From positions 1,302,001-1,366,000 of the forward strand of contig NC_090598.1 in the NCBI RefSeq assembly GCF_000497125.1: DNA of 64,000 nt, in the 5' to 3' direction. Source of the stretch: Spironucleus salmonicida (taxonomy: Eukaryota). A model generated the notes under the pieces. The model did not search any database and was not told where the DNA came from. It saw only the letters and a list, made by a program, of their open reading frames with translations. This document shows, piece by piece, positions 1 to 64,000 of the stretch (positions are counted from its first letter, which is position 1; each line of letters begins with the position of its first letter). Position numbers and translations under genes: made by a program.

Positions 1-154
1 CTGCGGCACCAGATCCACATCCTATAAAAGATACATCTTTAGGAATAGTGACCAAACCTAGCTCTCTTAGGTCCATAGTTGCAGGTACTTAAGTTAAAGA
101 ATCAAACGGATCATCAAGTATTCTGAGAGTCTAAAAAATAGCCAAAACTAACAT
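1..154 (-). CDS. Papain-family (C1A) cysteine protease-like protein, N-terminal part (runs off window start)
   Basis: Code 6: MLVLAIFQTLRILDDPFDSLTQVPATMDLRELGLVTIPKDVSFIGCGSGAA. Short hydrophobic N-terminus, then a match to the C1A 'P-x-x-x-D-x-R...vt.vkdQ..CGSCwA' pattern. Confidence 0.6.
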
Positions 155-292
155 TTTGCAAAGATTAATTAAATTCATATAGTAATTACATTATAATCAT
201 TCTAAAAAACTGAATAATTCCAAGTATATCATCAATATTAATAATATTTCAAATTATATTAAATAAAAATAAATACTATAAAATTGTATAAT

Positions 293-2245
293 TCAAATAA
301 ATCTAACTTATCGTTAAACTTCCGCCAATTGATCAAATTCATCATCATTACTAGATAACTCAATTGCACTTTGATGTGCATCTTATACGTCTACTATATG
401 TTCTGTATTTCTTGTTATATCTACCTTATTTTGTTGAATAAGTTGCTCTTTTTATAGATTTATTACCTAATTCTAAGAGTCTAATAGTCTTGAAACATTT
501 AAAATATCAATACTATGTTCTAAAACTGTTTATAATGCAATACTTCTTAAATCTTAATTTTGATTCTTGTACTAATGCCCTTGCTAGACTACTTATGATA
601 CAAATTAAAGTTTTTGCTAAAATTCATTGTTAATAGATCCTATATATGATACCAATGAAGCTTCATCTTTAAAAAAAGATGCATCTGGGATAGTTATTTT
701 ACCTTTGTATACTCCTTTTTAATTTTCAACTTCTTTATGTTAGCTAATAATTATTCCTTTAAAAAAATATTCTTATAATCCATCATTGCTAACAACATTT
801 ATGAATCTTTTAATAAACCTACTTACTTTTTAACATTTAATACATTTACCTGCACATATATGGTCTTTAAAATCAATATTATTCTGTATTTATTGTATCC
901 TATCATGATTCAGCAAAAGTATGTCATCGATATTTTAATTTTTTATTATTTCACGATTTTGTGTATGTTTAGAAATTATATTACAAATATAATCAACTTA
1001 TGAAATAGTAGATTATAAAATTTAATATATTTGTGTTAAACTAGAATTAAGTTTTGATGGTTAATGTTGATGTTAATATTATTATTATTTAATTTATTGA
1101 AGTTGAATAATTTAGTATTAAAGTGATTCTAATTCTTACTAATATATTTAAGTACTTGCTTCATATTTAAGTTTCTAGACTTACTACTTATCTTAATTTT
1201 AATTTTACAAATCTTTAACAACAAGATTTAGTAGCTTAGCAAAATTACCTATAGCTTTATTATCAGTTCCAAGATCGATATTAAATTATTTTTGAAATTA
1301 ACTTAATTACTCAATATCTTTATTTTAAAGTTTTGGGGTTGAAAGTTTAATATTTTTACACTTATTTACAAAAATTAATGTATTTAAACTTTCTCCAGAT
1401 TGTTATATGTCACTACATATTGTACCTAGTATAGTAATATTACATTAATTTTAACTCAATGACCTAGCTAAAATTTTAGTCAAAACAGAATCTCTAAATG
1501 GAATATGATTATTTTCTTATTAGAGAGACTATATAACATTTCCAAGGCAAGTTAATGACTAATTAATTTTAATCAGCTCATTTAATTTTTAACCTTCCAC
1601 TTAAGTTTTCTTTACACGTTCTGAACCTGCTAAATCAATAATTTATAATATTTTATTGTTTAAAAATATTTATAGAATAGTATGTGATCTTGATGAATTC
1701 TCATTTAAAACTGTAGAACTTCTATATTGGTTTTTAATAGCAGATAAAACAATATTATTCGCTTCCTGGACAGAACTGATACTAAACTCTTAAAGATTAA
1801 CTATTTTAAAGTTATTTTTAGAAACTTCTTTTAATTATAACTTATTATCAGGACTCAACAAATCAAAAATTTATTCATTATAAATTTAATATAATGAAAC
1901 AATAACTTTAACTGATTTTTATTCAAAAATATGACAAAATGTTTTTTAAACAATACCATCATTATTATTTGGGCTAAATCCGCAAGTAAAGGACTTGCCA
2001 GAAGAAGTTTATCCATAACAGAAGGTACATGTATTTATACCTGCTAAAAATGAATTAGTTTATGCTCTTTATACCTCATCATAAGTAAACTATTACCCTG
2101 ATGCTTAGGGTATTATACCGTCAAAAGCAAAAGATTATGGATTGCGATCATTTAAATCTAATGATAATGTATTCTTTTAAATAGTAATAGCTGATGAATT
2201 TTAATTCAATAATGGTTTAACACGGACAAATGCAGAGACAGACAT
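293..2245 (-). CDS. Kinesin motor protein (N-terminal motor domain), 650 aa
   Basis: MSVSAFVRVKP start; P-loop YGQTSSGKS (Q encoded by TAA); NSSRSH; DLAGSE; HIPFRDSVLT; ends TGA at 293-295. Confidence 0.93.
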
Positions 2246-2400
2246 TTCTGATATTTTATTCTAAATTATATAGTAGTTAATATAATAATGTATATTATTT
2301 AATATAATATTATCCGAATAAAGAAATCTTAAAAATCACCCACTATTAATAATATATAATTTAGTATGAAATATTTCCACCACTCCCCATTCCAAACTAA

Positions 2401-3831
2401 ATGCCACATTCAACATTAGCAGATTTTGAATTATTAAACTAGGTGGGTAAAGGATCATTTGGTACTGTGTTTAAAGCAAGACGTAAAAAAGATGGAGGTA
2501 TATATTGTCTGAAAGAGATAAGACTCCAAGGAGCTTCACAGGCTGAGATTCAGACTGCTGTTAATGAATGCAACCTATTAGCATCCATAGATTCTCCTTA
2601 TGTGGTTAAATATTTCGATTCATTTGTAGATTAGTCGACAGAAACTTTATGGATGGTAATGGAATTTGCTAGTAAAGGATCTCTCAGAGATTTAATAGTT
2701 AAAACACCATATATCTCTGAAGAAGATGCATGGTATTATATATCTTAGATGCTAGTTGGTATAGGTTCTCTACATGCTAAACATATTATACATCGGGATA
2801 TAAAATCATTGAATATTTTTGTCCATGAAGAAGCTGACAAAAGATTATCGTTAAAAATTGGTGATATGGGAGTTTCTAAATAACTTAACTCCACTACCGT
2901 TATGGCTTAAACCTTAGTTGGCTCTCCGTATTATCTATCACCAGAAATTTGCAGATCAGAAAAGTACAATATGAAGTCTGATATTTGGGCAATTGGCATT
3001 ACATTTTATGAAATGCTTAATAATGGAAAGCACCCTTTCTTAGCTAATAACTAGGCAGCATTGCTTATAAATATTTTAAAAGGTAAATATAAATAGTTAC
3101 CTGAGGAAAAATATTCTCAAATATTGAGACATTTAGTTTACTGGTGTTTGTCATCTGATGTCACAGTTAGGCCTGATGTTTATTCTTTGTTAGCATTAAA
3201 ACCAGTTGCTGATGCAATTTAACGTAATGGTATCTAAATCCCAAAGGATTTACAAGAAGCAATAAATAAGGCTAAACAGCATCTATCTAGATTAAAATCT
3301 TCAGATAATACAAGATCGTAGTAGGCAATTCGCTAGGCACAACCAGTGGCCCCAAAAACATAACCTATATAACGTAAACCAGAGCCAAAAATTGAAGTGG
3401 AAATAGAATTAGAAGAAGATGTTATTGATATGACACCTACATATGGTTCATAAAGCAAATAAATTAGAATATAAGAATATAATGATGATTTTGACGACGA
3501 TGAAGAAGAATAGCGTCCTGAAACATCTGTATAGTAAAAATAGCTACAAGATTTAATTAACTAATAAGATACCATCTCTAAAGAGTAAGATAAAATTTTC
3601 AAAGAGATTACACCATTCAATATTCCACCTCATATAAGAGATGACCTTATAAATTGGTTTATTTAAAATACTAAATCTACGGAAGACTAAATAAGCAAAT
3701 ATGTATTTGGTAAGATAGGTTATGATAAAGTTAGCTCTGTTTAGTTTTTAAGACAATACTCAGACCTGTAACGTAAAAAAATGAATATAAATAATGAAAT
3801 AAACGAAGTTATGAAGTAGGTGAAAAAGTGA
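2401..3831 (+). CDS. NEK (NIMA-related) Ser/Thr kinase, 476 aa
   Basis: [46 protein letters not shown], then a C-terminal coiled coil; ends AAG TGA. Confidence 0.93.
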
Positions 3832-3840
3832 TAAATGTTG

Positions 3841-4119
3841 TCATTTCAAATATTTTCTTGCTATCATTGTGTAAAAAAATTAAGAAAGCAAGTAAAGTAA
3901 TATCTAAGTGCTTTACGAATTGTAAGTACAAGTTAATGTGGATAAGAATGAAAATATTAACATCGCCACCTTCTTATGCATTGAACTTTAAATATTAGTT
4001 TTAACTAACATAAAGATCTAAATTAGCAAACCAACAGTTAAAAATACTGGACTAGCTGCGAAAGATGCAATGCCAGTAACAAAAAGCTGAGCGTAGTAAA
4101 TACCTTCAATTTATTACAT
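3841..4119 (-). CDS. Small hypothetical membrane protein, 92 aa
   Basis: Open code-6 frame MQQIEGIYYAQLFVTGIASFAASPVFLTVGLLIQIFMLV...ARKYLK with hydrophobic segments; TCCACA just upstream of the ATG. Confidence 0.5.
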
Positions 4120-4177
4120 TCTGTGGAATGTTAAAAATTGGAAAGCATATATATTATTTTTAATATATACTTCAAAA

Positions 4178-4618
4178 ATGACTGTTTTAATTTACGCTCA
4201 TTCTTAGGCTAATCCTACTGAAATTATCTCAGCATCCTCTATTTTACAGAAAATTGGATTGAAAGTTATTGTTTACGGTTAAACTCAGATTATTGAGCTA
4301 AAGAGTAAAATAAAAATACATACTGACACAACTTAGTTAATCTAAGCAGACTGTTTGCTTTTACCAGGAGAAATTAATGAAGATGATACTATTGCAAAGA
4401 AAATTGTCTGCTATTTTCTTAAGAATAATCTTCTCATAGCTGCGTTTTAAAGTTCTACAAGATTTACGAACTAAACTATCAAGCGAACAAATAAATATAT
4501 ACAATGCAAACAATATGACTTTAACACATTCTTTCATTTATGCATTCAATTTTCAATCTTGATAGCAGAGTAACTAGGTGGAAATACAGAACTTATCGCA
4601 GAGATTTTATTAATGTGA
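4178..4618 (+). CDS. Divergent DJ-1/PfpI (ThiJ)-like protein, 146 aa
   Basis: MTVLIYAHSQANPTEIISASSIL...KIHTD...DCLLLPGE...LLIAAFQ follows the DJ-1/ThiJ pattern (E at strand 1, D.l.lPGG, .iaAIC). Confidence 0.6.
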
Positions 4619-5002
4619 TTAAAACTATTTATTATTAAAATAATTATGCACCAAAATTGTAAATTATTATCTATAATTATTTATGATCAGTAATTTACAT
4701 AGTATTAATGAAAGTTTATTTTTAGCGTATATTCTTTAGAAATTTCTATGAAATACAGTAGATATACTACCAATAAGGGATTATATTATTTACTTTATGC
4801 ATTAAATATAATATATTAATTATTTAATGTATAATATTAGTAAATTTATTAAAATAAATGGACTAAACCGATTAATAAAAAATTAACATCAATAATCTAT
4901 CTCTTTCAAATGTATTTGCAGCAAATCTAGTAGCATAAAAACATAAATAACTACTTAATATAAACTCTACATTATAAATAAACTTAAAATGACTTTTTAC
5001 AT

Positions 5003-5710
5003 TCACTTACCAGTTTTTATCGGTCTCCATAAATGCCATACCCCAGCGACCCTAAATACAGCTTTTTGGTTGCTAAGAGAACACTTTTAACCATTCTTCA
5101 ATTGAATTCCTTAAATTTCGACACCTATACTTTCATTCATATCTCCATCATATCCACAATTTACTAAGCAGAAATTATTCATTTCAAGATCAAAAAATAT
5201 AGCAGCATTTTTTGGAGATACCATTGAAGAAAAACTATGTAAATATGTTATTTCTTTTGTTGTAACTTAGATTGTCTTTAAAGAATGTATTATAGCTAAT
5301 GTCTTAGGCTTGATTTGATTTTATGATAACAAAATGTCATATTCTAAATCTGATAATGATAGAAATTATGTTAATTACTTATGTTTTAATGTGGTTGTTG
5401 GGGCAAGTTTCTATAATGGATGTGCAAATATTTTCTTTGGTAACTATGTTTATTTTCTACGAGAGATTTAGTCATTAAAACGAATTAATAAATGCTATTT
5501 TTGTGGAATTTACTGCACATCTGATAGCTAAATTTTTGGTGTCTTATCTTATGGTGATGTTAATGGTTAGTCTGAATTTACGAACTGAATCCATGCATTT
5601 TCTAATTCATCATGAGAGAAATTAGTCTCATTTACATTGTTAAAGTGATTAGGTATAATGTCACCTGAAGATAGCACATGCTCAACAAGCTGAGGCATAT
5701 ATTTATCCAT
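5003..5710 (-). CDS. Hypothetical protein, 235 aa, possible C-terminal FHA-like domain
   Basis: Open code-6 frame MDKYMPQL...; C-terminal VSPKNAAIFFD...FCLVNCG...IQGIQLKNGQKCSL resembles an FHA beta-sandwich pattern; ends AAG TGA. Confidence 0.6.
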
Positions 5711-5759
5711 TTAAATATAGCCACTATTATATATAATATAAATGTATAATAAATAACAT

Positions 5760-7187
5760 TCAGTCATGTCTATCATCTTACTCTAACTCATCAGGTATAT
5801 TATGTTTAACATTAAGGATTGTGATCTTAAAATCTTCTAGGTTGTCTGTAAAGGTTTTATTAGCCGTTTCTACAATAGTGTTTATGTTTTCCACTGTATC
5901 TGGCACTAAATCAATGTATTTATAAAAATTAGTTAGAATCTCTCCGTCTTCAGAGACGTTGAATTGCTTACATATAGCTTCTCTAAATGTCTTTAAAACA
6001 AATATATCAATATCTTTACGTATTGAATGTAAAGGTGTCTTCCATGGTACCCTTTCTATCACACTTTTCAAAAATTCACCAACTGAAGAATCACCTATCA
6101 CATCAGTATTAAAATTTTTACATTCTCCACAGAAGTACTTATAAGGATGAAAATGCTACGTTGCCTCTTGCTGACAATCATTACACTTGACCTTTACGTA
6201 ATAGCCCTCGTATTCCTGCGGAATGAAGATTCTATCGTAAACTTTCTCCTGAAAATCTATTATGCGCTTGCTATCGTCATGTACAGGTAGAAATTTCTTA
6301 CAAAGAGGGCACTTATAATTTTACTTCTGCAGAAGTGTCTAATAACAATGGCTGTGCATGATATGCCCACAGTTCGGAACGATTCGCCCGTAAATTGTCT
6401 TCTCCATATCATCCATGCAGACACAGCATTCACCACTCACCTTACAGCATTTATGCTGGTCGAAATAGTCCACGTTGAAGCAGCTCTTGCAAGCATCGCA
6501 GTGTTTAGAATATTGCCGCCTGCCCACCATGCAGATTTTGCATCCTTCGCAGTGGTAATTTGGCTTCGCGTCCTCGCCCAGCCCGCAGATCATCTTGCAG
6601 GTGAAACAGATGTACCAGCCGAACTCCACCTTGCAGGTCTCGCACTTTTGGCCGAACTTCTGGACGGTGGCGCAGTACCTGCACCGGATCGTGTCGGTAA
6701 CATAGCGGTCGAACTGGTGGTCGTCGACTTCGTCGTCGTGGCAGAGCCTGCAACCGTAGAACTTGCCACAAGTCACGCAGCTGTACTCGCACCCGCGGAT
6801 GTAGTGCGGGCAGCCGACGCTTCGCGCCTTCGAGTAGGAAACTAGGACCTGCTAATCCAGGGGGAGCTGCGTCAGCCAGTCCTCCTTCGCCTTGCAATCT
6901 GCGAATTCGTGCGAGCAGTCGTAATCGAACTTTTTGGGGTCGTAGAACTGACGTGGCATGACGTGCAAAACTTGCTTCAGCTTTTGATCCAGGTAGGATT
7001 GCCTTTCAATGGAGAAAATATAACTCGGAAACGATTTCAGAAGAATTCTGTCAGCGGCGACGAACTTGTTCTAGCATCCTGGTTTCATTGTGAAGTATGT
7101 GGAGATGATTATTTCGTTTCTGTGCTACATTTGTACCTTTTCAGGGTCAGGAAAGGGAACTTGAACGAAGTCATGGGCATTTGACAT
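5760..7187 (-). CDS. CHY zinc finger / RING-H2 / zinc-ribbon E3 ligase (Pirh2/RCHY1-like), 475 aa
   Basis: GCPHYIRGC..C..CGKFYGCRLCHD (CHY) and CCVCMDD...CGHIMHSHC...CPLC (RING). Track ORFs 6339-6776 and 5778-6101 join in one frame under code 6. Confidence 0.9.
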
Positions 7188-7235
7188 ATAATGAAAAGGT
7201 TAGTATAGCTTTTATACTCTATATATTATACTGAG

Positions 7236-8132
7236 TCACTTTGTAAAAATTTTTTAGCCTTCCATAGGCTAGTTTACCATTAGAATAACACCGTAAACTG
7301 GCCAGTGATCGCTTCCCTATACCTTGTAGCTATCATATTTATCAACTACAAATTTGCCATCAAATTTCTAACCTTTACTTTTGCATTAGCAAGTTTTATA
7401 TTTGTCACTGCCTAAAACATCATAGACCATAATACGATCAGTATATGATGGTGTTCTGCCTTAACTAAAATTTCCATCCGAAATTTTGTAGGTGGGGTTA
7501 AATAATATTTCCTTAATATCGTAAAATACAAAATTATTTTTTATTATTTAGTCTTATTACAAAATATCAAATATTTGACCTTACTCAATTAGTTAATTGC
7601 ATTTATCCTCCTCAAGTTCTATTCTAAAATTTAAATCACCTAATATAAAAATCTTTTCTTGGTCTGAGTTAGCTTAAGCTTCAATGAATTTACTCAGTTT
7701 TTTGACTTAAGATAGCCTATTTTTTACTTTCTCACCTGAATTTAAATGGCATGATACAATATGAAAAGGCTAGTGATCTATACAAAACTGAGTACTAATA
7801 ACCCCTTTATTTGCACCATACTTTCCAAGTTTTAATGACTTGCTCTATAAGCAAGTTAAATTTATACCCTACTTTATAAATATTGATAATACTTGTGCGT
7901 TAAGAGACTTGCTATGAATATGAATATAATCATCAGAAAATTATTTTAACTTTATCTCAATTGAGTTTTTCCATATCCGTTTGGATGAACAAAAAAATGA
8001 CTTCTAAATGCTATGGCAACACTCTTATGAACCTATTATAACAATATCATAATCTTTATCAATACAGTTTAATGCATCTGGAATGCATCTACCATGTTAA
8101 TTAAAAGTCATTAAAAAAATTGAATGTGTCAT
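7236..8132 (-). CDS. Inositol polyphosphate 5-phosphatase (EEP family), 298 aa
   Basis: MTFNQ, DIVIIGSQE, GANKG, SCHL, GDLNFR, PTYK, PSYTDRI and SDHWPV motifs. Confidence 0.9.
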
Positions 8133-8188
8133 TTTTTCTCTTATAATATTATATCATATATAACCTTAAATATAAAAGCAAATTTTAA

Positions 8189-8578
8189 ATGAATAGTAAA
8201 AGACATAACATACCACGTAAAACAGTTCTATCATAATCAAGGTAAAGTACTGGAATAAAGCGGATAAATAGAAATTCTTCTAATGTACTGAAAGAAATAT
8301 ATAAATATTAAAGTAGTAATGAATTTTTATTTCGGAGACTACCTTTTGCCCGTATTATTCGTGAAATTATCTTAGAGAATTAAAATTTAGGAATAAACTA
8401 ATAATAAATAGAGTATAGGATTTAAAAAGAAGCATTGGATGCTGTTTAAACTGCTGCAGAGGCATTCATAGTAGAATTGTTTGCAATGGCATAACTTTGT
8501 GCAGAGCATGGAGGTAGAGTTACTATATTTAATAGAGATGTATTACTAACATTACGTATTAGAAAACTCTTCGTATGA
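8189..8578 (+). CDS. Divergent histone H3 variant, likely centromeric CenH3, 129 aa
   Basis: VLKEIYKYQSSNEFLFRRLPFARIIREI...YRIQKEALDAVQTAAEAFIVELF...CAEHGGRVTIFNRDVLLTLRIR histone fold with non-canonical tail and extended loop 1. Confidence 0.85.
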
Positions 8579-8594
8579 TTAAATTATATTCATC

Positions 8595-8762
8595 TCAAAA
8601 TTATCTCTTTAGCATCTTACTGAAGTATTATTAAATTTCTTCAACAGATCGTGTCTAAACCTTTTCTGATATCTCTTCAAACTACATTTTTTCATAGTTT
8701 ATTATTTAGTAACGAATAGATTCATACACTACTCTTTTTTCAATCTCTGTCCAGTTTTCCAT
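8595..8762 (-). CDS. Small single Myb/SANT-domain protein, 55 aa
   Basis: MENWTEIEKRVVYESI...FEEISEKVQTRSVEEIQQYF matches the Myb W-T-x-x-E ... TRS-x-x-E pattern. Confidence 0.6.
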
Positions 8763-9234
8763 TTTAAAGATGCGCTTTTTTCTTTTATTTCATATTATAT
8801 ATCTAATAATACTATTGTGTAATAGCTCTAAAGAAATCTATACATTATGATTACTATAGGACCTCATAATAATGAATTTATAAAATACTTCACGTTTTTC
8901 TTTGATTATTAATCTTCTTATCAAGTAGATCTTCGAAATTACTATGAAATTTTAATTTGTTTTGAATTATCAATCACCTGCTTATAACTTTCTTGTTTTT
9001 CATTTTTGCTATTATGATAAAAATAATATAAATTCTTAATACTTTATAGTAGCATAAGTATAGAACCCATATTTATCAGAATTAAATCAAAATTAGAAAT
9101 TCTATTTGACATAATATTAAAAGTAGAATAATGATTATTTGTGTTTTGTACTAAAATATAGAATTAATATGTTCAAATCAAAGTAATTGGTTAATAAATA
9201 CCAACCTTATTCAATTCATCAAAATAATCATTAA

Positions 9235-10071
9235 ATGCCAAATCCATTTCTGTAAGCAGCTATTGATAATGACATATTTTTTATTAAATTCAACTTATCT
9301 ATGATAGATGAAACTTCGATACCAGCCCAAAAAACTGCGCTACACTACGCTGCCTAGTACGGCAATATCAACGTCGTGAAACTGCTGATTCCATTTCTGG
9401 CAGCTAAAACATCGTCAAACGGATTCACCGCGCTGCACTATGCCGCAAAACACGGGTTCTACGAGTGCGTGCACGTACTGGCCGAGCTAGAGGCCGGCAT
9501 CAAGACCGCGAATAAGAAGCTGGCGATAGAAATAGCGGCAGAGAACGGCGAGCTGGAGATAATGACGCTGCTATGGAAGTACGAAGGGGGTCCTAGTATC
9601 AGCGCTGGGGACTGCCAGGAGGGTCAGGAATAGCTTCAGCGGCTGGGCCGGAAGCGCCTCACTAACCAACTGAAGAAGAGCTGGCTGGTGCAGTTCTATT
9701 GCCAGGAGCAGGGAAAGCTCCAGTAGCAGTTGGTCAGGACGCAGATTGAGTACAAGACGCAGCTGGTGAAGGTCGAGCGCGAGCGGGACATCCTACTGGA
9801 GCGTATCACCTACCTCAACGCCGCCGTGAAGCAGGACGAGAGCGACTGCGAAGATTGGGTCAAACCAGTAGTGCAGGACGACGACGAACCCGGGAAAGGG
9901 CTCTGCCGGAACCTGAGCTTTTTGGAGATCTCGTGCAGCTAGGTTTTCAACGACCAGCGGAAGCGGAACCTCATAATTCAAGGGCACGGGCTCAAGAAAG
10001 AGATACGCCAGCTCAAGCAGATAAGCCAGAAGCTGCTCGACCGTTTTGAGCAGGTTTTCGAAAATATGTGA
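9235..10071 (+). CDS. Ankyrin-repeat protein with C-terminal coiled coil (Giardia protein 21.1-like), copy 1, 278 aa
   Basis: TALHYAAQYGN, GFTALHYAAKHG and LAIEIAAENG ankyrin repeats; ATG at 9235 is in frame with track ORFs 9376 and 9730; ends ATG TGA. Confidence 0.88.
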
Positions 10072-10073
10072 TT
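9319..10073 (+). repeat. Inverted repeat A, copy 1 (755 nt, GC-rich), partner 28917-29671
   Basis: Reverse-complement match; only one difference noticed (9747 T vs C, synonymous); the ORF track gives identical peptides for both copies. Confidence 0.95.
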
Positions 10074-10140
10074 GGTTTTATTAAAGTTATTCTTGCTATC
10101 TCATCACAAAGGCTATATCTTTAGTATAAAAACATAATTA

Positions 10141-10659
10141 TCACTCTACTGTTACCTTAAATTTTTGAACTGGCTAATGAAATTTAGGTGCAATTATATC
10201 ACCAATATCAGCCAATTACCCTGTATGAATCGACTTAGTAGTTGAACAAAAATTATTTTACTTGTCATTAGTAGGAAGCGTTAAATTTAATGTATCATGT
10301 TAAATTCTCTAGTCCATTACTGGACGATTAATTTCTCTTTATTCTTTATAAGGATTATAGTGAGGTACTTTCTTGAAACTAGATTGTTCTTCTTCAGTAT
10401 ACACAATATGATGACGACCTTCCTCAACAGGATATCCAATATCACGTTAAGTTGTAGTATAAAGTTATTTGTTGTCAATTCTATAATCTTTTATGCAATT
10501 TGCACTAGATTCAATCTCGCCAGTCCTCTTTTGACGTTATAATTCATCATAAATGGCTTGATCTTCAACCCAGTTACCTATTTTTATTATTGGCCTCTAA
10601 TTTGGGTTTCTATTAAAAACATTTTTACTATCTGGGTCTAAACAAAATTAATCAGACAT
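10141..10659 (-). CDS. Putative axonemal microtubule inner protein with GNWxE (NWE) motif, 172 aa
   Basis: NVFNRNPNQRPIIKIGNWVEDQAIYDE...LYTTTQRDIG; ends GAG TGA. Confidence 0.7.
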
Positions 10660-10665
10660 TTTAAT

Positions 10666-10671
10666 TGCGGA
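10666..10671 (-). promoter_or_regulatory. TCCGCA element just upstream of the ATG (also at 11396-11401 and 28817-28822)
   Basis: The same hexamer lies 6, 15 and 14 nt upstream of three minus-strand start codons in otherwise very AT-rich spacers. Confidence 0.45.
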
Positions 10672-10861
10672 AATTTTTATAACCAATTACTATATTTAAT
10701 TTTAGTTGCAGATAATTTCCTTTCATAAATAACATAATTCTTTAATGTTCATTTTACTGTAATATCTTGCAATATTGTTATAATTACCATCTGCATATAT
10801 TTATTTACTAATAAAATTCAATCAATTAAATTTTTAACTTAATAAACAATAAATAAATATC

Positions 10862-11380
10862 TCACCAAAATCCTGTGGATTTTCCAGTATTGTACATTTC
10901 AACTTCATCTTTAAAACCAGCTTCTTTAAATCTAAACTCGGCTCCTTTCTTACCAAAATCTTTCTAAATAGTACTAACCATTTCATCTTCAGTAGTATTC
11001 ATTTTTCTATTTAATATGTCATGTCCTTCTCTTTAGACACAAACTCGAGTATCTTGAAGCTTTTAGCTATGTAAATGATCTTCTACCCATTCTGGTTTTG
11101 TTTTAAATTTATGAGTCTTCATTGCAGCACATTCTTAACGGATTTTATCTCCTGCAATGTCCCCAAACTGGCCAATTTCTTCACTATTTGGATGATAATT
11201 ATCTTTTGACACAACTAATGGGTTCATAATGGTATTTTTAGCATCATTGCGAACTCCAGATGCAATAAGACGCATTGATTCATCCCAAATGGCTTGTTCC
11301 TCAACCCAATTTCCTATTTTACATGATGGTGGGCCAACCGCCCTGTTAAAAAAATTCTTTCCGTTTGTAAGTTGCGCCAT
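10862..11380 (-). CDS. Putative axonemal microtubule inner protein with GNWxE (NWE) motif, 172 aa, paralog of 10141-10659
   Basis: NFFNRAVGPPSCKIGNWVEEQAIWDE...MVSTIQKDFG; track ORF 11135-11380 extended through TAA to TGA at 10862. Confidence 0.75.
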
Positions 11381-11493
11381 TTATAATTATTAATGTGCGG
11401 AAAGAAAGTTAGATAATATAATTATATAATATAAAAATAAAAATATTTTAATATTAATCAATAATTATATATTATTATCTTTTATTATTTAAA

Positions 11494-11922
11494 ATGGCTA
11501 TTGTAAGAAGTTATTTATTAGTTATCTCATTATTAGCAGCTTTAACATATCTTCTGATTTAAAAAGAACTAAAATCCTTTGTATTTACTTGTACTTCTAG
11601 TCCATAGGGGGTATCTTACCTATTAAATTTAAAATCATTACTGATAAATATATCATAAGTGGATAATTTTCGTAGTTTGACAGTTCCATAAAATACTCTA
11701 AGTTAATATTTTAGTAAAAATTGTCAAATTCTTATTTAAAAGTCAATTAAAATTTAATGTCCCAATATTCCAAAATTTATTTAATCATAATCTTTAGATT
11801 AATTATTTTTGACACAAAATACACAGTTTATCACTGATTTTATATAAAATTTAAAGAAATAATTAGTCAAAAATCATATAAATAACACGCATGACAGCGA
11901 GTTTTGCTAGCTCTTTGAGTGA
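11494..11922 (+). CDS. Hypothetical protein with N-terminal signal/TM segment, 142 aa
   Basis: MAIVRSYLLVISLLAALTYLLI...; open frame to GAG TGA, converging 2 nt from the RING gene stop. Confidence 0.55.
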
Positions 11923-11924
11923 TA

Positions 11925-13145
11925 TCATTTAGCTAATTTCTCACGGCAAACTGGGCAAGAGGCATTATATTCGACCCAACTTAAAATGCAATTTTAATGA
12001 AAAATATGAGCACATGGTGCTTACAAGAAACTGTTCTTATCATTATAATCAATGATTTCTAAACAAATTGGGCATTAAATACAATCACCTTAACGCTACA
12101 AATTTAAATTAATTTTATTAGATAGTCTAAATTTTGTTTTAAATCTTATTTTAGGTGTCAAAATTGCAATTAAATTAATCAGTGATACTATTTCTAGAAT
12201 ATTTTCATTTTATCTATCATATCTACTAATTTTTGATGATTAACAAAAAATAAAAAAAGCAAAAACCTGTTTTAACGCGTAGTCAGAAAGATAAAAAGCA
12301 AAAAACCGCGTTCTTAATAGTTTTATTTTTATTTTATCACTAATTAACAAGTATGATATTATTGGGTAACACATAATAATCTAATGAATAAGGAAAATTG
12401 TTTCGTCAGAAGATACCATAAAAATAACTAAAAATGGGTAAACTGGACTCAACAAAACCGACAATAAAGTAACACCTGCTAATATTTATTATACTCGCGT
12501 TTAATATTATAAAATTTAAGTTCTGAGGTAAATAGACATTAGAATTAATGGGGGGAAGAACAGACCTATTTAAAGAATAAATATCAAGGTAAACGGTTTG
12601 CTAAAAAAGGAAAAACTATCAATTATCTCTAATATAAATATTAATTAGATAAAACTTGATATCATTATGAAAACGAATTGTAAAATATTTAGCTAGACTT
12701 CTAATTAAGATTCGAAATAATAGGTAATAGATTTTAACCCTGTATAGCTAATAGATAGCATTGAAATTATTTATATGAATAATATAAATCTTTAAAGAAA
12801 TAAACTTTCATAATGATCATTCTTAACAATAAAATCTAAATTAAAATCAAAGTGCATATCATAAATTTTTAGAGTTTAAACTAAAATTTAACTATTTGTG
12901 AAATCAAATGTGTAATTTAAAATATCATATTCAAAACTATATTTTTATTTATTAAAATAGCAGTAATTATCAAAGCAATTAAATTTAAAACATTAATTTG
13001 TGTAAATAACAACATCTAGTATTCCAGAGTCTATAAGTTTAACGTTAATAAGGCACTTTTTCTAATTTTATTAATATTTTTAATAAGCAGTTTGGTTAAT
13101 TATAAGTTGCTAACTTTAATAGTTTAGTAGTAGGACAAGATTCAT
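11925..13145 (-). CDS. Multi-pass transmembrane RING-H2 E3 ubiquitin ligase (Tul1/Dsc1-like architecture), 406 aa
   Basis: Frame read end to end without TGA; several hydrophobic helices; C-terminal CPICLE...[26 protein letters not shown]. Confidence 0.85.
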
Positions 13146-13186
13146 TTATTTATGAGTGTAATATAAATATATATAAATCATATAGA

Positions 13187-13882
13187 TCACAGTCCTGAAC
13201 CAAATCCAGAATGCTTAGATTTCGATCTACTAGACATGGTAATCCCACCCTTAAAATTCATACTAGATGGAATATTGTAAGAACCAGGTCCGATTGCACC
13301 TTCCTTTTTCTTTTTCTCTAACCATAATTCTGGTATTCTTCCTTTCATAGTAACATTTCTTATAAATTTTGTGCTCTTAAAACTTTCCTATGCATTTATT
13401 GACTATGCAGGACCGGGACTTCTCGATTTTTCCTCTACACCATTTTAATTTTAAGAAAATCGATAACCAATTTTATTTTTAGGGGTAATTGGTACATATG
13501 TGTTAGGACTAGGTAAGTTTTTTGATCTTTTCTCAAGGAAAAATAAATCTGTATTATTGGTTCGTCCTGCTAATGCAGATTTTCTCGACTCAGCTTTACC
13601 AGTTTTGAAATCTGGATTATATTGATTTGGCGGAGGATTATTATCAGGAAACTCTACTTTTGTTCGAGATTTTAAAGAAAAAACTTCCCCACCCATTGTA
13701 GATGGGCGATCGTAATGTGCAGGTGATAATTCACATTTAATTTGGTCAGATTATATTGGATTTAATCGTCCTTTAAATGTAAATTATGGGGAGTAGCAAT
13801 CTTTTCTTTTAGGAGAATAAGCATCTGGAGATGGTACATCTGTTTTTATTGTAGCAGTAAAAGTATTAACATCCTTAGTCAT
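13187..13882 (-). CDS. SHIPPO/PG-rich repeat protein (ODF3/CIMAP1-like), 231 aa
   Basis: Periodic PSPDAY, LSPAHY, PPPNQY, PSPNTY, PGPAQS and IGPGSY repeats, each followed by F/T-x-x-x-G/S-R. Confidence 0.82.
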
Positions 13883-14527
13883 TTTATGATCAAATTATTA
13901 ATAACCCATATATATAATAAAATATACCTTTTTATTTGATAACTATAAATCATGTAATTGTACTTATATTAATATTATCTTGTTTTGTCTAACTAAGTAA
14001 AACTTAAAAATATTATAGCATTCTGTTCGATTCAACATTATGAAATAGTACATCATATATTAGCATATAACTGATAATATAGTATCTTCCACAAAATAAT
14101 TAGCTTTAAGCAATATTATGATAACTAATAGTTATTAAGCATAAGACTATGTATTACTATAATTATGTTCAGTGAATAAATAAGATAATATTCTGTTAAG
14201 AAAATGTATAGTTTAATAATCAAAAGCAACAACAATTAGTATATCCCAATAGATAGTAAGTATAATTAATAATTTGTATAATGAAAGTATTTAACACTCT
14301 GGTTGTAAGTATTTTTTAAAATTATTACTTATAACATGATTGACTTAAAGTTTTGTTTTGAAATTATTGTTAAAAAATAACCAAAATCTTGGATAGACAA
14401 AGAATAATAAATTTTATTAATTATTGTATATACTTTATAAGTTTTATATATAATAATAATATTTATTCTTTATGTAATCTATATACAAATGGTAATGAAA
14501 AGCTCAGTTATAAAGTATTTTTATAGT

Positions 14528-14762
14528 CTTCCACCCTGAACAGTGGTCCCCCGCGGTGGGGTTCGGGCCCATCATCATTGGCCTGCAGAGCCTGTTCCAG
14601 GAGTACAAGGAGCGTGCGGTGGGCATGATATCGAACCCGTCGCAGTCCGAGATCAAGAAGTGCGTCGAGACGAGCCAGTCCTTCAGCTGCCCCAAGTGCG
14701 CCATCAGCCACGTGGGAATGTTCAAGGCGCCTGTGGAGAGCATTGAGAACAAGAAAGACTGA
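14528..14762 (+). pseudogene. 5'-truncated copy of the Ubc6/UBE2J E2 gene (begins just after the catalytic Cys)
   Basis: Matches the 3' part of 33670-34185 (FHPEQWSPAVG...IENKKD). The upstream frame hits TGA with no ATG, and the TPSGRF...C motif is missing. Confidence 0.8.
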
Positions 14763-14810
14763 TTTGAGAAATTACATTACTATACTATATCGGGACGATA
14801 CCTTTTCGCA

Positions 14811-15749
14811 ATGCCCAGGAAGACAATTCTGATGGCCTCGTCCGCCCGGGCCACCATCAAGAGTGACGTGCTGCAGTAGCTGCAGACCTCCTCGGCTATG
14901 TCACCGCGGGCCATGGGCTCCCCGCAGCACAACCTGCCCCCGACGCCACCCGGATTTCTGGCGAAGCACCCCAGCTTCAACCTCCCGATCCCCGTGGTGT
15001 CCTTCTCCCCGAAGAAGATCCTATCCGCGAGGGAGCTCATGGCGCCCACGTCCGAGGAGGTGTCCGACCAGCAGGAGGCAGAGGCTAAGTCCAAGTTGTA
15101 TCAGCTGGAGCGGTCCAACGACCTGCGGCAGATGCAGATCGACAACCTCGCCATAAAGAACCAGCAGCTTACGCAGAGACTGCAGGCGCTGGAGCGGCAG
15201 AGTAGTGAGCGAGCACCGCAGGTGGACAAGGACGTGCGCCTGGACGAGATCCTCGAGCAGAACATCCGCATGGAGTCCGAGCTGGCGATACTGCGCGAGC
15301 AGGTGCAGCACCAGAAGCCCCAGATCATCGAACATGTGAAGTACATCACTGAGAACAGCAACTTCAAGGCGCTGTACGAGCACGCCACGTCGCAGCTCGC
15401 CCACAAGGACCAGCTCCTCACCGACTACAAGATCGAGATCTAGGCCCTCAAGGAGCTCTTCGGCATCTCGGGGCTATCGTCCTCCGCTAGCCCCAAGGAG
15501 CGCGCCATGGCCATGATGTCCTACAAGGGCATCAAATCCGACCTGGTCGACATCCTGCAGCGCGAGGTGGCCGACCTTAAGGCGCAGCTCAAGGAGGTCT
15601 CCTCCCAGTCCGGCTCGGGGCTGTACCAGGCGCGCATCGATCTGTTCGCGGCCAGGGAGGAGATCAAGCAGCTGTCCTCGGACTTCGACGCAGCGAACGG
15701 CGCCTTTGACGAGTACCTGAAGATGGACATGCGACCCTCACTCAAGTGA
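14811..15749 (+). CDS. Hypothetical coiled-coil protein, copy 1, 312 aa
   Basis: MPRKTILMASSARA...; track ORFs 14898 and 15507 joined through TAG=Gln; ends AAG TGA. Confidence 0.8.
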
Positions 15750-16193
15750 TGCGAGGTGCTGGACCTGGTGCGACAGCAGCGCGAGGGCCCTGTCCATGGC
15801 GGCCAGCTGGGCTGGGAAGGGTGCGTTGCGGCTCATGACCTGGGTGACTAGGGCGTGGTGCTCCGCCAGCAGGTTCATCTGGCCCGTGTACGACGGCTAC
15901 ATAGCCATTTCAGCGTTGAGGTGGTCCAGCTGCTGCTCCAGATCGCTGGGCTGGGGGCCGTGCAGCTCAAATCGCGGGACCTTAAACGGTGCCGGCGAGG
16001 CTGACAGCTGCCCCGCAAGCGCGTCCGCCCTCCTCCTGCAGGTTGCAATCTCCGCCTCGATGCGCTCGCTGAGCATCTCACGCTCGGTCACCGAGGCCAG
16101 CCCTGCGGTTCCAGTGAACTTGAACTCTTTCACTTTACTAAGCTACTTAATTATGTCTGCAAAAGCTACTGCATCATGAACTATACTGCTCAT
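15738..16193 (-). CDS. Hypothetical protein 'X', full-length copy, 151 aa
   Basis: MSSIVHDAVAFADIIKQLSKVKEFKFTGTAG...HLASLE; ends GAG TGA, overlapping the neighbouring gene's end by 12 nt. Confidence 0.7.
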
Positions 16194-16289
16194 TATTTTA
16201 TTAACTTTACATATTTTAATATAATATTTTACTGTATAACTTGAGGCTAATCCGTGGCTAATTATATATAAAGTAAATTTTATCTTAAA

Positions 16290-17210
16290 ATGGATGCACT
16301 GCTCACAAAATACTAAAAGGAGCTGGAGCCTCTATCACAGCAGAGATTCTAGGAATTGGCTACATCGGAATCATCAGTATTATTTAACCAAAATCAATGC
16401 AAAAATCGCTACTCGAATATTATTCCTTACTCCCATTCCTAGCCGCCAGGCGAGTATTTTCACGGAAATTTCGTCAGCATAGGCGGTATTTAATTTTTTA
16501 TCACCCAGGCACCAGTAGATGCGGGTGACTTTTATGCAAAAATGGCACAGGTCCAGAGCACCTCTGTCATCTAAGTCACGAAATTTGCGGAGGGTGGAAT
16601 TCTGAAGGCCGAGCGGTACGTCCCATTGGCGACAGACGAGGACGTTGCAATAACGTAGAACGCTATTTTAGCGGACAGACTCTCGCTGGCGATCAAAGCG
16701 CAGCAGCAAGGCTAGCCTATGAAAACTGTCGAGGACTGCCTTCGAGCGGCCCCATAGAGGTTTGCATGGTTCCAGGATTCCTTTACCACTCCTTCTGGTA
16801 CAGTATCAGTCAAAAAATACGAATAAATCAACTCATTTTACAGATACTAGCTGGGTCTGGGGAACCAGACTTTGGATTACTACTACTTCCCGAACTGGTC
16901 GGACCAGTCGGCTCCTGACAACATGAAGGAGATATCATCCCTTTGTCACCACCTGCACGGTCAGACAAACCTAACGGTTCACTGCTCTGCAGGAATCGGC
17001 AGGTCTACTACTTTCTGTATTTGTTTTTATATTTTTGAGCAATTTATCAATAAAACTACAAACAAATCTACAGATTCTTGGAACAAACTACCAATAAATA
17101 TATTTGATATAATAGAAAATTTCAGAAAAAACCGTCACCCGTTTTGCGTTTAAACGATCGAGCAGTTCAAGTTTATTCTCGAATTTTGCGAATTTTGCGA
17201 CTAGAAGTGA
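16290..17210 (+). CDS. Classical protein tyrosine phosphatase, 306 aa
   Basis: KNRYSNIIPY, FITQAP, WSD loop, VHCSAGIGRS, Q-loop VQTIEQF (first Q is TAA); ends AAG TGA. Confidence 0.92.
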
Positions 17211-17219
17211 CGAATTTTC

Positions 17220-20200
17220 TCACAATCTGCCAGTGAACTTCAGGGCCAGCATCACAGCAGTTGCCACGACGATCGTGATAAGCAAAACCGAGCCGAGGCT
17301 AATTCCGAAGATCTCGGCTGGTGTGAATTAGCTTTCTGCAGGCTGGTGCAACGTTATCAACGTGCCCTGCAACTGCGTCTGACATGTGCAGACAATTTGA
17401 GTCGGGAGGTTTTTCTGTGTGCAGGAATTTGCCGCTGGTACTTAACCTAAAAGTGTAAACGAGAACGAATTTTGCGAGTTAACCGCTCCACAGGAGCCAG
17501 TTGTCTGCTAAAATATGACCTCTGTGGTTGAAACAGCTTGTACGAAGACGTAATTTTATGAGGAAATTAGGAATTTCAGCGACTGGCCATCTACCGAAAT
17601 TGGGAACTTTTGAGAAGCTGTGGATCGTGACGACGAGAAAATCGTTACAGAAACTGTACCAAAAGAGTAGCTTAATTGAACATTTGTGAAGAAAAAGTTC
17701 GAAATTTAAATGGACTGATTTGGAGAAATAAAAGAATTCTGGAAGTTAAAGCCGTTTTAGTTTATGGGAATGGCGTTATAAATAGCCTATATTTCTGTAT
17801 CAGAGAAGCTTTATGCGTTGTTTTTATGGGCAAAAATAGCTTGAGTTAGGATTTGTGGTATTATTCTGTAAAATTACATCCAACTTTCAATAATATTATT
17901 GTTCAATTCTTTTTTTAAATTATCAATAGATGTATTTATCCTATAAGTGATAGCTAACTAGCTAGACACATTGGTGATCGGTATATCTAAATAATTTGAG
18001 TAGCATCTAACTGTACAGTTGATAAAAGTATTAAAGATTAAATTAACAATAGGTTGGTTCCCTTATATGAAAGCTTATCGCGACAATTTTTATATTACGA
18101 TTCGTTTTTGTTAACTAGGTAAAGCTAAAAATTATGTCTATGTGGTTGGCAATACTAACTCTACTATATTAATAGCTGATGTTTTCGTATCACATTCACC
18201 AGATATTAAACAATACGTTATCATTACCGGAGAATTTAAAATAGGTTAAAATGCATAAGCCGGCTACGAATTCACAGAAATAAGATTTGCTGGTATTTAA
18301 ACATTATTAACATCTAAACATTAAATGGAATATGTTGATTATGCTATTAATTATACTAAATTATGTATATCATATTCGGAATTAGCAAAATTGCAACTTG
18401 CCGCAATAAATAAATTTTTTATTGGTAAAACCATAACTCTATATTAATCTTGGCTACCTAAATAGAAAATATTAATTAAACATTAAGATGGATCAGGATT
18501 TGGACCCATATTTATATTTGTAAATTTAATTGTAGTTGATGTGAATTCATAACAGTTATCAACAGATGCTTATAATAGTGCTCCTGATGGTATAATATTG
18601 TAATTAATATTCAAGCCACTGGGAACTTAATTATTAAGCCTATCTGTACTAACCCAGGTTGTTAGTATAATATCAAGAATAATATTTAAAGTGAATGAAA
18701 TCTATGATAATATTTAAGTAATAACTGTTGTGCAAACTGTTTAATAAGAAACACTAATATCATATATTCCTACTTTCCCATTCTATAAATCACATGTATA
18801 TTAAGCAAAAGTAGGAGATGCTGATCCCACTATTTAGCAAAGTAATTTTCCGTGAACTGCATTAATCAATTAAACTGTTTGTATCTATATATTGGTATAA
18901 GTAAATAAGAGATTAATGATTTACGTTGTTGGAAGTGGAATACCAGCTGCACTAATAGCAGGTATCGCGGTAAATGATAATGTATGAGGAGAAAACTAAG
19001 TTTCTATACTTTACTAATAATTTAAGCAAGAATCCCAAGTCAAATTAATTTTTTCTCCTTCTATTGTAGGTCCAATTAAACTCTAACAAATCTATGGAAC
19101 ATTAACAAATTAAAATGGAAATGAATCCACTGTAATACCGCATGTGATAACTATTCCAGGCTATAACTAAAAAATACTATTAGTCTTATCAATGAATACT
19201 ATAAGTTTCTATAGATTAGTGCACTAATATGTAAAATCAGTTAGGGTATAGTTTTATACTTTAATTTTATAGAATCCACCTGGTTTATTATTAAATGTTA
19301 AAATATTAGCCGCAAATATATATCCATCTATTGAAAATCCAACTTCTGGAACTACTAAATCTAATATATTTCCCGCGGTCGTTAGACAATTTTGTAATTC
19401 TAGATCATTAACTTATGCTATATGCCTATTATTGGCTTAATCAAATGTAATAGGTAACTAGACTGCGATTGAAAATGCTAAATTTTAAAAAAATATATTG
19501 TTCACACCTTAGTTAAAGCAAACATCATTATATACTACTTTCAATCTTAAAAATGAATTTGCTGGTAATACAGGAATTGAAACATTAAAGAATGCAAATT
19601 AACCACCTGTGTGCATGCTAGAAGGAATCGCCTAACCAATTGTGGTAAAACTAGTCTAACCTAATTATAAAGATTATAACTCAATATTTGCAGATTATAA
19701 CCCATCAAAAATAACTCTAGTACCAGATAACTTAATTGTATTGACACAATCTGTGCATGAAAGCAATATATCAGAACTATAAATAATATCTCCGATTGTA
19801 AAGTTAATAATTTAATTTGCATAATTAGTGCCTAATATATCATTTCCACTGGTGAGCAAAGCCTAATTATAATTTGGTTGGCCCTAAATCATTTAATTCA
19901 CAAAAGGAATACCAAATAACATAAATTCTATATTTTAAAGAACTTAATTGCACACATAATTTTAAGGTATATTTTATATCCTAGATGTAACAAATGGTAT
20001 AGCTGTTTCTAATAATTATTAAGGTAATACATCTGCTGTAAATCCTGACATAACTGTGAAAAATTCTTTATAGTTTATAGGAATATTTGATATCATAAGA
20101 CCATTCTTACCTTTGGGATAATAACGAAGTGTTGTGTTGATTATTTCGCAATTATCTACTAGTTAAAAGTCTGTACACTTTATTTTCGGATCTGCAAATG

Positions 20201-20279
20201 TAAATGACACAATTGGCGAGGGACCTTAGGACTGATCAATTATTGCAGTTGCAGCTACTGAAATTACTAAAGCCAACAT
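17220..20279 (-). CDS. Large type I membrane/surface protein, 1019 aa
   Basis: N-terminal signal MLALVISVAATA; beta-rich, Cys-containing ectodomain; C-terminal TM IFGISLGSVLLITIVVATAVMLAL with short tail KFTGRL. Frame spot-checked. Confidence 0.8.
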
Positions 20280-20410
20280 TTTATTCTAAAATTAAAAATA
20301 ATAATATAATATATTATTTAAAAATATACCTGAACCCAATATTAATAATATATCTAAGGTATAAATAACCAATCATCGACTCTCTCTACAATTTATACTA
20401 ACTCAATTAA

Positions 20411-20917
20411 ATGCCACATTTTTATCGCTATCTTTCCCCCTAAGAAATAGAATTTTTCCATATCAGAAAGTCAGCTCATTTTGTGACAACTAGAAAGATG
20501 ATATTCCGTGTGAAAAACCATAAAGTTACAATCCCGGCTGGTTTTATAGCGGATGGAGTTTTTGTAGAAAATTAAGACTTTCTGTCATCTCCTGCATGGT
20601 TCTGCTTTGAATTTTTGTATGCTAGTCATAAATATGATGATAAAATAGCAGATAGAGGAGAAATCGATCAATTCATGTTCAATAATTATAGTGATATTAT
20701 CACAGTTGTAAATGATGAATTAGTTATAGATGGGGTCCGGATTAGTGGAAGCGATATATTTTAAGAGAGTATAGAAAGAGGAGTTTGCGTTTGTTAAGAT
20801 ATTATAAGGGAAATAAAAATAAATGACTAGAAAATAGATTGGATGAGGATTTGTTGTGCAGGAGTATGTTTAAGTGGAATTGGAGTTGGATATGGAATCA
20901 GTTTAATAATTAAGTGA
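20411..20917 (+). CDS. DUF1353-like protein with C-terminal membrane anchor, 168 aa
   Basis: VTIPAGFIADG...SPAWFCFEFLYASH...DRGEIDQFM resembles the DUF1353 'VP.GF.TDG...A...HD.LY...R.eaD' pattern; hydrophobic C-tail; ends AAG TGA. Confidence 0.65.
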
Positions 20918-20924
20918 AAAAAAT

Positions 20925-21530
20925 TCAATTCTATAATTCGTGTAAATAGTTTTTTACAAAAAGAGGATTTTGCTTTGGAACGTCCAACTAAAGCTTAAAT
21001 AACAAATTTGATAGATTTTCATGAACTCCTAATAGCTGTTAATAATAGTCATAATAATTTTTATAATTTAAAATTATTTCTGATTGAAGTGAATTTTCTA
21101 TTATTTATGCTCTTATTACAGATTATCTATCAGAATTATTTTTAGTTAATGCTATTCCACCTTTTTCAATAAGTATTTACAATTCTAAAAGTGGTACTAT
21201 AGCAGCAGCTATGCGTCTTCTAGAAGCTCCAGCAATTAATGTTAAATTATCTCTAGACTTTGGAAGCACTGGTATAGACTAAAACAAAATAGCATGTATC
21301 GAAGTCTTAGCTCTTTGAGACAAATTGTTAATATCTAAGTTTTATATCAACTATTGATTAGTTTATGCATGTAGTATAATCTGTGGAAAAAATGACTATA
21401 ATTATACTGCATTTTAATGCAACGTTTATGTGGATATATTATTAGGTTATATATCGTCTAAAGAATTTTATTTAAAGGTTATTGGATCAAAATATATGTT
21501 TGGAAACTAACTAAGGTGGCATAACGACAT
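20925..21530 (-). CDS. Hypothetical protein, 201 aa, possible winged-helix (E2F/DP-like) segment
   Basis: Open frame MSLCHLSQFP...; SRDNLTLIAGASRRRIAAAIVPLLELQILIEK. Confidence 0.55.
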
Positions 21531-21610
21531 TTATTATCATCGTAACCTTAGTATAAAAATAAGTCAAATAATTTATAAGTCTATTATATGTTTATTTATA
21601 TATTATTAAA

Positions 21611-23715
21611 ATGGAATAATTGATTGATGTTGAAAGATATTTTCATCACTAAATTGATTAGAATTTTTACTCATATTCGTTTAATAAAGCATATTAGTAT
21701 GATTAATTAGGAAATTTGTTATAGGAAAACGATGTAATATTCCCTTTTTACCCTAATAGTCCAGTATATAGTTATACCACCTAGTTATTTGCAGGTATTT
21801 ACTATGCTTTGGTTTAAAATCAGTTATTTTCTTTGAATAAATTAAATGTTATTCGCATATTTGACTTTAAAATACTTTAGTAAATAGAAAGTTCTCCATT
21901 TAATGTTGCCGTGGCAAATGATAATATTTTCTTTGCAGTGGGTCATAATTTATATTGTAATATAGACAATAATTATAGTTTAATGAAAGTTTACGAAAAT
22001 AATATTTAAATTTTTGCTGATGCAAATGACGTAATAGTATTTGATGATTCAAAAGCGTATTCTTATAGAACCGATCTTATGTTTTGCATCGATTTAATAT
22101 AACCAATTTATAGTAGACCAGGATTTATATTAGGACTTTATAAATAGCATCATGTTTTTATTAAACTTCAAGACGGATTTGATGTAATTACACTTACTGA
22201 TAATATATAAATAAAATTCATTATAAATGAGTATAAAATTACAAATTTACAATCATAGTTTTTATTAAAAAAAAGAGAAGTCATTGATTTGAGTGCATCT
22301 ATGTTTGATATTGCATAAACATCATTTAATTAGCTTTTGTTTTATAGATAAGTTGATCTAAATATATTAGAGGTTTTAAACAAATAAGACTAGCTTTACT
22401 CATTTTTATATTTCTTAGATTAATTTTAAGATAAAAAATAATATGAATATCTTTGTGATCGCCTAATGACAAAGGGATTGTCGGTTAACATAAATTTAGA
22501 GAAAAGTTCTCCTCTATTTTTAACCTACTAAGTTTTACATTGTTAAGACAATTAGTTGGAAATATTAAAAAATGATATGAATTTTATTACAAAATTTGAA
22601 GATGGGTTATGTTAGGTAAATTTTAACATAATAAAGAAACTTTTAATCTAAGTGATAAAACTTTAAAATTAGGTATTAACTAGCTAGATTGTGCATAGAT
22701 TTGCACACAATAATGAATTAGAAGAATTAGAAGTACTAATTTTTTAAGTGCAGGATTTAATTTTATTTAAATGTTATTTTGATCCAATTATTTTACGTTA
22801 ATGTAATGACACATATTCATCCAAACTTATTGTTCAACTGTTTTAACATTCATTTGAATCTGCAGTGGAGTCTGTCGCAAATATAACTATATGGGCTGAG
22901 AATTCACCATTAATATTAGCAGCCTAGTCAGGTAACTAGTACTATGTTTAAAAATTTATCAATATCGATAAGAGAAATGGGCATATAGCACTAAAAGTAG
23001 CTAAATCAATTAAAATAATTGATATGCTTATACCTAATTTTTCAAAACTAGTAAATTATTAACCTTAATCAACTAAATTAATGGAATTAGTATAATCAAA
23101 TACTCTTAACTAACTTTTATATAAAGATGTATTAATATAGAATTAAGCAGGAATATAAGATTAATCTGGAAATTATGCATCTAATATAGTTATAAATAAT
23201 TAATACAAAATATTAGAGTATAAGAATTTACTTACTATTGAGCTGAAACTCTTTCATTCATAATAAATAATGAATATGAAAATTTCACCATTTTATTCAA
23301 TATAACTTATTAAACTTAAGTTTTAATCCACACCAGCATCATTACAATTATATATTTTAAAGCAATTAGATGATCCTTAAAATGCAATGGATTTTTTTAA
23401 TTTATAAACGGATGTGTTTGGAATGTCTTTAAATTTACATACATTAGATTCTAAAACTGCTGATATATTTTGTAGAGATAATGCAAGATACCATACTCTG
23501 GTTACTTTATATACTAGATAATATTTTAAAACTTCAGCTGCTAAGTTTCATGGCAGCTTTAATTTTAATTAATAGATTATAGAGAATGTGTTGGTTCAAG
23601 ATTTATTTTAGGTGCTTGAGCATCAAAGGAATCTATAGCCATAAGATAATATTCCAGACTAGTAGATTGTGAATATAGTGTTTAATAATTTCCATGTAGA
23701 TGAGAGTTCTAATAG

Positions 23716-23752
<37 letters not shown>

Positions 23753-23848
23753 AATGATATTTATTATGAAGAGCAAAATTTTGATACCGATGTAGAAGAT
23801 TTCGGTAGTTATGATGAAGGATCTTATTAAAATGATAAGTATTACTGA
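21611..23848 (+). CDS. Ankyrin-repeat-containing protein with acidic C-terminus, 745 aa
   Basis: SPLILAAQSGN...GHIALKVAK and AGIQDQSGNYAS degenerate ankyrin repeats; poly-Asp tail; frame spot-checked. Confidence 0.7.
23720..23752 (+). repeat. (GAT)11 coding microsatellite (poly-Asp)
   Basis: Eleven tandem GAT in frame in the 21611-23848 CDS. Confidence 0.9.
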
Positions 23849-23855
23849 AATTTAA

Positions 23856-25961
23856 TCACTATCTGCCTCCATATCCAACTAAATAGTCCCCTGCACCTAG
23901 ATCTTTAAGCCATTAAGAATCTAACATGTCTTTGCATCTTTTTCGCATATTTGGATTTAGGTGAAGAAATGGCTTTATAAATTTTTCTATATCTTCTGCT
24001 TCCCCTTAATCAAATCCATAGTCAACCACTAAAATAGTTGAAATTGCACGGAATTCCAAATTTTTAGTGAATTTAAATTATTTTTATTGAGTTTCTAAGG
24101 ATATTTCTATTAAATTTTCATTCTAGCAATTTTCTAAGAGCCAATCCAAGCCTTGGTCACCTGAAATTTAAACTATCTATTTGAGGTGATGAGATGGATC
24201 TTGCTTCCCATCTTATCTTGGCCTAAATAACACATTTCCTGTAATCAGTTCAAATACAATACACCCAACAGAAAAATCATCTACTTCTGGTCCATATGCT
24301 TCATGACCAATAATAATTTCTGGCGCTCTGTAATTTGGAGTTTGTATTGTCTTAGAAAATCTATAATCTGTGTAACATGCATTTCCTAAGTCAATAATTT
24401 TTATTTTAAACATTTCTAAGCAAAACGGAATAAGTTGTTATTTTGAATAGTATGATATCATGGTAGGATATATTTACTGTCCACTTGTGGTTAATCCATA
24501 ACATTTTATTTCATCAGGGGTTATATTTTTAGGTAAGTCTAATTCTTTTTACTTTAAAAGTGGATTAATGGGTTAATTGCTAATTTATTTTTCTTTTTAT
24601 GCAACACTCTAATATAATTATAGTCTTGAATGGAATCCAGATCTTGCAATTTTAACTAAAGTTTTGGTTGAGTAAGAATCATATATAATCCGTTCTACAC
24701 ATGATTAATGTAAAATCTGTTGAAGGTTATTATCAATAATATTTGATAGTTAGTAAGTTATTCCATTGCTAGAAATAAGCTGCTTTAAATTCTATTTAAG
24801 ATATTTCGATTCAACTAATTTGAGTTGTTAATAAAGATTAAAATTTTCAACAGTCTCTCCTTTCACAATAGAATCAAATACTTGCTTAGTAGAAAATAAA
24901 TTAACACAATTTTATTCAATTTTTATTTCTTGATCATAATCTTATTAAAAGTTTTTTGGAAGAATTTAAGCTCTAAATATCTCTTCAGACGTCTTTATTA
25001 AGTTAGGCAAATTGAAAATATTCATACCATCAATACAATAACACTGTTATTCAGTAGATACTTCGGCTTGGCCATATTTTTAAATAAATTTAACGAATTT
25101 TTTCTTAAAATTTGTATTATCCATTATTGTGTTTCTTATAACTTCCCATTAGTAAATCCCCTAACGCTAAGCCCTTAAATGTAAATAATTACAAATCTAT
25201 GACTGATTTTACTTATCCAAAAGATCAAAATCGTTGATATTTATCGTCGTTGCAGGTGTGCTTAATTTTGCATCAAAAATATGCTGACTCTAAGCTCCAT
25301 ATAGAATATTTTCTAACTTATAGTCAGTATCATTCAAAAGTGGCAAATAATAAACCATTGCTAGATTTTCTGGTTTAAGGTCAGTATGAATAATATTTGC
25401 AATGTTATGCAAATAATGAACCGATTTTAGTAAATTATAAGAGATTGCCTTAACTATTGGAAGCGGAATAGATTTATTATAGTTAACTTTTGGAGAATAT
25501 CTTGTCATAAGGCGATACACACTATGCCCTAATAGCTCGAAAACCATGCAATAATAAAATTTTTCTGTCTCTTCACAGTCATCATCAAAAACGTCAGCTA
25601 TCTCTTTTTTAGAGTATACAAAATTGTCTAAAAGTTATACGATGCCACCATTATCTTCGAGTTTTACTTGTTAACATTTATCTTATATTTATTTTAATAT
25701 ATCTACTTCATCTTTTGATATTTACTAATCCAGTTCAGATATATTTATTTTTAATGCCACATATCTATTAAAAGTAATATCTTTTGATAAATATACCGTC
25801 GAAAACCGACCATTAGCAATTTTGCGTAAAGGTATATAAGTAGATTTATCACTTTTAAACTCAGTTTCAAATAATTACAACCAACAATATCCATTATCAT
25901 CGTATCTGTCGGTACTTTCATCAATTTAATGATGAACAGATAAATTTTGATATGACGGCAT
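23856..25961 (-). CDS. SRPK-family (CMGC) protein kinase with long spacer insert, 701 aa
   Basis: GRFSTVYL, CMVFELLG and IIHTDLKPEN, then several hundred aa of spacer, then KIIDLGNAC and IQTPNYRAPE: the bipartite SRPK layout; ends TAG TGA. Confidence 0.9.
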
Positions 25962-26018
25962 TTTAATTGAAGTAGTATTAATACTATATATTGATATAAA
26001 ACGAATTATTAATATAAA

Positions 26019-27185
26019 TCAATCTACTTTTGTAATTAAATGTCTCTTGTAGTTTTCTTACATAACTTCTTGTTTTTTCTTATTAAAATAAATTTTTATC
26101 TTTAAGTCATAGTAATCGTTTAGTGGTTAAATTAAAATATACAATAAATTCGCTAATATACCACTATTAAAAACTAACCCCGTTAATAATATATTCTCTA
26201 CTACTTGATTATAAGGTCCTATTTCGGCATTTTGTTATAAATCTGTATAAAATTAATATATCATTTATTAGCTCATATAACAATAAGATGATTTCCATGC
26301 AAAACAATACTTTATTATATAATTTGTAGAGATTCTTTCCCAAAGCACAGCTTTACCACCAATAATAGTATAAATGATTAATGATTAAACGACCGCAAAC
26401 ACTAATGTCGTTATATGCATATAAGATTTCCATAAATAGTATGAGCAGCATAATAAAATTGTTAATGTAATACAGACGAATAGAATAAGATCTCCTTTGT
26501 ATGTTAATTTATCTAGGTAGAAAAATATTTTATTAGGTGGAAACTTTACTCTATTTAACTGATTTTTTGTCTTAATTTCAGAAATATCTACACAGTAATA
26601 CCGATAGCCTATCATAACTCCAAAAAGATATACATATAAATAATTTTATAAGGCAATACCTTAAGTATTTGGAGAAAAAGTACTAAAAACAAACATGAGA
26701 ATTGTGAATATAAATATATATTACAATTTTTTCTATTTTTTGTAAATACATGAATAAAATAGTACTAAACTAAAATACGCTTAAATTTCTACGCAACTGA
26801 CTGTTATAAGAAATTTATTAAAAGGAATTTCAATATAATTACTAAGTAGTAGAGACTAGAATATACATTACTTCATAGTTAAACTATTAAAAACATAATT
26901 ACCTAAAGATATAAATAACGATATAAAGAAGTATTCTTTAATTTTTTATGCTAATAAGTAAAATATATCCACTTTTAAAGATAATCTTTCAATAATACAT
27001 TAATAATCAAGAAAACCTTATACAATCAACTAGATAACAATAAAAATATTTTCACCAACTAAAAAAATAGACTATTCTTCTGTAATGGCCTAAGTAATAA
27101 CAACATTTTTCATATATTTATATGAGCAGGAAAATAAACCAAAAATAAGGAAGCCAGATTAATAAAATAAATATGAATCTGACAT
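26019..27185 (-). CDS. Multi-pass transmembrane protein, 388 aa
   Basis: ATG at 27185 is in frame with track ORF 26385-26615; many hydrophobic segments; TGA at 26019. Confidence 0.7.
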
Positions 27186-27233
27186 TTTATATATTAAAAT
27201 TATTAGTATTATATACTTAAAATAAAATAATTT

Positions 27234-28802
27234 TCACATCATAAACATATTCTCTTCATATTTATCTGTATAGCCATGATATTTACCATCATCTTTGTAA
27301 GAATCATGGCCTTGATATTCAGACTACATTTCAGATTTCCAATTATTTCTATCTTCTCCTAATTAAAAATGGCTTCTTCTAAGTTAATTAACCATGTCTT
27401 AGTTGACACGCTCACTAGATCCTATTGCATCTGGTTTAAAAGCGGCTTAGTTTTCAGTCTCATAACTATTCCTCTCATCACTTTTTAACATAACATCACT
27501 TCTCCAAAGTTGATTGTTTATAGGTTGTGCTAGTTTCTTGCCTGCAAATTATACTGAATCTTATAGCATTGCTTAAGTCTATGATATGTAATTATTAGTT
27601 AAACTCGGATCCATAAGCTATACAGACGATCTACCATGAGCTAAAGCTTCTAAATGGAATTTTGCTCTTTCTTCTTAAGCTTCTTTAATCATTTAGGAAT
27701 TAGGTTTGTACTACATCATAGTTTCAGATTAACCATCTCCACGCTCAGATGACATTTTTTAGGAATTAGGATCAGTTGGCTTAGCCATAAATTTTCTAAT
27801 GTTTTCTGCCTCTTTTTAATTAAATTTTACTTATGCTGCATCAACAAGTCCCCTATAATTATCACGCATTTCTGATATTCTCTCTTTTTATTTTTCAGGA
27901 TAGCAAACATGTTCTTAAGTATTTTCATACGCAGGTTTGACTGAATCTGATGCCTTAATTCCATCTCTACCAGGAAATGCAGCGCTCATCTCTGTCACAC
28001 CATAAAACTATCCATCTTCAGCTACTGGTAAATGAGATGCCCTGAGATATCTTTCTCTAGCTTTTTATGCATCAATATCAATTAAGTCCCGAGGTTTTCC
28101 TGCAACTTCGTTAAGAGCAGTTTGCGTTGAAGAAATTCCCATTTTAGATAAACCATCTTCTAGTTCAATATGAGACTTTTAAAATCTTCTTAAATCATAA
28201 GTCTCCTTTTCTACATTTGGTTAACCTTAATAATTTGCAGAGCACTCAGTTTAATATGTATTTTTAGTACCCTCATCAATAGGGATAGAACTTGTTCTTA
28301 AATTCATTGATTTTTACTCTGGTTTTTCATAATCCCTCTTAAAATATGCAGCCGAATTTTCAGTAATATAAGAATTAGGATCATTTCCTAACCCAAAATG
28401 AGAACCTTAAAGATTTTTAGTGAGAGGTTATCTAGCATAAGTACCATCTAACCTACGATAATCAGCCATATTTTATGTTTCCATGACAGGTGCATCGTAA
28501 CCTAATTTATTAGAAATATTATCTCTAAGACCATGAAGATTTACAGCCGCAGAATAAGTCTCACCTCTTTTAGGTTAATATTCTTCTTAAGTTTCGGAAA
28601 TTCCAGTTGGCATATTTGATCCTTACACCAAAGAAAAATGTGACTTTCTTAAATCTGCCTTCTTATCCTCTGACATATTTGCTTTAGCTTCTTTAAGATC
28701 ATATTAGATAAATGTATCATTGTAAGTAGAGCTACCAAACTTAGCGTTATCGGCGACTTTAATATGAGAACGTTGCAACTTAGCAGTATTAATATTTGAC
28801 AT
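27234..28802 (-). CDS. Repeat protein resembling SAXO5/TEX45-type microtubule-stabilising proteins, 522 aa
   Basis: Recurrent L-x-x-S-H-F-x-L-G-x-D units (LQRSHIKVAD, LRKSHFSLVQG, LQGSHFGLGND, FQKSHIELED, LRASHLPVAED, LRRSHFQLGED), each followed by S/T-x-x-x-x-x-Y/F. Confidence 0.7.
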
Positions 28803-28916
28803 TATTTAAGGTGAATTGCGGACAAACAATTATTCCTATATTTATATATAATAATAATATTAGTACAAAATAGAATGTTCTTAAATCATATATATTTTGT
28901 AATAAATAGGAATATG

Positions 28917-29671
28917 AATCACATATTTTCGAAAACCTGCTCAAAACGGTCGAGCAGCTTCTGGCTTATCTGCTTGAGCTGGCGTATCTCTTTCTTGAGC
29001 CCGTGCCCTTGAATTATGAGGTTCCGCTTCCGCTGGTCGTTGAAAACCTAGCTGCACGAGATCTCCAAAAAGCTCAGGTTCCGGCAGAGCCCTTTCCCGG
29101 GTTCGTCGTCGTCCTGCACTACTGGTTTGACCCAATCTTCGCAGTCGCTCTCGTCCTGCTTCACGGCGGCGTTGAGGTAGGTGATACGCTCCAGTAGGAT
29201 GTCCCGCTCGCGCTCGACCTTCACCAGCTGCGTCTTGTACTCGATCTGCGTCCTGACCAACTGCTACTGGAGCTTTCCCTGCTCCTGGCAATAGAACTGC
29301 ACCAGCCAGCTCTTCTTCAGTTGGTTAGTGAGGCGCTTCCGGCCCAGCCGCTGAAGCTATTCCTGACCCTCCTGGCAGTCCCCAGCGCTGATACTAGGAC
29401 CCCCTTCGTACTTCCATAGCAGCGTCATTATCTCCAGCTCGCCGTTCTCTGCCGCTATTTCTATCGCCAGCTTCTTATTCGCGGTCTTGATGCCGGCCTC
29501 TAGCTCGGCCAGTACGTGCACGCACTCGTAGAACCCGTGTTTTGCGGCATAGTGCAGCGCGGTGAATCCGTTTGACGATGTTTTAGCTGCCAGAAATGGA
29601 ATCAGCAGTTTCACGACGTTGATATTGCCGTACTAGGCAGCGTAGTGTAGCGCAGTTTTTTGGGCTGGTAT
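28917..29671 (-). repeat. Inverted repeat A, copy 2 (755 nt)
   Basis: Reverse complement of 9319-10073. Confidence 0.95.
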
Positions 29672-29755
29672 TGACGTAATATCTACCATTTTAAGATTAT
29701 CTTTTATAAAAAAGATGTCATTATCAATAGCTGCTTATAAAAATTGATTTGGCAT
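28919..29755 (-). CDS. Ankyrin-repeat protein, copy 2, 278 aa
   Basis: MPNQFLQAAIDNDIFFIKDNLKMVDITS, then identical to copy 1; same 837-nt length. Confidence 0.88.
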
Positions 29756-30622
29756 TTCGTAGAGAAATGTATTTTAAATATTATATAAAATTATTAATAC
29801 TAGGATTTCATTTATGTAATATTTAGCTTTATTGCGATAAATTTATAATTGCTTATATTATTATTAATTTTAATTATAGGACTTAAAGTATTCTTATATA
29901 TTTTGAGATACATTTTATAATAATTCTTTCAGATAATTTAAAAAATTTAATTCATGAATATTTCACAAAATTATCTCATATATTAACTTTTTCTCTAGTA
30001 CGCAAAAACTATATTTAGTATAGTTAAGATTAATGTTCATTCTAAAGCGTATAAAGATAACGCTAGAAATTTAGTGTAACATTGAAAATTGTTAATATTT
30101 TGCGCTAATATTTAGTTGAATAAAACTTATTTTTAATAAGATAAAAATTTACCAGAATTTGAAATATGTATTTTCAATATTAACAATATAATATTTTTAC
30201 ATTAATTACTATTATAGAATGTATGATAGTACAATTTAATATTATGTTGCTATCTACTTTAAAATATTATTGATAATTTTATCAATGTAATATTAATCTG
30301 TTTCACCTTTTATATGAATTATGCATTATCATAAAAATTTCAATTAAAATTAGTAGATAAGTTCATTAAGTAATTAAAATTATTTTCACAACTCTTAATA
30401 ATGTTGGATACCAAAAGGGTTTATACATTCCAATTAAAATTAATAATTCAAATTTTAAAACGATACAAATTATATAATCACCATATTTTATATTCATTCA
30501 TAGTGAATAATTTAACTGCGTAATTAATATTAATTTGCTTAAAATAAGATATAGATTATTTGATAAATATGAGTATTAACGACAAATTATTGTTATATTC
30601 TAAATAGAAATAAATTCATCTA

Positions 30623-32182
30623 TCACCATTACTCCATTTATTTTTCTAGTTCTCTAAGTTTTCTTCGTTTTTCTTCAACAGCATTTTCGATGTTTTATTT
30701 TTCACTTCCCAGTCCATTAACAATTCGTCTAGCCCCCTCTAACTCAGTTTCTTTAACGCGAACACGCGCTTGTACTCTTTGAAAATCTCGTTCTAGAGCT
30801 AAAATTCGTCGCTCTCTCTAATCTAATGTTTCGGATAATGCTGATACTTTGGCTGCATTTAATTCTGCCTTTTATGTTTAGTCTCTTAAATCCCGTTCCA
30901 ATGTTACTCTTTAATTGTTTAAGGCATTTTCAAACTCGTTTAACTTAACATTTTTCTCTGTTATTTAATCACTTAAATCTTATAATTATTCATTTTAACC
31001 TTAAAGCTATGTTTTCTATAATTCCATCTCGCTTTTTAAACGTGCTTATTCTTTAACAAGCGTATTATTTTGTACTTACATTTAATTCTATACAGACGAC
31101 TTTTAATCTTCATTTTGTGATATCTAGTCCATCCGTTTCCTTAAAATATTTAACTCCTATACGTTTTCCTTCTCAGTTTTGACGGTTTTTGAGTCTTTGT
31201 AGAGAGGCCTAATTGGAGCACTATTCTGACGCTGTCTGACACCACTAAGAACTTTCAATTCCTTCATAAAATTTTTTGATTTCTGTGCCTGCTGAGCTGC
31301 AGCTGCGAAGTCCAAAATTGACATCTTGTTCAGCTTGTTTTTGATATTTATTTTTTCTGCCTCAGCGGAAACATCAGGATTCCTAACCTTCTACTTGAGC
31401 AAATTTACGAAAATTCCGCAACGTGCAATCGCCAAAAGCTTCTTTCTAATGACGTCTTTTTTGTCCATTTTCATGTTCCTGAGCGCCAGATTCTGCTCCA
31501 AACAGCGCTCCAGATAACAACAGGTATCGGCCTGTTTCTGCTTTAAAAGCTGATGCTTAGTACTCATTTCCAGAAGCTCCTGACTGGCCAATTTGCAGGC
31601 CTGTAGAATGTCCTTAACGCCATTTCCGGCCTCGAACGCCTTCTTGGCAATGCGTTCGTTGTCGGAAATCAAGTTTTTGCACTTCGCGGCGAGCGAAATG
31701 ATGTCCTTCTCCTTATCGCTGATGCATCCCTCCTGAAGCGCGAGCTTTTGCGACAGAAGCCTGTTCCGCTCGGCCAGGATCTTGATCTCCTACACAGTGT
31801 CACTTTGGCGGTTCTGGTTAACATAGTTCGATTGCAGCGCACTGGTGAGCTGGTGTTTGTAGTTCGTGATCTGGTGCGACTGGGATTGGTTCTCCTACTG
31901 GAGGTAGTTGAGGATGTTCTGGAGCTTGTTAACCTGCTGGTTTACGAAAAGCTGCGACTGCAAAATTTGATTTTTCTGCGTAATTTCGTTGCCTAAGGCT
32001 TGCTCAAGTGCTGTAATTCTCGACTGGCCCTGTAGAGCCTAGAATTTGGCCATTTAAAGTTCCACTGTTTAGTTTTTGACGTTGTTAGCTAAATCCTGCA
32101 GTTGTTACTGTTTTTTATTCATAAGTAACATTGATTCCTTATCTAACAGCTCAGCTTTTAATTCCAAATTTTCCACGTCCAT
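30623..32182 (-). CDS. Coiled-coil protein, 519 aa
   Basis: MDVENLELKAELLDKES...; in frame with track ORF 31391-31672; Q/E/K/L-rich heptads; ends TGG TGA. Confidence 0.78.
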
Positions 32183-32310
32183 TAAAATTTAGAATTTTAT
32201 ATAATAGTATTTAGTATATAATAAATATTCCTTCAGAAATCAATAAGATCTTGGGTTATGATACCTCTTTTTGAGGGAAGCTTCTAAAAATTATTGAGTT
32301 CAAATAGTTT

Positions 32311-32694
32311 AAGTTCACTGGAACCGCAGGGCTGGCCTCGGTGACCGAGCGTGAGATGCTCAGCGAGCGCATCGAGGCGGAGATTGCAACCTGCAGGAGG
32401 AGGGCGGACGCGCTTGCGGGGCAGCTGTCAGCCTCGCCGGCACCGTTTAAGGTCCCGCGATTTGAGCTGCACGGCCCCCAGCCCAGCGATCTGGAGCAGC
32501 AGCTGGACCACCTCAACGCTGAAATGGCGATGTAGCCGTCGTACACGGGCCAGATGAACCTGCTGGCGGAGCACCACGCCCTAGTCACCCAGGTCATGAG
32601 CCGCAACGCACCCTTCCCAGCCCAGCTGGCCGCCATGGACAGGGCCCTCGCGCTGCTGTCGCACCAGGTCCAGCACCTCGCATCACTTGAGTGA
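32311..32694 (+). pseudogene. 5'-truncated or decayed copy of gene X (15738-16193)
   Basis: Near-identical to X from KFTGTAG onward. The upstream frame has TGA at 32272-32274 and no ATG until 32356. Confidence 0.72.
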
Positions 32695-33621
32695 GGGTCG
32701 CATGTCCATCTTCAGGTACTCGTCAAAGGCGCCGTTCGCTGCGTCGAGGTCCGAGGACAGCTGCTTGATCTCCTCCCTGGCCGCGAACAGATCGATGCGC
32801 GCCTGGTACAGCCCCGAGCCGGACTGGGAGGAGACCTCCTTGAGCTGCGCCTTAAGGTCGGCCACCTCGCGCTGCAGGATGTCGACCAGGTCGGATTTGA
32901 TGCCCTTGTAGGTCATCATGGCCATGGCGCGCTCCTTGGGGCTCGCGGAGGACGATAGCCCCGATATGCCGAAGAGCTCCTTGAGGGCCTAGATCTCGAT
33001 CTTGTAGTCGGTGAGGAGCTGGTCCTTGTGGGCGAGCTGCGACGTGGCGTGCTCGTACAGCGCCTTGAAGTTGCTGTTCTCGGTGATGTACTTCACATGT
33101 TCGATGATCTGGGGCTTCTGGTGCTGCACCTGCTCGCGCAGTATCGCCAGCTCGGACTCCATGCGGATGTTCTGCTCGACGATCTCGTCCAGGCGCACGT
33201 CCTTGTCCACCTGCGGTGCTCGCTCACTACTCTGCCGCTCCAGCGCCTGCAGTCTCTGCGTAAGCTGCTGGTTCTTTATGGCGAGGTTGTCGATCTGCAT
33301 CTGCCGCAGGTCGTTGGACCGCTCCAGCTGATACAACTTGGACTTAGCCTCTGCCTCCTGCTGGTCGGACACCTCCTCGGACGTGGGCGCCATGAGCTCC
33401 CTCGCGGATAGGATCTTCTTCGGGGAGAAGGACACCACGGGGATCGGGAGGTTGAAGCTGGGGTGCTTCGCCAGAAATCCGGGTGGCGTCGGGGGCAGGT
33501 TGTGCTGCGGGGAGCCCATGGCCCGCGGTGACATAGCCGAGGAGGTCTGCAGCTACTGCAGCACGTCACTCTTGATGGTGGCCCGGGCGGACGAGGCCAT
33601 CAGAATTGTCTTCCTGGGCAT
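32683..33621 (-). CDS. Hypothetical coiled-coil protein, copy 2, 312 aa
   Basis: Differs from 14811-15749 at 3 residues seen (L/V, S/T, F/L). Confidence 0.8.
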
Positions 33622-33669
33622 TGCGAAAAGGTATCGTCCCGATATAGTATAGTAATGTAATTTCTCAAA

Positions 33670-34185
33670 TCAGTCTTTCTTGTTCTCAATGCTCTCCACA
33701 GGCGCCTTGAACATTCCCACGTGGCTGATGGCGCACTTGGGGCAGCTGAAGGACTGGCTCGTCTCGACGCACTTCTTGATCTCGGACTGCGACGGGTTCG
33801 ATATCATGCCCACCGCACGCTCCTTGTACTCCTGGAACAGGCTCTGCAGGCCAATGATGATGGGCCCGAACCCCACCGCGGGGGACCACTGTTCAGGGTG
33901 GAAGGCTGTAAAAGAAAAACAAATATTCGTATTTGTTTCAAACCGTCCCGAAGGGGTAATCATGCGTACATGAGGTGCTCTGAACGGATATTCTTTTGGT
34001 AATAATAACTAACCATGATATGCACCACCTTAATATTCAGTATTTAGAGGACCTCTAACCGAAAAATGAATATCTAACATATTATCTTTATCAGGTATCC
34101 AAATCTTATAATTAGGATCATTTGCTTATTATACTGCCTTAAGTTAACGCATTATAATTTTAGGGTTTTCAGGTAAGTCAGGCAT
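33670..34185 (-). CDS. UBC6: Ubiquitin-conjugating enzyme E2, Ubc6/UBE2J family, 171 aa
   Basis: HFSVRGPLNTEYQGGAYHG, YPFRAP and TPSGRFETNTNICFSFTAFHPEQWSP, the UBE2J-type signature. Confidence 0.88.
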
Positions 34186-34667
34186 TGTGGAAAGGCAAAG
34201 ATATAAATATTATAATTGAGTATATAATAATTAATATTTATGACATAATTATGCAAATAATACTATATAATTTTTACAATATTTTGTTTAAGAATATTTT
34301 AGATGAAATCTATAATATTAAAGTTATCTAGATCCTCTAGTTATTATACATGTATTAAAACTATATATATATATGTTATTGATTTTACATATATCTGCTG
34401 CATAATGTATAATAAGAAGTTACACAAGATTAAAATAAAAATAAATAAAGAATATGTTTTTTAGAATATTATTCTAATGATAAAATTATATTCGAATTTT
34501 GTCAAATAAACATTGTAAATATTTTATATATAATTTATATATAATTTACATAATATCTTCATTCTTTACAGAATCTATCATAAATTATATTTGAACTATA
34601 GCAAAATTTCGAAACTTCAGAATAAATTAGTATTATATTATATTCTTAATACTATGTTTTTTCAAAA

Positions 34668-36830
34668 ATGCAACAGCTGACTAAGCTAGAAAATAAATTT
34701 AACCATGGATAGAATGTTGTAGTAGAAAAATTTATCCCAACCATTGATAATATAGCTGGTTATCATATATGGGTAATGTTTATTATGCTTTTTGATTTAA
34801 TAACATATTTTATAAATAAAACTGAAGCATTGACAAATATTACACCTAATTCTAATCTATATATCGCTATTTTTATCATGATATCACAGTTAGTAGATCT
34901 ATTTATAGTTGCAGTGTATGGAATTTCGAGAAAAATTAGATGGTTTACCACTTCTTATATTCTATATGCTGCATCTAGTATTAGTACTGCTGTAGCTTTA
35001 ATTCTATTTTTTGGCATTGGTGATACATTTGATAATGCTTTCTCATGGTAGGTCGGATTTTTATCTATATTTAGGGGCCAAGTCAGGTCAGTTGTAATTA
35101 GACGATAAAATTAATCGAGATTATAAAAAGCTTTACGTAAATCAACAAATTTATATATTGTATCATATTTAATTTATGTTACTAGAGTAATAAGAGTCAT
35201 ATTTTAATCTTTATATGGCATTCTTATTTTTATTTTTGTTTTTATGGGCTCAGTCTTTCTAAACGAAAGAGCTTTGGATTCAAAAAGATCTTTTATTGAA
35301 TTATTATATTTTATAACAGTTACTATGTCCACAGTAGGTTATGGTGATATAACTTTAGATGGTGGATCAGGAAGAATAATAACTATTATCTTCATTGTTG
35401 TAGCATTAATTTATATACCGGTGGCAATAGGTGTGGCGATTTAGAAACTTTCTAATGAACTACCTAGATTAAAATTACTAAGATAAATTTATGGAGGTGT
35501 TATTGTTATTGGTCAAAAAGACATTTAGTTGGCATCAAGTGTCCGTGCTGTATTTCCATAATAATAATCGATTTCTGTGTTAATGACTGATATAAATTAA
35601 AATTACGACGACCACCCTGATATGAAAGCTTTTATTGAAGGTGTACCGTCAATGTAATTTATGATTAGTGATAGTTACGATACGCTAACATTGAAGCAAA
35701 TGTAGTTAGACAATTCACTGATTGTATTAGTTTATTCTGACAGTAAAATAAGCGCATCAGAAATGTAATAATCTGATGGTTTGGCAATTGTATAAGCAGT
35801 ATGTGCTGCATAGTCATTATAACATGACAATATATTGGTAGTTATATTGTAAATTGAGTCATCCGTAGTTATTTGTAAAGAAAAGTTATATCAATATCTT
35901 AATGAAGACTAATGTATTGTGTATTCGCTAAGTAAAACATATAGTCATATAATCTATCTCTCATGTCTATATAGTGGATTCTCAACGTTTTTTACAAATG
36001 CTTTAATCCCTTCATAATGTTAATTAAATTAATTCAATACAGATAAATAAAAATTTGCATTGAAAAATTTAAATTAGTTTACTAAATGTTGTACAAAAGC
36101 AGACCATGAAGTTGTTATTTCTTAAACATGGGATTTATATAATTCATCTTGTGGGAAGAAAGATTATATTGGAAAAATTATTGAAAATGCTACTTCTAAA
36201 CCTTCTTAGGATGTTTAGTAAACCGTAAAAGATTTATTAGTAGTTGTTTGTGGAGAGATTAATAAAGAATTATTAATATCTACATTAAGTTTATTACGGA
36301 AATTTGGTAGTAAATTATATATTATTTTAGATAATAATGATTTTATCCACTATTCTGAAGATGATATTATAATTGAAGGAAATATTTTTGATGAATAATT
36401 TTATTTATAAAATAATAAGGAAGTTCTGGTTTTTATGGAAGATAATGATGGAAAAGAAGTTCTTATTGAACATGCATTATAGCAATCAAGCATGGAACAT
36501 AATATATGTGTAATGGAAAGTTTAATTGAAATTTAGTCAAAATTTGAAATTTACAGAAAATAGAAATACATTCCATGCGGGCTTTCTTGTTTATGTACTT
36601 TAATCCTAAGAAATCCAATTACTTTTTAAAACTTTGATAGTTTCATCTAGAACCATCATAACTTCAAATAATATTTATTGCAAGAAAGTTTGTGTGTTGA
36701 AGACTGGGAAAATAAGAATAAAAGTTAAATAGTTATCTATATTAATAGAGAAGGATTCATCATTAATATTTATGATAAATAGCTATAATTATAAGAAAGT
36801 GATATTATAACGACTATATGTTTATAGTGA
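34668..36830 (+). CDS. Potassium channel, Slo/BK-like (6TM plus cytoplasmic RCK-like region), 720 aa
   Basis: Selectivity filter YFITVTMSTVGYGD, multiple TM helices, long C-terminal domain; ends TAG TGA. Confidence 0.88.
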
Positions 36831-36875
36831 ATGAAATTTATTATACTATAATATTATATAATAGGTTTTTGCAAA

Positions 36876-39800
36876 ATGAAAGATTTTGAATAAAATGAAT
36901 ATTAAGTAATGCTTGAATAATCTAATAAGTTAATTTAGCGTTTACATGTTTAGCATAGATAAGAAAAGTAAGATATTTTAAACTAGTTTGATGAGTTTAG
37001 AAAAAATTCTTAATAAAGACTTATGAATATTTCTGCAGTTTATGGAAATTCACTACTAAGAGTATTGCATGGGAGTTCAATATTAAATCCAATTGAATAT
37101 ATACCCCATGCTGAAGCTTAACTTATAATTGCATCATTCAAATAAGAATAGCAACTATAAATTAGGTAAATATAAGAATAGTGTTATTAAGAGATATAAG
37201 CAGTAAAAGGATAGTTATAACTATCATAGTACGGAGTATCAGAAGATATGCATTAAGATTAACGTTATCAACAATAGTAAAATATTCCTGTAAATATTAC
37301 AGAATTTTTGCATCAGTTCAATAGGGATTCAATATCAAATGATATTAAACTAGCACCCTCACTTCCTATAATTTTAAGTTTAGAAAATAGTCTTAAAATT
37401 TTATAACATAGGCATGATATATTATTAAATAAAATTTAAAACGATGACACTGAAATTCGATTAAAGAAAAAGTATAATAAGATTATTGAAGAAAAATAGT
37501 TATAATATACGAATCAATTTAACATGTTATAAAAAGAGTTTTCTAGATTTAAAGAGAATTAAAAAATTTAGTAAGATATAATTAAAAAATAGTTAACAAC
37601 TAAATAATAAGAAGTAGTATAACTTTAAAACAACTATACTAGCGAATAGGATTAAATTTAATCATATAAAGATGAAATTGTGCGGCTTGATCAATAAAAT
37701 AAAAAACATGAATTAAGTTTGAAAAGATTGAGAAATGAAATTACATAAGAAATTACAGGTTTATAGTTCGTTGACTAGCATAAATCTGTAGGAAAATTAT
37801 AGGCAGAGATAATATATTTAAAAGGTTTTGAATCAGTTTATATTTAAACAGAACAAGATATGATAAGAAAGATGATAGATTTAGAAAAGACGTTAGAATC
37901 GACTAGAAATAAAAATAAACTATTACATTAAGAAATAATGGAGCTTACAAAAGATGCTGAGAGTAAAGTAGTTGGAAGATTTTAGCATATTATCGACTAA
38001 CAATTATTTCAAATTAATAGCATAAATTAAGAGTTTCAATTAGAATCATAAAAAATAATTGATTTATAACATGATAATAAATAGCTTTCGCATGAAATAA
38101 ATTAATATATTACTTAAATTAGAGATAATGATGTTTTTATAAATAGTTTACGAGATGATTTACGGATCTCTATTAATGATTACTAAAATGCATAGAGGCA
38201 AGTAGATTTTTTAGTTAGACGTTCAAGTAGCCTTGTTTCTGAGAAGCAAGTTTTAAAACTAAATATTAATGAACTTATCTTAAAAAATGAGGATTTAGTA
38301 TAACATCTTAACCTAAAATAAGTTTACTATTAAACATAAGAGGTCAATTTAAGGAAAAATCTAGTTGAAAAACTTGGCTCTGTATATGGTGAGAACGCAA
38401 ATACAAAAGCAAAAATTATATCTGATTAAATATTTGAGCAGTCAAAACCATCTACTTTTTCTGAGGAAACATAAAAATTAATTGCATCAGAAAATAAATA
38501 ATTTGCAACAGAAATCAAAAAGTAAAATATCGAACTGAATGATTTTGAAAAAGGAATTGAGCAACATTGTTTAATATTAGATGAAGTTGTTTAAGTTAAT
38601 ATTAAAGCAATATAAACTGAGTTTTCTTCGACAGAAGAAAAAGGATGCTATGTTTATCCTGCGTAATTAAATGATCTTAAAGAATTTTAATAACAAGTAT
38701 ACTTTTCTGCTGATGATAATATAGTAGTTTCTTAATATGTAGAATAAGTTAATACACTGAGTTAAGAGCTAGAATCATATAAAATAAAAGATATTGACAC
38801 AAAAACATTTAGATAAGATATGTATTAAGAACTATATAAGGAATAAATAGACATGGTTAATAGCTAGAAATTTTAATAGTTAATGATGTATGAAGATATC
38901 TATTCTTAAACATCAAGATATAATTTATTGTTCATATAAGCATCATAGCATTAGTGCAAGGAATTTCATGAATTTGTGGATGAAATATTGTATATACAAA
39001 ATTAAAAGGATACTAAATATTTAGCAATTATTAATAAAATGAAGCAACAAAAAACGGCAGATGAAGCAGAGTTAGTTTAAAGTTTATAAGTTTCTTAATA
39101 AAAATATAATGAACTGTATATGAATTATAATAAGCTTAAAAACTCTATTTTGTTTATACAATAATCAGTGACTTCATAATAATAACCAATTTTAGATCAA
39201 ATGGTTGTAGAGTTATAAAAAAGAGTTAATAATTTGTAAAATTCATTAAAATTGGTTTCTAAAAGTGTTATGGATAGGCTATTTGTATAAAAGTAAGATT
39301 GTGCTGTATAATTAAATTATGAATCTATTAATGCATCCGTTTTAACGCTTTAAGTAGAATTTTTAGATTAGGAAATGGAAACTGATATTATTCATTCATA
39401 CTACAAACTTTTACAGACAGATCCTATAGAATCAATTATTATAGAACGAGCACTAACACCACCAATAATATAAACTGAAAATATTAATTTATAAACTGAA
39501 GCAATAGTTTATATCCCTTCCTTTGAAATTTAATAATAGTTAATTACAAATTAGACAAATATGATAGATTTTGAATGTTAAATTGCTATCAAAGAATATT
39601 AAATTTTGACAGAGAATAAATAAGTTACAAGATCAGTAACTGTTCTTCCAATTTTGGATATTTAAAATTCTAATGAAGTATCTATCTAGTAAGCTGAAAA
39701 ATATCCATTAGCAATGATGTAAGATTTTGAAGTTCAAGTTGAGTTTATATTAGAGTAAAAATCCTAACCACATGTTTTAACAGAGTAATCAAATCTTAAT

Positions 39801-40676
39801 ATTCCATCAAATTTAACATAATAATAGATTGATTAAATTCTTAATATATTACCAAAACAGCCATCCTAAATTAGTTAGCACTCATAAACTAATTTTTTAG
39901 GTTTCGATATTAAATTGTAGACTGATGATTTTACTCAAATAAATAAGTAAAGATAAAAAGAAGCATTTTCTATTTTAACATAGTTAGAAACATTAATAAT
40001 TCGTGAAAATAATTCACCCACTTACACAGAAAAAAATTGTGATTTTGACTATGGATTAATAGAAGAGTAGCTTAATGATATCAAACTAAGTTAGTTAAAA
40101 TAATGTAAACATGTACGTACTTAGACAATCCCTGTAGAGAATTTATAATTAGAAGATTTCATTTCAAAATATATTAGAATATAAAAATAGTAGATTGACT
40201 TTAAGGATAAATATGAGAAGAATTGTTCTGAAATGGAAACTGCTTCATAATAAATATAAGAGGCCAAAAAGTCTGAATTATCTATTAGAACTTTATATAA
40301 TGATTTAAATGAGGATTATAAAATTTAAAGTGTGAATCTTAAACAGGCTTAGACTCAAGCTATACAGTATGAAAATTGGTATAATAAAGCACTCAGTGAA
40401 AACTCCAAACTAATTAAAGAAAAACCTCTTACTAATTCTAAGGCAGCTAAAACCCTAGCTGTTTTAAAGACTAAATAATAAGAGAGAGAAGAATACGAAT
40501 TAAGATAACTTATGAATATAGGTATGGAAATTGCTAATTAATTTGATAAAGGAGAAGACAAAGAAACATAAATCGAATTAAGGATCAGCAGGGTAGATTA
40601 AATTGATGTAGAAAACCATGGAGAAGTAAAATATAAATCTAGAGCAAGAAGTAAAGTTTAGTAAAATAAGGAATGA
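36876..40676 (+). CDS. Large Gln-rich coiled-coil protein, 1266 aa
   Basis: Continuous code-6 frame (spot-checked) MKDFEQNEYQVMLE...QQNKE; recurrent xQT motifs in the C-terminal third. Confidence 0.75.
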
Positions 40677-40983
40677 TATAATTTTTAATTACTATATTAA
40701 TTTTCATTTATTATTAAATTTAGATATGTAGTATTAAACTAAGAAAATGATTAATATAAAGGTAAATTAATTTTATAAGGATAAAAGAAATTCATATTTT
40801 CTCTTAAGTGATTACTACCAGTAACTTAACTACTTAAAATAACATTAACATTAACATTAATTTTAACTATATATTGGGATGACAATATCCACAAACAGTT
40901 ATCTACCATTATTTTATTGATAGTTAAGTTTTCTATCTGTGTCTGTAATCTGTAAGTAAAAATATAAGGAAACCCATAACCTT

Positions 40984-41961
40984 TCACTTTTTCAGTTAAC
41001 TACTTTCTGGAAATGCGCTTTACCATTCTGATGAACATTCTTAGTAATCTTTTTTCTTACCTAAATACCAGTATCTTTCTTTTATACCAAAGGCTGTTTT
41101 CGGAACACCCATTTAGACAACAAAAATTTCTCTAACATTTTCAGCATATATAGCACTATCTTCAATTTCATCAACTCCAGGTATATATTCACCAAGCCAG
41201 TTAATTTCTACTATTTATCTTATGCCAAGAATTAAATTAAATAAAACTTTAGTCATACTTTGACCACTGTCACTTAAGCAAGAATATCTTTTATCCCACC
41301 TAATGATACATAATTAAACTGGTTTTTTAGCATTAAATACTCCTGTTTTAAATGGTAAAACAGCAGTACCACTGTTACATGTACCTTCTGGGAACACTGT
41401 TATCATTTAAAATTTTCTTGGATATCCTGCCAATTACACATCCCCAGCAACTCTTTATATGAGCTTTTCTTATACTGTTTTCCCACTATTTTTGTCACTT
41501 CTATCAATGAAAATACATTAATTTGCTTTGGCAAAAAGGCCAAATACTGGAGATCTTCCAACTTCCGATTTCGAAACAAATGAGCACGCTCCTACAACTT
41601 ATAATACTAATGGATCTAATGAGGAATTATGGTTTGAAACTAACGCAAAGTCAGAAGAATAAGTTGGCCGTTTTTAAATATTTTTTTATACAATTTTAAC
41701 TCCCATAGACCATAAAAATCCACGAGTCAAATTAATAGTTAAGAATCGAGTTATAGTTGTCCGTAAAGGGGAAAGTGGTTTTTAAAGATTAACAGATTTG
41801 ATTAAACGTGACATAATAACATGTGATAATGAAACTATAATGAGCAAAAGAAATATTCTAATTGGAGTTACTATTGGGGCCAATATATATGATATTAACC
41901 AAAATATATAATACTGGAGTGATTTTTTAGGTTTAGTTGAAGCAAATGGGTTTAATGTCAT
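40984..41961 (-). CDS. Lysophospholipid acyltransferase (LPCAT/PlsC family), 325 aa
   Basis: VSNHNSSLD (Hx4D), FVSKSE, IFIDR, FPEGTC and FKTGVF motifs; ends AAG TGA. Confidence 0.9.
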
Positions 41962-42134
41962 TAGAGAAAGGTAAACAAATACTTTATTATCATTATTACT
42001 ATATAATATTATTGTTAATTAATTTACATAGTTATAATATTATACATTTATTATCTATTATATTGAAAATTAAAGTCAAATTCAAACTTCTCTTCAAAAA
42101 TTAAATTTCAAATGTTTGCACCACTCCTTGTCAA

Positions 42135-42446
42135 ATGGTTCATTTCATCAAGACTCTCAACCTTGCTAAGCTTACCTCTGGTAAGCCTTTTAAGACCAGA
42201 TGCCCAGTTGCCATGAAGATGATCCGTTCCATCTGTGCTAAAACCGCTAAGGTTGACGAAAAGAACGTTATCCTCTCTGAGGATGTCAACAGATATGTCT
42301 GGGCTTAGGGTATCAGAACTCCCATGAGAAGAATCAGAATTGATATTGATGTTTAAGAGCATGAAGAAAACAAGATTGCCCTTGTTTCCATCGTTGATTG
42401 GCCTGCAGAAGGTTATCACGGCCTCCTCAATGAGACCAACGAATGA
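42135..42446 (+). CDS. RPL31: 60S ribosomal protein L31 (eL31), 103 aa
   Basis: TLNLAKLTSGKPFKTRCPVAMKMIR...NVILSEDVNRYVWAQGIRTPMRRIRI; strongly biased codon usage typical of highly expressed genes. Confidence 0.9.
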
Positions 42447-42493
42447 TTAAGTGATATATTATATTATATAATATTACTTAACTTTATTTAATA

Positions 42494-43048
42494 ATGCCAT
42501 ATGTGGGTAATACATATTATGATGATGATATATACCAAAAGTATTTCATAAAATTGTCTAAAGCACACTATATTTAGTCTCATAATTCATTAATTGAGAA
42601 AAATTAAGAGATATCAATACATACTTAATTAGATTAGTCTATTAATGAGAATAGTGTAAATCAGTTATAAGCTGATGTATCCATTCATGAAATATATTAA
42701 AATAAAGAATAAATAGAATAAGTTCACTACTCTAGAGATTTGTTATAGCCTGAAATTTTGTAGTAATAAAAGTCATAAGTTCCAATTCCATCTTTATCCT
42801 TGGTTTCTATCAGGTCAACGTCACATAAATTACCACCGCCGCGACTATTCACAGCTAGAAAATTAGAAATTAAGGATGAGTTTGAAAGCCAGATGGAGTA
42901 AATTTTAGATTCCAGTTCCGAATTGTAAAGAGTTTGTCAACTACTTTTCAAAAAAGATTTGACGGTATAATTTTTATATTAAATTAAATAGTAGCTAGAT
43001 AACTATGGATAATAAGTTTAAATTTATCACTCACATGCAAAAGATTGA
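42494..43048 (+). CDS. Hypothetical protein, 184 aa
   Basis: Open code-6 frame MPYVGNTYYDDDIYQKYF...HSHAKD. Confidence 0.55.
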
Positions 43049-43471
43049 AGCAGGTATATTTAAATATAAAAATAAAAGTTAAATACTAAGAATAACGGAA
43101 GATATGGATAGAATACACATCCAAATAGAAATGAGTATTGAAAAAAATGCTGAGAAATTTGGATAAATATTTTCAATTATGTGTAAAAGGTTGAAGTTTA
43201 CAACCAGAAGAAAACTAAATTAAATAAGTGTAATAAATTTTAATAGTATTTATATTTACCTGTTATGTTCATAACTCTTAATTAACCTTGAAAATTTAGT
43301 TAAAAAATATTCCAGGATAAAATACAATGAATCAACTTATTAAAAATTCATTCTCATGTTAGCATTAAGCATTATTTACAATAAAGTTAATTATTATTAT
43401 ATAGTTTATATTTGTATTATGTATATTTTTATCTACTAATAATATATTATGATCATCAGTTTACTAAATTT

Positions 43472-46400
43472 ATGACCATGAATATAAACTCTAAACTTCC
43501 GCCAGTTAAAGCCTCTTACCAAAAATTTACATCGGAATCGATTGTTCCAACAAACTCCCAAGTCAGTCGCTCGAAATCACCAATACGTGTTGTTTCTTAG
43601 GCTATACCAACCTCGTATACTCCCAACATTGAAATTTCAGCAGAGTTACTGAAAACACAACAGATGGCCACCAGAGGAACATTTCTCACCAGGATAAACG
43701 AACAAGACTGGAGTCTGGTCGACAAAGAGGAAATAGATAAGTTGTAAACGCACCTAAACATTGAATCATCGATTAAGGAGAGTTCTGTAGTATAAAAATC
43801 AGTTTTGAGCGAAATACAAAGCATGTTCAATCAGCTTGCGCAGAAGCAGGACTTTGACCCGCTTTTTGAAGATTTGGAGAACGTTATCGAAACGCAGAAA
43901 ACGGATCAGCGCGCTGATGCCGTGAAGGCAACCAGCCATGAACTGTCGGCTGAGATGTACGAATTGGTTGACGTGGCATATGATAATATTCTGAGCTTTA
44001 TGAAAGATAACGCGGCCGACCCCGCGCTGATCAAAACACTAAAAGGCATCCAAAATTTTTACAACTATTTCATTAAATGCAGGCCGACACGCAATGTAGC
44101 GCTTGAACTAGCAGCTGAACGGCTGGATAGGGAGTATTAAGACCTGCAGAGCCGGTACGAGCTGGTGAAACGGGACAATGTGTACAAAAATGACTAAATC
44201 GACCAACAGGACAAGTACATCTAGCACCATAAGGAAATCGAAAAATCGCTGCGTAGCAAAGTCCAGCAGATCCTCTACGAGTTCGACAACCAAAGCAAGG
44301 ATCTTGCCACGCAGAAAATTACTAACGATCGCCTAGACGAGAATCTGATGACAGCATTAACCAAAAACGAAGACTATTTGACCCGAGTGAAGCGTGTCCA
44401 ATTTGCTCTTTCGAAGTAACGGAACATTCTCGAAAAAATTAACAATTAGTATGATCAAGCTATGATCAACATGCGGCTGGAACAAGAGCTACGAGAGACG
44501 CTACAGGTAAAATATAATGGTATTGAAAAATAGTTTAATAGATCTCAAGAGCAAGTCACTGTGTTGCAGCAGGAGATAATGGTCATGTAGGAAGAAATCG
44601 AGTCAGTGAAAAAGACGAAAGTTGTCGTGAAAGAGGTCGAGTAGGTAAAGCACGATAATTTAGATATCAACGCTAAGAAACTAACTCCGGTATTTTTATA
44701 AGGTGTTTCGACGCTTATTTCTATTTCTCGATTGCATCCTGATGATATTGGTAAATTTGGAATATCTCATAATGGCATTAAGTCCTTAATGTAAATATTT
44801 TAGGTTGGTGCTTCTGCTAAATCAGTACAAATGTTTATTAATGGATTATAAGCATCTTTAATTGGATAAGATATATAAACATTGACAAATAAATAGGTCC
44901 AAACAACATTGACCCTACGATCTATGATCGAAAAAGATTTTGGTCATAAATAGGATAATAGTGATTAAAAAGAAAAAATACGAGTAACCTAGGAACCAAT
45001 TGTCGATTTGTAGCAAGAATAAGAGGCTTTATTAAAACTAGAAATGGTAAAAGTAGATAAATTCATTGATACTTATAATAGCACGACAAAACAGGATGAG
45101 GAGAATCTTAATAAGATAAAACAGGGTTTAATAGAAGAAAGTATTGCAAGTAACTAAAATCCATTGGAAAATCTTAAACATTAATCGAATGGACAAATAT
45201 CTAGAACATAATTGTAAAAAAACACTAATTAGTCTACTTCTGATTATTAAATTCCTCGCAAATAGTTGACAGAATAATTTCAAGATTAATACTCTTAAAA
45301 TTTAGATTTAAATTAAAACTATGACATTGATAAGTAATTTCCTATTTGCATGAAAGAATTATAATAATAGAAATGTGATGTTTAATAAAACTAAAAATAG
45401 TAAGTATAAGTTTTAGATATTTCTGTTTAAATTAAGCCTGAAGTGATAGAAGCAGGAACATCCCCAAACATATAAGTATTAAGGAATAAATTATTTCCAA
45501 TTTTATTTAGTATTCCATAATTTCTTAGTCTATAGCTTTTCTTTGAAAATGAAAATTTTAGGTTACTTGATGTTATTTAATCAGAACAAGAATTAAATAT
45601 ACCATTAATATAAAACTAGGATATAGCTATACCCCAGGATATAAAAAAATAGCAACTTTAAAATTAATAAGCATATATACCTTAGAACATTTCTCAATCA
45701 AAAGAAATATAATCTGAAATTTTTGATTTAGCTAGTGCGTTTACTTAAACTTATGATCAACCTTTAATAGCAAAAAGCAGGTTATTAGAAGAAAATTAGA
45801 ATCGATAGTAATCTATTGAAGAGTTAAATGAAAAAATTGACGATTTACTTGATGATATTTTTAACTTCCAAGTATAAAATACTGCATTACAAGATGATTT
45901 AGTTGTAGCTACTGAGGAATTGTAAAAGTAATTATAAATTTTAAATTTAGTCAAGGAAGCAGATACAGATATGCAAAAAATTAAAGAAATTATGTAATTG
46001 TAAAAAATAGATAACCCTGTTGAATATATTTAACGAATTAATGTGCATTTAGAGAAACGATAAGTCTTATATAATATAGATGAATAAATTGAAAATACAA
46101 AATAATTAATATCTCAAAAACAAGAGTTAAAAGAAAAAGTAAAAAGATAATAAAAATAGTAAAAGTAAAAATAATAATTAAAAAAGTCAAAGGCTATAAA
46201 GCTGAGTACAAGATAGACTGTTTAAATTTCATCATAAAATGCTATTAATATAGATAGTAAAGAAGAGAGTTTAGATAAAGAAGAAAATTCAACCCATCAG
46301 TTAAAATCAACTAAATATTATGCCAGTAAAATTATGGCTGATAAAATTCCAAGCAAAATTTAAGTTATATAGTAAGAAAAAAGATAATACGGGGAGAATA

Positions 46401-49075
46401 AGCTAGATTCTCACTATTAAAGTAAAATTACTAAAGATAATAGTTTTCCTGATAGTATTAATAAATTAAATTTTGAGACTGATAACACTAACACTAGTAA
46501 CGAATATAGCACTAAAGAATAAAATATTACTAAATTTACAGGTTATTTATAAATATAGAATAATATAAATAATATATTAGAGGATGAGATAATAGAAGCA
46601 GTAGAAGGTGATAATAGTGAAATAACACAAAATGATAAGGCATTGTAAACACTTACTATTCGAAATAAAGCTAAAGATATATAAACATTTAATAGTTAAT
46701 CTACTATTGAAACTTAAACTTAGTAAATCATTATAACTGACTAGCCTTCATTATTAGTTTCAGAATAAAAAGATGGATATATAAGTAATGATAAAATCTG
46801 CTAAGCGTATTGCACCATACAAACAATTGATTTAGGTATTTAAAAAGATTTAAGTATTTAAGAATAAGAAATAGCTAGATTACTAAAACAAAGTTAAAAT
46901 AGCGGCAGGAGTGGTATTGTAACCATAAAAGATAAACTTTTGTAGGGAGATTTTACAACGATTTAATTGCAGAAACATGCTGCAGCCGAAATTATACAAT
47001 AGTAAAAATTATAGTAAATTAAAGGAAAGCAGAAATAAATGATATAAAATATGAGAACATAAAATTTGGCTGGATTAATTGGTTTAAATTTTGAGAATTT
47101 GTAATAAAAAACAGAGGAAGAAAAATTTGATTTAAGGAATAAATTATTTATTAACACTAATTTTATTCAAGGTTTGCATAATTCAGATATAGATAAATAA
47201 AAATAAAAAGGATTTGTAAATAAGCATATAGAAAATGCTAGAAATACTCTACAAAAAATTATTTAAAGTTATAACACATCATAATAAAAAAGTATTATTG
47301 ATGAGTAGCTTCAACAAAGGTTAGAAAATATTGTAAAATTATAATAAGAATCTAAGGTTATTTCATTAAATGGAGAAAATAAAAATAAAAAATAGCAATA
47401 AATAATGTTTATGTAGTCAAATATGTTTGCTTTTGGTCAGTATTAAGTAATAGTACCCTAGTAAAGTATGTTTTCAAGATTTATTACCAAAGATTTTTTC
47501 ACATTAAAAAGAAATAATCTGATAAAATTATAAAAATATGGCTTAAAATTCATCTAAATAGATGAAGTAAAATAGATTTCATTTTCTCCTTGCTTATTAT
47601 CTTCTAAATATCTAAAAACCTATTTTTCGATTCATTCTCTTAATGATTTACCTAAAATTATTTCTTAAACATTGTAAGTTTGTGAAATTGAATGTTTAGA
47701 AGATAAATAACCAAATAGTTTGTAAGTATAGACTATTTTGCCATCTATTTTAGAAAAAATATCATATATTCGATTAGAATCAATAGGTAAATATACAAAG
47801 CTTCCGATATTTTTTAATCTCATCTAATAGTTTACAGGAAAAGTAATTAATATAATTGAAATTTCTGCAATCAAATATATTTAATTACCAATATAAAATG
47901 TTCAATTAAAATCAATGAATTGGCTTTTAAAAACAATAGATTTAATATTTTAAGAAAGGGAAAATATAAATCCTCGCTAAATATTTTGTCAAAAAAACGA
48001 ATAAGTTTTTTTTACTGAAGATTCAGTTAAAGTGGGGTATTCAGTTTTAATAGCTGGAACATATTCTTATGAAGAAATGGTTTATTTCCCTTTCTTTTTA
48101 GTTAAATGGGCAATAAATAGATATAAAATGTCTACATTAGTTATGTAGTTTCTTTTTTCATTTGTAGTATCACTTATTTTTCATGCATCATAAAATGATG
48201 ATTTATTTATGGTTAAAAACTTTCTATTTTATGATTAGTTTGAATATGAAGTAGGAGATATTCTCTTGGTATATTTACGATTAAGAAGCTATTTTGGATT
48301 ATAATTTTAAACCTAGCTTTCAGAAATTACTTTAGAAACTTTAGCCGGGTGTATTGAGCATTTATATTAAAATTGGCCTGTGTAAAGAAAAACTGCACTT
48401 TTGGATGTTTTTTGCTCTATGGCTGATAAGATAAATAAGACTAAAATTCCTGTTATTTCAGTAATCCGTATATTACTATAATCATATTCATCTTATCGAC
48501 AGGCTTAATATTAAATGATATCTACACGTTTACCGATGAACTTTGCATCATTCAAGCAAATACTATAAGCTGGAAATGTTAATATTACAGATTTAGATAT
48601 AATGACATTTTTGTGTAACTAATCTGAAAAATTATTTGATCCATAAACAGTTATAATAGACGCTAATAAGTTATAATATTTTTTTATTTGCACTGAGATG
48701 GGGAGATTTTTAAGTTTAACTAATGAGCTTGAAAAGCTAATCATAGAAGACAAAATTAGAGAAGATACATACATGATATAATCTACTTAAAAGGTAGCTG
48801 AAGAAGTTGCAGAACGAGTTTTGAATGAACTTGTAACTTAATAAGTAGATAAGAAGAAAATGTAACAATAGTATATTTAAATCTAAGAAAAAGTAAGCGA
48901 AATTCATGGAAGTATTATTGTATTTGATATAGCTAATTCACGGTTTGTATAACGTTAATTAGTAGAGCAGATTGTAGATTTATTTGGTGAATTTGTTGAT
49001 GATGGATTATAAGAAAGAGTCAATATGAATGCTTTAGATTTGATTAATGTTGAACTTGCTAAAAAGATAATATGA
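43472..49075 (+). CDS. Giant coiled-coil protein, ~1867 aa (paralog of 49594-54816)
   Basis: Track ORFs 43412 and 43805 lie in one frame; LPPVK..YQK, KSPIR, DFDPLFED and QLKSMNWLLKTI blocks; the start may instead be 43478. Confidence 0.78.
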
Positions 49076-49593
49076 TGTGATTAAATCATTCAGTTTTAAC
49101 TATATCAGTAGTTTTTATTTGTTTGCCTATATATTTTAAAAGTGATGTCATTTAATGATAAAATGGAAACTTTCTTCTTAATAAATAGATAACCATCATG
49201 ATTACAATAAAAGGGATTATTAAACTATATAAGACCATTTTTACTGGCACAAAAATAATTTTTAACAATATAAACAAAACATTTAAGGATAACTTAAATA
49301 ATTTCATAACTGGTCCTATTAAATAATTAAATGATATTTTTAGTGTTATTTTTGTTAAAACTTAGATAATATTAAACCAATATAAAAGAAATTTCAGTAA
49401 ACTCGATGTGATCTAAAGTTATAGAACTTTTTACACATAATACTATACAGATTAAATTTAAACTAAGTATGCTATCTAATGCAATACAAGCATAAGACCT
49501 AAACTATGAACAATAAACTCAATAATAGTTATTTTCATTTATAATTAATATTATATTATATAAAATAATAATTAGTTTAAGTATAATTAATTA

Positions 49594-52500
49594 TCATTCT
49601 AAGTACTTTTACAGAACAGTTAAATCTGATAAAAGTGTACTAAAAACAACATTTCTATCAATATAAACATTACAAAGGTCTAGTAATACATCTCTTATCT
49701 CGATAATACATTTCTCAGCTCTATCTAAATCTATCACACTTATAAAATAATGTACTAAGTGACATTTTTCTTAAATAAGACTAAATTTCAGCTCTAAATT
49801 TTACTTTTATATTTCTGGAACTTTTTCAATTAACCCGTTTATAATAAAATTAGTAACTTCCTCAACACTATCCTACACTTTTTAAAGATCCAACTTTCTT
49901 TGATTCAAATAATCTGATACACAAATTTTTTCAAAATCTTTAGTCAAAATTAGGTGTCTGCCTAGTTCTAATTATATAAAGATATTCTAAAGCTAAACTG
50001 GGGAAATAAATATGGTTTAAAGATCAATAATTTGCTATTTATTTTCCAAAAAAAATGATGCTAAATTTTCGTCTGTAAAATGTATATTACCTGCTTAAAG
50101 AGAAATTTTTAACTATTCAAATTTAGTTGGATTCTAGTTCTAAAGAATTTTAAATTATGCAATCCTATATGAGGTAAAATCAAGTAGTAGTTTTTACACG
50201 ATATTCGTAAAAGTATAATAATCCTCATTGAATGAGCTAAAAATTATATTTTTTCGTTCATCAGAATAATTTAAAAAGAAGCTATTAATTGACATTTTTA
50301 TAAATTTTTAAGAAATTTTTTACTGCTTAATTATATCGATGCCAAAAAAATGATACAATTTTACATAGGTTTAAAAGATATCACCTGATTCCCCTTAAAA
50401 TTAATCAAAAAACAAGAACTAACTAAACGTATAAATTTCATCATAAAATGCTGAATGATGTGCCAAACCAGCTAGTAATTAGAATATAAACACGGATATA
50501 ATAGATTTCATTTTATACTTGTTTTAAAGCCATTTCAACAGAAATATAGGGAGATAGCAAATCTCATGAAAAGTATACCCATCTACACAGTATACAGTGA
50601 ACTTTCTATCGATATGATCTGTTACGTAAATAGTTGATGTTGATTAGCAATGAACCTGAGATCTTTTGCATTATTATATTTCTTTGTATATATAATTAAT
50701 CGTTTATAAAAGCCAATTCAATGATTTCAGTTAAATATTTTATAAAGGCACTAAAAGATAATCTTCATCTTAAATTTGGATTATTTTTAACGGTATAGAT
50801 AAATAATCTTATACTAACCTTAATATTAGAGGTAATTTTTAAAATTTTCCAAATGATGAAATTTTTATATACTAAATTTTATCCAATGGTTACGATATAA
50901 TTGTCTACGAATTATTAATATTTAGTAATTTTAAATTTAAACTTTCATATTATTAAATCTCTAATGTTGATTTAATTATGTTTGGTAACATATCAATATT
51001 GTAATAACAAAGACTTGTATGGTCTAGTTTATGCTTAAGTAGACTAGGAGTAAATGAGACTAAAGTTAATTCATCTTACTGTTTCATTTTGAAGCCATAT
51101 TTCCTACTTAAGATTAGAAATTACTTGTTGCTTCTAAAAAAATTAATGGTATCATCGAGAAGAATATCAAGACTGAACATTTATTATGATTATAAAATTA
51201 CTAAACTATCAATATATATTTATTCCAATAACTATATATTTTTAATCAGTTCCTATTCAGATAAAGATATAACCTTTGATTCTTTAGATATTTCTTCAAC
51301 ATCTTTTATTTTTTAACGTATTGATTTTGTAAACAATTATTATTTGATAATAGCAGAACTAACTTATGGTTTTACAATCTAATTAGATTAATGTTAAGAG
51401 ACAAATTATGGGCAGCCCAGTAACTTATCCTAAACTGTATTCTAACCCAATTAATCTTGCTAGTAAGTAATATCTTATGGGTCTGATTCCAAATTCTAAG
51501 TTTTACAATTTAAAATTTATAAAGCATTAAGTCGGTGCTCATCCCTAAATTAATCTTTATTAATTTGTAATTTAGATAATTACGGCTTATTAATGGTTAC
51601 TTAAAGTAACTATATAGATTTCTTTTCAACTTTTCCAAGTGACTCTTTATATTATTGTAACATATAATCATTTTCTAATATTCTCGATTTAACATCAATA
51701 TTTTCATCCTTGTATTCAGAATTAATATTTTTCTAAATATATTTATTAGATGTGGCGATAATTGGTATATATTATTTAAGTACATCAATAAACTACTTAT
51801 TTTAAATAACTTGGTCATAATCTCCTAATTATGATTAAAGCAATACAAGTTAATTAGATAATTTTGTGATAACTTATTATATGTATTATTCTTTGGCGTA
51901 TGATTTCGAAGTTTCTTGTTCTACTTAAACTTTGATATGGTCCTACTGAGGTTTCTAACCAAAATCTATTGGTTCGGAGTTAATAATAAGTTAATTCTAA
52001 TTTTATTTTAAAAATTATAGATTGGTATTATTTACTGTTGAAAAATCAACATTTTATTTTATTTTATTTAATATCTTATCAAGCTAGCTTGTATCTAGCT
52101 AGATTCCTTATGCAAATTCTAAGATGGAAGATTTAACTAATTATATGACATCTTATTCTTTTGAGACCTCTGTTTAGCTACTGTAATCCGATATGAAAGT
52201 ATCATTTTAACTGATTATCATTTATTTATCTTATACTTTTACCTAAGTTAATTTTCTGGACGTATGTGGGTTAGGTTTTTATTATTACAATCTACGAGTC
52301 ACTGTAATTTTTTTATCTACGAATTATTTTTAGTGCTGCAGAAGTTGATCAATTTCTGTATTTATATCTTATATTTGTTTTCTTTTTTATTATATTATTT
52401 AATCGTTTTTAGTAATTATTTTACGATTTAACCCTTTCTTATTTTCTTTATCTGTTGTGTCTACCTCAAATTATTGAATTTTCTATTAATCAGTTAGACA

Positions 52501-54816
52501 TTTATAATCTTTAAACATTCGTTACGATTCCTCTAAATTTAATTGCAGCTCTTTATTAGCACATTCAAATTCAAATAATTCATCTAATAACAAATCAATT
52601 TTGTTTTAATCTTCAGTAGTTGATGCAAAATAAATCTGCACACTTTAATCATGACTGAAAATTGTATCAGATGACTCTTATATATTATTTCGAGATAAAA
52701 TTGGTATAATATGGTCTATACTTGATTTCTAGAGTCCTTAAATACTAATACCCTCTTAATTAAAAATTAAATCTAAAAACTAAAACTCTGGTGTTTCTAA
52801 TATTTTAGGAAATATTTAATTTCTAATAATAAAAGGTTTTGTCTGCGATGATTAGTTCTTTTTTTAATCCTCACTTTGACATCCTTGATCTTTATGTTTA
52901 ATCGAGGTTTATTTAATCAAATTTTCGAAATCTAATTTTATATCTTAAATTACAGTATCTTATTTATTAATAATATCATCTTGATTCTCTTAAATAATGC
53001 AATCAAAGTTTTAACATATATTTTCATGAGATGATTCCTCCAATTCTGAAGAATTATAAATCTATTCACGCAATTAGTTATCTGTATCAACTTCGGAAGC
53101 GTTTATATTTTTGCATTTACTATGTTATTTCTTTTTTTAAGATTTAATAGCATTAACATCATTTTTCTTAGTATATTTAGATACTTTAGTTTACTTAAAT
53201 TATATGATATCTTTTACATCATCTTCCGATATAATTCTTGAAAAAATTTAAGTTTGTTATTTAAATTATAATGACTTATTCAATAAAGTTTATTACTAAG
53301 TTTACAAACTTTCCTAGACGAATAACTAAACATTTAATTCATTTTTTTCTTCCATTTTAATAGTAATATCTTCATATGTTTAAACATATCTGTTTATTAA
53401 TTTCATAGAAGAAAAATCCTACGCCATTTTAAGTCCTGTAAAAAATTAGGTTGAGTTTTTTGCAATAATACCTTGTTAAAATATTTATTTTAATTAATTA
53501 ATATCTTACTATTATAATTTAGCCTCTACCAAATCGGATGCTTTCATATTAGATATTTTTGCTAATGCTTACGCCCCATTTTTGCATAATTCCTCTAGTT
53601 CCTTAACTTTTTGAGTTATTGTAATAGATTAATCATCTTAATTCTATTCCTGCTAAACAAATAATTATTATTTTTACAATTATTCCGCATGTTACTCTTA
53701 CAAAGAAAGCATTTCTTACTCAATGATATGAGTAGAATTCTATAATTCCCCAATAATTCTATCTTTTTCTTTTAACTACTTCTCAAATCTTTCTATTATA
53801 ATATGTTGTTAATCTTTTTAATCACATATATCTTGCAATTAAAATGCAATATCGTCTCTTTGTTTTTTTATTTTTTCCAAATTTGGTTTTATACTTATTA
53901 AATTGTTTGTTAACCGCTTTGTGCGTGCTTTCATATCATCATACTGAGTATGTAACTATTATAATAATACTTAAGATTGTTCATACTAAAATTTAACTGA
54001 TGTAATCTCGCTATTTAATTATTCTTTATCTGCTTAATATGTAAAAAACGTTATACGTAATTTATCTTCTTAGTCTTTATACCTTTTGATTGATTGCTCA
54101 TACTAATTTATAATCTACGTTTATTATTAGTTTTAATTATAAATATGTTTATACTACTATTATAAAACTGAATATTCTTAATCGATTCTTTTTGTTGCTT
54201 CCTCTAATGCTTTCTATTATGTTGGTCTTTAAAAATGTGCATAACAATAATATCTTTTAATATACTCTAAAGTTTTAATAAGGGAATCTTCTGCTTCTTA
54301 GCCTTACATAAATTCAAGAATTCTAGTAAAAGCTATGTTTACTAAATCAAAATCAGTAGCGGATAAATGAGTCTAGTCATCTGATTGAAATTATCGCTCT
54401 ATTTTAAGTAAATCATCTACAACTAGCATATCGTCATCAAACAATGGATCAAAGTCCCTTTTTGCTAAAATTTATTCAATCATAGATTTTAATCCTTCTA
54501 AAACATCTATATTTTCAGGTGCTTATTCTGACAAATGTGATAATAGTTCTTATCGTTCTGTATCTCCGTTACTTCTCCAGGTATGATTTAATGCTCTTTC
54601 CCGAAAATTGGTATCTTCTGCCAATCTTTACGTTTAAAATAGTTATGCTGATATCTCAATAGTTGGCTATATAGACTTTTAAAAGACGGAATGACATCTT
54701 ATTGGTGACTTAGTTTGAAGCTATTTTATATCTGATTTATTTTATCCATATGTTTGCAAAACCACCTCCCCTGATATTTTTTGATAGGTAGGTTTGACTG
54801 GGGGTAAATTTTTCAT
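49594..54816 (-). CDS. Giant coiled-coil protein, 1740 aa (paralog of 43472-49075)
   Basis: MKNLPPVKPTYQK, KSPIR, DFDPLFDD and QLKSLNWLLQTI blocks; frame spot-checked. Confidence 0.78.
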
Positions 54817-54945
54817 TTAAACTATAATAAATGTTATATTATATTATACCAAATAATATGACAAGATAGTCTCCTTTCTTTCTCATAGTAAATAAAATAA
54901 ATAATCTAGATAATGAATAAAAGTTCTTAAAATAAAATTTAAAAA

Positions 54946-56598
54946 TCATTATTTTGCACTAATATACAAAGCATTACCAACACCTAAAATAAAGATATTC
55001 TGTCCTGGTACAAATTCGGCACACTTCTTCTGTTGATAATCTTACATACTGCTAATATTAATTGGCTACCATTAGAGTTTAGTAACTGTATAATCTTCTT
55101 TTTCATCTAGGTTAAACACAATAAATCCACTAAAAATATTAGGTCTGATCATGATTCCCTTATCATCTTCTGTAAAAATTAAATTTTAACCGAAGTTGAC
55201 TATTTCACTTTATAATAACACCTCTTCTTCATTACCACTTAAATAAATATTTTTGAAATATTAATATAAATGAGGATGTTAGCGTAATTAATTAACCAGC
55301 TTAACGCTTTTTTTGCTTTTAAGATTAACAATTTCTGATTAACTTAAAAACATATCAAACCCGCCTTAAATATCATTACCATTATCCACTTGTTCAATTA
55401 ATTACTTAAACTCTTCTCCAGTTGAAATTTCTTAGTCTATACTTATACTACTACAATCTTTTTCCACCTCTTAAAATATGTCAAAATCATCGCTATCCTC
55501 ATTATTCATAGCGTCAATATCTTTTTATTATGTTAAATCCTATTCTTTCATAGAGAATTTTGGTACAAATTTTAAATCATTTATTTAAAAGTTGAATGGA
55601 AACTGTTTAATTATTTTACCGAGGTTCCCATTTTGGCTATCAAATTTAAATATTTAAATATCTGAATGGGTTAAAATAGCAAGTTTTTCATGGTCTTTAC
55701 TAAATTTAAAATTTAAAATCTTATTAGTCTAAAATTAGAATATTTTGAGCAATTCGCACTTTTCAGCAGGTGACCACAATTTTGCCAAAAGGTTTAGAGT
55801 CATTTCATGCTTCTTAATCTCGGCTTTCGATTTGTCAATCTACCTCCAGTCCTCTCGAAACTTCTTTATGTCCAAATCGTGATCTTCTTTTGGTTGCCCA
55901 GCGTTGATCTTATACTTATACAAAAAATTGCCATGCTAGATGAAAATTTAGTCGGGATCGGGCCCAAATTGCACGTTTGGTGCCTCTGCTCCAGCCGCAG
56001 CCCCAAATGCAGGCAGGATAACCTCGGTGACCGAAATCTACAGCTCGCCAGAATTGAGGAACCCCGGCTGGTCGTGAATGGCGATGACCGCAAATGACTT
56101 TTCTCCAATTGCAATCACGGCCTACGGTAGGAGATATTGCTGGCGTGAAGCCGCTGGGGACGTGGTTGCGATGATTTAGTTTGGCACAAACGGTAAATTG
56201 GCCTCTAGGACAGTTCCTTACACCGGGTCAATGATGTGCAGCAGACGCTGGCTATTGTAAATTACGGCCACGAACAGGTCTGGCTTCCACTGCACGAAGC
56301 CGTCGCTGACGTACTGCAGGGAGGAGCAGAAAATGGCCTGCTTGATGATCAGGTGCGATGGAGTCTGAAACTGCTACAGCACACGCTTTTCCGCTGCTAG
56401 GTCCGGTGCCACTGCTTCGACGACGAAAATCGACTGCTAATTCGCCACCAGCGCGAGGCTCGTCAGGACCTGGTGGAAGCAAATCGACTGAATTTGAGGA
56501 ACAAAATGCACATTTTAGGACTGTTCAGCGTCATCGCCCTATTACTGCAGTACGAGCTTTGCTACCATGCGGTAGGATGGTAAATCCCTGATAGACAT
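54946..56598 (-). CDS. Hypothetical protein, probable beta-propeller (WD40-like), 550 aa
   Basis: MSIRDLPSYRMVAKL...; short hydrophobic strand patterns (LLHIID, LAKLWS, IFILGVGNALYI). Confidence 0.65.
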
Positions 56599-56653
56599 TT
56601 GTAGAAGTGAAAATAGTTACTATATTATATTAAAAGTAAGGTAATATTGTAAA

Positions 56654-58762
56654 ATGGATTTTAACTTAAATGATATTCTATCCAGCCTAAACATGAAAAA
56701 TTTGTGCCTAGATAATCTAAAAGATAGCAGATAGGAGCTTATTTATGATAAAGAATCGACGCAGCTTACAACTGAAGTTTTGCAAAATATTGGAATTAAC
56801 ATTTAAGAATAAGGTGAACTTTAGGCTAAAATTACACATTCTTAAAAGGATTAATAGTAGAATCAGAGTTTATCGTAGAATTAATAAAGGTAATAGGCTA
56901 AACCATCTAAATTTCAAACAAATTTAATTTATAGAAATTCATCCAAATTATAATCTCCAATTTTGCCTGTTAAGACGTAAGCAAATGTACGGAATTAGGT
57001 AAAAAATTCTGAAATTATGTAACAATTTCAAAGAAAATAACAAAACGAAACAAGATTTTAAGAAATACGTGATTAAGTTAGATAAGAAATGGAAGCAAAA
57101 AAACTTATAGAAGAGTCAAAATTAAAGTAGCTTAAATTAATCGAAAATAGTAAGTTTTAGAATTCAAAATTTTTAGAAATTACATAGAAATAAGCAAAAA
57201 AATAAATCGAAGAAGCACAATAACGAGAAAGAGATGCGAAATGCTAAATTTTGATTATAAATGAAGATCTAAAAAGAAAAGTAAAATGTATGACTATAAT
57301 AAAGAATAAATATTTTCTTTTAAAGCATAATTCAGAAAAAATTATATATAAGCATAACGCAAGACTTTAAAGAAAAATTATGAATTATATTGTCGAATCT
57401 ATTAAAAATGTCAATTTATAGAAGGAAATATAGATGCAAAAGGTAAAATAAGATTAATAAACAAAGTTATATCTAGATGCAATATAAATGTAAAACTTTT
57501 ATTTATAAAAGAAGCTGTTTAAGCTATTTCTACGACTAGGTAGAGTAAAACGCAGCTAACAACGAATTTCATCAGAATAATAGGAGAGAATCGACAAGAT
57601 TGACAAATTTATGTCTAAATTTGAAAATTTGGATAGTGTATTAGAAAGTAATGTAAAATAACAAGCAGATATTTAGAAAGAGGTTGAGATATTAAAAACT
57701 TAGAAAACTGTAAAGTTAACATAAAAATTAAATATACCATAATAAAAAAATATTTAGTAATCAACCATAAAATAAGAAGAATAACCTAATTTAATTGAAA
57801 CTATAATTAATGATCCTAACTAGTCGAAATGTTAATAACATAGTAAAGAGATTATTAAACCAGTTACAAAATTGAAACCATATAAAGCTCCTTAAAAGCC
57901 ATAATATTTACTACAAATGGAAGAACGTGAGTAAAAACGGAAATTAATAAAAGAACAAAAATAGTAATTAGAAAAGGATAAGAAGAAATAGTCGGAAGAA
58001 AAAATGGAGTTAGAAAAAATTTAATAGAAATAGACGATAATTGATAACTAATATAAAGCAGAGTGTCATTATGGATACTAATATCTTATCATTTATCCTT
58101 TAAGTTTGTGGCGTAAAAAATTTGTTCAATTATAAATGATTGAAAAAAATGTTATTAATAAAAACAAGTATAATTTATTGAAGAATACATTCTCATAGAC
58201 TATATAATTAAATAAAAATCAAAAAATTAATCAAAACCAATTAACAACAATTCTTTTGACTAATTTTAATAAGTGCATTTTATCATACTAAAGCCTACTA
58301 GTATTAAATATATTTAAGAAAAATTTATATCTTTCTTAACTAAATATAATTAAAGCTTAAAGCACAGCTAATTCATGTGTACTGAAAAAATATTTTTATC
58401 TAGTGTATAACGCATATAGAAATGCTGAATCAGACCATATCTAAGCATCAATACCATAACGAAATCTAGTTTTGCTCAAAGCATCTATTTTTACATGGAA
58501 ACGGTCTATTTAATTATTAAAACGTAGAATTAAAGCAGAATAGTATGCAGAACGATAAATATAGAAGCTGGAATTTAATATGGTATAATTTGAAAATATT
58601 ATTGATAGAAATTTTAATAGAGTTTGGGATAATAAGCATCCCCTGGAAAAGACATTCCATAATTTATGTGACACTATCTTGGAAGATGAATAAATTTTTA
58701 TTTAAAATCTTAAAAACTTTGGTTAATAAGCTATTTTCGAACTGGATATTATCTATTTATGA
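56654..58762 (+). CDS. Coiled-coil protein with Sfi1-like W-ending repeats (CCDC191-like), 702 aa
   Basis: LLQMEEREQKRK..., KAECHYGYQYLIIYPLSLWRK, LLKASIFTWKR; the TGA is followed by GTGA. Confidence 0.65.
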
Positions 58763-58775
58763 GTGATTAAATTGC

Positions 58776-59072
58776 TCATTTAAAATTAAACTCTTAGAAT
58801 AAATTCAGATTTAAAGTATTTGGTAGCTCTAAAATTTATATTAAAAACTTCTATTCAAATTATTTCTATAAATCTTTCACATTAATAGTATCTGATACAT
58901 AAATAACGTCACAAATATCAGATTTTAAAAAAGTAAAAGACTACAAATTAAATAAAGTGTTATCAACAAGTTATGCAGATATCTAATCAGATAATACTCT
59001 TATTTAATCATGAATTCTTTTGCTAGTTGAATATAGAACAATTCCACTTAAATGATAAATGCATAAACTCAT
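58776..59072 (-). CDS. Small hypothetical protein (longin/roadblock-like N-terminus), 98 aa
   Basis: MSLCIYHLSGIVLYS...; ATG 2 nt after the syntaxin stop. Confidence 0.5.
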
Positions 59073-59074
59073 TT

Positions 59075-59827
59075 TCAAGTACTTTTAAGAACTAAGCTGC
59101 ATAATCCCATAAGTAATATAATAATTATTATTACAATAATTGAAATTTTTATAAGCTATTTTTTCAATTTATTTGCTTTTAGTGCTTTTTCGTGATTTTC
59201 TTCTGACTCTTTTATATTTTTTAAAGACTATTCTAATTTTTTATTACATAAGTTGAGAAACTCTCCTTGCTGTATTTATAATGAAATAGTTGTTATAGTT
59301 GCATCTAAAATTTCCTATGATAAATCTCTGCATATTTATGTTTACTATTAAATTACTTTTGAGTTTTACAACTCATATTTAATATACTGTAAATCATCAT
59401 GAACTAAATGCTACACTACTTTTTCTTCATCAATTTCCTCATTATAATAAATATTATTCATAGCCAAAATATGATGAATTGCTTGCTTTCTAATACCTTA
59501 ATTTGTAAGTTCTCTATCATGTAGTTTTTAGACTTGCTAAACAAACGTTAATGCAATTTAGTTCAAGCAAGTAACTTAGTCTTATGTTCTTACTAATGCC
59601 GTTGAGGATGTTAAATCATCGGAAAATGTCTTAAATTTTTCTTTTATTTTATAAACAACATGTTTTATTTGTTGATTTATCGAATTAATTGTAAACGTTT
59701 AAACATCAGGAGGAATACTGTCAATTTCTTTTTAAATTTATATCAATTAAGATCGTAGAATTATTAGAGATCTATCAAATTTTTAGTAAGATATATAATT
59801 CTCTTCTAAAATGATAGAATTCTCCAT
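59075..59827 (-). CDS. Syntaxin-like Qa-SNARE, 250 aa
   Basis: Helical N-domain, SNARE motif IQQGEFLNLCNKKLEQS...HEKA and C-terminal TM ISIIVIIIIILLMGLCSLVL. Confidence 0.75.
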
Positions 59828-59853
59828 TATTGAATCAAAATTATGGGATGGAA

Positions 59854-60897
59854 TCACTTTAAAAATTCATACTATTTACGAATTCCACACCATTTTTCTC
59901 CATCGAATTCATCCTCGTATGTTATTTTATTTAACTCAGCATTAACATCTAATACACAATCACTACAAGCAACTAATAAATCTTAAAAATTCCAAATATC
60001 TAAATTTTAAAACAAGAAATAAACTCTTTTTTTAAACGAGAATGGTAATAAATCCCTTTAAAAGAAAATTACTTATGATTAAATGCATGAATTTTAAGGG
60101 ATTGCACATCCCCAATTCTTATCATATGTAAATTTTATTACTTGCTTAAAATATTTAAAGCTCAGCTAATTATTCACTAAAAATTCCTCATCATAATCTA
60201 GTTAAACAGCTTTAAGTGATAAGGAAATTGGAATATTTAAATTGTCGTAAAATGTTTAAATTTACTAGAACGAGAAAATTTTATTTTTGCAGGAAAAATC
60301 ATAAAGTATCGAACTAACTATTTTCAAAGGAGTAAATGTAATGTAATCTGAAGTTAATTTCATATTACTTTATAATTGATTTTCATAATTAAAAGATACA
60401 TTATCAACTTAATCTAGTAAATAAGCAATTTAACCATCAAAATTAACATTTTCGAAAACTTCTTCTAATTATTAAATGACAATTTCAATATTTGTTTCTG
60501 CTTAAAAATATCTCGCTAATATTTAAGAGATCTAACCAATTGAAGGTGAAAAATTTAGATTTTATATAGCCAAAAACTAATAATATTCATAATCTGAACA
60601 AATAAACTCAGATCTGGGCCTAGATTAAATTTAAAATAAGTTAGGCTTGACTTTTGTAAATTCAAGATACTTATCAAGTTTGTTTGAGACTCTATTGTCT
60701 TTAAAGAAAAATACTGAGTTTGTTGTCAGTAACCACTTTAGCTGGTATGTTTCTGTTTTAGTAACCAAAAATGAATCTCCAGATGTAGTAGATGCTAATA
60801 TTTAGCTTTAATCAAGTAATTATGGATGTGTATAAAAAGGTTCCGGGAGATCGGCAATACAGACATTCTGCCCTTATTCAAAAATTACGGATTACAT
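59854..60897 (-). CDS. DCC1: Sister chromatid cohesion protein DCC1-like (Ctf18-RFC subunit), 347 aa
   Basis: FLVTKTETYQLKWLLTTNSVFF...YLEFTKVKP and C-terminal LPFSFKKRVYFLF...WNFQD match DCC1 blocks; ends AAG TGA. Confidence 0.65.
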
Positions 60898-60912
60898 TAT
60901 TGGAAAGGTATA

Positions 60913-61437
60913 TCACTTAACTTTTTCATGTACTAAATCAGCCAATATTTAATGTCCTTCTTCTGAAAAATGAATTCCGTCATCGCCAAGTATGTTTAAG
61001 TCTTTCAGATCAATTAATTCTGCATTAATTTAGTCAATATTTTTTCTAAACAGTCGTTCATTTTCTTATGTATCTTTAAAACAATCCCAAAACCCTCCTA
61101 GCTTTTAGTATTCAATACCAGGATGAATTATAAAATAGTTTTTAGCATTATATGAGGCGTCAAAAAATAAATTGATCGCTAAAATAACATCTGAATAAAG
61201 AATTTCTCTTAAGTCGTTTAAACCAATTAATAATATGCATATTTTAGGTTAAATAGTAATAATTTACTTATACAATTCCAATGATTTCGTTGCAAAACGA
61301 CCTGGCTATCCATCCGATACAATTTTGCTGGAAATTTTTGTCTACAATATATTTGTCCAAATCTTAGCTTTTGGATAAAGTGCCATAGCATTTGGTTTCC
61401 ATCCAGCCACATTAGAGTCACCAAATATACATATCAT
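60913..61437 (-). CDS. SGNH/GDSL hydrolase (arylesterase/lipase-like), 174 aa
   Basis: Block I CIFGDSNVAG, block II DGQPGR, block III LIGLND, block V DGIHFSEEGH. Confidence 0.9.
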
Positions 61438-61543
61438 TTTTTGATAATGTAATATATTATAATTTTATAAATATGACAAATACAACTAGAAATATATTTT
61501 GATATAATATTCATAAAATTTAAAAATCCCCACTTTATTGCAA

Positions 61544-64000
61544 ATGACTGCATCAAGTACTAATTAACAATTTGAGATCTCTCTTAGTTCTACTATTGTA
61601 TCTAATCTTGTGGTGGCTATTATTGTTATGCTTATTTTCCCCCTAATTAGATATTTTTTCCCATCTATTTACTCACCATTGCATTATCTTCCTCATAAAA
61701 ATACAGGCCCAATAGGAGAAATATTTTGGTATATTGATATGTTCAAATAACCTTTATCTGTTTTTGCTTAGAGAGGAAATCTTACGTTAATATTTGCTTT
61801 ATTTTAAAATCTTTTACTATTGTTGTTTACCTTCATTGCGCTTATTTCTGCATTATTTTTAATACCAGCATATTATACTGGAACGGATTAATAATTTAAC
61901 TCTCATTATTTAACAATATGGTCAAAAATGTCTCTATAACATCTTGAAGAGGGTTCAATTTTAGTTCTAGTATCTATAATATCTTGTGTTTTAATTACAT
62001 TATCAGTTTTATTCTTTTACTAATAATTTGTTTTAGTTTATATACATTTTAGATAGAAAACATTTAAAAGAGTTATTCCTTAAAACTTTGTAGTTATGCT
62101 TAGCAACTTACCTCCAGATGTTGACAAATATGATGAACTTAAAACTATGATAGATCCAATATCTCAAGGAGTAATGAAAATATTACCTATACCACCTAAT
62201 TCAAGATAATTAACTTTAAAGGCAAATAAGCTTAAAAGTATTTCAAGGAAAATCATATAGATGAAATATCATTAATAAAAATTATCTAGTTAGATTTTAG
62301 AAGCTAAGGCAAGATATCACCTTCAAAAATCTAGCGATAAGGGGTAATTCAAAAAAGAAACTCTTAAACTTATAGCAAAATTCAATAATTATGGTAAAGA
62401 TATATTAAAGGAAATTCTCAAACAAAAAAAGATTAAAAAGGATATCACAATAGATTTACATAAATTAGGTATTAAAGCAGATTATTTTTAAGTTGACGGT
62501 GTCTATCCTCCACATCTTCCATAATAAATTGAAGAATGTTTTATTGTATTACGTAGAAATTAAGAACCAATGTAAAATGCTTTCTAAATTGAAAAGTATC
62601 TCAATACCTAACAAAAAAGATAGATTAAATAGCTTTATTTATATTCTAGTGATAATAAGGTTGAAAAAAAATAAAAAATTGGATCATATGCTTTTTTAAT
62701 TTGTAAAAGTCAGTAAATCGCAGCTGAAAAATATACAACTCTTATTGATACTGATGCTAAACGCCCTGAGGCATCTATTGCTCCAGCTGTATCTGATATA
62801 AATTGGACAAATCTTTCAATTTCTACAAAATCTAGAAAGTACCGTATGTTTGGTTTTATTTTAGCACTTTTAGTTTTATTTGTGGTATATTTTTTTGTTT
62901 AGGCGCTTATCATGAGAGAGTTGTAGAAAATTTCAGATGATTGGGTACTAGCGATTTATTCCGGGATATGCAGATTTAATTGTCCTACATTAACTATATA
63001 AACTTTATAGTCACAAGTACTAGGTATATGTGGTATATGTCATAAGGTATCAACTATGTTAGTAACTTTTCTTCCTACTATTGTCAATGCATTGCTTATG
63101 AGCTTATTGCCTATCTTGCTGTCTTTTACCATTGATATTTTAGGATTGGCTTCGAAATAAGACGCTAACGAATTAATGTACAATATCTTATTTCTGTTTT
63201 TAATTTTAATATAAGGAATTGTTTAAATTGTACTCCCTACTGCTATTCAGCCTGAAACAGGGTCTTTTAATATTGATTAAGTAGTCACCTTTTCAATTTC
63301 ATAGTTTTTTACATAATTAGGACAAAATCTTCCAAATTAGACATTTGTTTTCATTAATTACATTATTTCAAAATATTTCTTATTTCCAGTTATTGGTCTC
63401 TTTAATTTTCCAGTAGTAATATAAAATATTATATATAGAATTGTTTCCAAAAATGCATTAGAACTAGTGGAAAATTTGAAAAAATCAACATTCAATTATC
63501 CAAAGTAATTAGCATATATAACACATATGTTTGTTGTTGGATTTATTTTTGCAATTATTGCGCCATTCACTAACATTATTGTGCTATTTACATTTATTAT
63601 GATGGTTATTACTGATAGATACCATGTGCTTTATATTGCGGGGCCTTCTCCATCAACTGAGTTAACTCCATAATCAACTCTCATAAAATCAGTATCCTCA
63701 AACATATTTATTGGACTGATTTTTATGTAAATCAGTACGTTTGCTTTCTTACTTTAATACTAAGGAACTATTTATCTATTAGGGCTAATAGTTATTGCAG
63801 TTTGTTTTGCAGGATCTGTGGCCTATAAAATTTAATTCGATAAAAGATATAAGAGAAGCTTAATTGAATTAGCCAGAGGTAATTATATAGATAAAAGCTC
63901 TTTAACAATTAATCCAGCAAGCAACTATAATGGTTATGAAGATAATACAGAGAATATTAAGGGGCAGTCCCGATTAGAGAAAACAGCAGAGAATAAAAAT
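61544..64000 (+). CDS. OSCA/TMEM63/CSC1 (RSN1_7TM) cation channel, partial (runs off window end)
   Basis: N-terminal TM then IRYFFPSIYSP; YAFL; APAVSDINWTNL; FNYPKQLA; AIIAP; DRYHVLY. Confidence 0.85.

What the first reader, a model, noticed from the sequence alone, without database searches (positions are those of the whole stretch)
14528..33904. Near-identical inverted repeats are sharp GC islands whose borders cut through genes: candidate GC-biased gene-conversion system
Seen: both repeat pairs are GC-rich (39/60 at 15001-15060; 36/60 at 33781-33840), while unique sequence is AT-rich (20/60 at 34021-34080 in the same UBC6 gene; 4/60 at 14401-14460). In UBC6, gene X and the ankyrin genes, third-codon positions switch from A/T to G/C, and Gln from TAA to CAG, close to where repeat identity begins. 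The promoter-like spacer inside the repeat (14763-14810) stays comparatively AT-rich. Inference: a fresh duplicate of AT-rich DNA would be AT-rich. These copies therefore look old but repeatedly homogenised by ectopic conversion with a strong GC bias, so that duplication status rather than gene identity sets base composition.
Basis: partly seen in the sequence, partly recalled or inferred. Interest (0 to 1): 0.85.

Follow-up and report, generated by a model that had tools for sequence, protein, structure and literature searches.

The report
GC-rich gene-conversion tracts in Spironucleus
In this AT-rich fish-parasite genome, stretches that are kept nearly identical between gene copies are sharply GC-rich, which fits a known process (GC-biased gene conversion between duplicates) acting here with unusual strength and sharp edges.

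Summary
The window is 29.7% GC, reads TAA/TAG as Gln, and protein names place it in Spironucleus salmonicida. It holds two inverted repeat pairs: I1 (14519-16141 / 32291-33913) and I2 (9233-10073 / 28917-29757). Maximum-likelihood GC change-points fall within about 20 nt of the identity borders at 7 of 8 borders.

Two results favour old copies homogenised by conversion over fresh duplication.
- In I2, 20 of 21 mismatches lie in the AT-rich first 86 nt. The GC step sits at 9317, where near-perfect identity starts (9319), not where homology starts (9233).
The CHY-RING gene (5760-7187) is 43% identical to a paralogue, except for a patch of 102/102 identical residues (6522-6827). That patch is its GC3 peak, and read-derived contigs show it in two copies.

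The GC bias itself is inferred and not polarised. GC-elevated islands without a detected partner also exist (PTP, the 1019-aa gene, coiled-coil gene, 55901-56610), so duplication is not the only determinant.

The 2022 genome paper already reports duplicated regions at 44.7% GC against 30.7%. Ectopic GC-biased conversion is a known kind. I read this as a new, extreme member of it.

The parts
14519..16141 (.). I1 arm A. GC 0.61. Near-perfect core 14528-16121 with 7 mismatches.
32291..33913 (.). I1 arm B, the inverted copy of arm A.
9233..10073 (.). I2 arm A. It equals the ankyrin CDS (ATG 9235, stop at 10071). Edge 9233-9318 is AT-rich and diverged (20 mismatches). Core 9319-10073 is GC-rich with 1 mismatch.
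28917..29757 (.). I2 arm B, the ankyrin CDS on the minus strand (28919-29755). Homogenised core 28917-29671.
33670..34185 (-). Intact UBC6-like E2 gene (171 aa, UQ_con). Codons upstream of 33913 have GC3 0.10-0.30. Codons inside the repeat have GC3 0.85-1.00.
   Evidence: RNA-derived contigs cross the border.
14519..14762 (+). 3' fragment of UBC6 (from FHPEQW to the stop) in arm A. A TGA lies at 14496-14498 and no N-terminal half lies upstream, so this is a truncated copy.
14811..15749 (+). Gene X copy A (312 aa, no Pfam family, GC3 0.90), wholly inside I1.
32683..33621 (-). Gene X copy B (312 aa, 99.0% identical to copy A).
15738..16193 (-). Gene Y copy A (151 aa ORF). Its first 17 codons lie outside the repeat with GC3 0.25. 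This exact sequence is not in the protein collection.
32275..32694 (+). Gene Y copy B. The frame opens only after a TGA, the first ATG is at 32356, and the N-terminus is lost or different.
6522..6827 (-). Conversion patch inside the CHY-RING gene (5760-7187). It covers aa 121-222, which are 102/102 identical to paralogue P0002 whose flanks are 43% identical. GC3 is 0.85-0.95. Read contigs show a second copy.
16290..17550 (.). GC-elevated sequence (GC3 0.5-0.7) over the PTP gene (16290-17210, plus strand) and the C-terminus of the 1019-aa gene (17220-20279, minus strand). It abuts I1 arm A and is single-copy in read contigs.
31411..32050 (-). GC island (GC3 up to 0.90) in the coiled-coil gene 30623-32182. 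It abuts I1 arm B and no partner was found.
55901..56610 (-). GC island (GC3 0.5-0.9) in the gene 54946-56598. No paralogue was found in the near length range.
43821..44360 (+). Weaker island (GC3 0.5-0.75) near the N-terminus of the 1867-aa gene. Copy number was not tested.

Best explanation
Paralogous segments on this Spironucleus salmonicida chromosome repeatedly exchange sequence by non-allelic (ectopic) gene conversion. Where conversion still happens, the copies stay about 99.5-99.9% identical. A repair or fixation bias towards G/C has driven those tracts to about 55-61% GC (GC3 about 0.83-0.9), against a genome-wide AT mutation pressure that holds unconverted sequence at GC3 about 0.24.

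Tract edges are set by where usable homology ends. Outside an edge the copies diverge, which blocks further conversion. Edges therefore sharpen and can lie anywhere, including inside ORFs.

Truncated gene pieces inside a tract, such as the UBC6 3' fragment in arm A, are carried along.

What is shown:
- the repeats
- the coincidence of identity and GC steps
- the mosaic identity of old paralogues
- two copies in read-derived contigs
- transcripts crossing a step
- native code-6 usage in the GC tracts

What is inferred:
- that the mosaic arose by conversion
- that the bias acts on AT/GC mismatches (or as GC-biased repair mutagenesis)
- that the process is ongoing
For: 1. GC change-points fall within about 20 nt of identity borders at 7 of 8 repeat borders. 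The eighth has a support interval (33902-33994) that includes the border.

2. I2 carries an internal control. Both arms are the same ankyrin CDS. Of the 21 mismatches, 20 lie in 9245-9318 (AT-rich, GC3 0.2-0.35) and 1 lies in the 755-nt core (GC3 0.55-1.0). The GC step is at 9317, not at the start of homology at 9233. Intergenic flanks show no residual homology: 214/300 and 242/300 shuffles reach the observed score. The duplicate is therefore old.

3. CHY-RING against paralogue P0002 gives 250/448 identical overall, but 102/102 over aa 121-222 and 148/346 elsewhere.
- The patch (6522-6827) is the GC3 peak.
- DNA contigs of runs X1 and X2 end at 6609 and restart at 6795.
- A second contig differs at 6558, 6570 and 6579 only. 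All three are third codon positions by my arithmetic on the gene frame.
- Summed depth is 267 against about 175.

4. The shift is not confined to silent coding sites.
- GC1/GC2/GC3 are 0.586/0.361/0.833 inside tracts (1433 codons, both arms counted) against 0.344/0.261/0.237 outside (14393 codons).
- GARP residues are 22.3% inside against 12.1% outside.
- Gln codons inside are CAG 102, CAA 7, TAG 13, TAA 0. Outside they are TAA 862, TAG 312, CAA 219, CAG 138.
- The one non-coding spacer inside I1 is 33% GC, against 0-27% for 9 of the 10 other spacers; a 9-nt spacer also reaches 33%.

5. One mRNA carries both compositions. RNA-derived contigs of X5 and X6 run from the repeat into a loose end that equals the arm-B UBC6 flank.

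6. Both arm variants at 15467, 15488 and 15519 occur in DNA contigs at about equal depth (109 against 113). Collapsed repeat contigs have depth 215-285 against 144-178.

7. Genome-wide, duplicated regions (at least 2 kb, at least 95% identity) average 44.7% GC against 30.7% for the rest, with normal long-read coverage at the two largest duplicated regions (PMC9509377, passages).
Against: - No substitution was polarised, so the GC bias is not demonstrated.
- GC-elevated islands occur without a detected partner. PTP and the C-terminus of the 1019-aa gene lie in one unbroken DNA contig (16092-23708) at baseline depth.
- For the coiled-coil island (GC3 up to 0.90), the near-length search found only the protein itself. 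In the representative search, none of the 8 other hits was near-identical over the island. The best other hit was 30% identical, and a 69-aa hit was 67% identical but over aa 447-513, outside the island.
- The 55901-56610 gene found only itself.
- I1 has abrupt edges and no diverged margin beyond about 20 nt. On its own, I1 would also fit a recent copy of an already GC-rich segment.
- The CHY-RING island (6341-7010) is wider than the identical patch.
- A published review argues that in grasses ectopic conversion does not raise GC, and that high GC may itself raise similarity (PMC3924838, passages).
Confidence: 0.7

Rival explanations
1. Reverse causality. GC-rich tracts arise first for another reason, such as allelic or inter-nuclear recombination hotspots with GC bias. 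Being recombinogenic, they are then preferentially duplicated or converted. Duplication would be a consequence, not the cause, of GC richness.
For: Single-copy or partner-less GC-elevated islands exist: PTP and the 1019-aa gene, the coiled-coil gene and 55901-56610. Two of them directly abut the inner borders of I1. A review raises the same caveat for plants.
Against: It does not explain why the GC step in I2 coincides with the start of near-perfect identity (9319) rather than with the gene or the start of homology. It also does not explain why the intact UBC6 gene changes composition exactly where its partner fragment begins. Some GC-biased process is still needed.
Confidence: 0.13
2. Recent segmental duplication, or insertion of a GC-rich cassette (mobile or foreign DNA). 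On this view the repeats are young and their composition reflects their source.
For: The I1 borders are abrupt. The flanks show no residual homology: 30/300 and 31/300 shuffles reach the observed score. Each arm holds one truncated border gene.
Against: - GC-rich ORFs read in-frame TAG as Gln: 13 TAG inside tracts.
- The tract is in frame with the AT-rich half of UBC6 at the homologous codon.
- Genes X and Y have no transposase or other mobile-element domain.
- The diverged edge of I2 and the CHY-RING mosaic cannot come from a fresh copy.
- Neither arm has both border genes intact, so neither is a simple parent.
Confidence: 0.08
3. Selection on codon usage, mRNA or translation in amplified, well-expressed genes makes duplicated genes GC3-rich.
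For: The effect is largest at third codon positions. The promoter-like spacer is less GC-rich than the coding sequence.
Against: - The composition changes within single genes and single transcripts: UBC6, ankyrin and CHY-RING.
- The truncated UBC6 fragment is equally GC-rich.
- GC1, GC2 and amino-acid content shift too.
- The spacer inside I1 is among the two GC-richest of the 12 spacers measured; the other is a 9-nt spacer with the same value.
Confidence: 0.05
4. Assembly artefact: the second copies, or their identity, were produced by assembly or polishing.
For: The DNA runs laid may come from the same sample as the assembly, so they are not fully independent.
Against: - Read-derived contigs carry both arm variants at similar depth and break at the repeat borders.
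- RNA-derived contigs of a second study carry arm-B-specific variants and the arm-B flank.
- The paralogue P0002 has accessions from an earlier protein set.
- The paper reports normal long-read coverage at the two largest duplicated regions.
Confidence: 0.02

Closest known systems
GC-biased interlocus gene conversion in duplicated genes and segmental duplications: mammalian histones, Hsp70 and avian HINTW (seen only as reference-list entries in PMC3924838), and human segmental duplications (PMC10172114, abstract and passages).
   Same: Paralogous tracts are kept similar by conversion, and duplicated DNA has higher GC than unique DNA. This is attributed to GC-biased conversion between paralogues.
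   Different: The amplitude is far larger: about 24% to 83% GC3, and 18% to 57% GC across one border. For comparison, analysed human SD regions are 42.4% GC. The edges resolve to about 10-20 nt inside ORFs. The host is a diplomonad with genetic code 6, and the tracts are only 0.3-1.6 kb long.
Arm-to-arm conversion in palindromes and inverted repeats (primate Y-chromosome palindromes, plastid inverted repeats). Recalled, not checked in any call.
   Same: Inverted copies on one molecule stay near-identical by intramolecular conversion. The inverted orientation avoids deleting the sequence between them.
   Different: The arms here are short (0.84 and 1.6 kb), with long spacers (18.8 and 16.1 kb). 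The two pairs are interleaved (I2A, I1A, I2B, I1B) and not nested. A dispersed paralogue patch (CHY-RING) shows the same effect, so palindrome structure is not required.
The published S. salmonicida genome description (PMC9509377, Sci Data 2022; passages read).
   Same: It reports that 19.2% of the assembly is duplicated and that duplicated regions average 44.7% GC against 30.7% for the rest. It mentions gene conversion for the regions around cysteine-rich membrane proteins.
   Different: In the passages I read, it gives no tract-level analysis and no link between identity borders and GC steps. It offers no GC-biased-conversion explanation. Its 2-kb threshold would miss all three tracts described here.

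Membership tests
Ectopic (interlocus) gene conversion / concerted evolution | Mosaic identity: a tract far more similar between paralogues than the adjoining homologous sequence. | tested here: met
   CHY-RING is 102/102 identical in the patch against 148/346 in the flanks. I2 has 1 mismatch in the 755-nt core against 20 in the 86-nt edge.
Ectopic (interlocus) gene conversion / concerted evolution | Identity holds at the DNA level and at synonymous sites, not only in the protein. | tested here: met
   I1 and I2 were compared directly as DNA. For the CHY patch, the second read contig differs at 3 sites only, all third codon positions, and contigs break at 6609 and 6795.
Ectopic (interlocus) gene conversion / concerted evolution | Paralogues group by species, not by orthology, when compared with related species. 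| not tested
   No DNA or gene sets of close Spironucleus relatives were available. Hexamita inflata homologues are only 46-49% identical.
GC-biased gene conversion (gBGC) | GC elevation confined to the converted tract, affecting silent and non-coding sites. | tested here: met
   Change-points. GC3 is 0.833 against 0.237, and the spacer in I1 is 33% GC against 0-27% for all other spacers except a 9-nt one that also reaches 33%.
GC-biased gene conversion (gBGC) | Excess of AT-to-GC over GC-to-AT substitutions inside tracts, polarised with an outgroup. | not testable with these tools
   No outgroup DNA and no whole genome were held. Among the 7 core mismatches of I1, 5 are AT/GC differences, but their direction is unknown.
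GC-biased gene conversion (gBGC) | Skew of the allele-frequency spectrum, with AT-to-GC variants at higher frequency. | not testable with these tools
   No population data were available.
Recent segmental duplication | Uniform identity along the copy, and composition equal to that of the source locus with no step in the source gene at the breakpoint. | tested here: not met
   Identity is non-uniform in I2. The intact UBC6 gene has a GC3 step at the border. Neither I1 arm has both border genes intact.
Mobile element or foreign (horizontally acquired) island | Mobility genes or terminal structures, and foreign coding conventions. | tested here: not met
   Genes X and Y have no Pfam mobility domain. 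In-frame TAG is read as Gln in the GC-rich ORFs. The tract is in frame with the host UBC6 gene. Terminal repeats and target-site duplications were not looked for specifically.

The most novel reading that the evidence does not exclude
In S. salmonicida, a tetraploid flagellate in which (from recall) sex has not been observed, an exceptionally strong GC-biased repair acts on recombination heteroduplex that may be mitotic.

Base composition would then be a base-pair-resolution record of each locus's history of ectopic recombination. The partner-less GC islands would be decaying footprints of lost partners or of hotspots. The process would also push protein composition, with GARP residues nearly doubled in tracts.

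The standard equilibrium formula GC* = 1/(1 + kappa*exp(-B)) is recalled, and the arithmetic on the values is mine. With it, GC3 of 0.237 outside and 0.833 inside imply a scaled bias B of about 2.8.
Probability: 0.35. Interest if true: 0.7.

Novelty: new member of a known kind. Interest (0 to 1): 0.55.

Why it matters
gBGC is mostly studied as a weak by-product of meiosis in animals, plants and yeast. Here its presumed footprint is extreme (GC3 about 0.2 to 0.9) and has sharp edges inside genes, in a diplomonad with very low reported heterozygosity.

If confirmed genome-wide, three things follow:
- It would explain the published but unexplained GC excess of duplicated regions in this genome.
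- It would give a natural system for measuring conversion tract lengths and bias.
- It would warn annotators and phylogeneticists that GC-rich, codon-atypical segments in this genome are not foreign DNA or expression-driven codon bias, and that paralogue trees are mosaic.

Tried and rejected
- Whole-genome test: no genome is held for this window.
- Earlier notes of this scan: none for this genome or these words.
- Partner search for the coiled-coil island. The near-length protein search found only the protein itself among 7999 scored candidates. The HMMER search of 1.84 billion representatives gave 9 hits, none near-identical over the island. Unannotated fragments, and fragments merged into the same 50% cluster, would be invisible.
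- Partner search for the 55901-56610 gene: only itself.
- The 1867-aa and 1740-aa neighbours are paralogues only about 30% identical. They are irrelevant to conversion.
- Residual homology outside the repeat borders: none above the shuffled controls.
- RNA: the look-up of sequencing runs listed no holder on record as RNA. X5 and X6 are RNA by the tool's guess, which is supported by poly(T) and adaptor loose ends at gene ends. I did not rank genes by depth.
- Read laying covered only 5500-25499.
- Odd joints were not pursued. These are 5500/23116, 5935/22423 and 7360/14446, plus a contig joining 16239 to 13063 with 13 letters between. They have short sides in AT-rich sequence.
- Papers. The 2014 genome paper has no occurrence of 'GC-rich', 'gene conversion', 'codon usage' or 'GC3'. 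No paper in the library holds both 'biased gene conversion' and 'Spironucleus'. Supplements were not opened.


Full report
**What the window is**

The window is 29.7% GC. Long ORFs exist only if TAA and TAG are read as Gln (table 6).

Its proteins sit on a 1,815,816-nt contig. Near-identical or paralogous database entries are named Spironucleus salmonicida, and Hexamita inflata is the next relative. No whole genome is held for the window.

**The observation**

Two inverted repeat pairs exist:
- I1: 14519-16141 and 32291-33913, 1623 nt, 16 mismatches
- I2: 9233-10073 and 28917-29757, 841 nt, 21 mismatches (mismatch counts)

In 50-nt bins, arm-to-arm identity goes from 11-19/50 to 48-50/50 at 14519/33913, and GC rises in the same bin.

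| Border | GC change-point | Identity border |
|---|---|---|
| I1 arm A, outer | 14526 | 14519-14527 |
| I1 arm A, inner | 16109 | 16121 |
| I1 arm B, inner | 32324 | 32311 |
| I1 arm B, outer | 33988 (support 33902-33994) | 33913 |
| I2 arm A, core start | 9317 | 9319 |
| I2 arm A, end | 10055 | 10073 |
| I2 arm B, end | 28936 | 28917 |
| I2 arm B, core start | 29677 | 29671 |

All change-points are maximum-likelihood estimates. Only 0.17% of 1623-nt placements in the window reach I1's GC.

**Gene anatomy**

I1 holds three things:
- the last 81 codons of a UBC6-like E2 gene
- all of gene X (312 aa, no family)
- most of a small convergent gene Y

In arm B the E2 gene is intact: 33670-34185, 171 aa, UQ_con, and present as this exact protein in the collection. 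In arm A only the 3' fragment exists, behind a TGA at 14496-14498.

Gene Y is the reverse. Arm A has an ATG at 16193. Arm B opens only after a TGA and has its first ATG at 32356. Neither arm is therefore a simple intact parent.

In the intact E2 gene, GC3 is 0.10-0.30 for the five 20-codon blocks before the border and 0.85-1.00 after it.

I2 is exactly the ankyrin CDS (ATG 9235 to the stop), and both 278-aa proteins are in the collection.
- Gene X has no internal switch.
- The outer borders of I2 do not cut a gene.
- The second gene cut by I1 is gene Y.

**Are the copies old and homogenised, or fresh?**

Two results decide this.

First, in I2, 20 of 21 mismatches lie in 9245-9318. The remaining 755 nt have one mismatch. 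The diverged edge is AT-rich and the homogenised core is GC-rich. The GC step (9317) sits at the start of near-perfect identity, not at the start of homology at 9233. The intergenic flanks retain no homology. Within one old duplicate, only the part that is still being homogenised is GC-rich.

The CHY-zinc-finger/RING gene (5760-7187, minus strand) has a GC island at 6341-7010 with no copy in the window.
- Its paralogue P0002, on a contig of the same length, is 250/448 identical overall. It is 102/102 identical over aa 121-222 and 148/346 (43%) elsewhere.
- That patch maps to 6522-6827, where GC3 is 0.85-0.95.
- Contigs built from public reads of the organism end at 6609 and restart at 6795.
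- A second contig covers the patch and differs only at 6558, 6570 and 6579, all third codon positions.
- Summed depth is 267 against about 175.

This is the classical signature of a conversion patch between old paralogues, and it is the GC peak.

**Reality of the copies**

DNA contigs break at 9319/10073, 14528-14557 and 16092-16121. Collapsed repeat contigs have depth 215-285 against 144-178. Both arm variants at 15467, 15488 and 15519 are present at about equal depth.

RNA-derived contigs from a second study carry arm-B ankyrin variants. They also run from I1 into a loose end identical to the arm-B E2 flank, so one transcript carries both compositions.

The DNA runs may be the assembly's own sample. 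The genome paper reports normal long-read coverage at the two largest duplicated regions (PMC9509377, passages).

**Nature of the shift**

| Measure | Inside near-identical tracts | Outside |
|---|---|---|
| Codons | 1433 (both arms counted, so about half are independent) | 14393 |
| GC1 / GC2 / GC3 | 0.586 / 0.361 / 0.833 | 0.344 / 0.261 / 0.237 |
| GARP residues | 22.3% | 12.1% |
| Gln codons | CAG 102, CAA 7, TAG 13, TAA 0 | TAA 862, TAG 312, CAA 219, CAG 138 |

In-frame TAG shows that the GC-rich DNA is native and not foreign.

The only non-coding spacer inside a tract is 33% GC. Of the 10 other spacers measured, 9 are 0-27% GC and a 9-nt one also reaches 33%.

A process acting on all sites, resisted by constraint at first and second codon positions and at promoters, fits better than codon selection.

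**Limits**

- No change was polarised, so the GC bias is inferred.
- The GC-elevated PTP gene and the C-terminus of the 1019-aa gene (GC3 0.5-0.7) lie in one unbroken contig at baseline depth, so they are single-copy.
- The coiled-coil gene next to arm B reaches GC3 0.90, but no partner was found.
- No partner was found for the 55901-56610 gene either.
- Unannotated fragments, like the E2 piece in arm A, would escape these protein searches.

These islands may be decaying footprints of lost partners, may have partners elsewhere, or may reflect another recombination-linked process. Two of them abut the inner borders of I1. I note this but cannot explain it.

**Comparison with what is known**

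The 2022 genome paper states that 19.2% of the assembly is duplicated (at least 2 kb, at least 95% identity). It gives these regions a mean of 44.7% GC against 30.7% for the rest. It invokes gene conversion only for the regions around cysteine-rich membrane proteins (passages).

The 2014 paper does not mention the topic. No paper in the library pairs 'biased gene conversion' with 'Spironucleus'.

GC-biased conversion between paralogues is an established idea:
- human segmental duplications (PMC10172114, abstract and passages)
- mammalian histones, Hsp70 and avian HINTW (reference-list entries seen)

The same review reports no such effect in grasses and raises the reverse-causality caveat.

**Verdict**

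The phenomenon is conversion-tract-specific. It is not specific to inverted repeats and is not the sole source of GC islands.

It is a new and unusually extreme member of a known kind, and the genome-wide correlation is already published. Confidence in ectopic conversion with a GC bias is 0.7.

Noticed in passing
window 9233-10073, 14519-16141, 28917-29757, 32291-33913: The two inverted pairs are interleaved (I2A, I1A, I2B, I1B), not nested as in a palindrome. A crossover within either pair would invert a segment that contains one arm of the other pair, so flip-flop isomers are conceivable.
   Followed up: no
window 16239 and 13063: DNA contigs of X1 and X2 join 16239 to 13063 with 13 other letters between them (table 5c). 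This could be a structural variant, a copy elsewhere, or a chance match in AT-rich sequence.
   Followed up: no
window 43472-49075 (+) and 49594-54816 (-): Two very large tail-to-tail genes (1867 and 1740 aa, no Pfam family) are ancient paralogues, about 30-32% identical at both ends. Only the first has a GC-elevated N-terminal stretch.
   Followed up: partly
window 27234-28889 (-): A 551-aa protein without a Pfam family carries a recurring motif of the form (R/K/G)SH(F/I/L)xLG about five times (read by eye from the translation). It may be a repeat protein of the cytoskeleton.
   Followed up: no
window 5750 and 11863: RNA-derived contigs end in poly(T) loose ends. The one at 5750 is about 10 nt beyond the stop of the minus-strand CHY-RING gene (stop at 5760), which indicates a very short 3' UTR.
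   Followed up: no
window 9276-9318: In the RNA-derived contigs of X5 and X6, only the arm-B type of the diverged ankyrin 5' edge was seen. Contigs drop rare variants, so this does not show that the arm-A copy is silent.
   Followed up: no
window 13187-14056 (-): An ORF with a weak SHIPPO (sperm-tail PG-rich) repeat hit (E 7e-4), next to RING-finger genes at 11925-13325 and 5760-7187.
   Followed up: no

Follow-up and report, generated by a model that had tools for sequence, protein, structure and literature searches.

The window, a 64,000-nucleotide stretch of the Spironucleus salmonicida genome, carries a 1.6-kb sequence (repeat B) in two inverted copies on either side of a ~16.2-kb interior. 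In our reading, this inverted duplicate is old and marks the ends of a past inversion, and its copies have since converted one another with a bias toward G and C and do not operate as a switch; we give this reading a probability of roughly 0.62. Taken alone, the locus would be nothing unusual: a duplicate of breakpoint type that evolves in concert, one of many in the genome, and not a switch. What makes it valuable is that it offers a clean test of the cause of GC-rich patches, and it would also document homologous exchange in a binucleate protist between copies that are not allelic.

Anatomy of repeat B and its edge genes

Self-BLAST of the window gave an ungapped inverted match of 1612 bp at 99.3% identity, pairing copy 1 (14519-16130, plus strand) with copy 2 (33913-32302, minus strand), both 61% GC. 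In the core (14528-16121 and 32311-33904), 7 of 1594 bp differ (99.6% identity), and the longest perfect stretch is 724 bp. The preliminary description of two inverted ~1.6-kb copies, ~99.5% identical, is thereby borne out, as is the ~10-gene block that it placed between them: ~10 interior ORFs (16131-32301), gene X included, were accepted as genes, and this segment is single-copy except for copy A2 of an ankyrin-repeat gene. ORFs were called with genetic code 6; the standard code yielded only 8 ORFs of at least 100 aa. No third copy of repeat B was found in the genome (G000) by DNA search or by protein search, in which only the best candidates were scored.

The outer edge of copy 2 runs through a whole E2 gene (33670-34185, minus strand; 171 aa; Pfam match, PF00179). 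Its counterpart at copy 1 is a 5'-truncated, UBC6/J1-like fragment (14528-14762, plus strand; residues 95-171) that has neither a start codon nor the invariant catalytic Cys89, the codon for which (33919-33921) lies outside the repeat; a TGA situated 10 codons beyond the core ends the frame of this fragment. The whole protein is 65-71% identical to its closest relatives, one of them named Hexamita inflata, and the earlier label 'UBC6' is compatible with these matches, the nearest cluster including a protein named E2 J1.

The inner edge runs through gene X, an orphan of 151 aa that is whole at copy 1 (15738-16193, minus strand), where it overlaps the stop of the neighboring CC gene by 12 bp. 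At copy 2, X is 5'-truncated (32311-32694, plus strand), with an internal ATG at 32356 in a GC-rich context and a TGA that closes the frame 12 codons outside (upstream of) the core. Since no homolog of X was found, strand and start were assigned from a codon-position score of +42.6 (the ORF on the opposite strand scores −34.1; in leave-one-out, 6 of 6 training genes were called correctly), from the A-rich sequence at the start and from the AGTGA stop. Public records hold a 127-aa ORF on the opposite strand and a 112-aa X, with the 151-aa form absent, and the annotation of X there appears to be truncated or assigned to the incorrect strand. The CC gene, also an orphan for which no homolog was found, encodes 312 aa in both copies (14811-15749, plus strand, GC3 0.90; 32683-33621, minus strand), with 3 amino-acid differences between them; it has no Pfam match, and its description as coiled-coil-like was read from the sequence alone.

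Each flanking gene is intact at one end, E2 in the right copy and X in the left, as had been described. The further claim that inverting the interior rebuilds full X, the coiled-coil gene and full E2 also held in silico: the reversed interior gave a single locus in the order phosphatase - X - CC - E2, with X (151 aa) and E2 (171 aa) free of stops, and the remaining second copy consisted of X-3', CC and E2-3'.

GC steps at the repeat edges

In both edge genes, GC3 steps within a codon or two of the repeat edge. For E2, it is 19/94 codons (0.20) outside the repeat and 68/77 (0.88) inside (Fisher p = 5e-20); for X, it is 8/24 (0.33) over the first 24 codons, which lie outside the core, and 105/127 (0.83) inside (p = 3e-6). 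Single-copy genes away from repeats have GC3 values of 0.18-0.25, and GC is 0.61 in repeat B vs. 0.23-0.24 in the outer flanks. Because diplomonad relatives align with E2 on both sides of the step, E2 is not a chimera. Nor does expression explain a GC3 of 0.9, since highly expressed S. salmonicida genes have GC3s only near 0.4, according to the portion of PMC1805757 covered. The rise in the arms is independent of gene content, as the step falls inside two genes. A change from 0.20 to 0.88 within one conserved gene, where the repeat ends, suggests that repair between copies is responsible and speaks against gene transfer or selection on expression.

Conversion between the two copies, long and GC-biased, is strongly indicated and fits the GC3 jump. 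For that reason 99.6% identity does not mean that the pair is recent or active: the copies are probably old, their identity is better explained by homogenization than by youth, and the near-identity of such repeats dates nothing. We propose that each copy has been corrected against the other by non-allelic gene conversion, strongly biased to G/C, which would keep even dead fragments identical, would have overwritten the 3' half of the functional E2, and would weaken toward the edges to leave diverged fringes of 8-19 bp. On the X side the fringe measures 19 bp, with a score that 7/400 GC-matched controls equal, and on the E2 side 8 bp, with a score that 9/400 equal. The decayed similarity reported past both borders is therefore real but short, and the larger original duplication that it was taken to suggest holds for 8-19 bp, no homology having been found past the fringes. 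Longer decayed homology was considered and rejected on two controls: beyond the X fringe the shuffle p was 0.35, and beyond the E2 fringe it was 0.03, but 27/252 real GC-matched windows scored equally high and the signal was lost.

Raised GC also extends into single-copy DNA on both inner flanks. One stretch (16290-17700; GC3 ~0.5) covers a tyrosine phosphatase gene (PF00102; 16290-17210, plus strand) and the 3' end of a 1019-aa ORF; the other (31283-32182, minus strand) is the 5' part of a 519-aa gene (30623-32182), in which GC3 is 0.61, vs. 0.26 in the 3' part. The inner 1-kb flanks are both 0.40-0.42 GC, and 5.5% of 1483 non-duplicated windows reach 0.40. A hidden partner of these flanks was found neither by DNA nor by protein search, the matches being only phosphatase paralogs at 27-28%. 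Over 484 kb, duplicated bases are 49.6% GC vs. 27.7%. This resembles the published genome, in which 19.2% is duplicated and the duplicates are richer in GC (44.7% vs. 30.7%; PMC9509377, in the part covered). However, of the 67 GC-rich patches in the 484 kb, 40 lack a partner there, and two patches in the window are unpartnered genome-wide; duplication is thus one visible correlate of high GC but not the sole one.

The cause of the GC-rich regions was left open in 2007 (PMC1805757, in the portion covered). Work on GC-rich or duplicated regions of S. salmonicida (PMC1805757, PMC2874811, PMC9509377) concerns the same species and the same pattern as repeat B, although the text covered describes no inverted pairs, within-gene steps or breakpoint duplications, and PMC9509377, to the same extent, mentions gene conversion only for surface-protein families. 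No open-access paper on inverted repeats or GC-biased conversion in Spironucleus was found. Another parallel is offered by palindrome arms under GC-biased gene conversion, which, in the sections of PMC8981503 (2021) covered, are likewise inverted, >99% identical and higher in GC than their flanks, with a spacer of intermediate GC that is explained there as sequence that was once arm. Repeat B differs from these palindromes in its 1.6-kb arms around a 16-kb spacer, in edges that cut working genes, and in its contrast (61% vs. 23-24% GC, compared with 46% vs. 41%); we infer the substitution bias here.

Origin of the inverted pair

A past inversion is likely, by a staggered break or by duplication plus crossover. 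The inversion and the duplicate could have been born together through a staggered or template-switch break, or a patch could have been copied first, with a crossover then turning the interior; sequence alone does not separate the two. The inversion proposed in the preliminary description gains from the reciprocal layout, from the rebuilt locus and from the match to the staggered-break signature, but it is still a step that we infer, because no outgroup order was found and duplication followed by the loss of one 5' end would look alike. At 67 metagenome E2 loci (best segments 28-55% identical), a search for any of 7 neighbor proteins gave 0 matches.

The signature is that of the Drosophila duplicates attributed to staggered breaks (Ranz et al., 2007; PMC1885836, in the parts covered), which contain partial genes and reach ~1.9 kb. 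As at repeat B, these are inverted, non-repetitive, partly genic copies of <1.9 kb that flank a segment and include partial, non-functional genes; when both breaks are staggered, the model in the covered text of PMC1885836 places two duplicates at both ends, an arrangement that pairs A and B here may share. The fly inversions are polarized with outgroups in the same text, and their duplicates decay (~88% identity), whereas repeat B stays at 99.6% and turns GC-rich. Free divergence after the inversion is not what repeat B displays, with 7/1594 differences despite the GC3 shift.

Two other histories were weighed. One dispenses with the inversion: a block containing a complete X (or a complete E2) gave rise to an inverted copy 16 kb away, the redundant 5' end decayed, and conversion followed. 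We regard this as unlikely, though it is the strongest competitor. Both edges have diverged fringes, there is space for the lost pieces (~120 bp for X at copy 2 and ~635 bp for E2 at copy 1), and in HMMER the match to X at copy 2 runs back to residue 11, past a TGA, which hints that the 5' end of X decayed in place; given the age of the pair, which is enough for traces to vanish, a lost 63-bp X 5' end could have become traceless. Against it, the homology stops within 19 bp on the controls given above, two events are needed where a staggered break needs one, and a second locus with the same layout suits a recurring mechanism. That locus (G000:C3:523791-536872) is the one other place where a reciprocal layout like that of repeat B was confirmed. 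The second history, in which part of a pre-existing GC-rich, recombination-prone patch was copied by a recent inversion or duplication and the identity reflects youth instead of conversion, is very improbable. Single-copy GC-rich patches are common and both inner flanks are GC-raised, as it would predict, but the break would have had to hit the very codon at which GC3 drops from 0.9 to 0.2-0.35, in E2 and in X alike, and the core is undiverged while the fringes have diverged.

Present orientation and the interleaved ankyrin pair

Plastid single-copy regions and bacterial phase-variation loci are familiar segments that flip between inverted repeats, as isomers or invertible switches. Unlike these, the interior of repeat B changes no gene or promoter with its orientation: both forms have a complete E2, a complete X and two CC genes, all of which keep their own upstream DNA, and at most 7 differing bases are reshuffled, gene products and promoters being otherwise unaltered. 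No recombinase domain was found in a Pfam scan of the 22 proteins between 5763 and 36827. The suggestion that 1.6 kb of near-identity means that the block could still flip is a step that we find unsupported, since homogenization of an old pair explains the identity better and a flip alters no gene. Flipping frequent enough to maintain both isoforms in cultures or in the two nuclei strikes us as improbable. The repeat would be a good substrate (1.6 kb at 99.6%, with the 724-bp perfect stretch), homogenization shows that the copies do meet, and an older CC protein record (P0031) and one contig from run X4 carry mixed copy-1/copy-2 alleles. Mixed alleles are, however, expected from collapsed assembly, and flipping would render pair A direct; on a rough mutation-conversion balance, 0.44% divergence would put conversion at only some hundreds of times the mutation rate, making it a rare event in any one cell division. 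We rejected the mixed-allele contigs and P0031 as recombinants, as runs X3 and X4, from one sample, mix positions 15684 and 15903 in opposite ways.

An assembly artefact, with a false duplicate or a wrong orientation, has a negligible chance of accounting for the pair. Contig evidence came from 4 of 8 runs over 12301-32300, and contigs cannot phase 724 identical bases or show orientation; the DNA runs represent one sample, possibly the source of the assembly, and are not independent of it. Nonetheless, depth over repeat B approximately doubled in run X1 (22 vs. 11), with a smaller rise in X3 and X4, both alleles at 15467-15519 had similar depth in X1 and X3, and contigs from the DNA runs entered the repeat from three unique flanks. 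Run X5, from another study, contained the E2-5' junction and both alleles. In X5, no contig covered the copy-2 X junction, a coverage gap and not evidence, and the allele depths were 82 vs. 228, which we do not take as an expression ranking.

Crossovers may still flip the interior occasionally over evolutionary time, without constituting a switch, and the ankyrin pair would then matter. Repeat A has one copy outside the B interval (9233-10073, plus strand; gene 9235-10071) and one inverted copy inside it (28917-29757, minus strand), giving the order A1<B1<A2<B2 with both pairs inverted and 4.4 kb of single-copy genes between A1 and B1. It repeats the pattern of B, with a GC-rich core that is identical at 752/753 bp and AT-rich 5' ends that have diverged (64/84, ungapped). 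After a flip of the B interior, the ankyrin pair is direct and ~9.4 kb apart, which makes the flipped form prone to deletion; this risk should favor the assembled form. With 8 inverted pairs in 484 kb, chance interleaving of A and B is allowed.

A broader and rather doubtful idea is that past inversions of S. salmonicida are preserved, like fossils, in its GC map: breakpoint copies would drive each other toward G/C, and a lost copy would leave a fading single-copy patch. Third-position odds of ~36x background would here reflect extreme bias, pairs A and B and the GC-raised inner flanks could be what is left of a single inversion with duplication at its two ends, and the interleaved pairs might lock the orientation because flipping either makes the other deletable. 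Among 7 pairs compared by edge-gene layout, B is reciprocal, A is a whole-gene pair and 4 are unclassified, the automatic calls being noisy; in a low-GC pair (74361/90205 in window numbering), one copy is whole at each of its ends. In the flanks of 7 simple pairs, 6/28 reach 0.37 GC vs. a 9% background (p = 0.04, with a post hoc threshold).

The inverted repeat and its two copies

The two copies of inverted repeat B, which enclose an interior of ~16 kb, match without gaps (14519-16130 against 33913-32302), with 7 differences in a 1594-bp core and an identical stretch of 724 bp at the end carrying E2, a UBC6/J1-like gene whose closest named relatives are in Hexamita and Trepomonas. A DNA search of the genome, and the best candidates scored in protein searches, gave no third copy. 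E2 is complete at copy 2 only (the copy-1 fragment lacks the start and Cys89), X, a 151-aa orphan gene, is complete at copy 1 only, and inverting 16122-32310 in silico restored both in one locus. The layout of the repeat and its genes given in the preliminary description was thus reproduced. It had also reported decayed similarity past the borders, as a hint of a larger original duplication; fringes of 19 bp and 8 bp are present, each matched by ~2% of 400 controls, and no homology beyond them survived proper controls, so that a larger duplication is supported for those 8-19 bp only. Overall, its observation was confirmed and its interpretation supported in part.

Both copies of B are real, as run depth, alleles and contig junctions show. 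Four of eight sequencing runs were chosen for mapping on 12301-32300, a segment holding one copy each of B and of pair A, an ankyrin-gene repeat. Depth over B was ~2x in run X1, with a smaller rise in X3 and X4 (all three from one sample, maybe the source of the assembly). Alternative bases were seen at all 7 differing sites, and for three linked differences at 15467-15519 the allele depths were 10.0 vs 9.6 (X1), 113 vs 109 (X3) and 6 vs 11 (X4). Contigs run into B from the left flank and both inner flanks, and run X5, from another study and RNA by our guess, contains the E2-5′ junction and both alleles.

A GC step at the repeat edges

The preliminary description left out a sharp compositional step. 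The B copies are 61% GC and their outer flanks 23-24%, in a window of 29.7% GC that yields just 8 ORFs of at least 100 aa under the standard code and dense genes under code 6. Across the repeat edge, GC3 jumps within both genes: in E2 it is 19/94 codons outside B and 68/77 inside (p 5e-20), in X 8/24 outside and 105/127 inside; it is 0.90 in CC, the coiled-coil-like orphan gene at B, and 0.18-0.25 in single-copy genes distant from repeats. The alignment of E2 with its diplomonad relatives continues across the step. Neither expression selection nor gene transfer would yield an intragenic step at a repeat edge. Judging from the sequence, the majority of silent sites must have been altered since duplication; because of this and the intragenic step, the pair is probably old, its identity kept up, rather than recent. 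Pair A (9233-10073 and 28917-29757), an inverted repeat of a whole ankyrin gene interleaved with B, appears to teach the same lesson, with 752/753 bp identical in its GC-rich core and 64/84 in the AT-rich 5′ end (first 28 codons). As far as the account in PMC8981503 goes, B resembles primate palindromes, with their GC-rich, near-identical arms, and may likewise be read as arm-to-arm GC-biased conversion, although the GC contrast at B is far larger and the bias here is putative.

Origin and orientation of the pair

We take B to be an old breakpoint-type inverted duplicate whose identity has been held by GC-biased conversion (probability about 0.6). A single staggered break at the X-CC-E2 end would give exactly the observed order, the same kind of outcome as in the Drosophila model outlined in PMC1885836; copying of the patch, then a crossover, would give it too. 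The layout also fits duplication without inversion, with one 5′ end later lost at each copy reciprocally, an unlikely though credible history. Searches with X, CC, E2 and the neighbouring proteins yielded no outgroup gene order. A larger two-ended event is weakly favoured by two extras, the interleaving of pair A and the raised GC of the single-copy inner flanks (0.40 and 0.42, a background in which 5.5% of 1483 windows attain 0.40); these flanks may once have belonged to the arms. Either extra may be a coincidence, because pairs and patches of this kind are frequent here: in the 484 kb around the window, matches of at least 200 bp at 97% identity or more comprised 8 inverted, 3 dispersed direct and one tandem array, and duplicated bases were 49.6% GC, the remainder 27.7%. 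Published figures for S. salmonicida, as excerpted from PMC9509377, are 19.2% duplicated and GC of 44.7 vs 30.7%. Later crossovers in an old converting pair could also have turned the interior again, which means that today's layout is not necessarily a record of how the pair arose.

Frequent flipping of the interior today, in line with the preliminary proposal of live isoforms, seems very doubtful. A scan of 22 nearby proteins turned up no recombinase domain, mixed-allele records, considered as flip recombinants, are accounted for by collapsed assembly, and either orientation holds the same whole genes: in silico, E2 and X are each still whole once after a flip and CC is still present twice, all with their own upstream DNA. 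The four B junctions look alike whichever way the interior lies, and the 724 identical bases are too long for contigs to phase, so they carry no orientation signal. Occasional flips over evolutionary time are plausible; rare flips would have little consequence. In silico, a flip puts ankyrin copy A2 (28917-29757) in direct orientation, ~9.4 kb from A1 (9233-10073); because A and B interleave, inversion at one pair always leaves the other as a direct repeat.

Neighbouring repeats and gene models

The cause of the species' GC-rich patches is left unexplained in those sections of earlier papers that treat them, where they are weaker in S. barkhanus (PMC1805757, PMC2874811). For 40 of 67 such patches a partner is absent within 484 kb, which counts against a simple duplication story, and those at 43622-44523 and 55724-56692 had no partner found in the genome. 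A weak inverted match of 82 bp, AT-rich and 76% identical, links window 47876-47957 and 50679-50760. Elsewhere on the contig (G000:C3 coordinates, in which the window spans 1302001-1366000), a 154-bp inverted pair (G000:C3:523791-523944 and 536719-536872; 97%, 12.8 kb apart) shares B's reciprocal layout, carrying two converging gene ends, with each ORF, identified by eye, complete at one copy only. A direct, GC-rich CHY zinc-finger pair (window 6238-6830 and G000:C3:1290901-1291493) is just 81% identical overall; its converted tract may have shrunk or stopped. A 4.2-kb inverted pair (G000:C3:1376361-1380593 and 1392205-1396437; 99.9%, merely 35% GC), with flanking ORFs complete at both ends of one copy, has the look of a recent copy-paste duplication. 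We also observed a 2350-bp inverted pair (G000:C3:539162-541511 and 544214-546563; 100% identical, 40% GC, 2.7-kb spacer) and a 36-kb tandem array (G000:C3:1468600-1504700; unit ~1586 bp, ~49% GC). A histone-fold gene (PF00125) lies at window 8237-8578 (+); its product looks like a divergent H3-like protein, possibly the centromeric variant.

Because no homologs of X were found and public records carry other readings of its locus, we tested its strand with a score computed from codon positions one and two, which called all 6 held-out genes correctly. The minus frame scored +42.6 and the plus frame −34.1, and the minus frame also begins in an A-rich context and ends in AGTGA, a stop already reported for S. 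salmonicida. Both the score and the sequence around start and stop favour the predicted 151-aa minus-strand X over the 127-aa opposite-strand ORF in public collections (window 15796-16179, +). CC and X converge with a 12-bp overlap (window 15738-15749), each ending in an AGTGA stop/polyadenylation motif.
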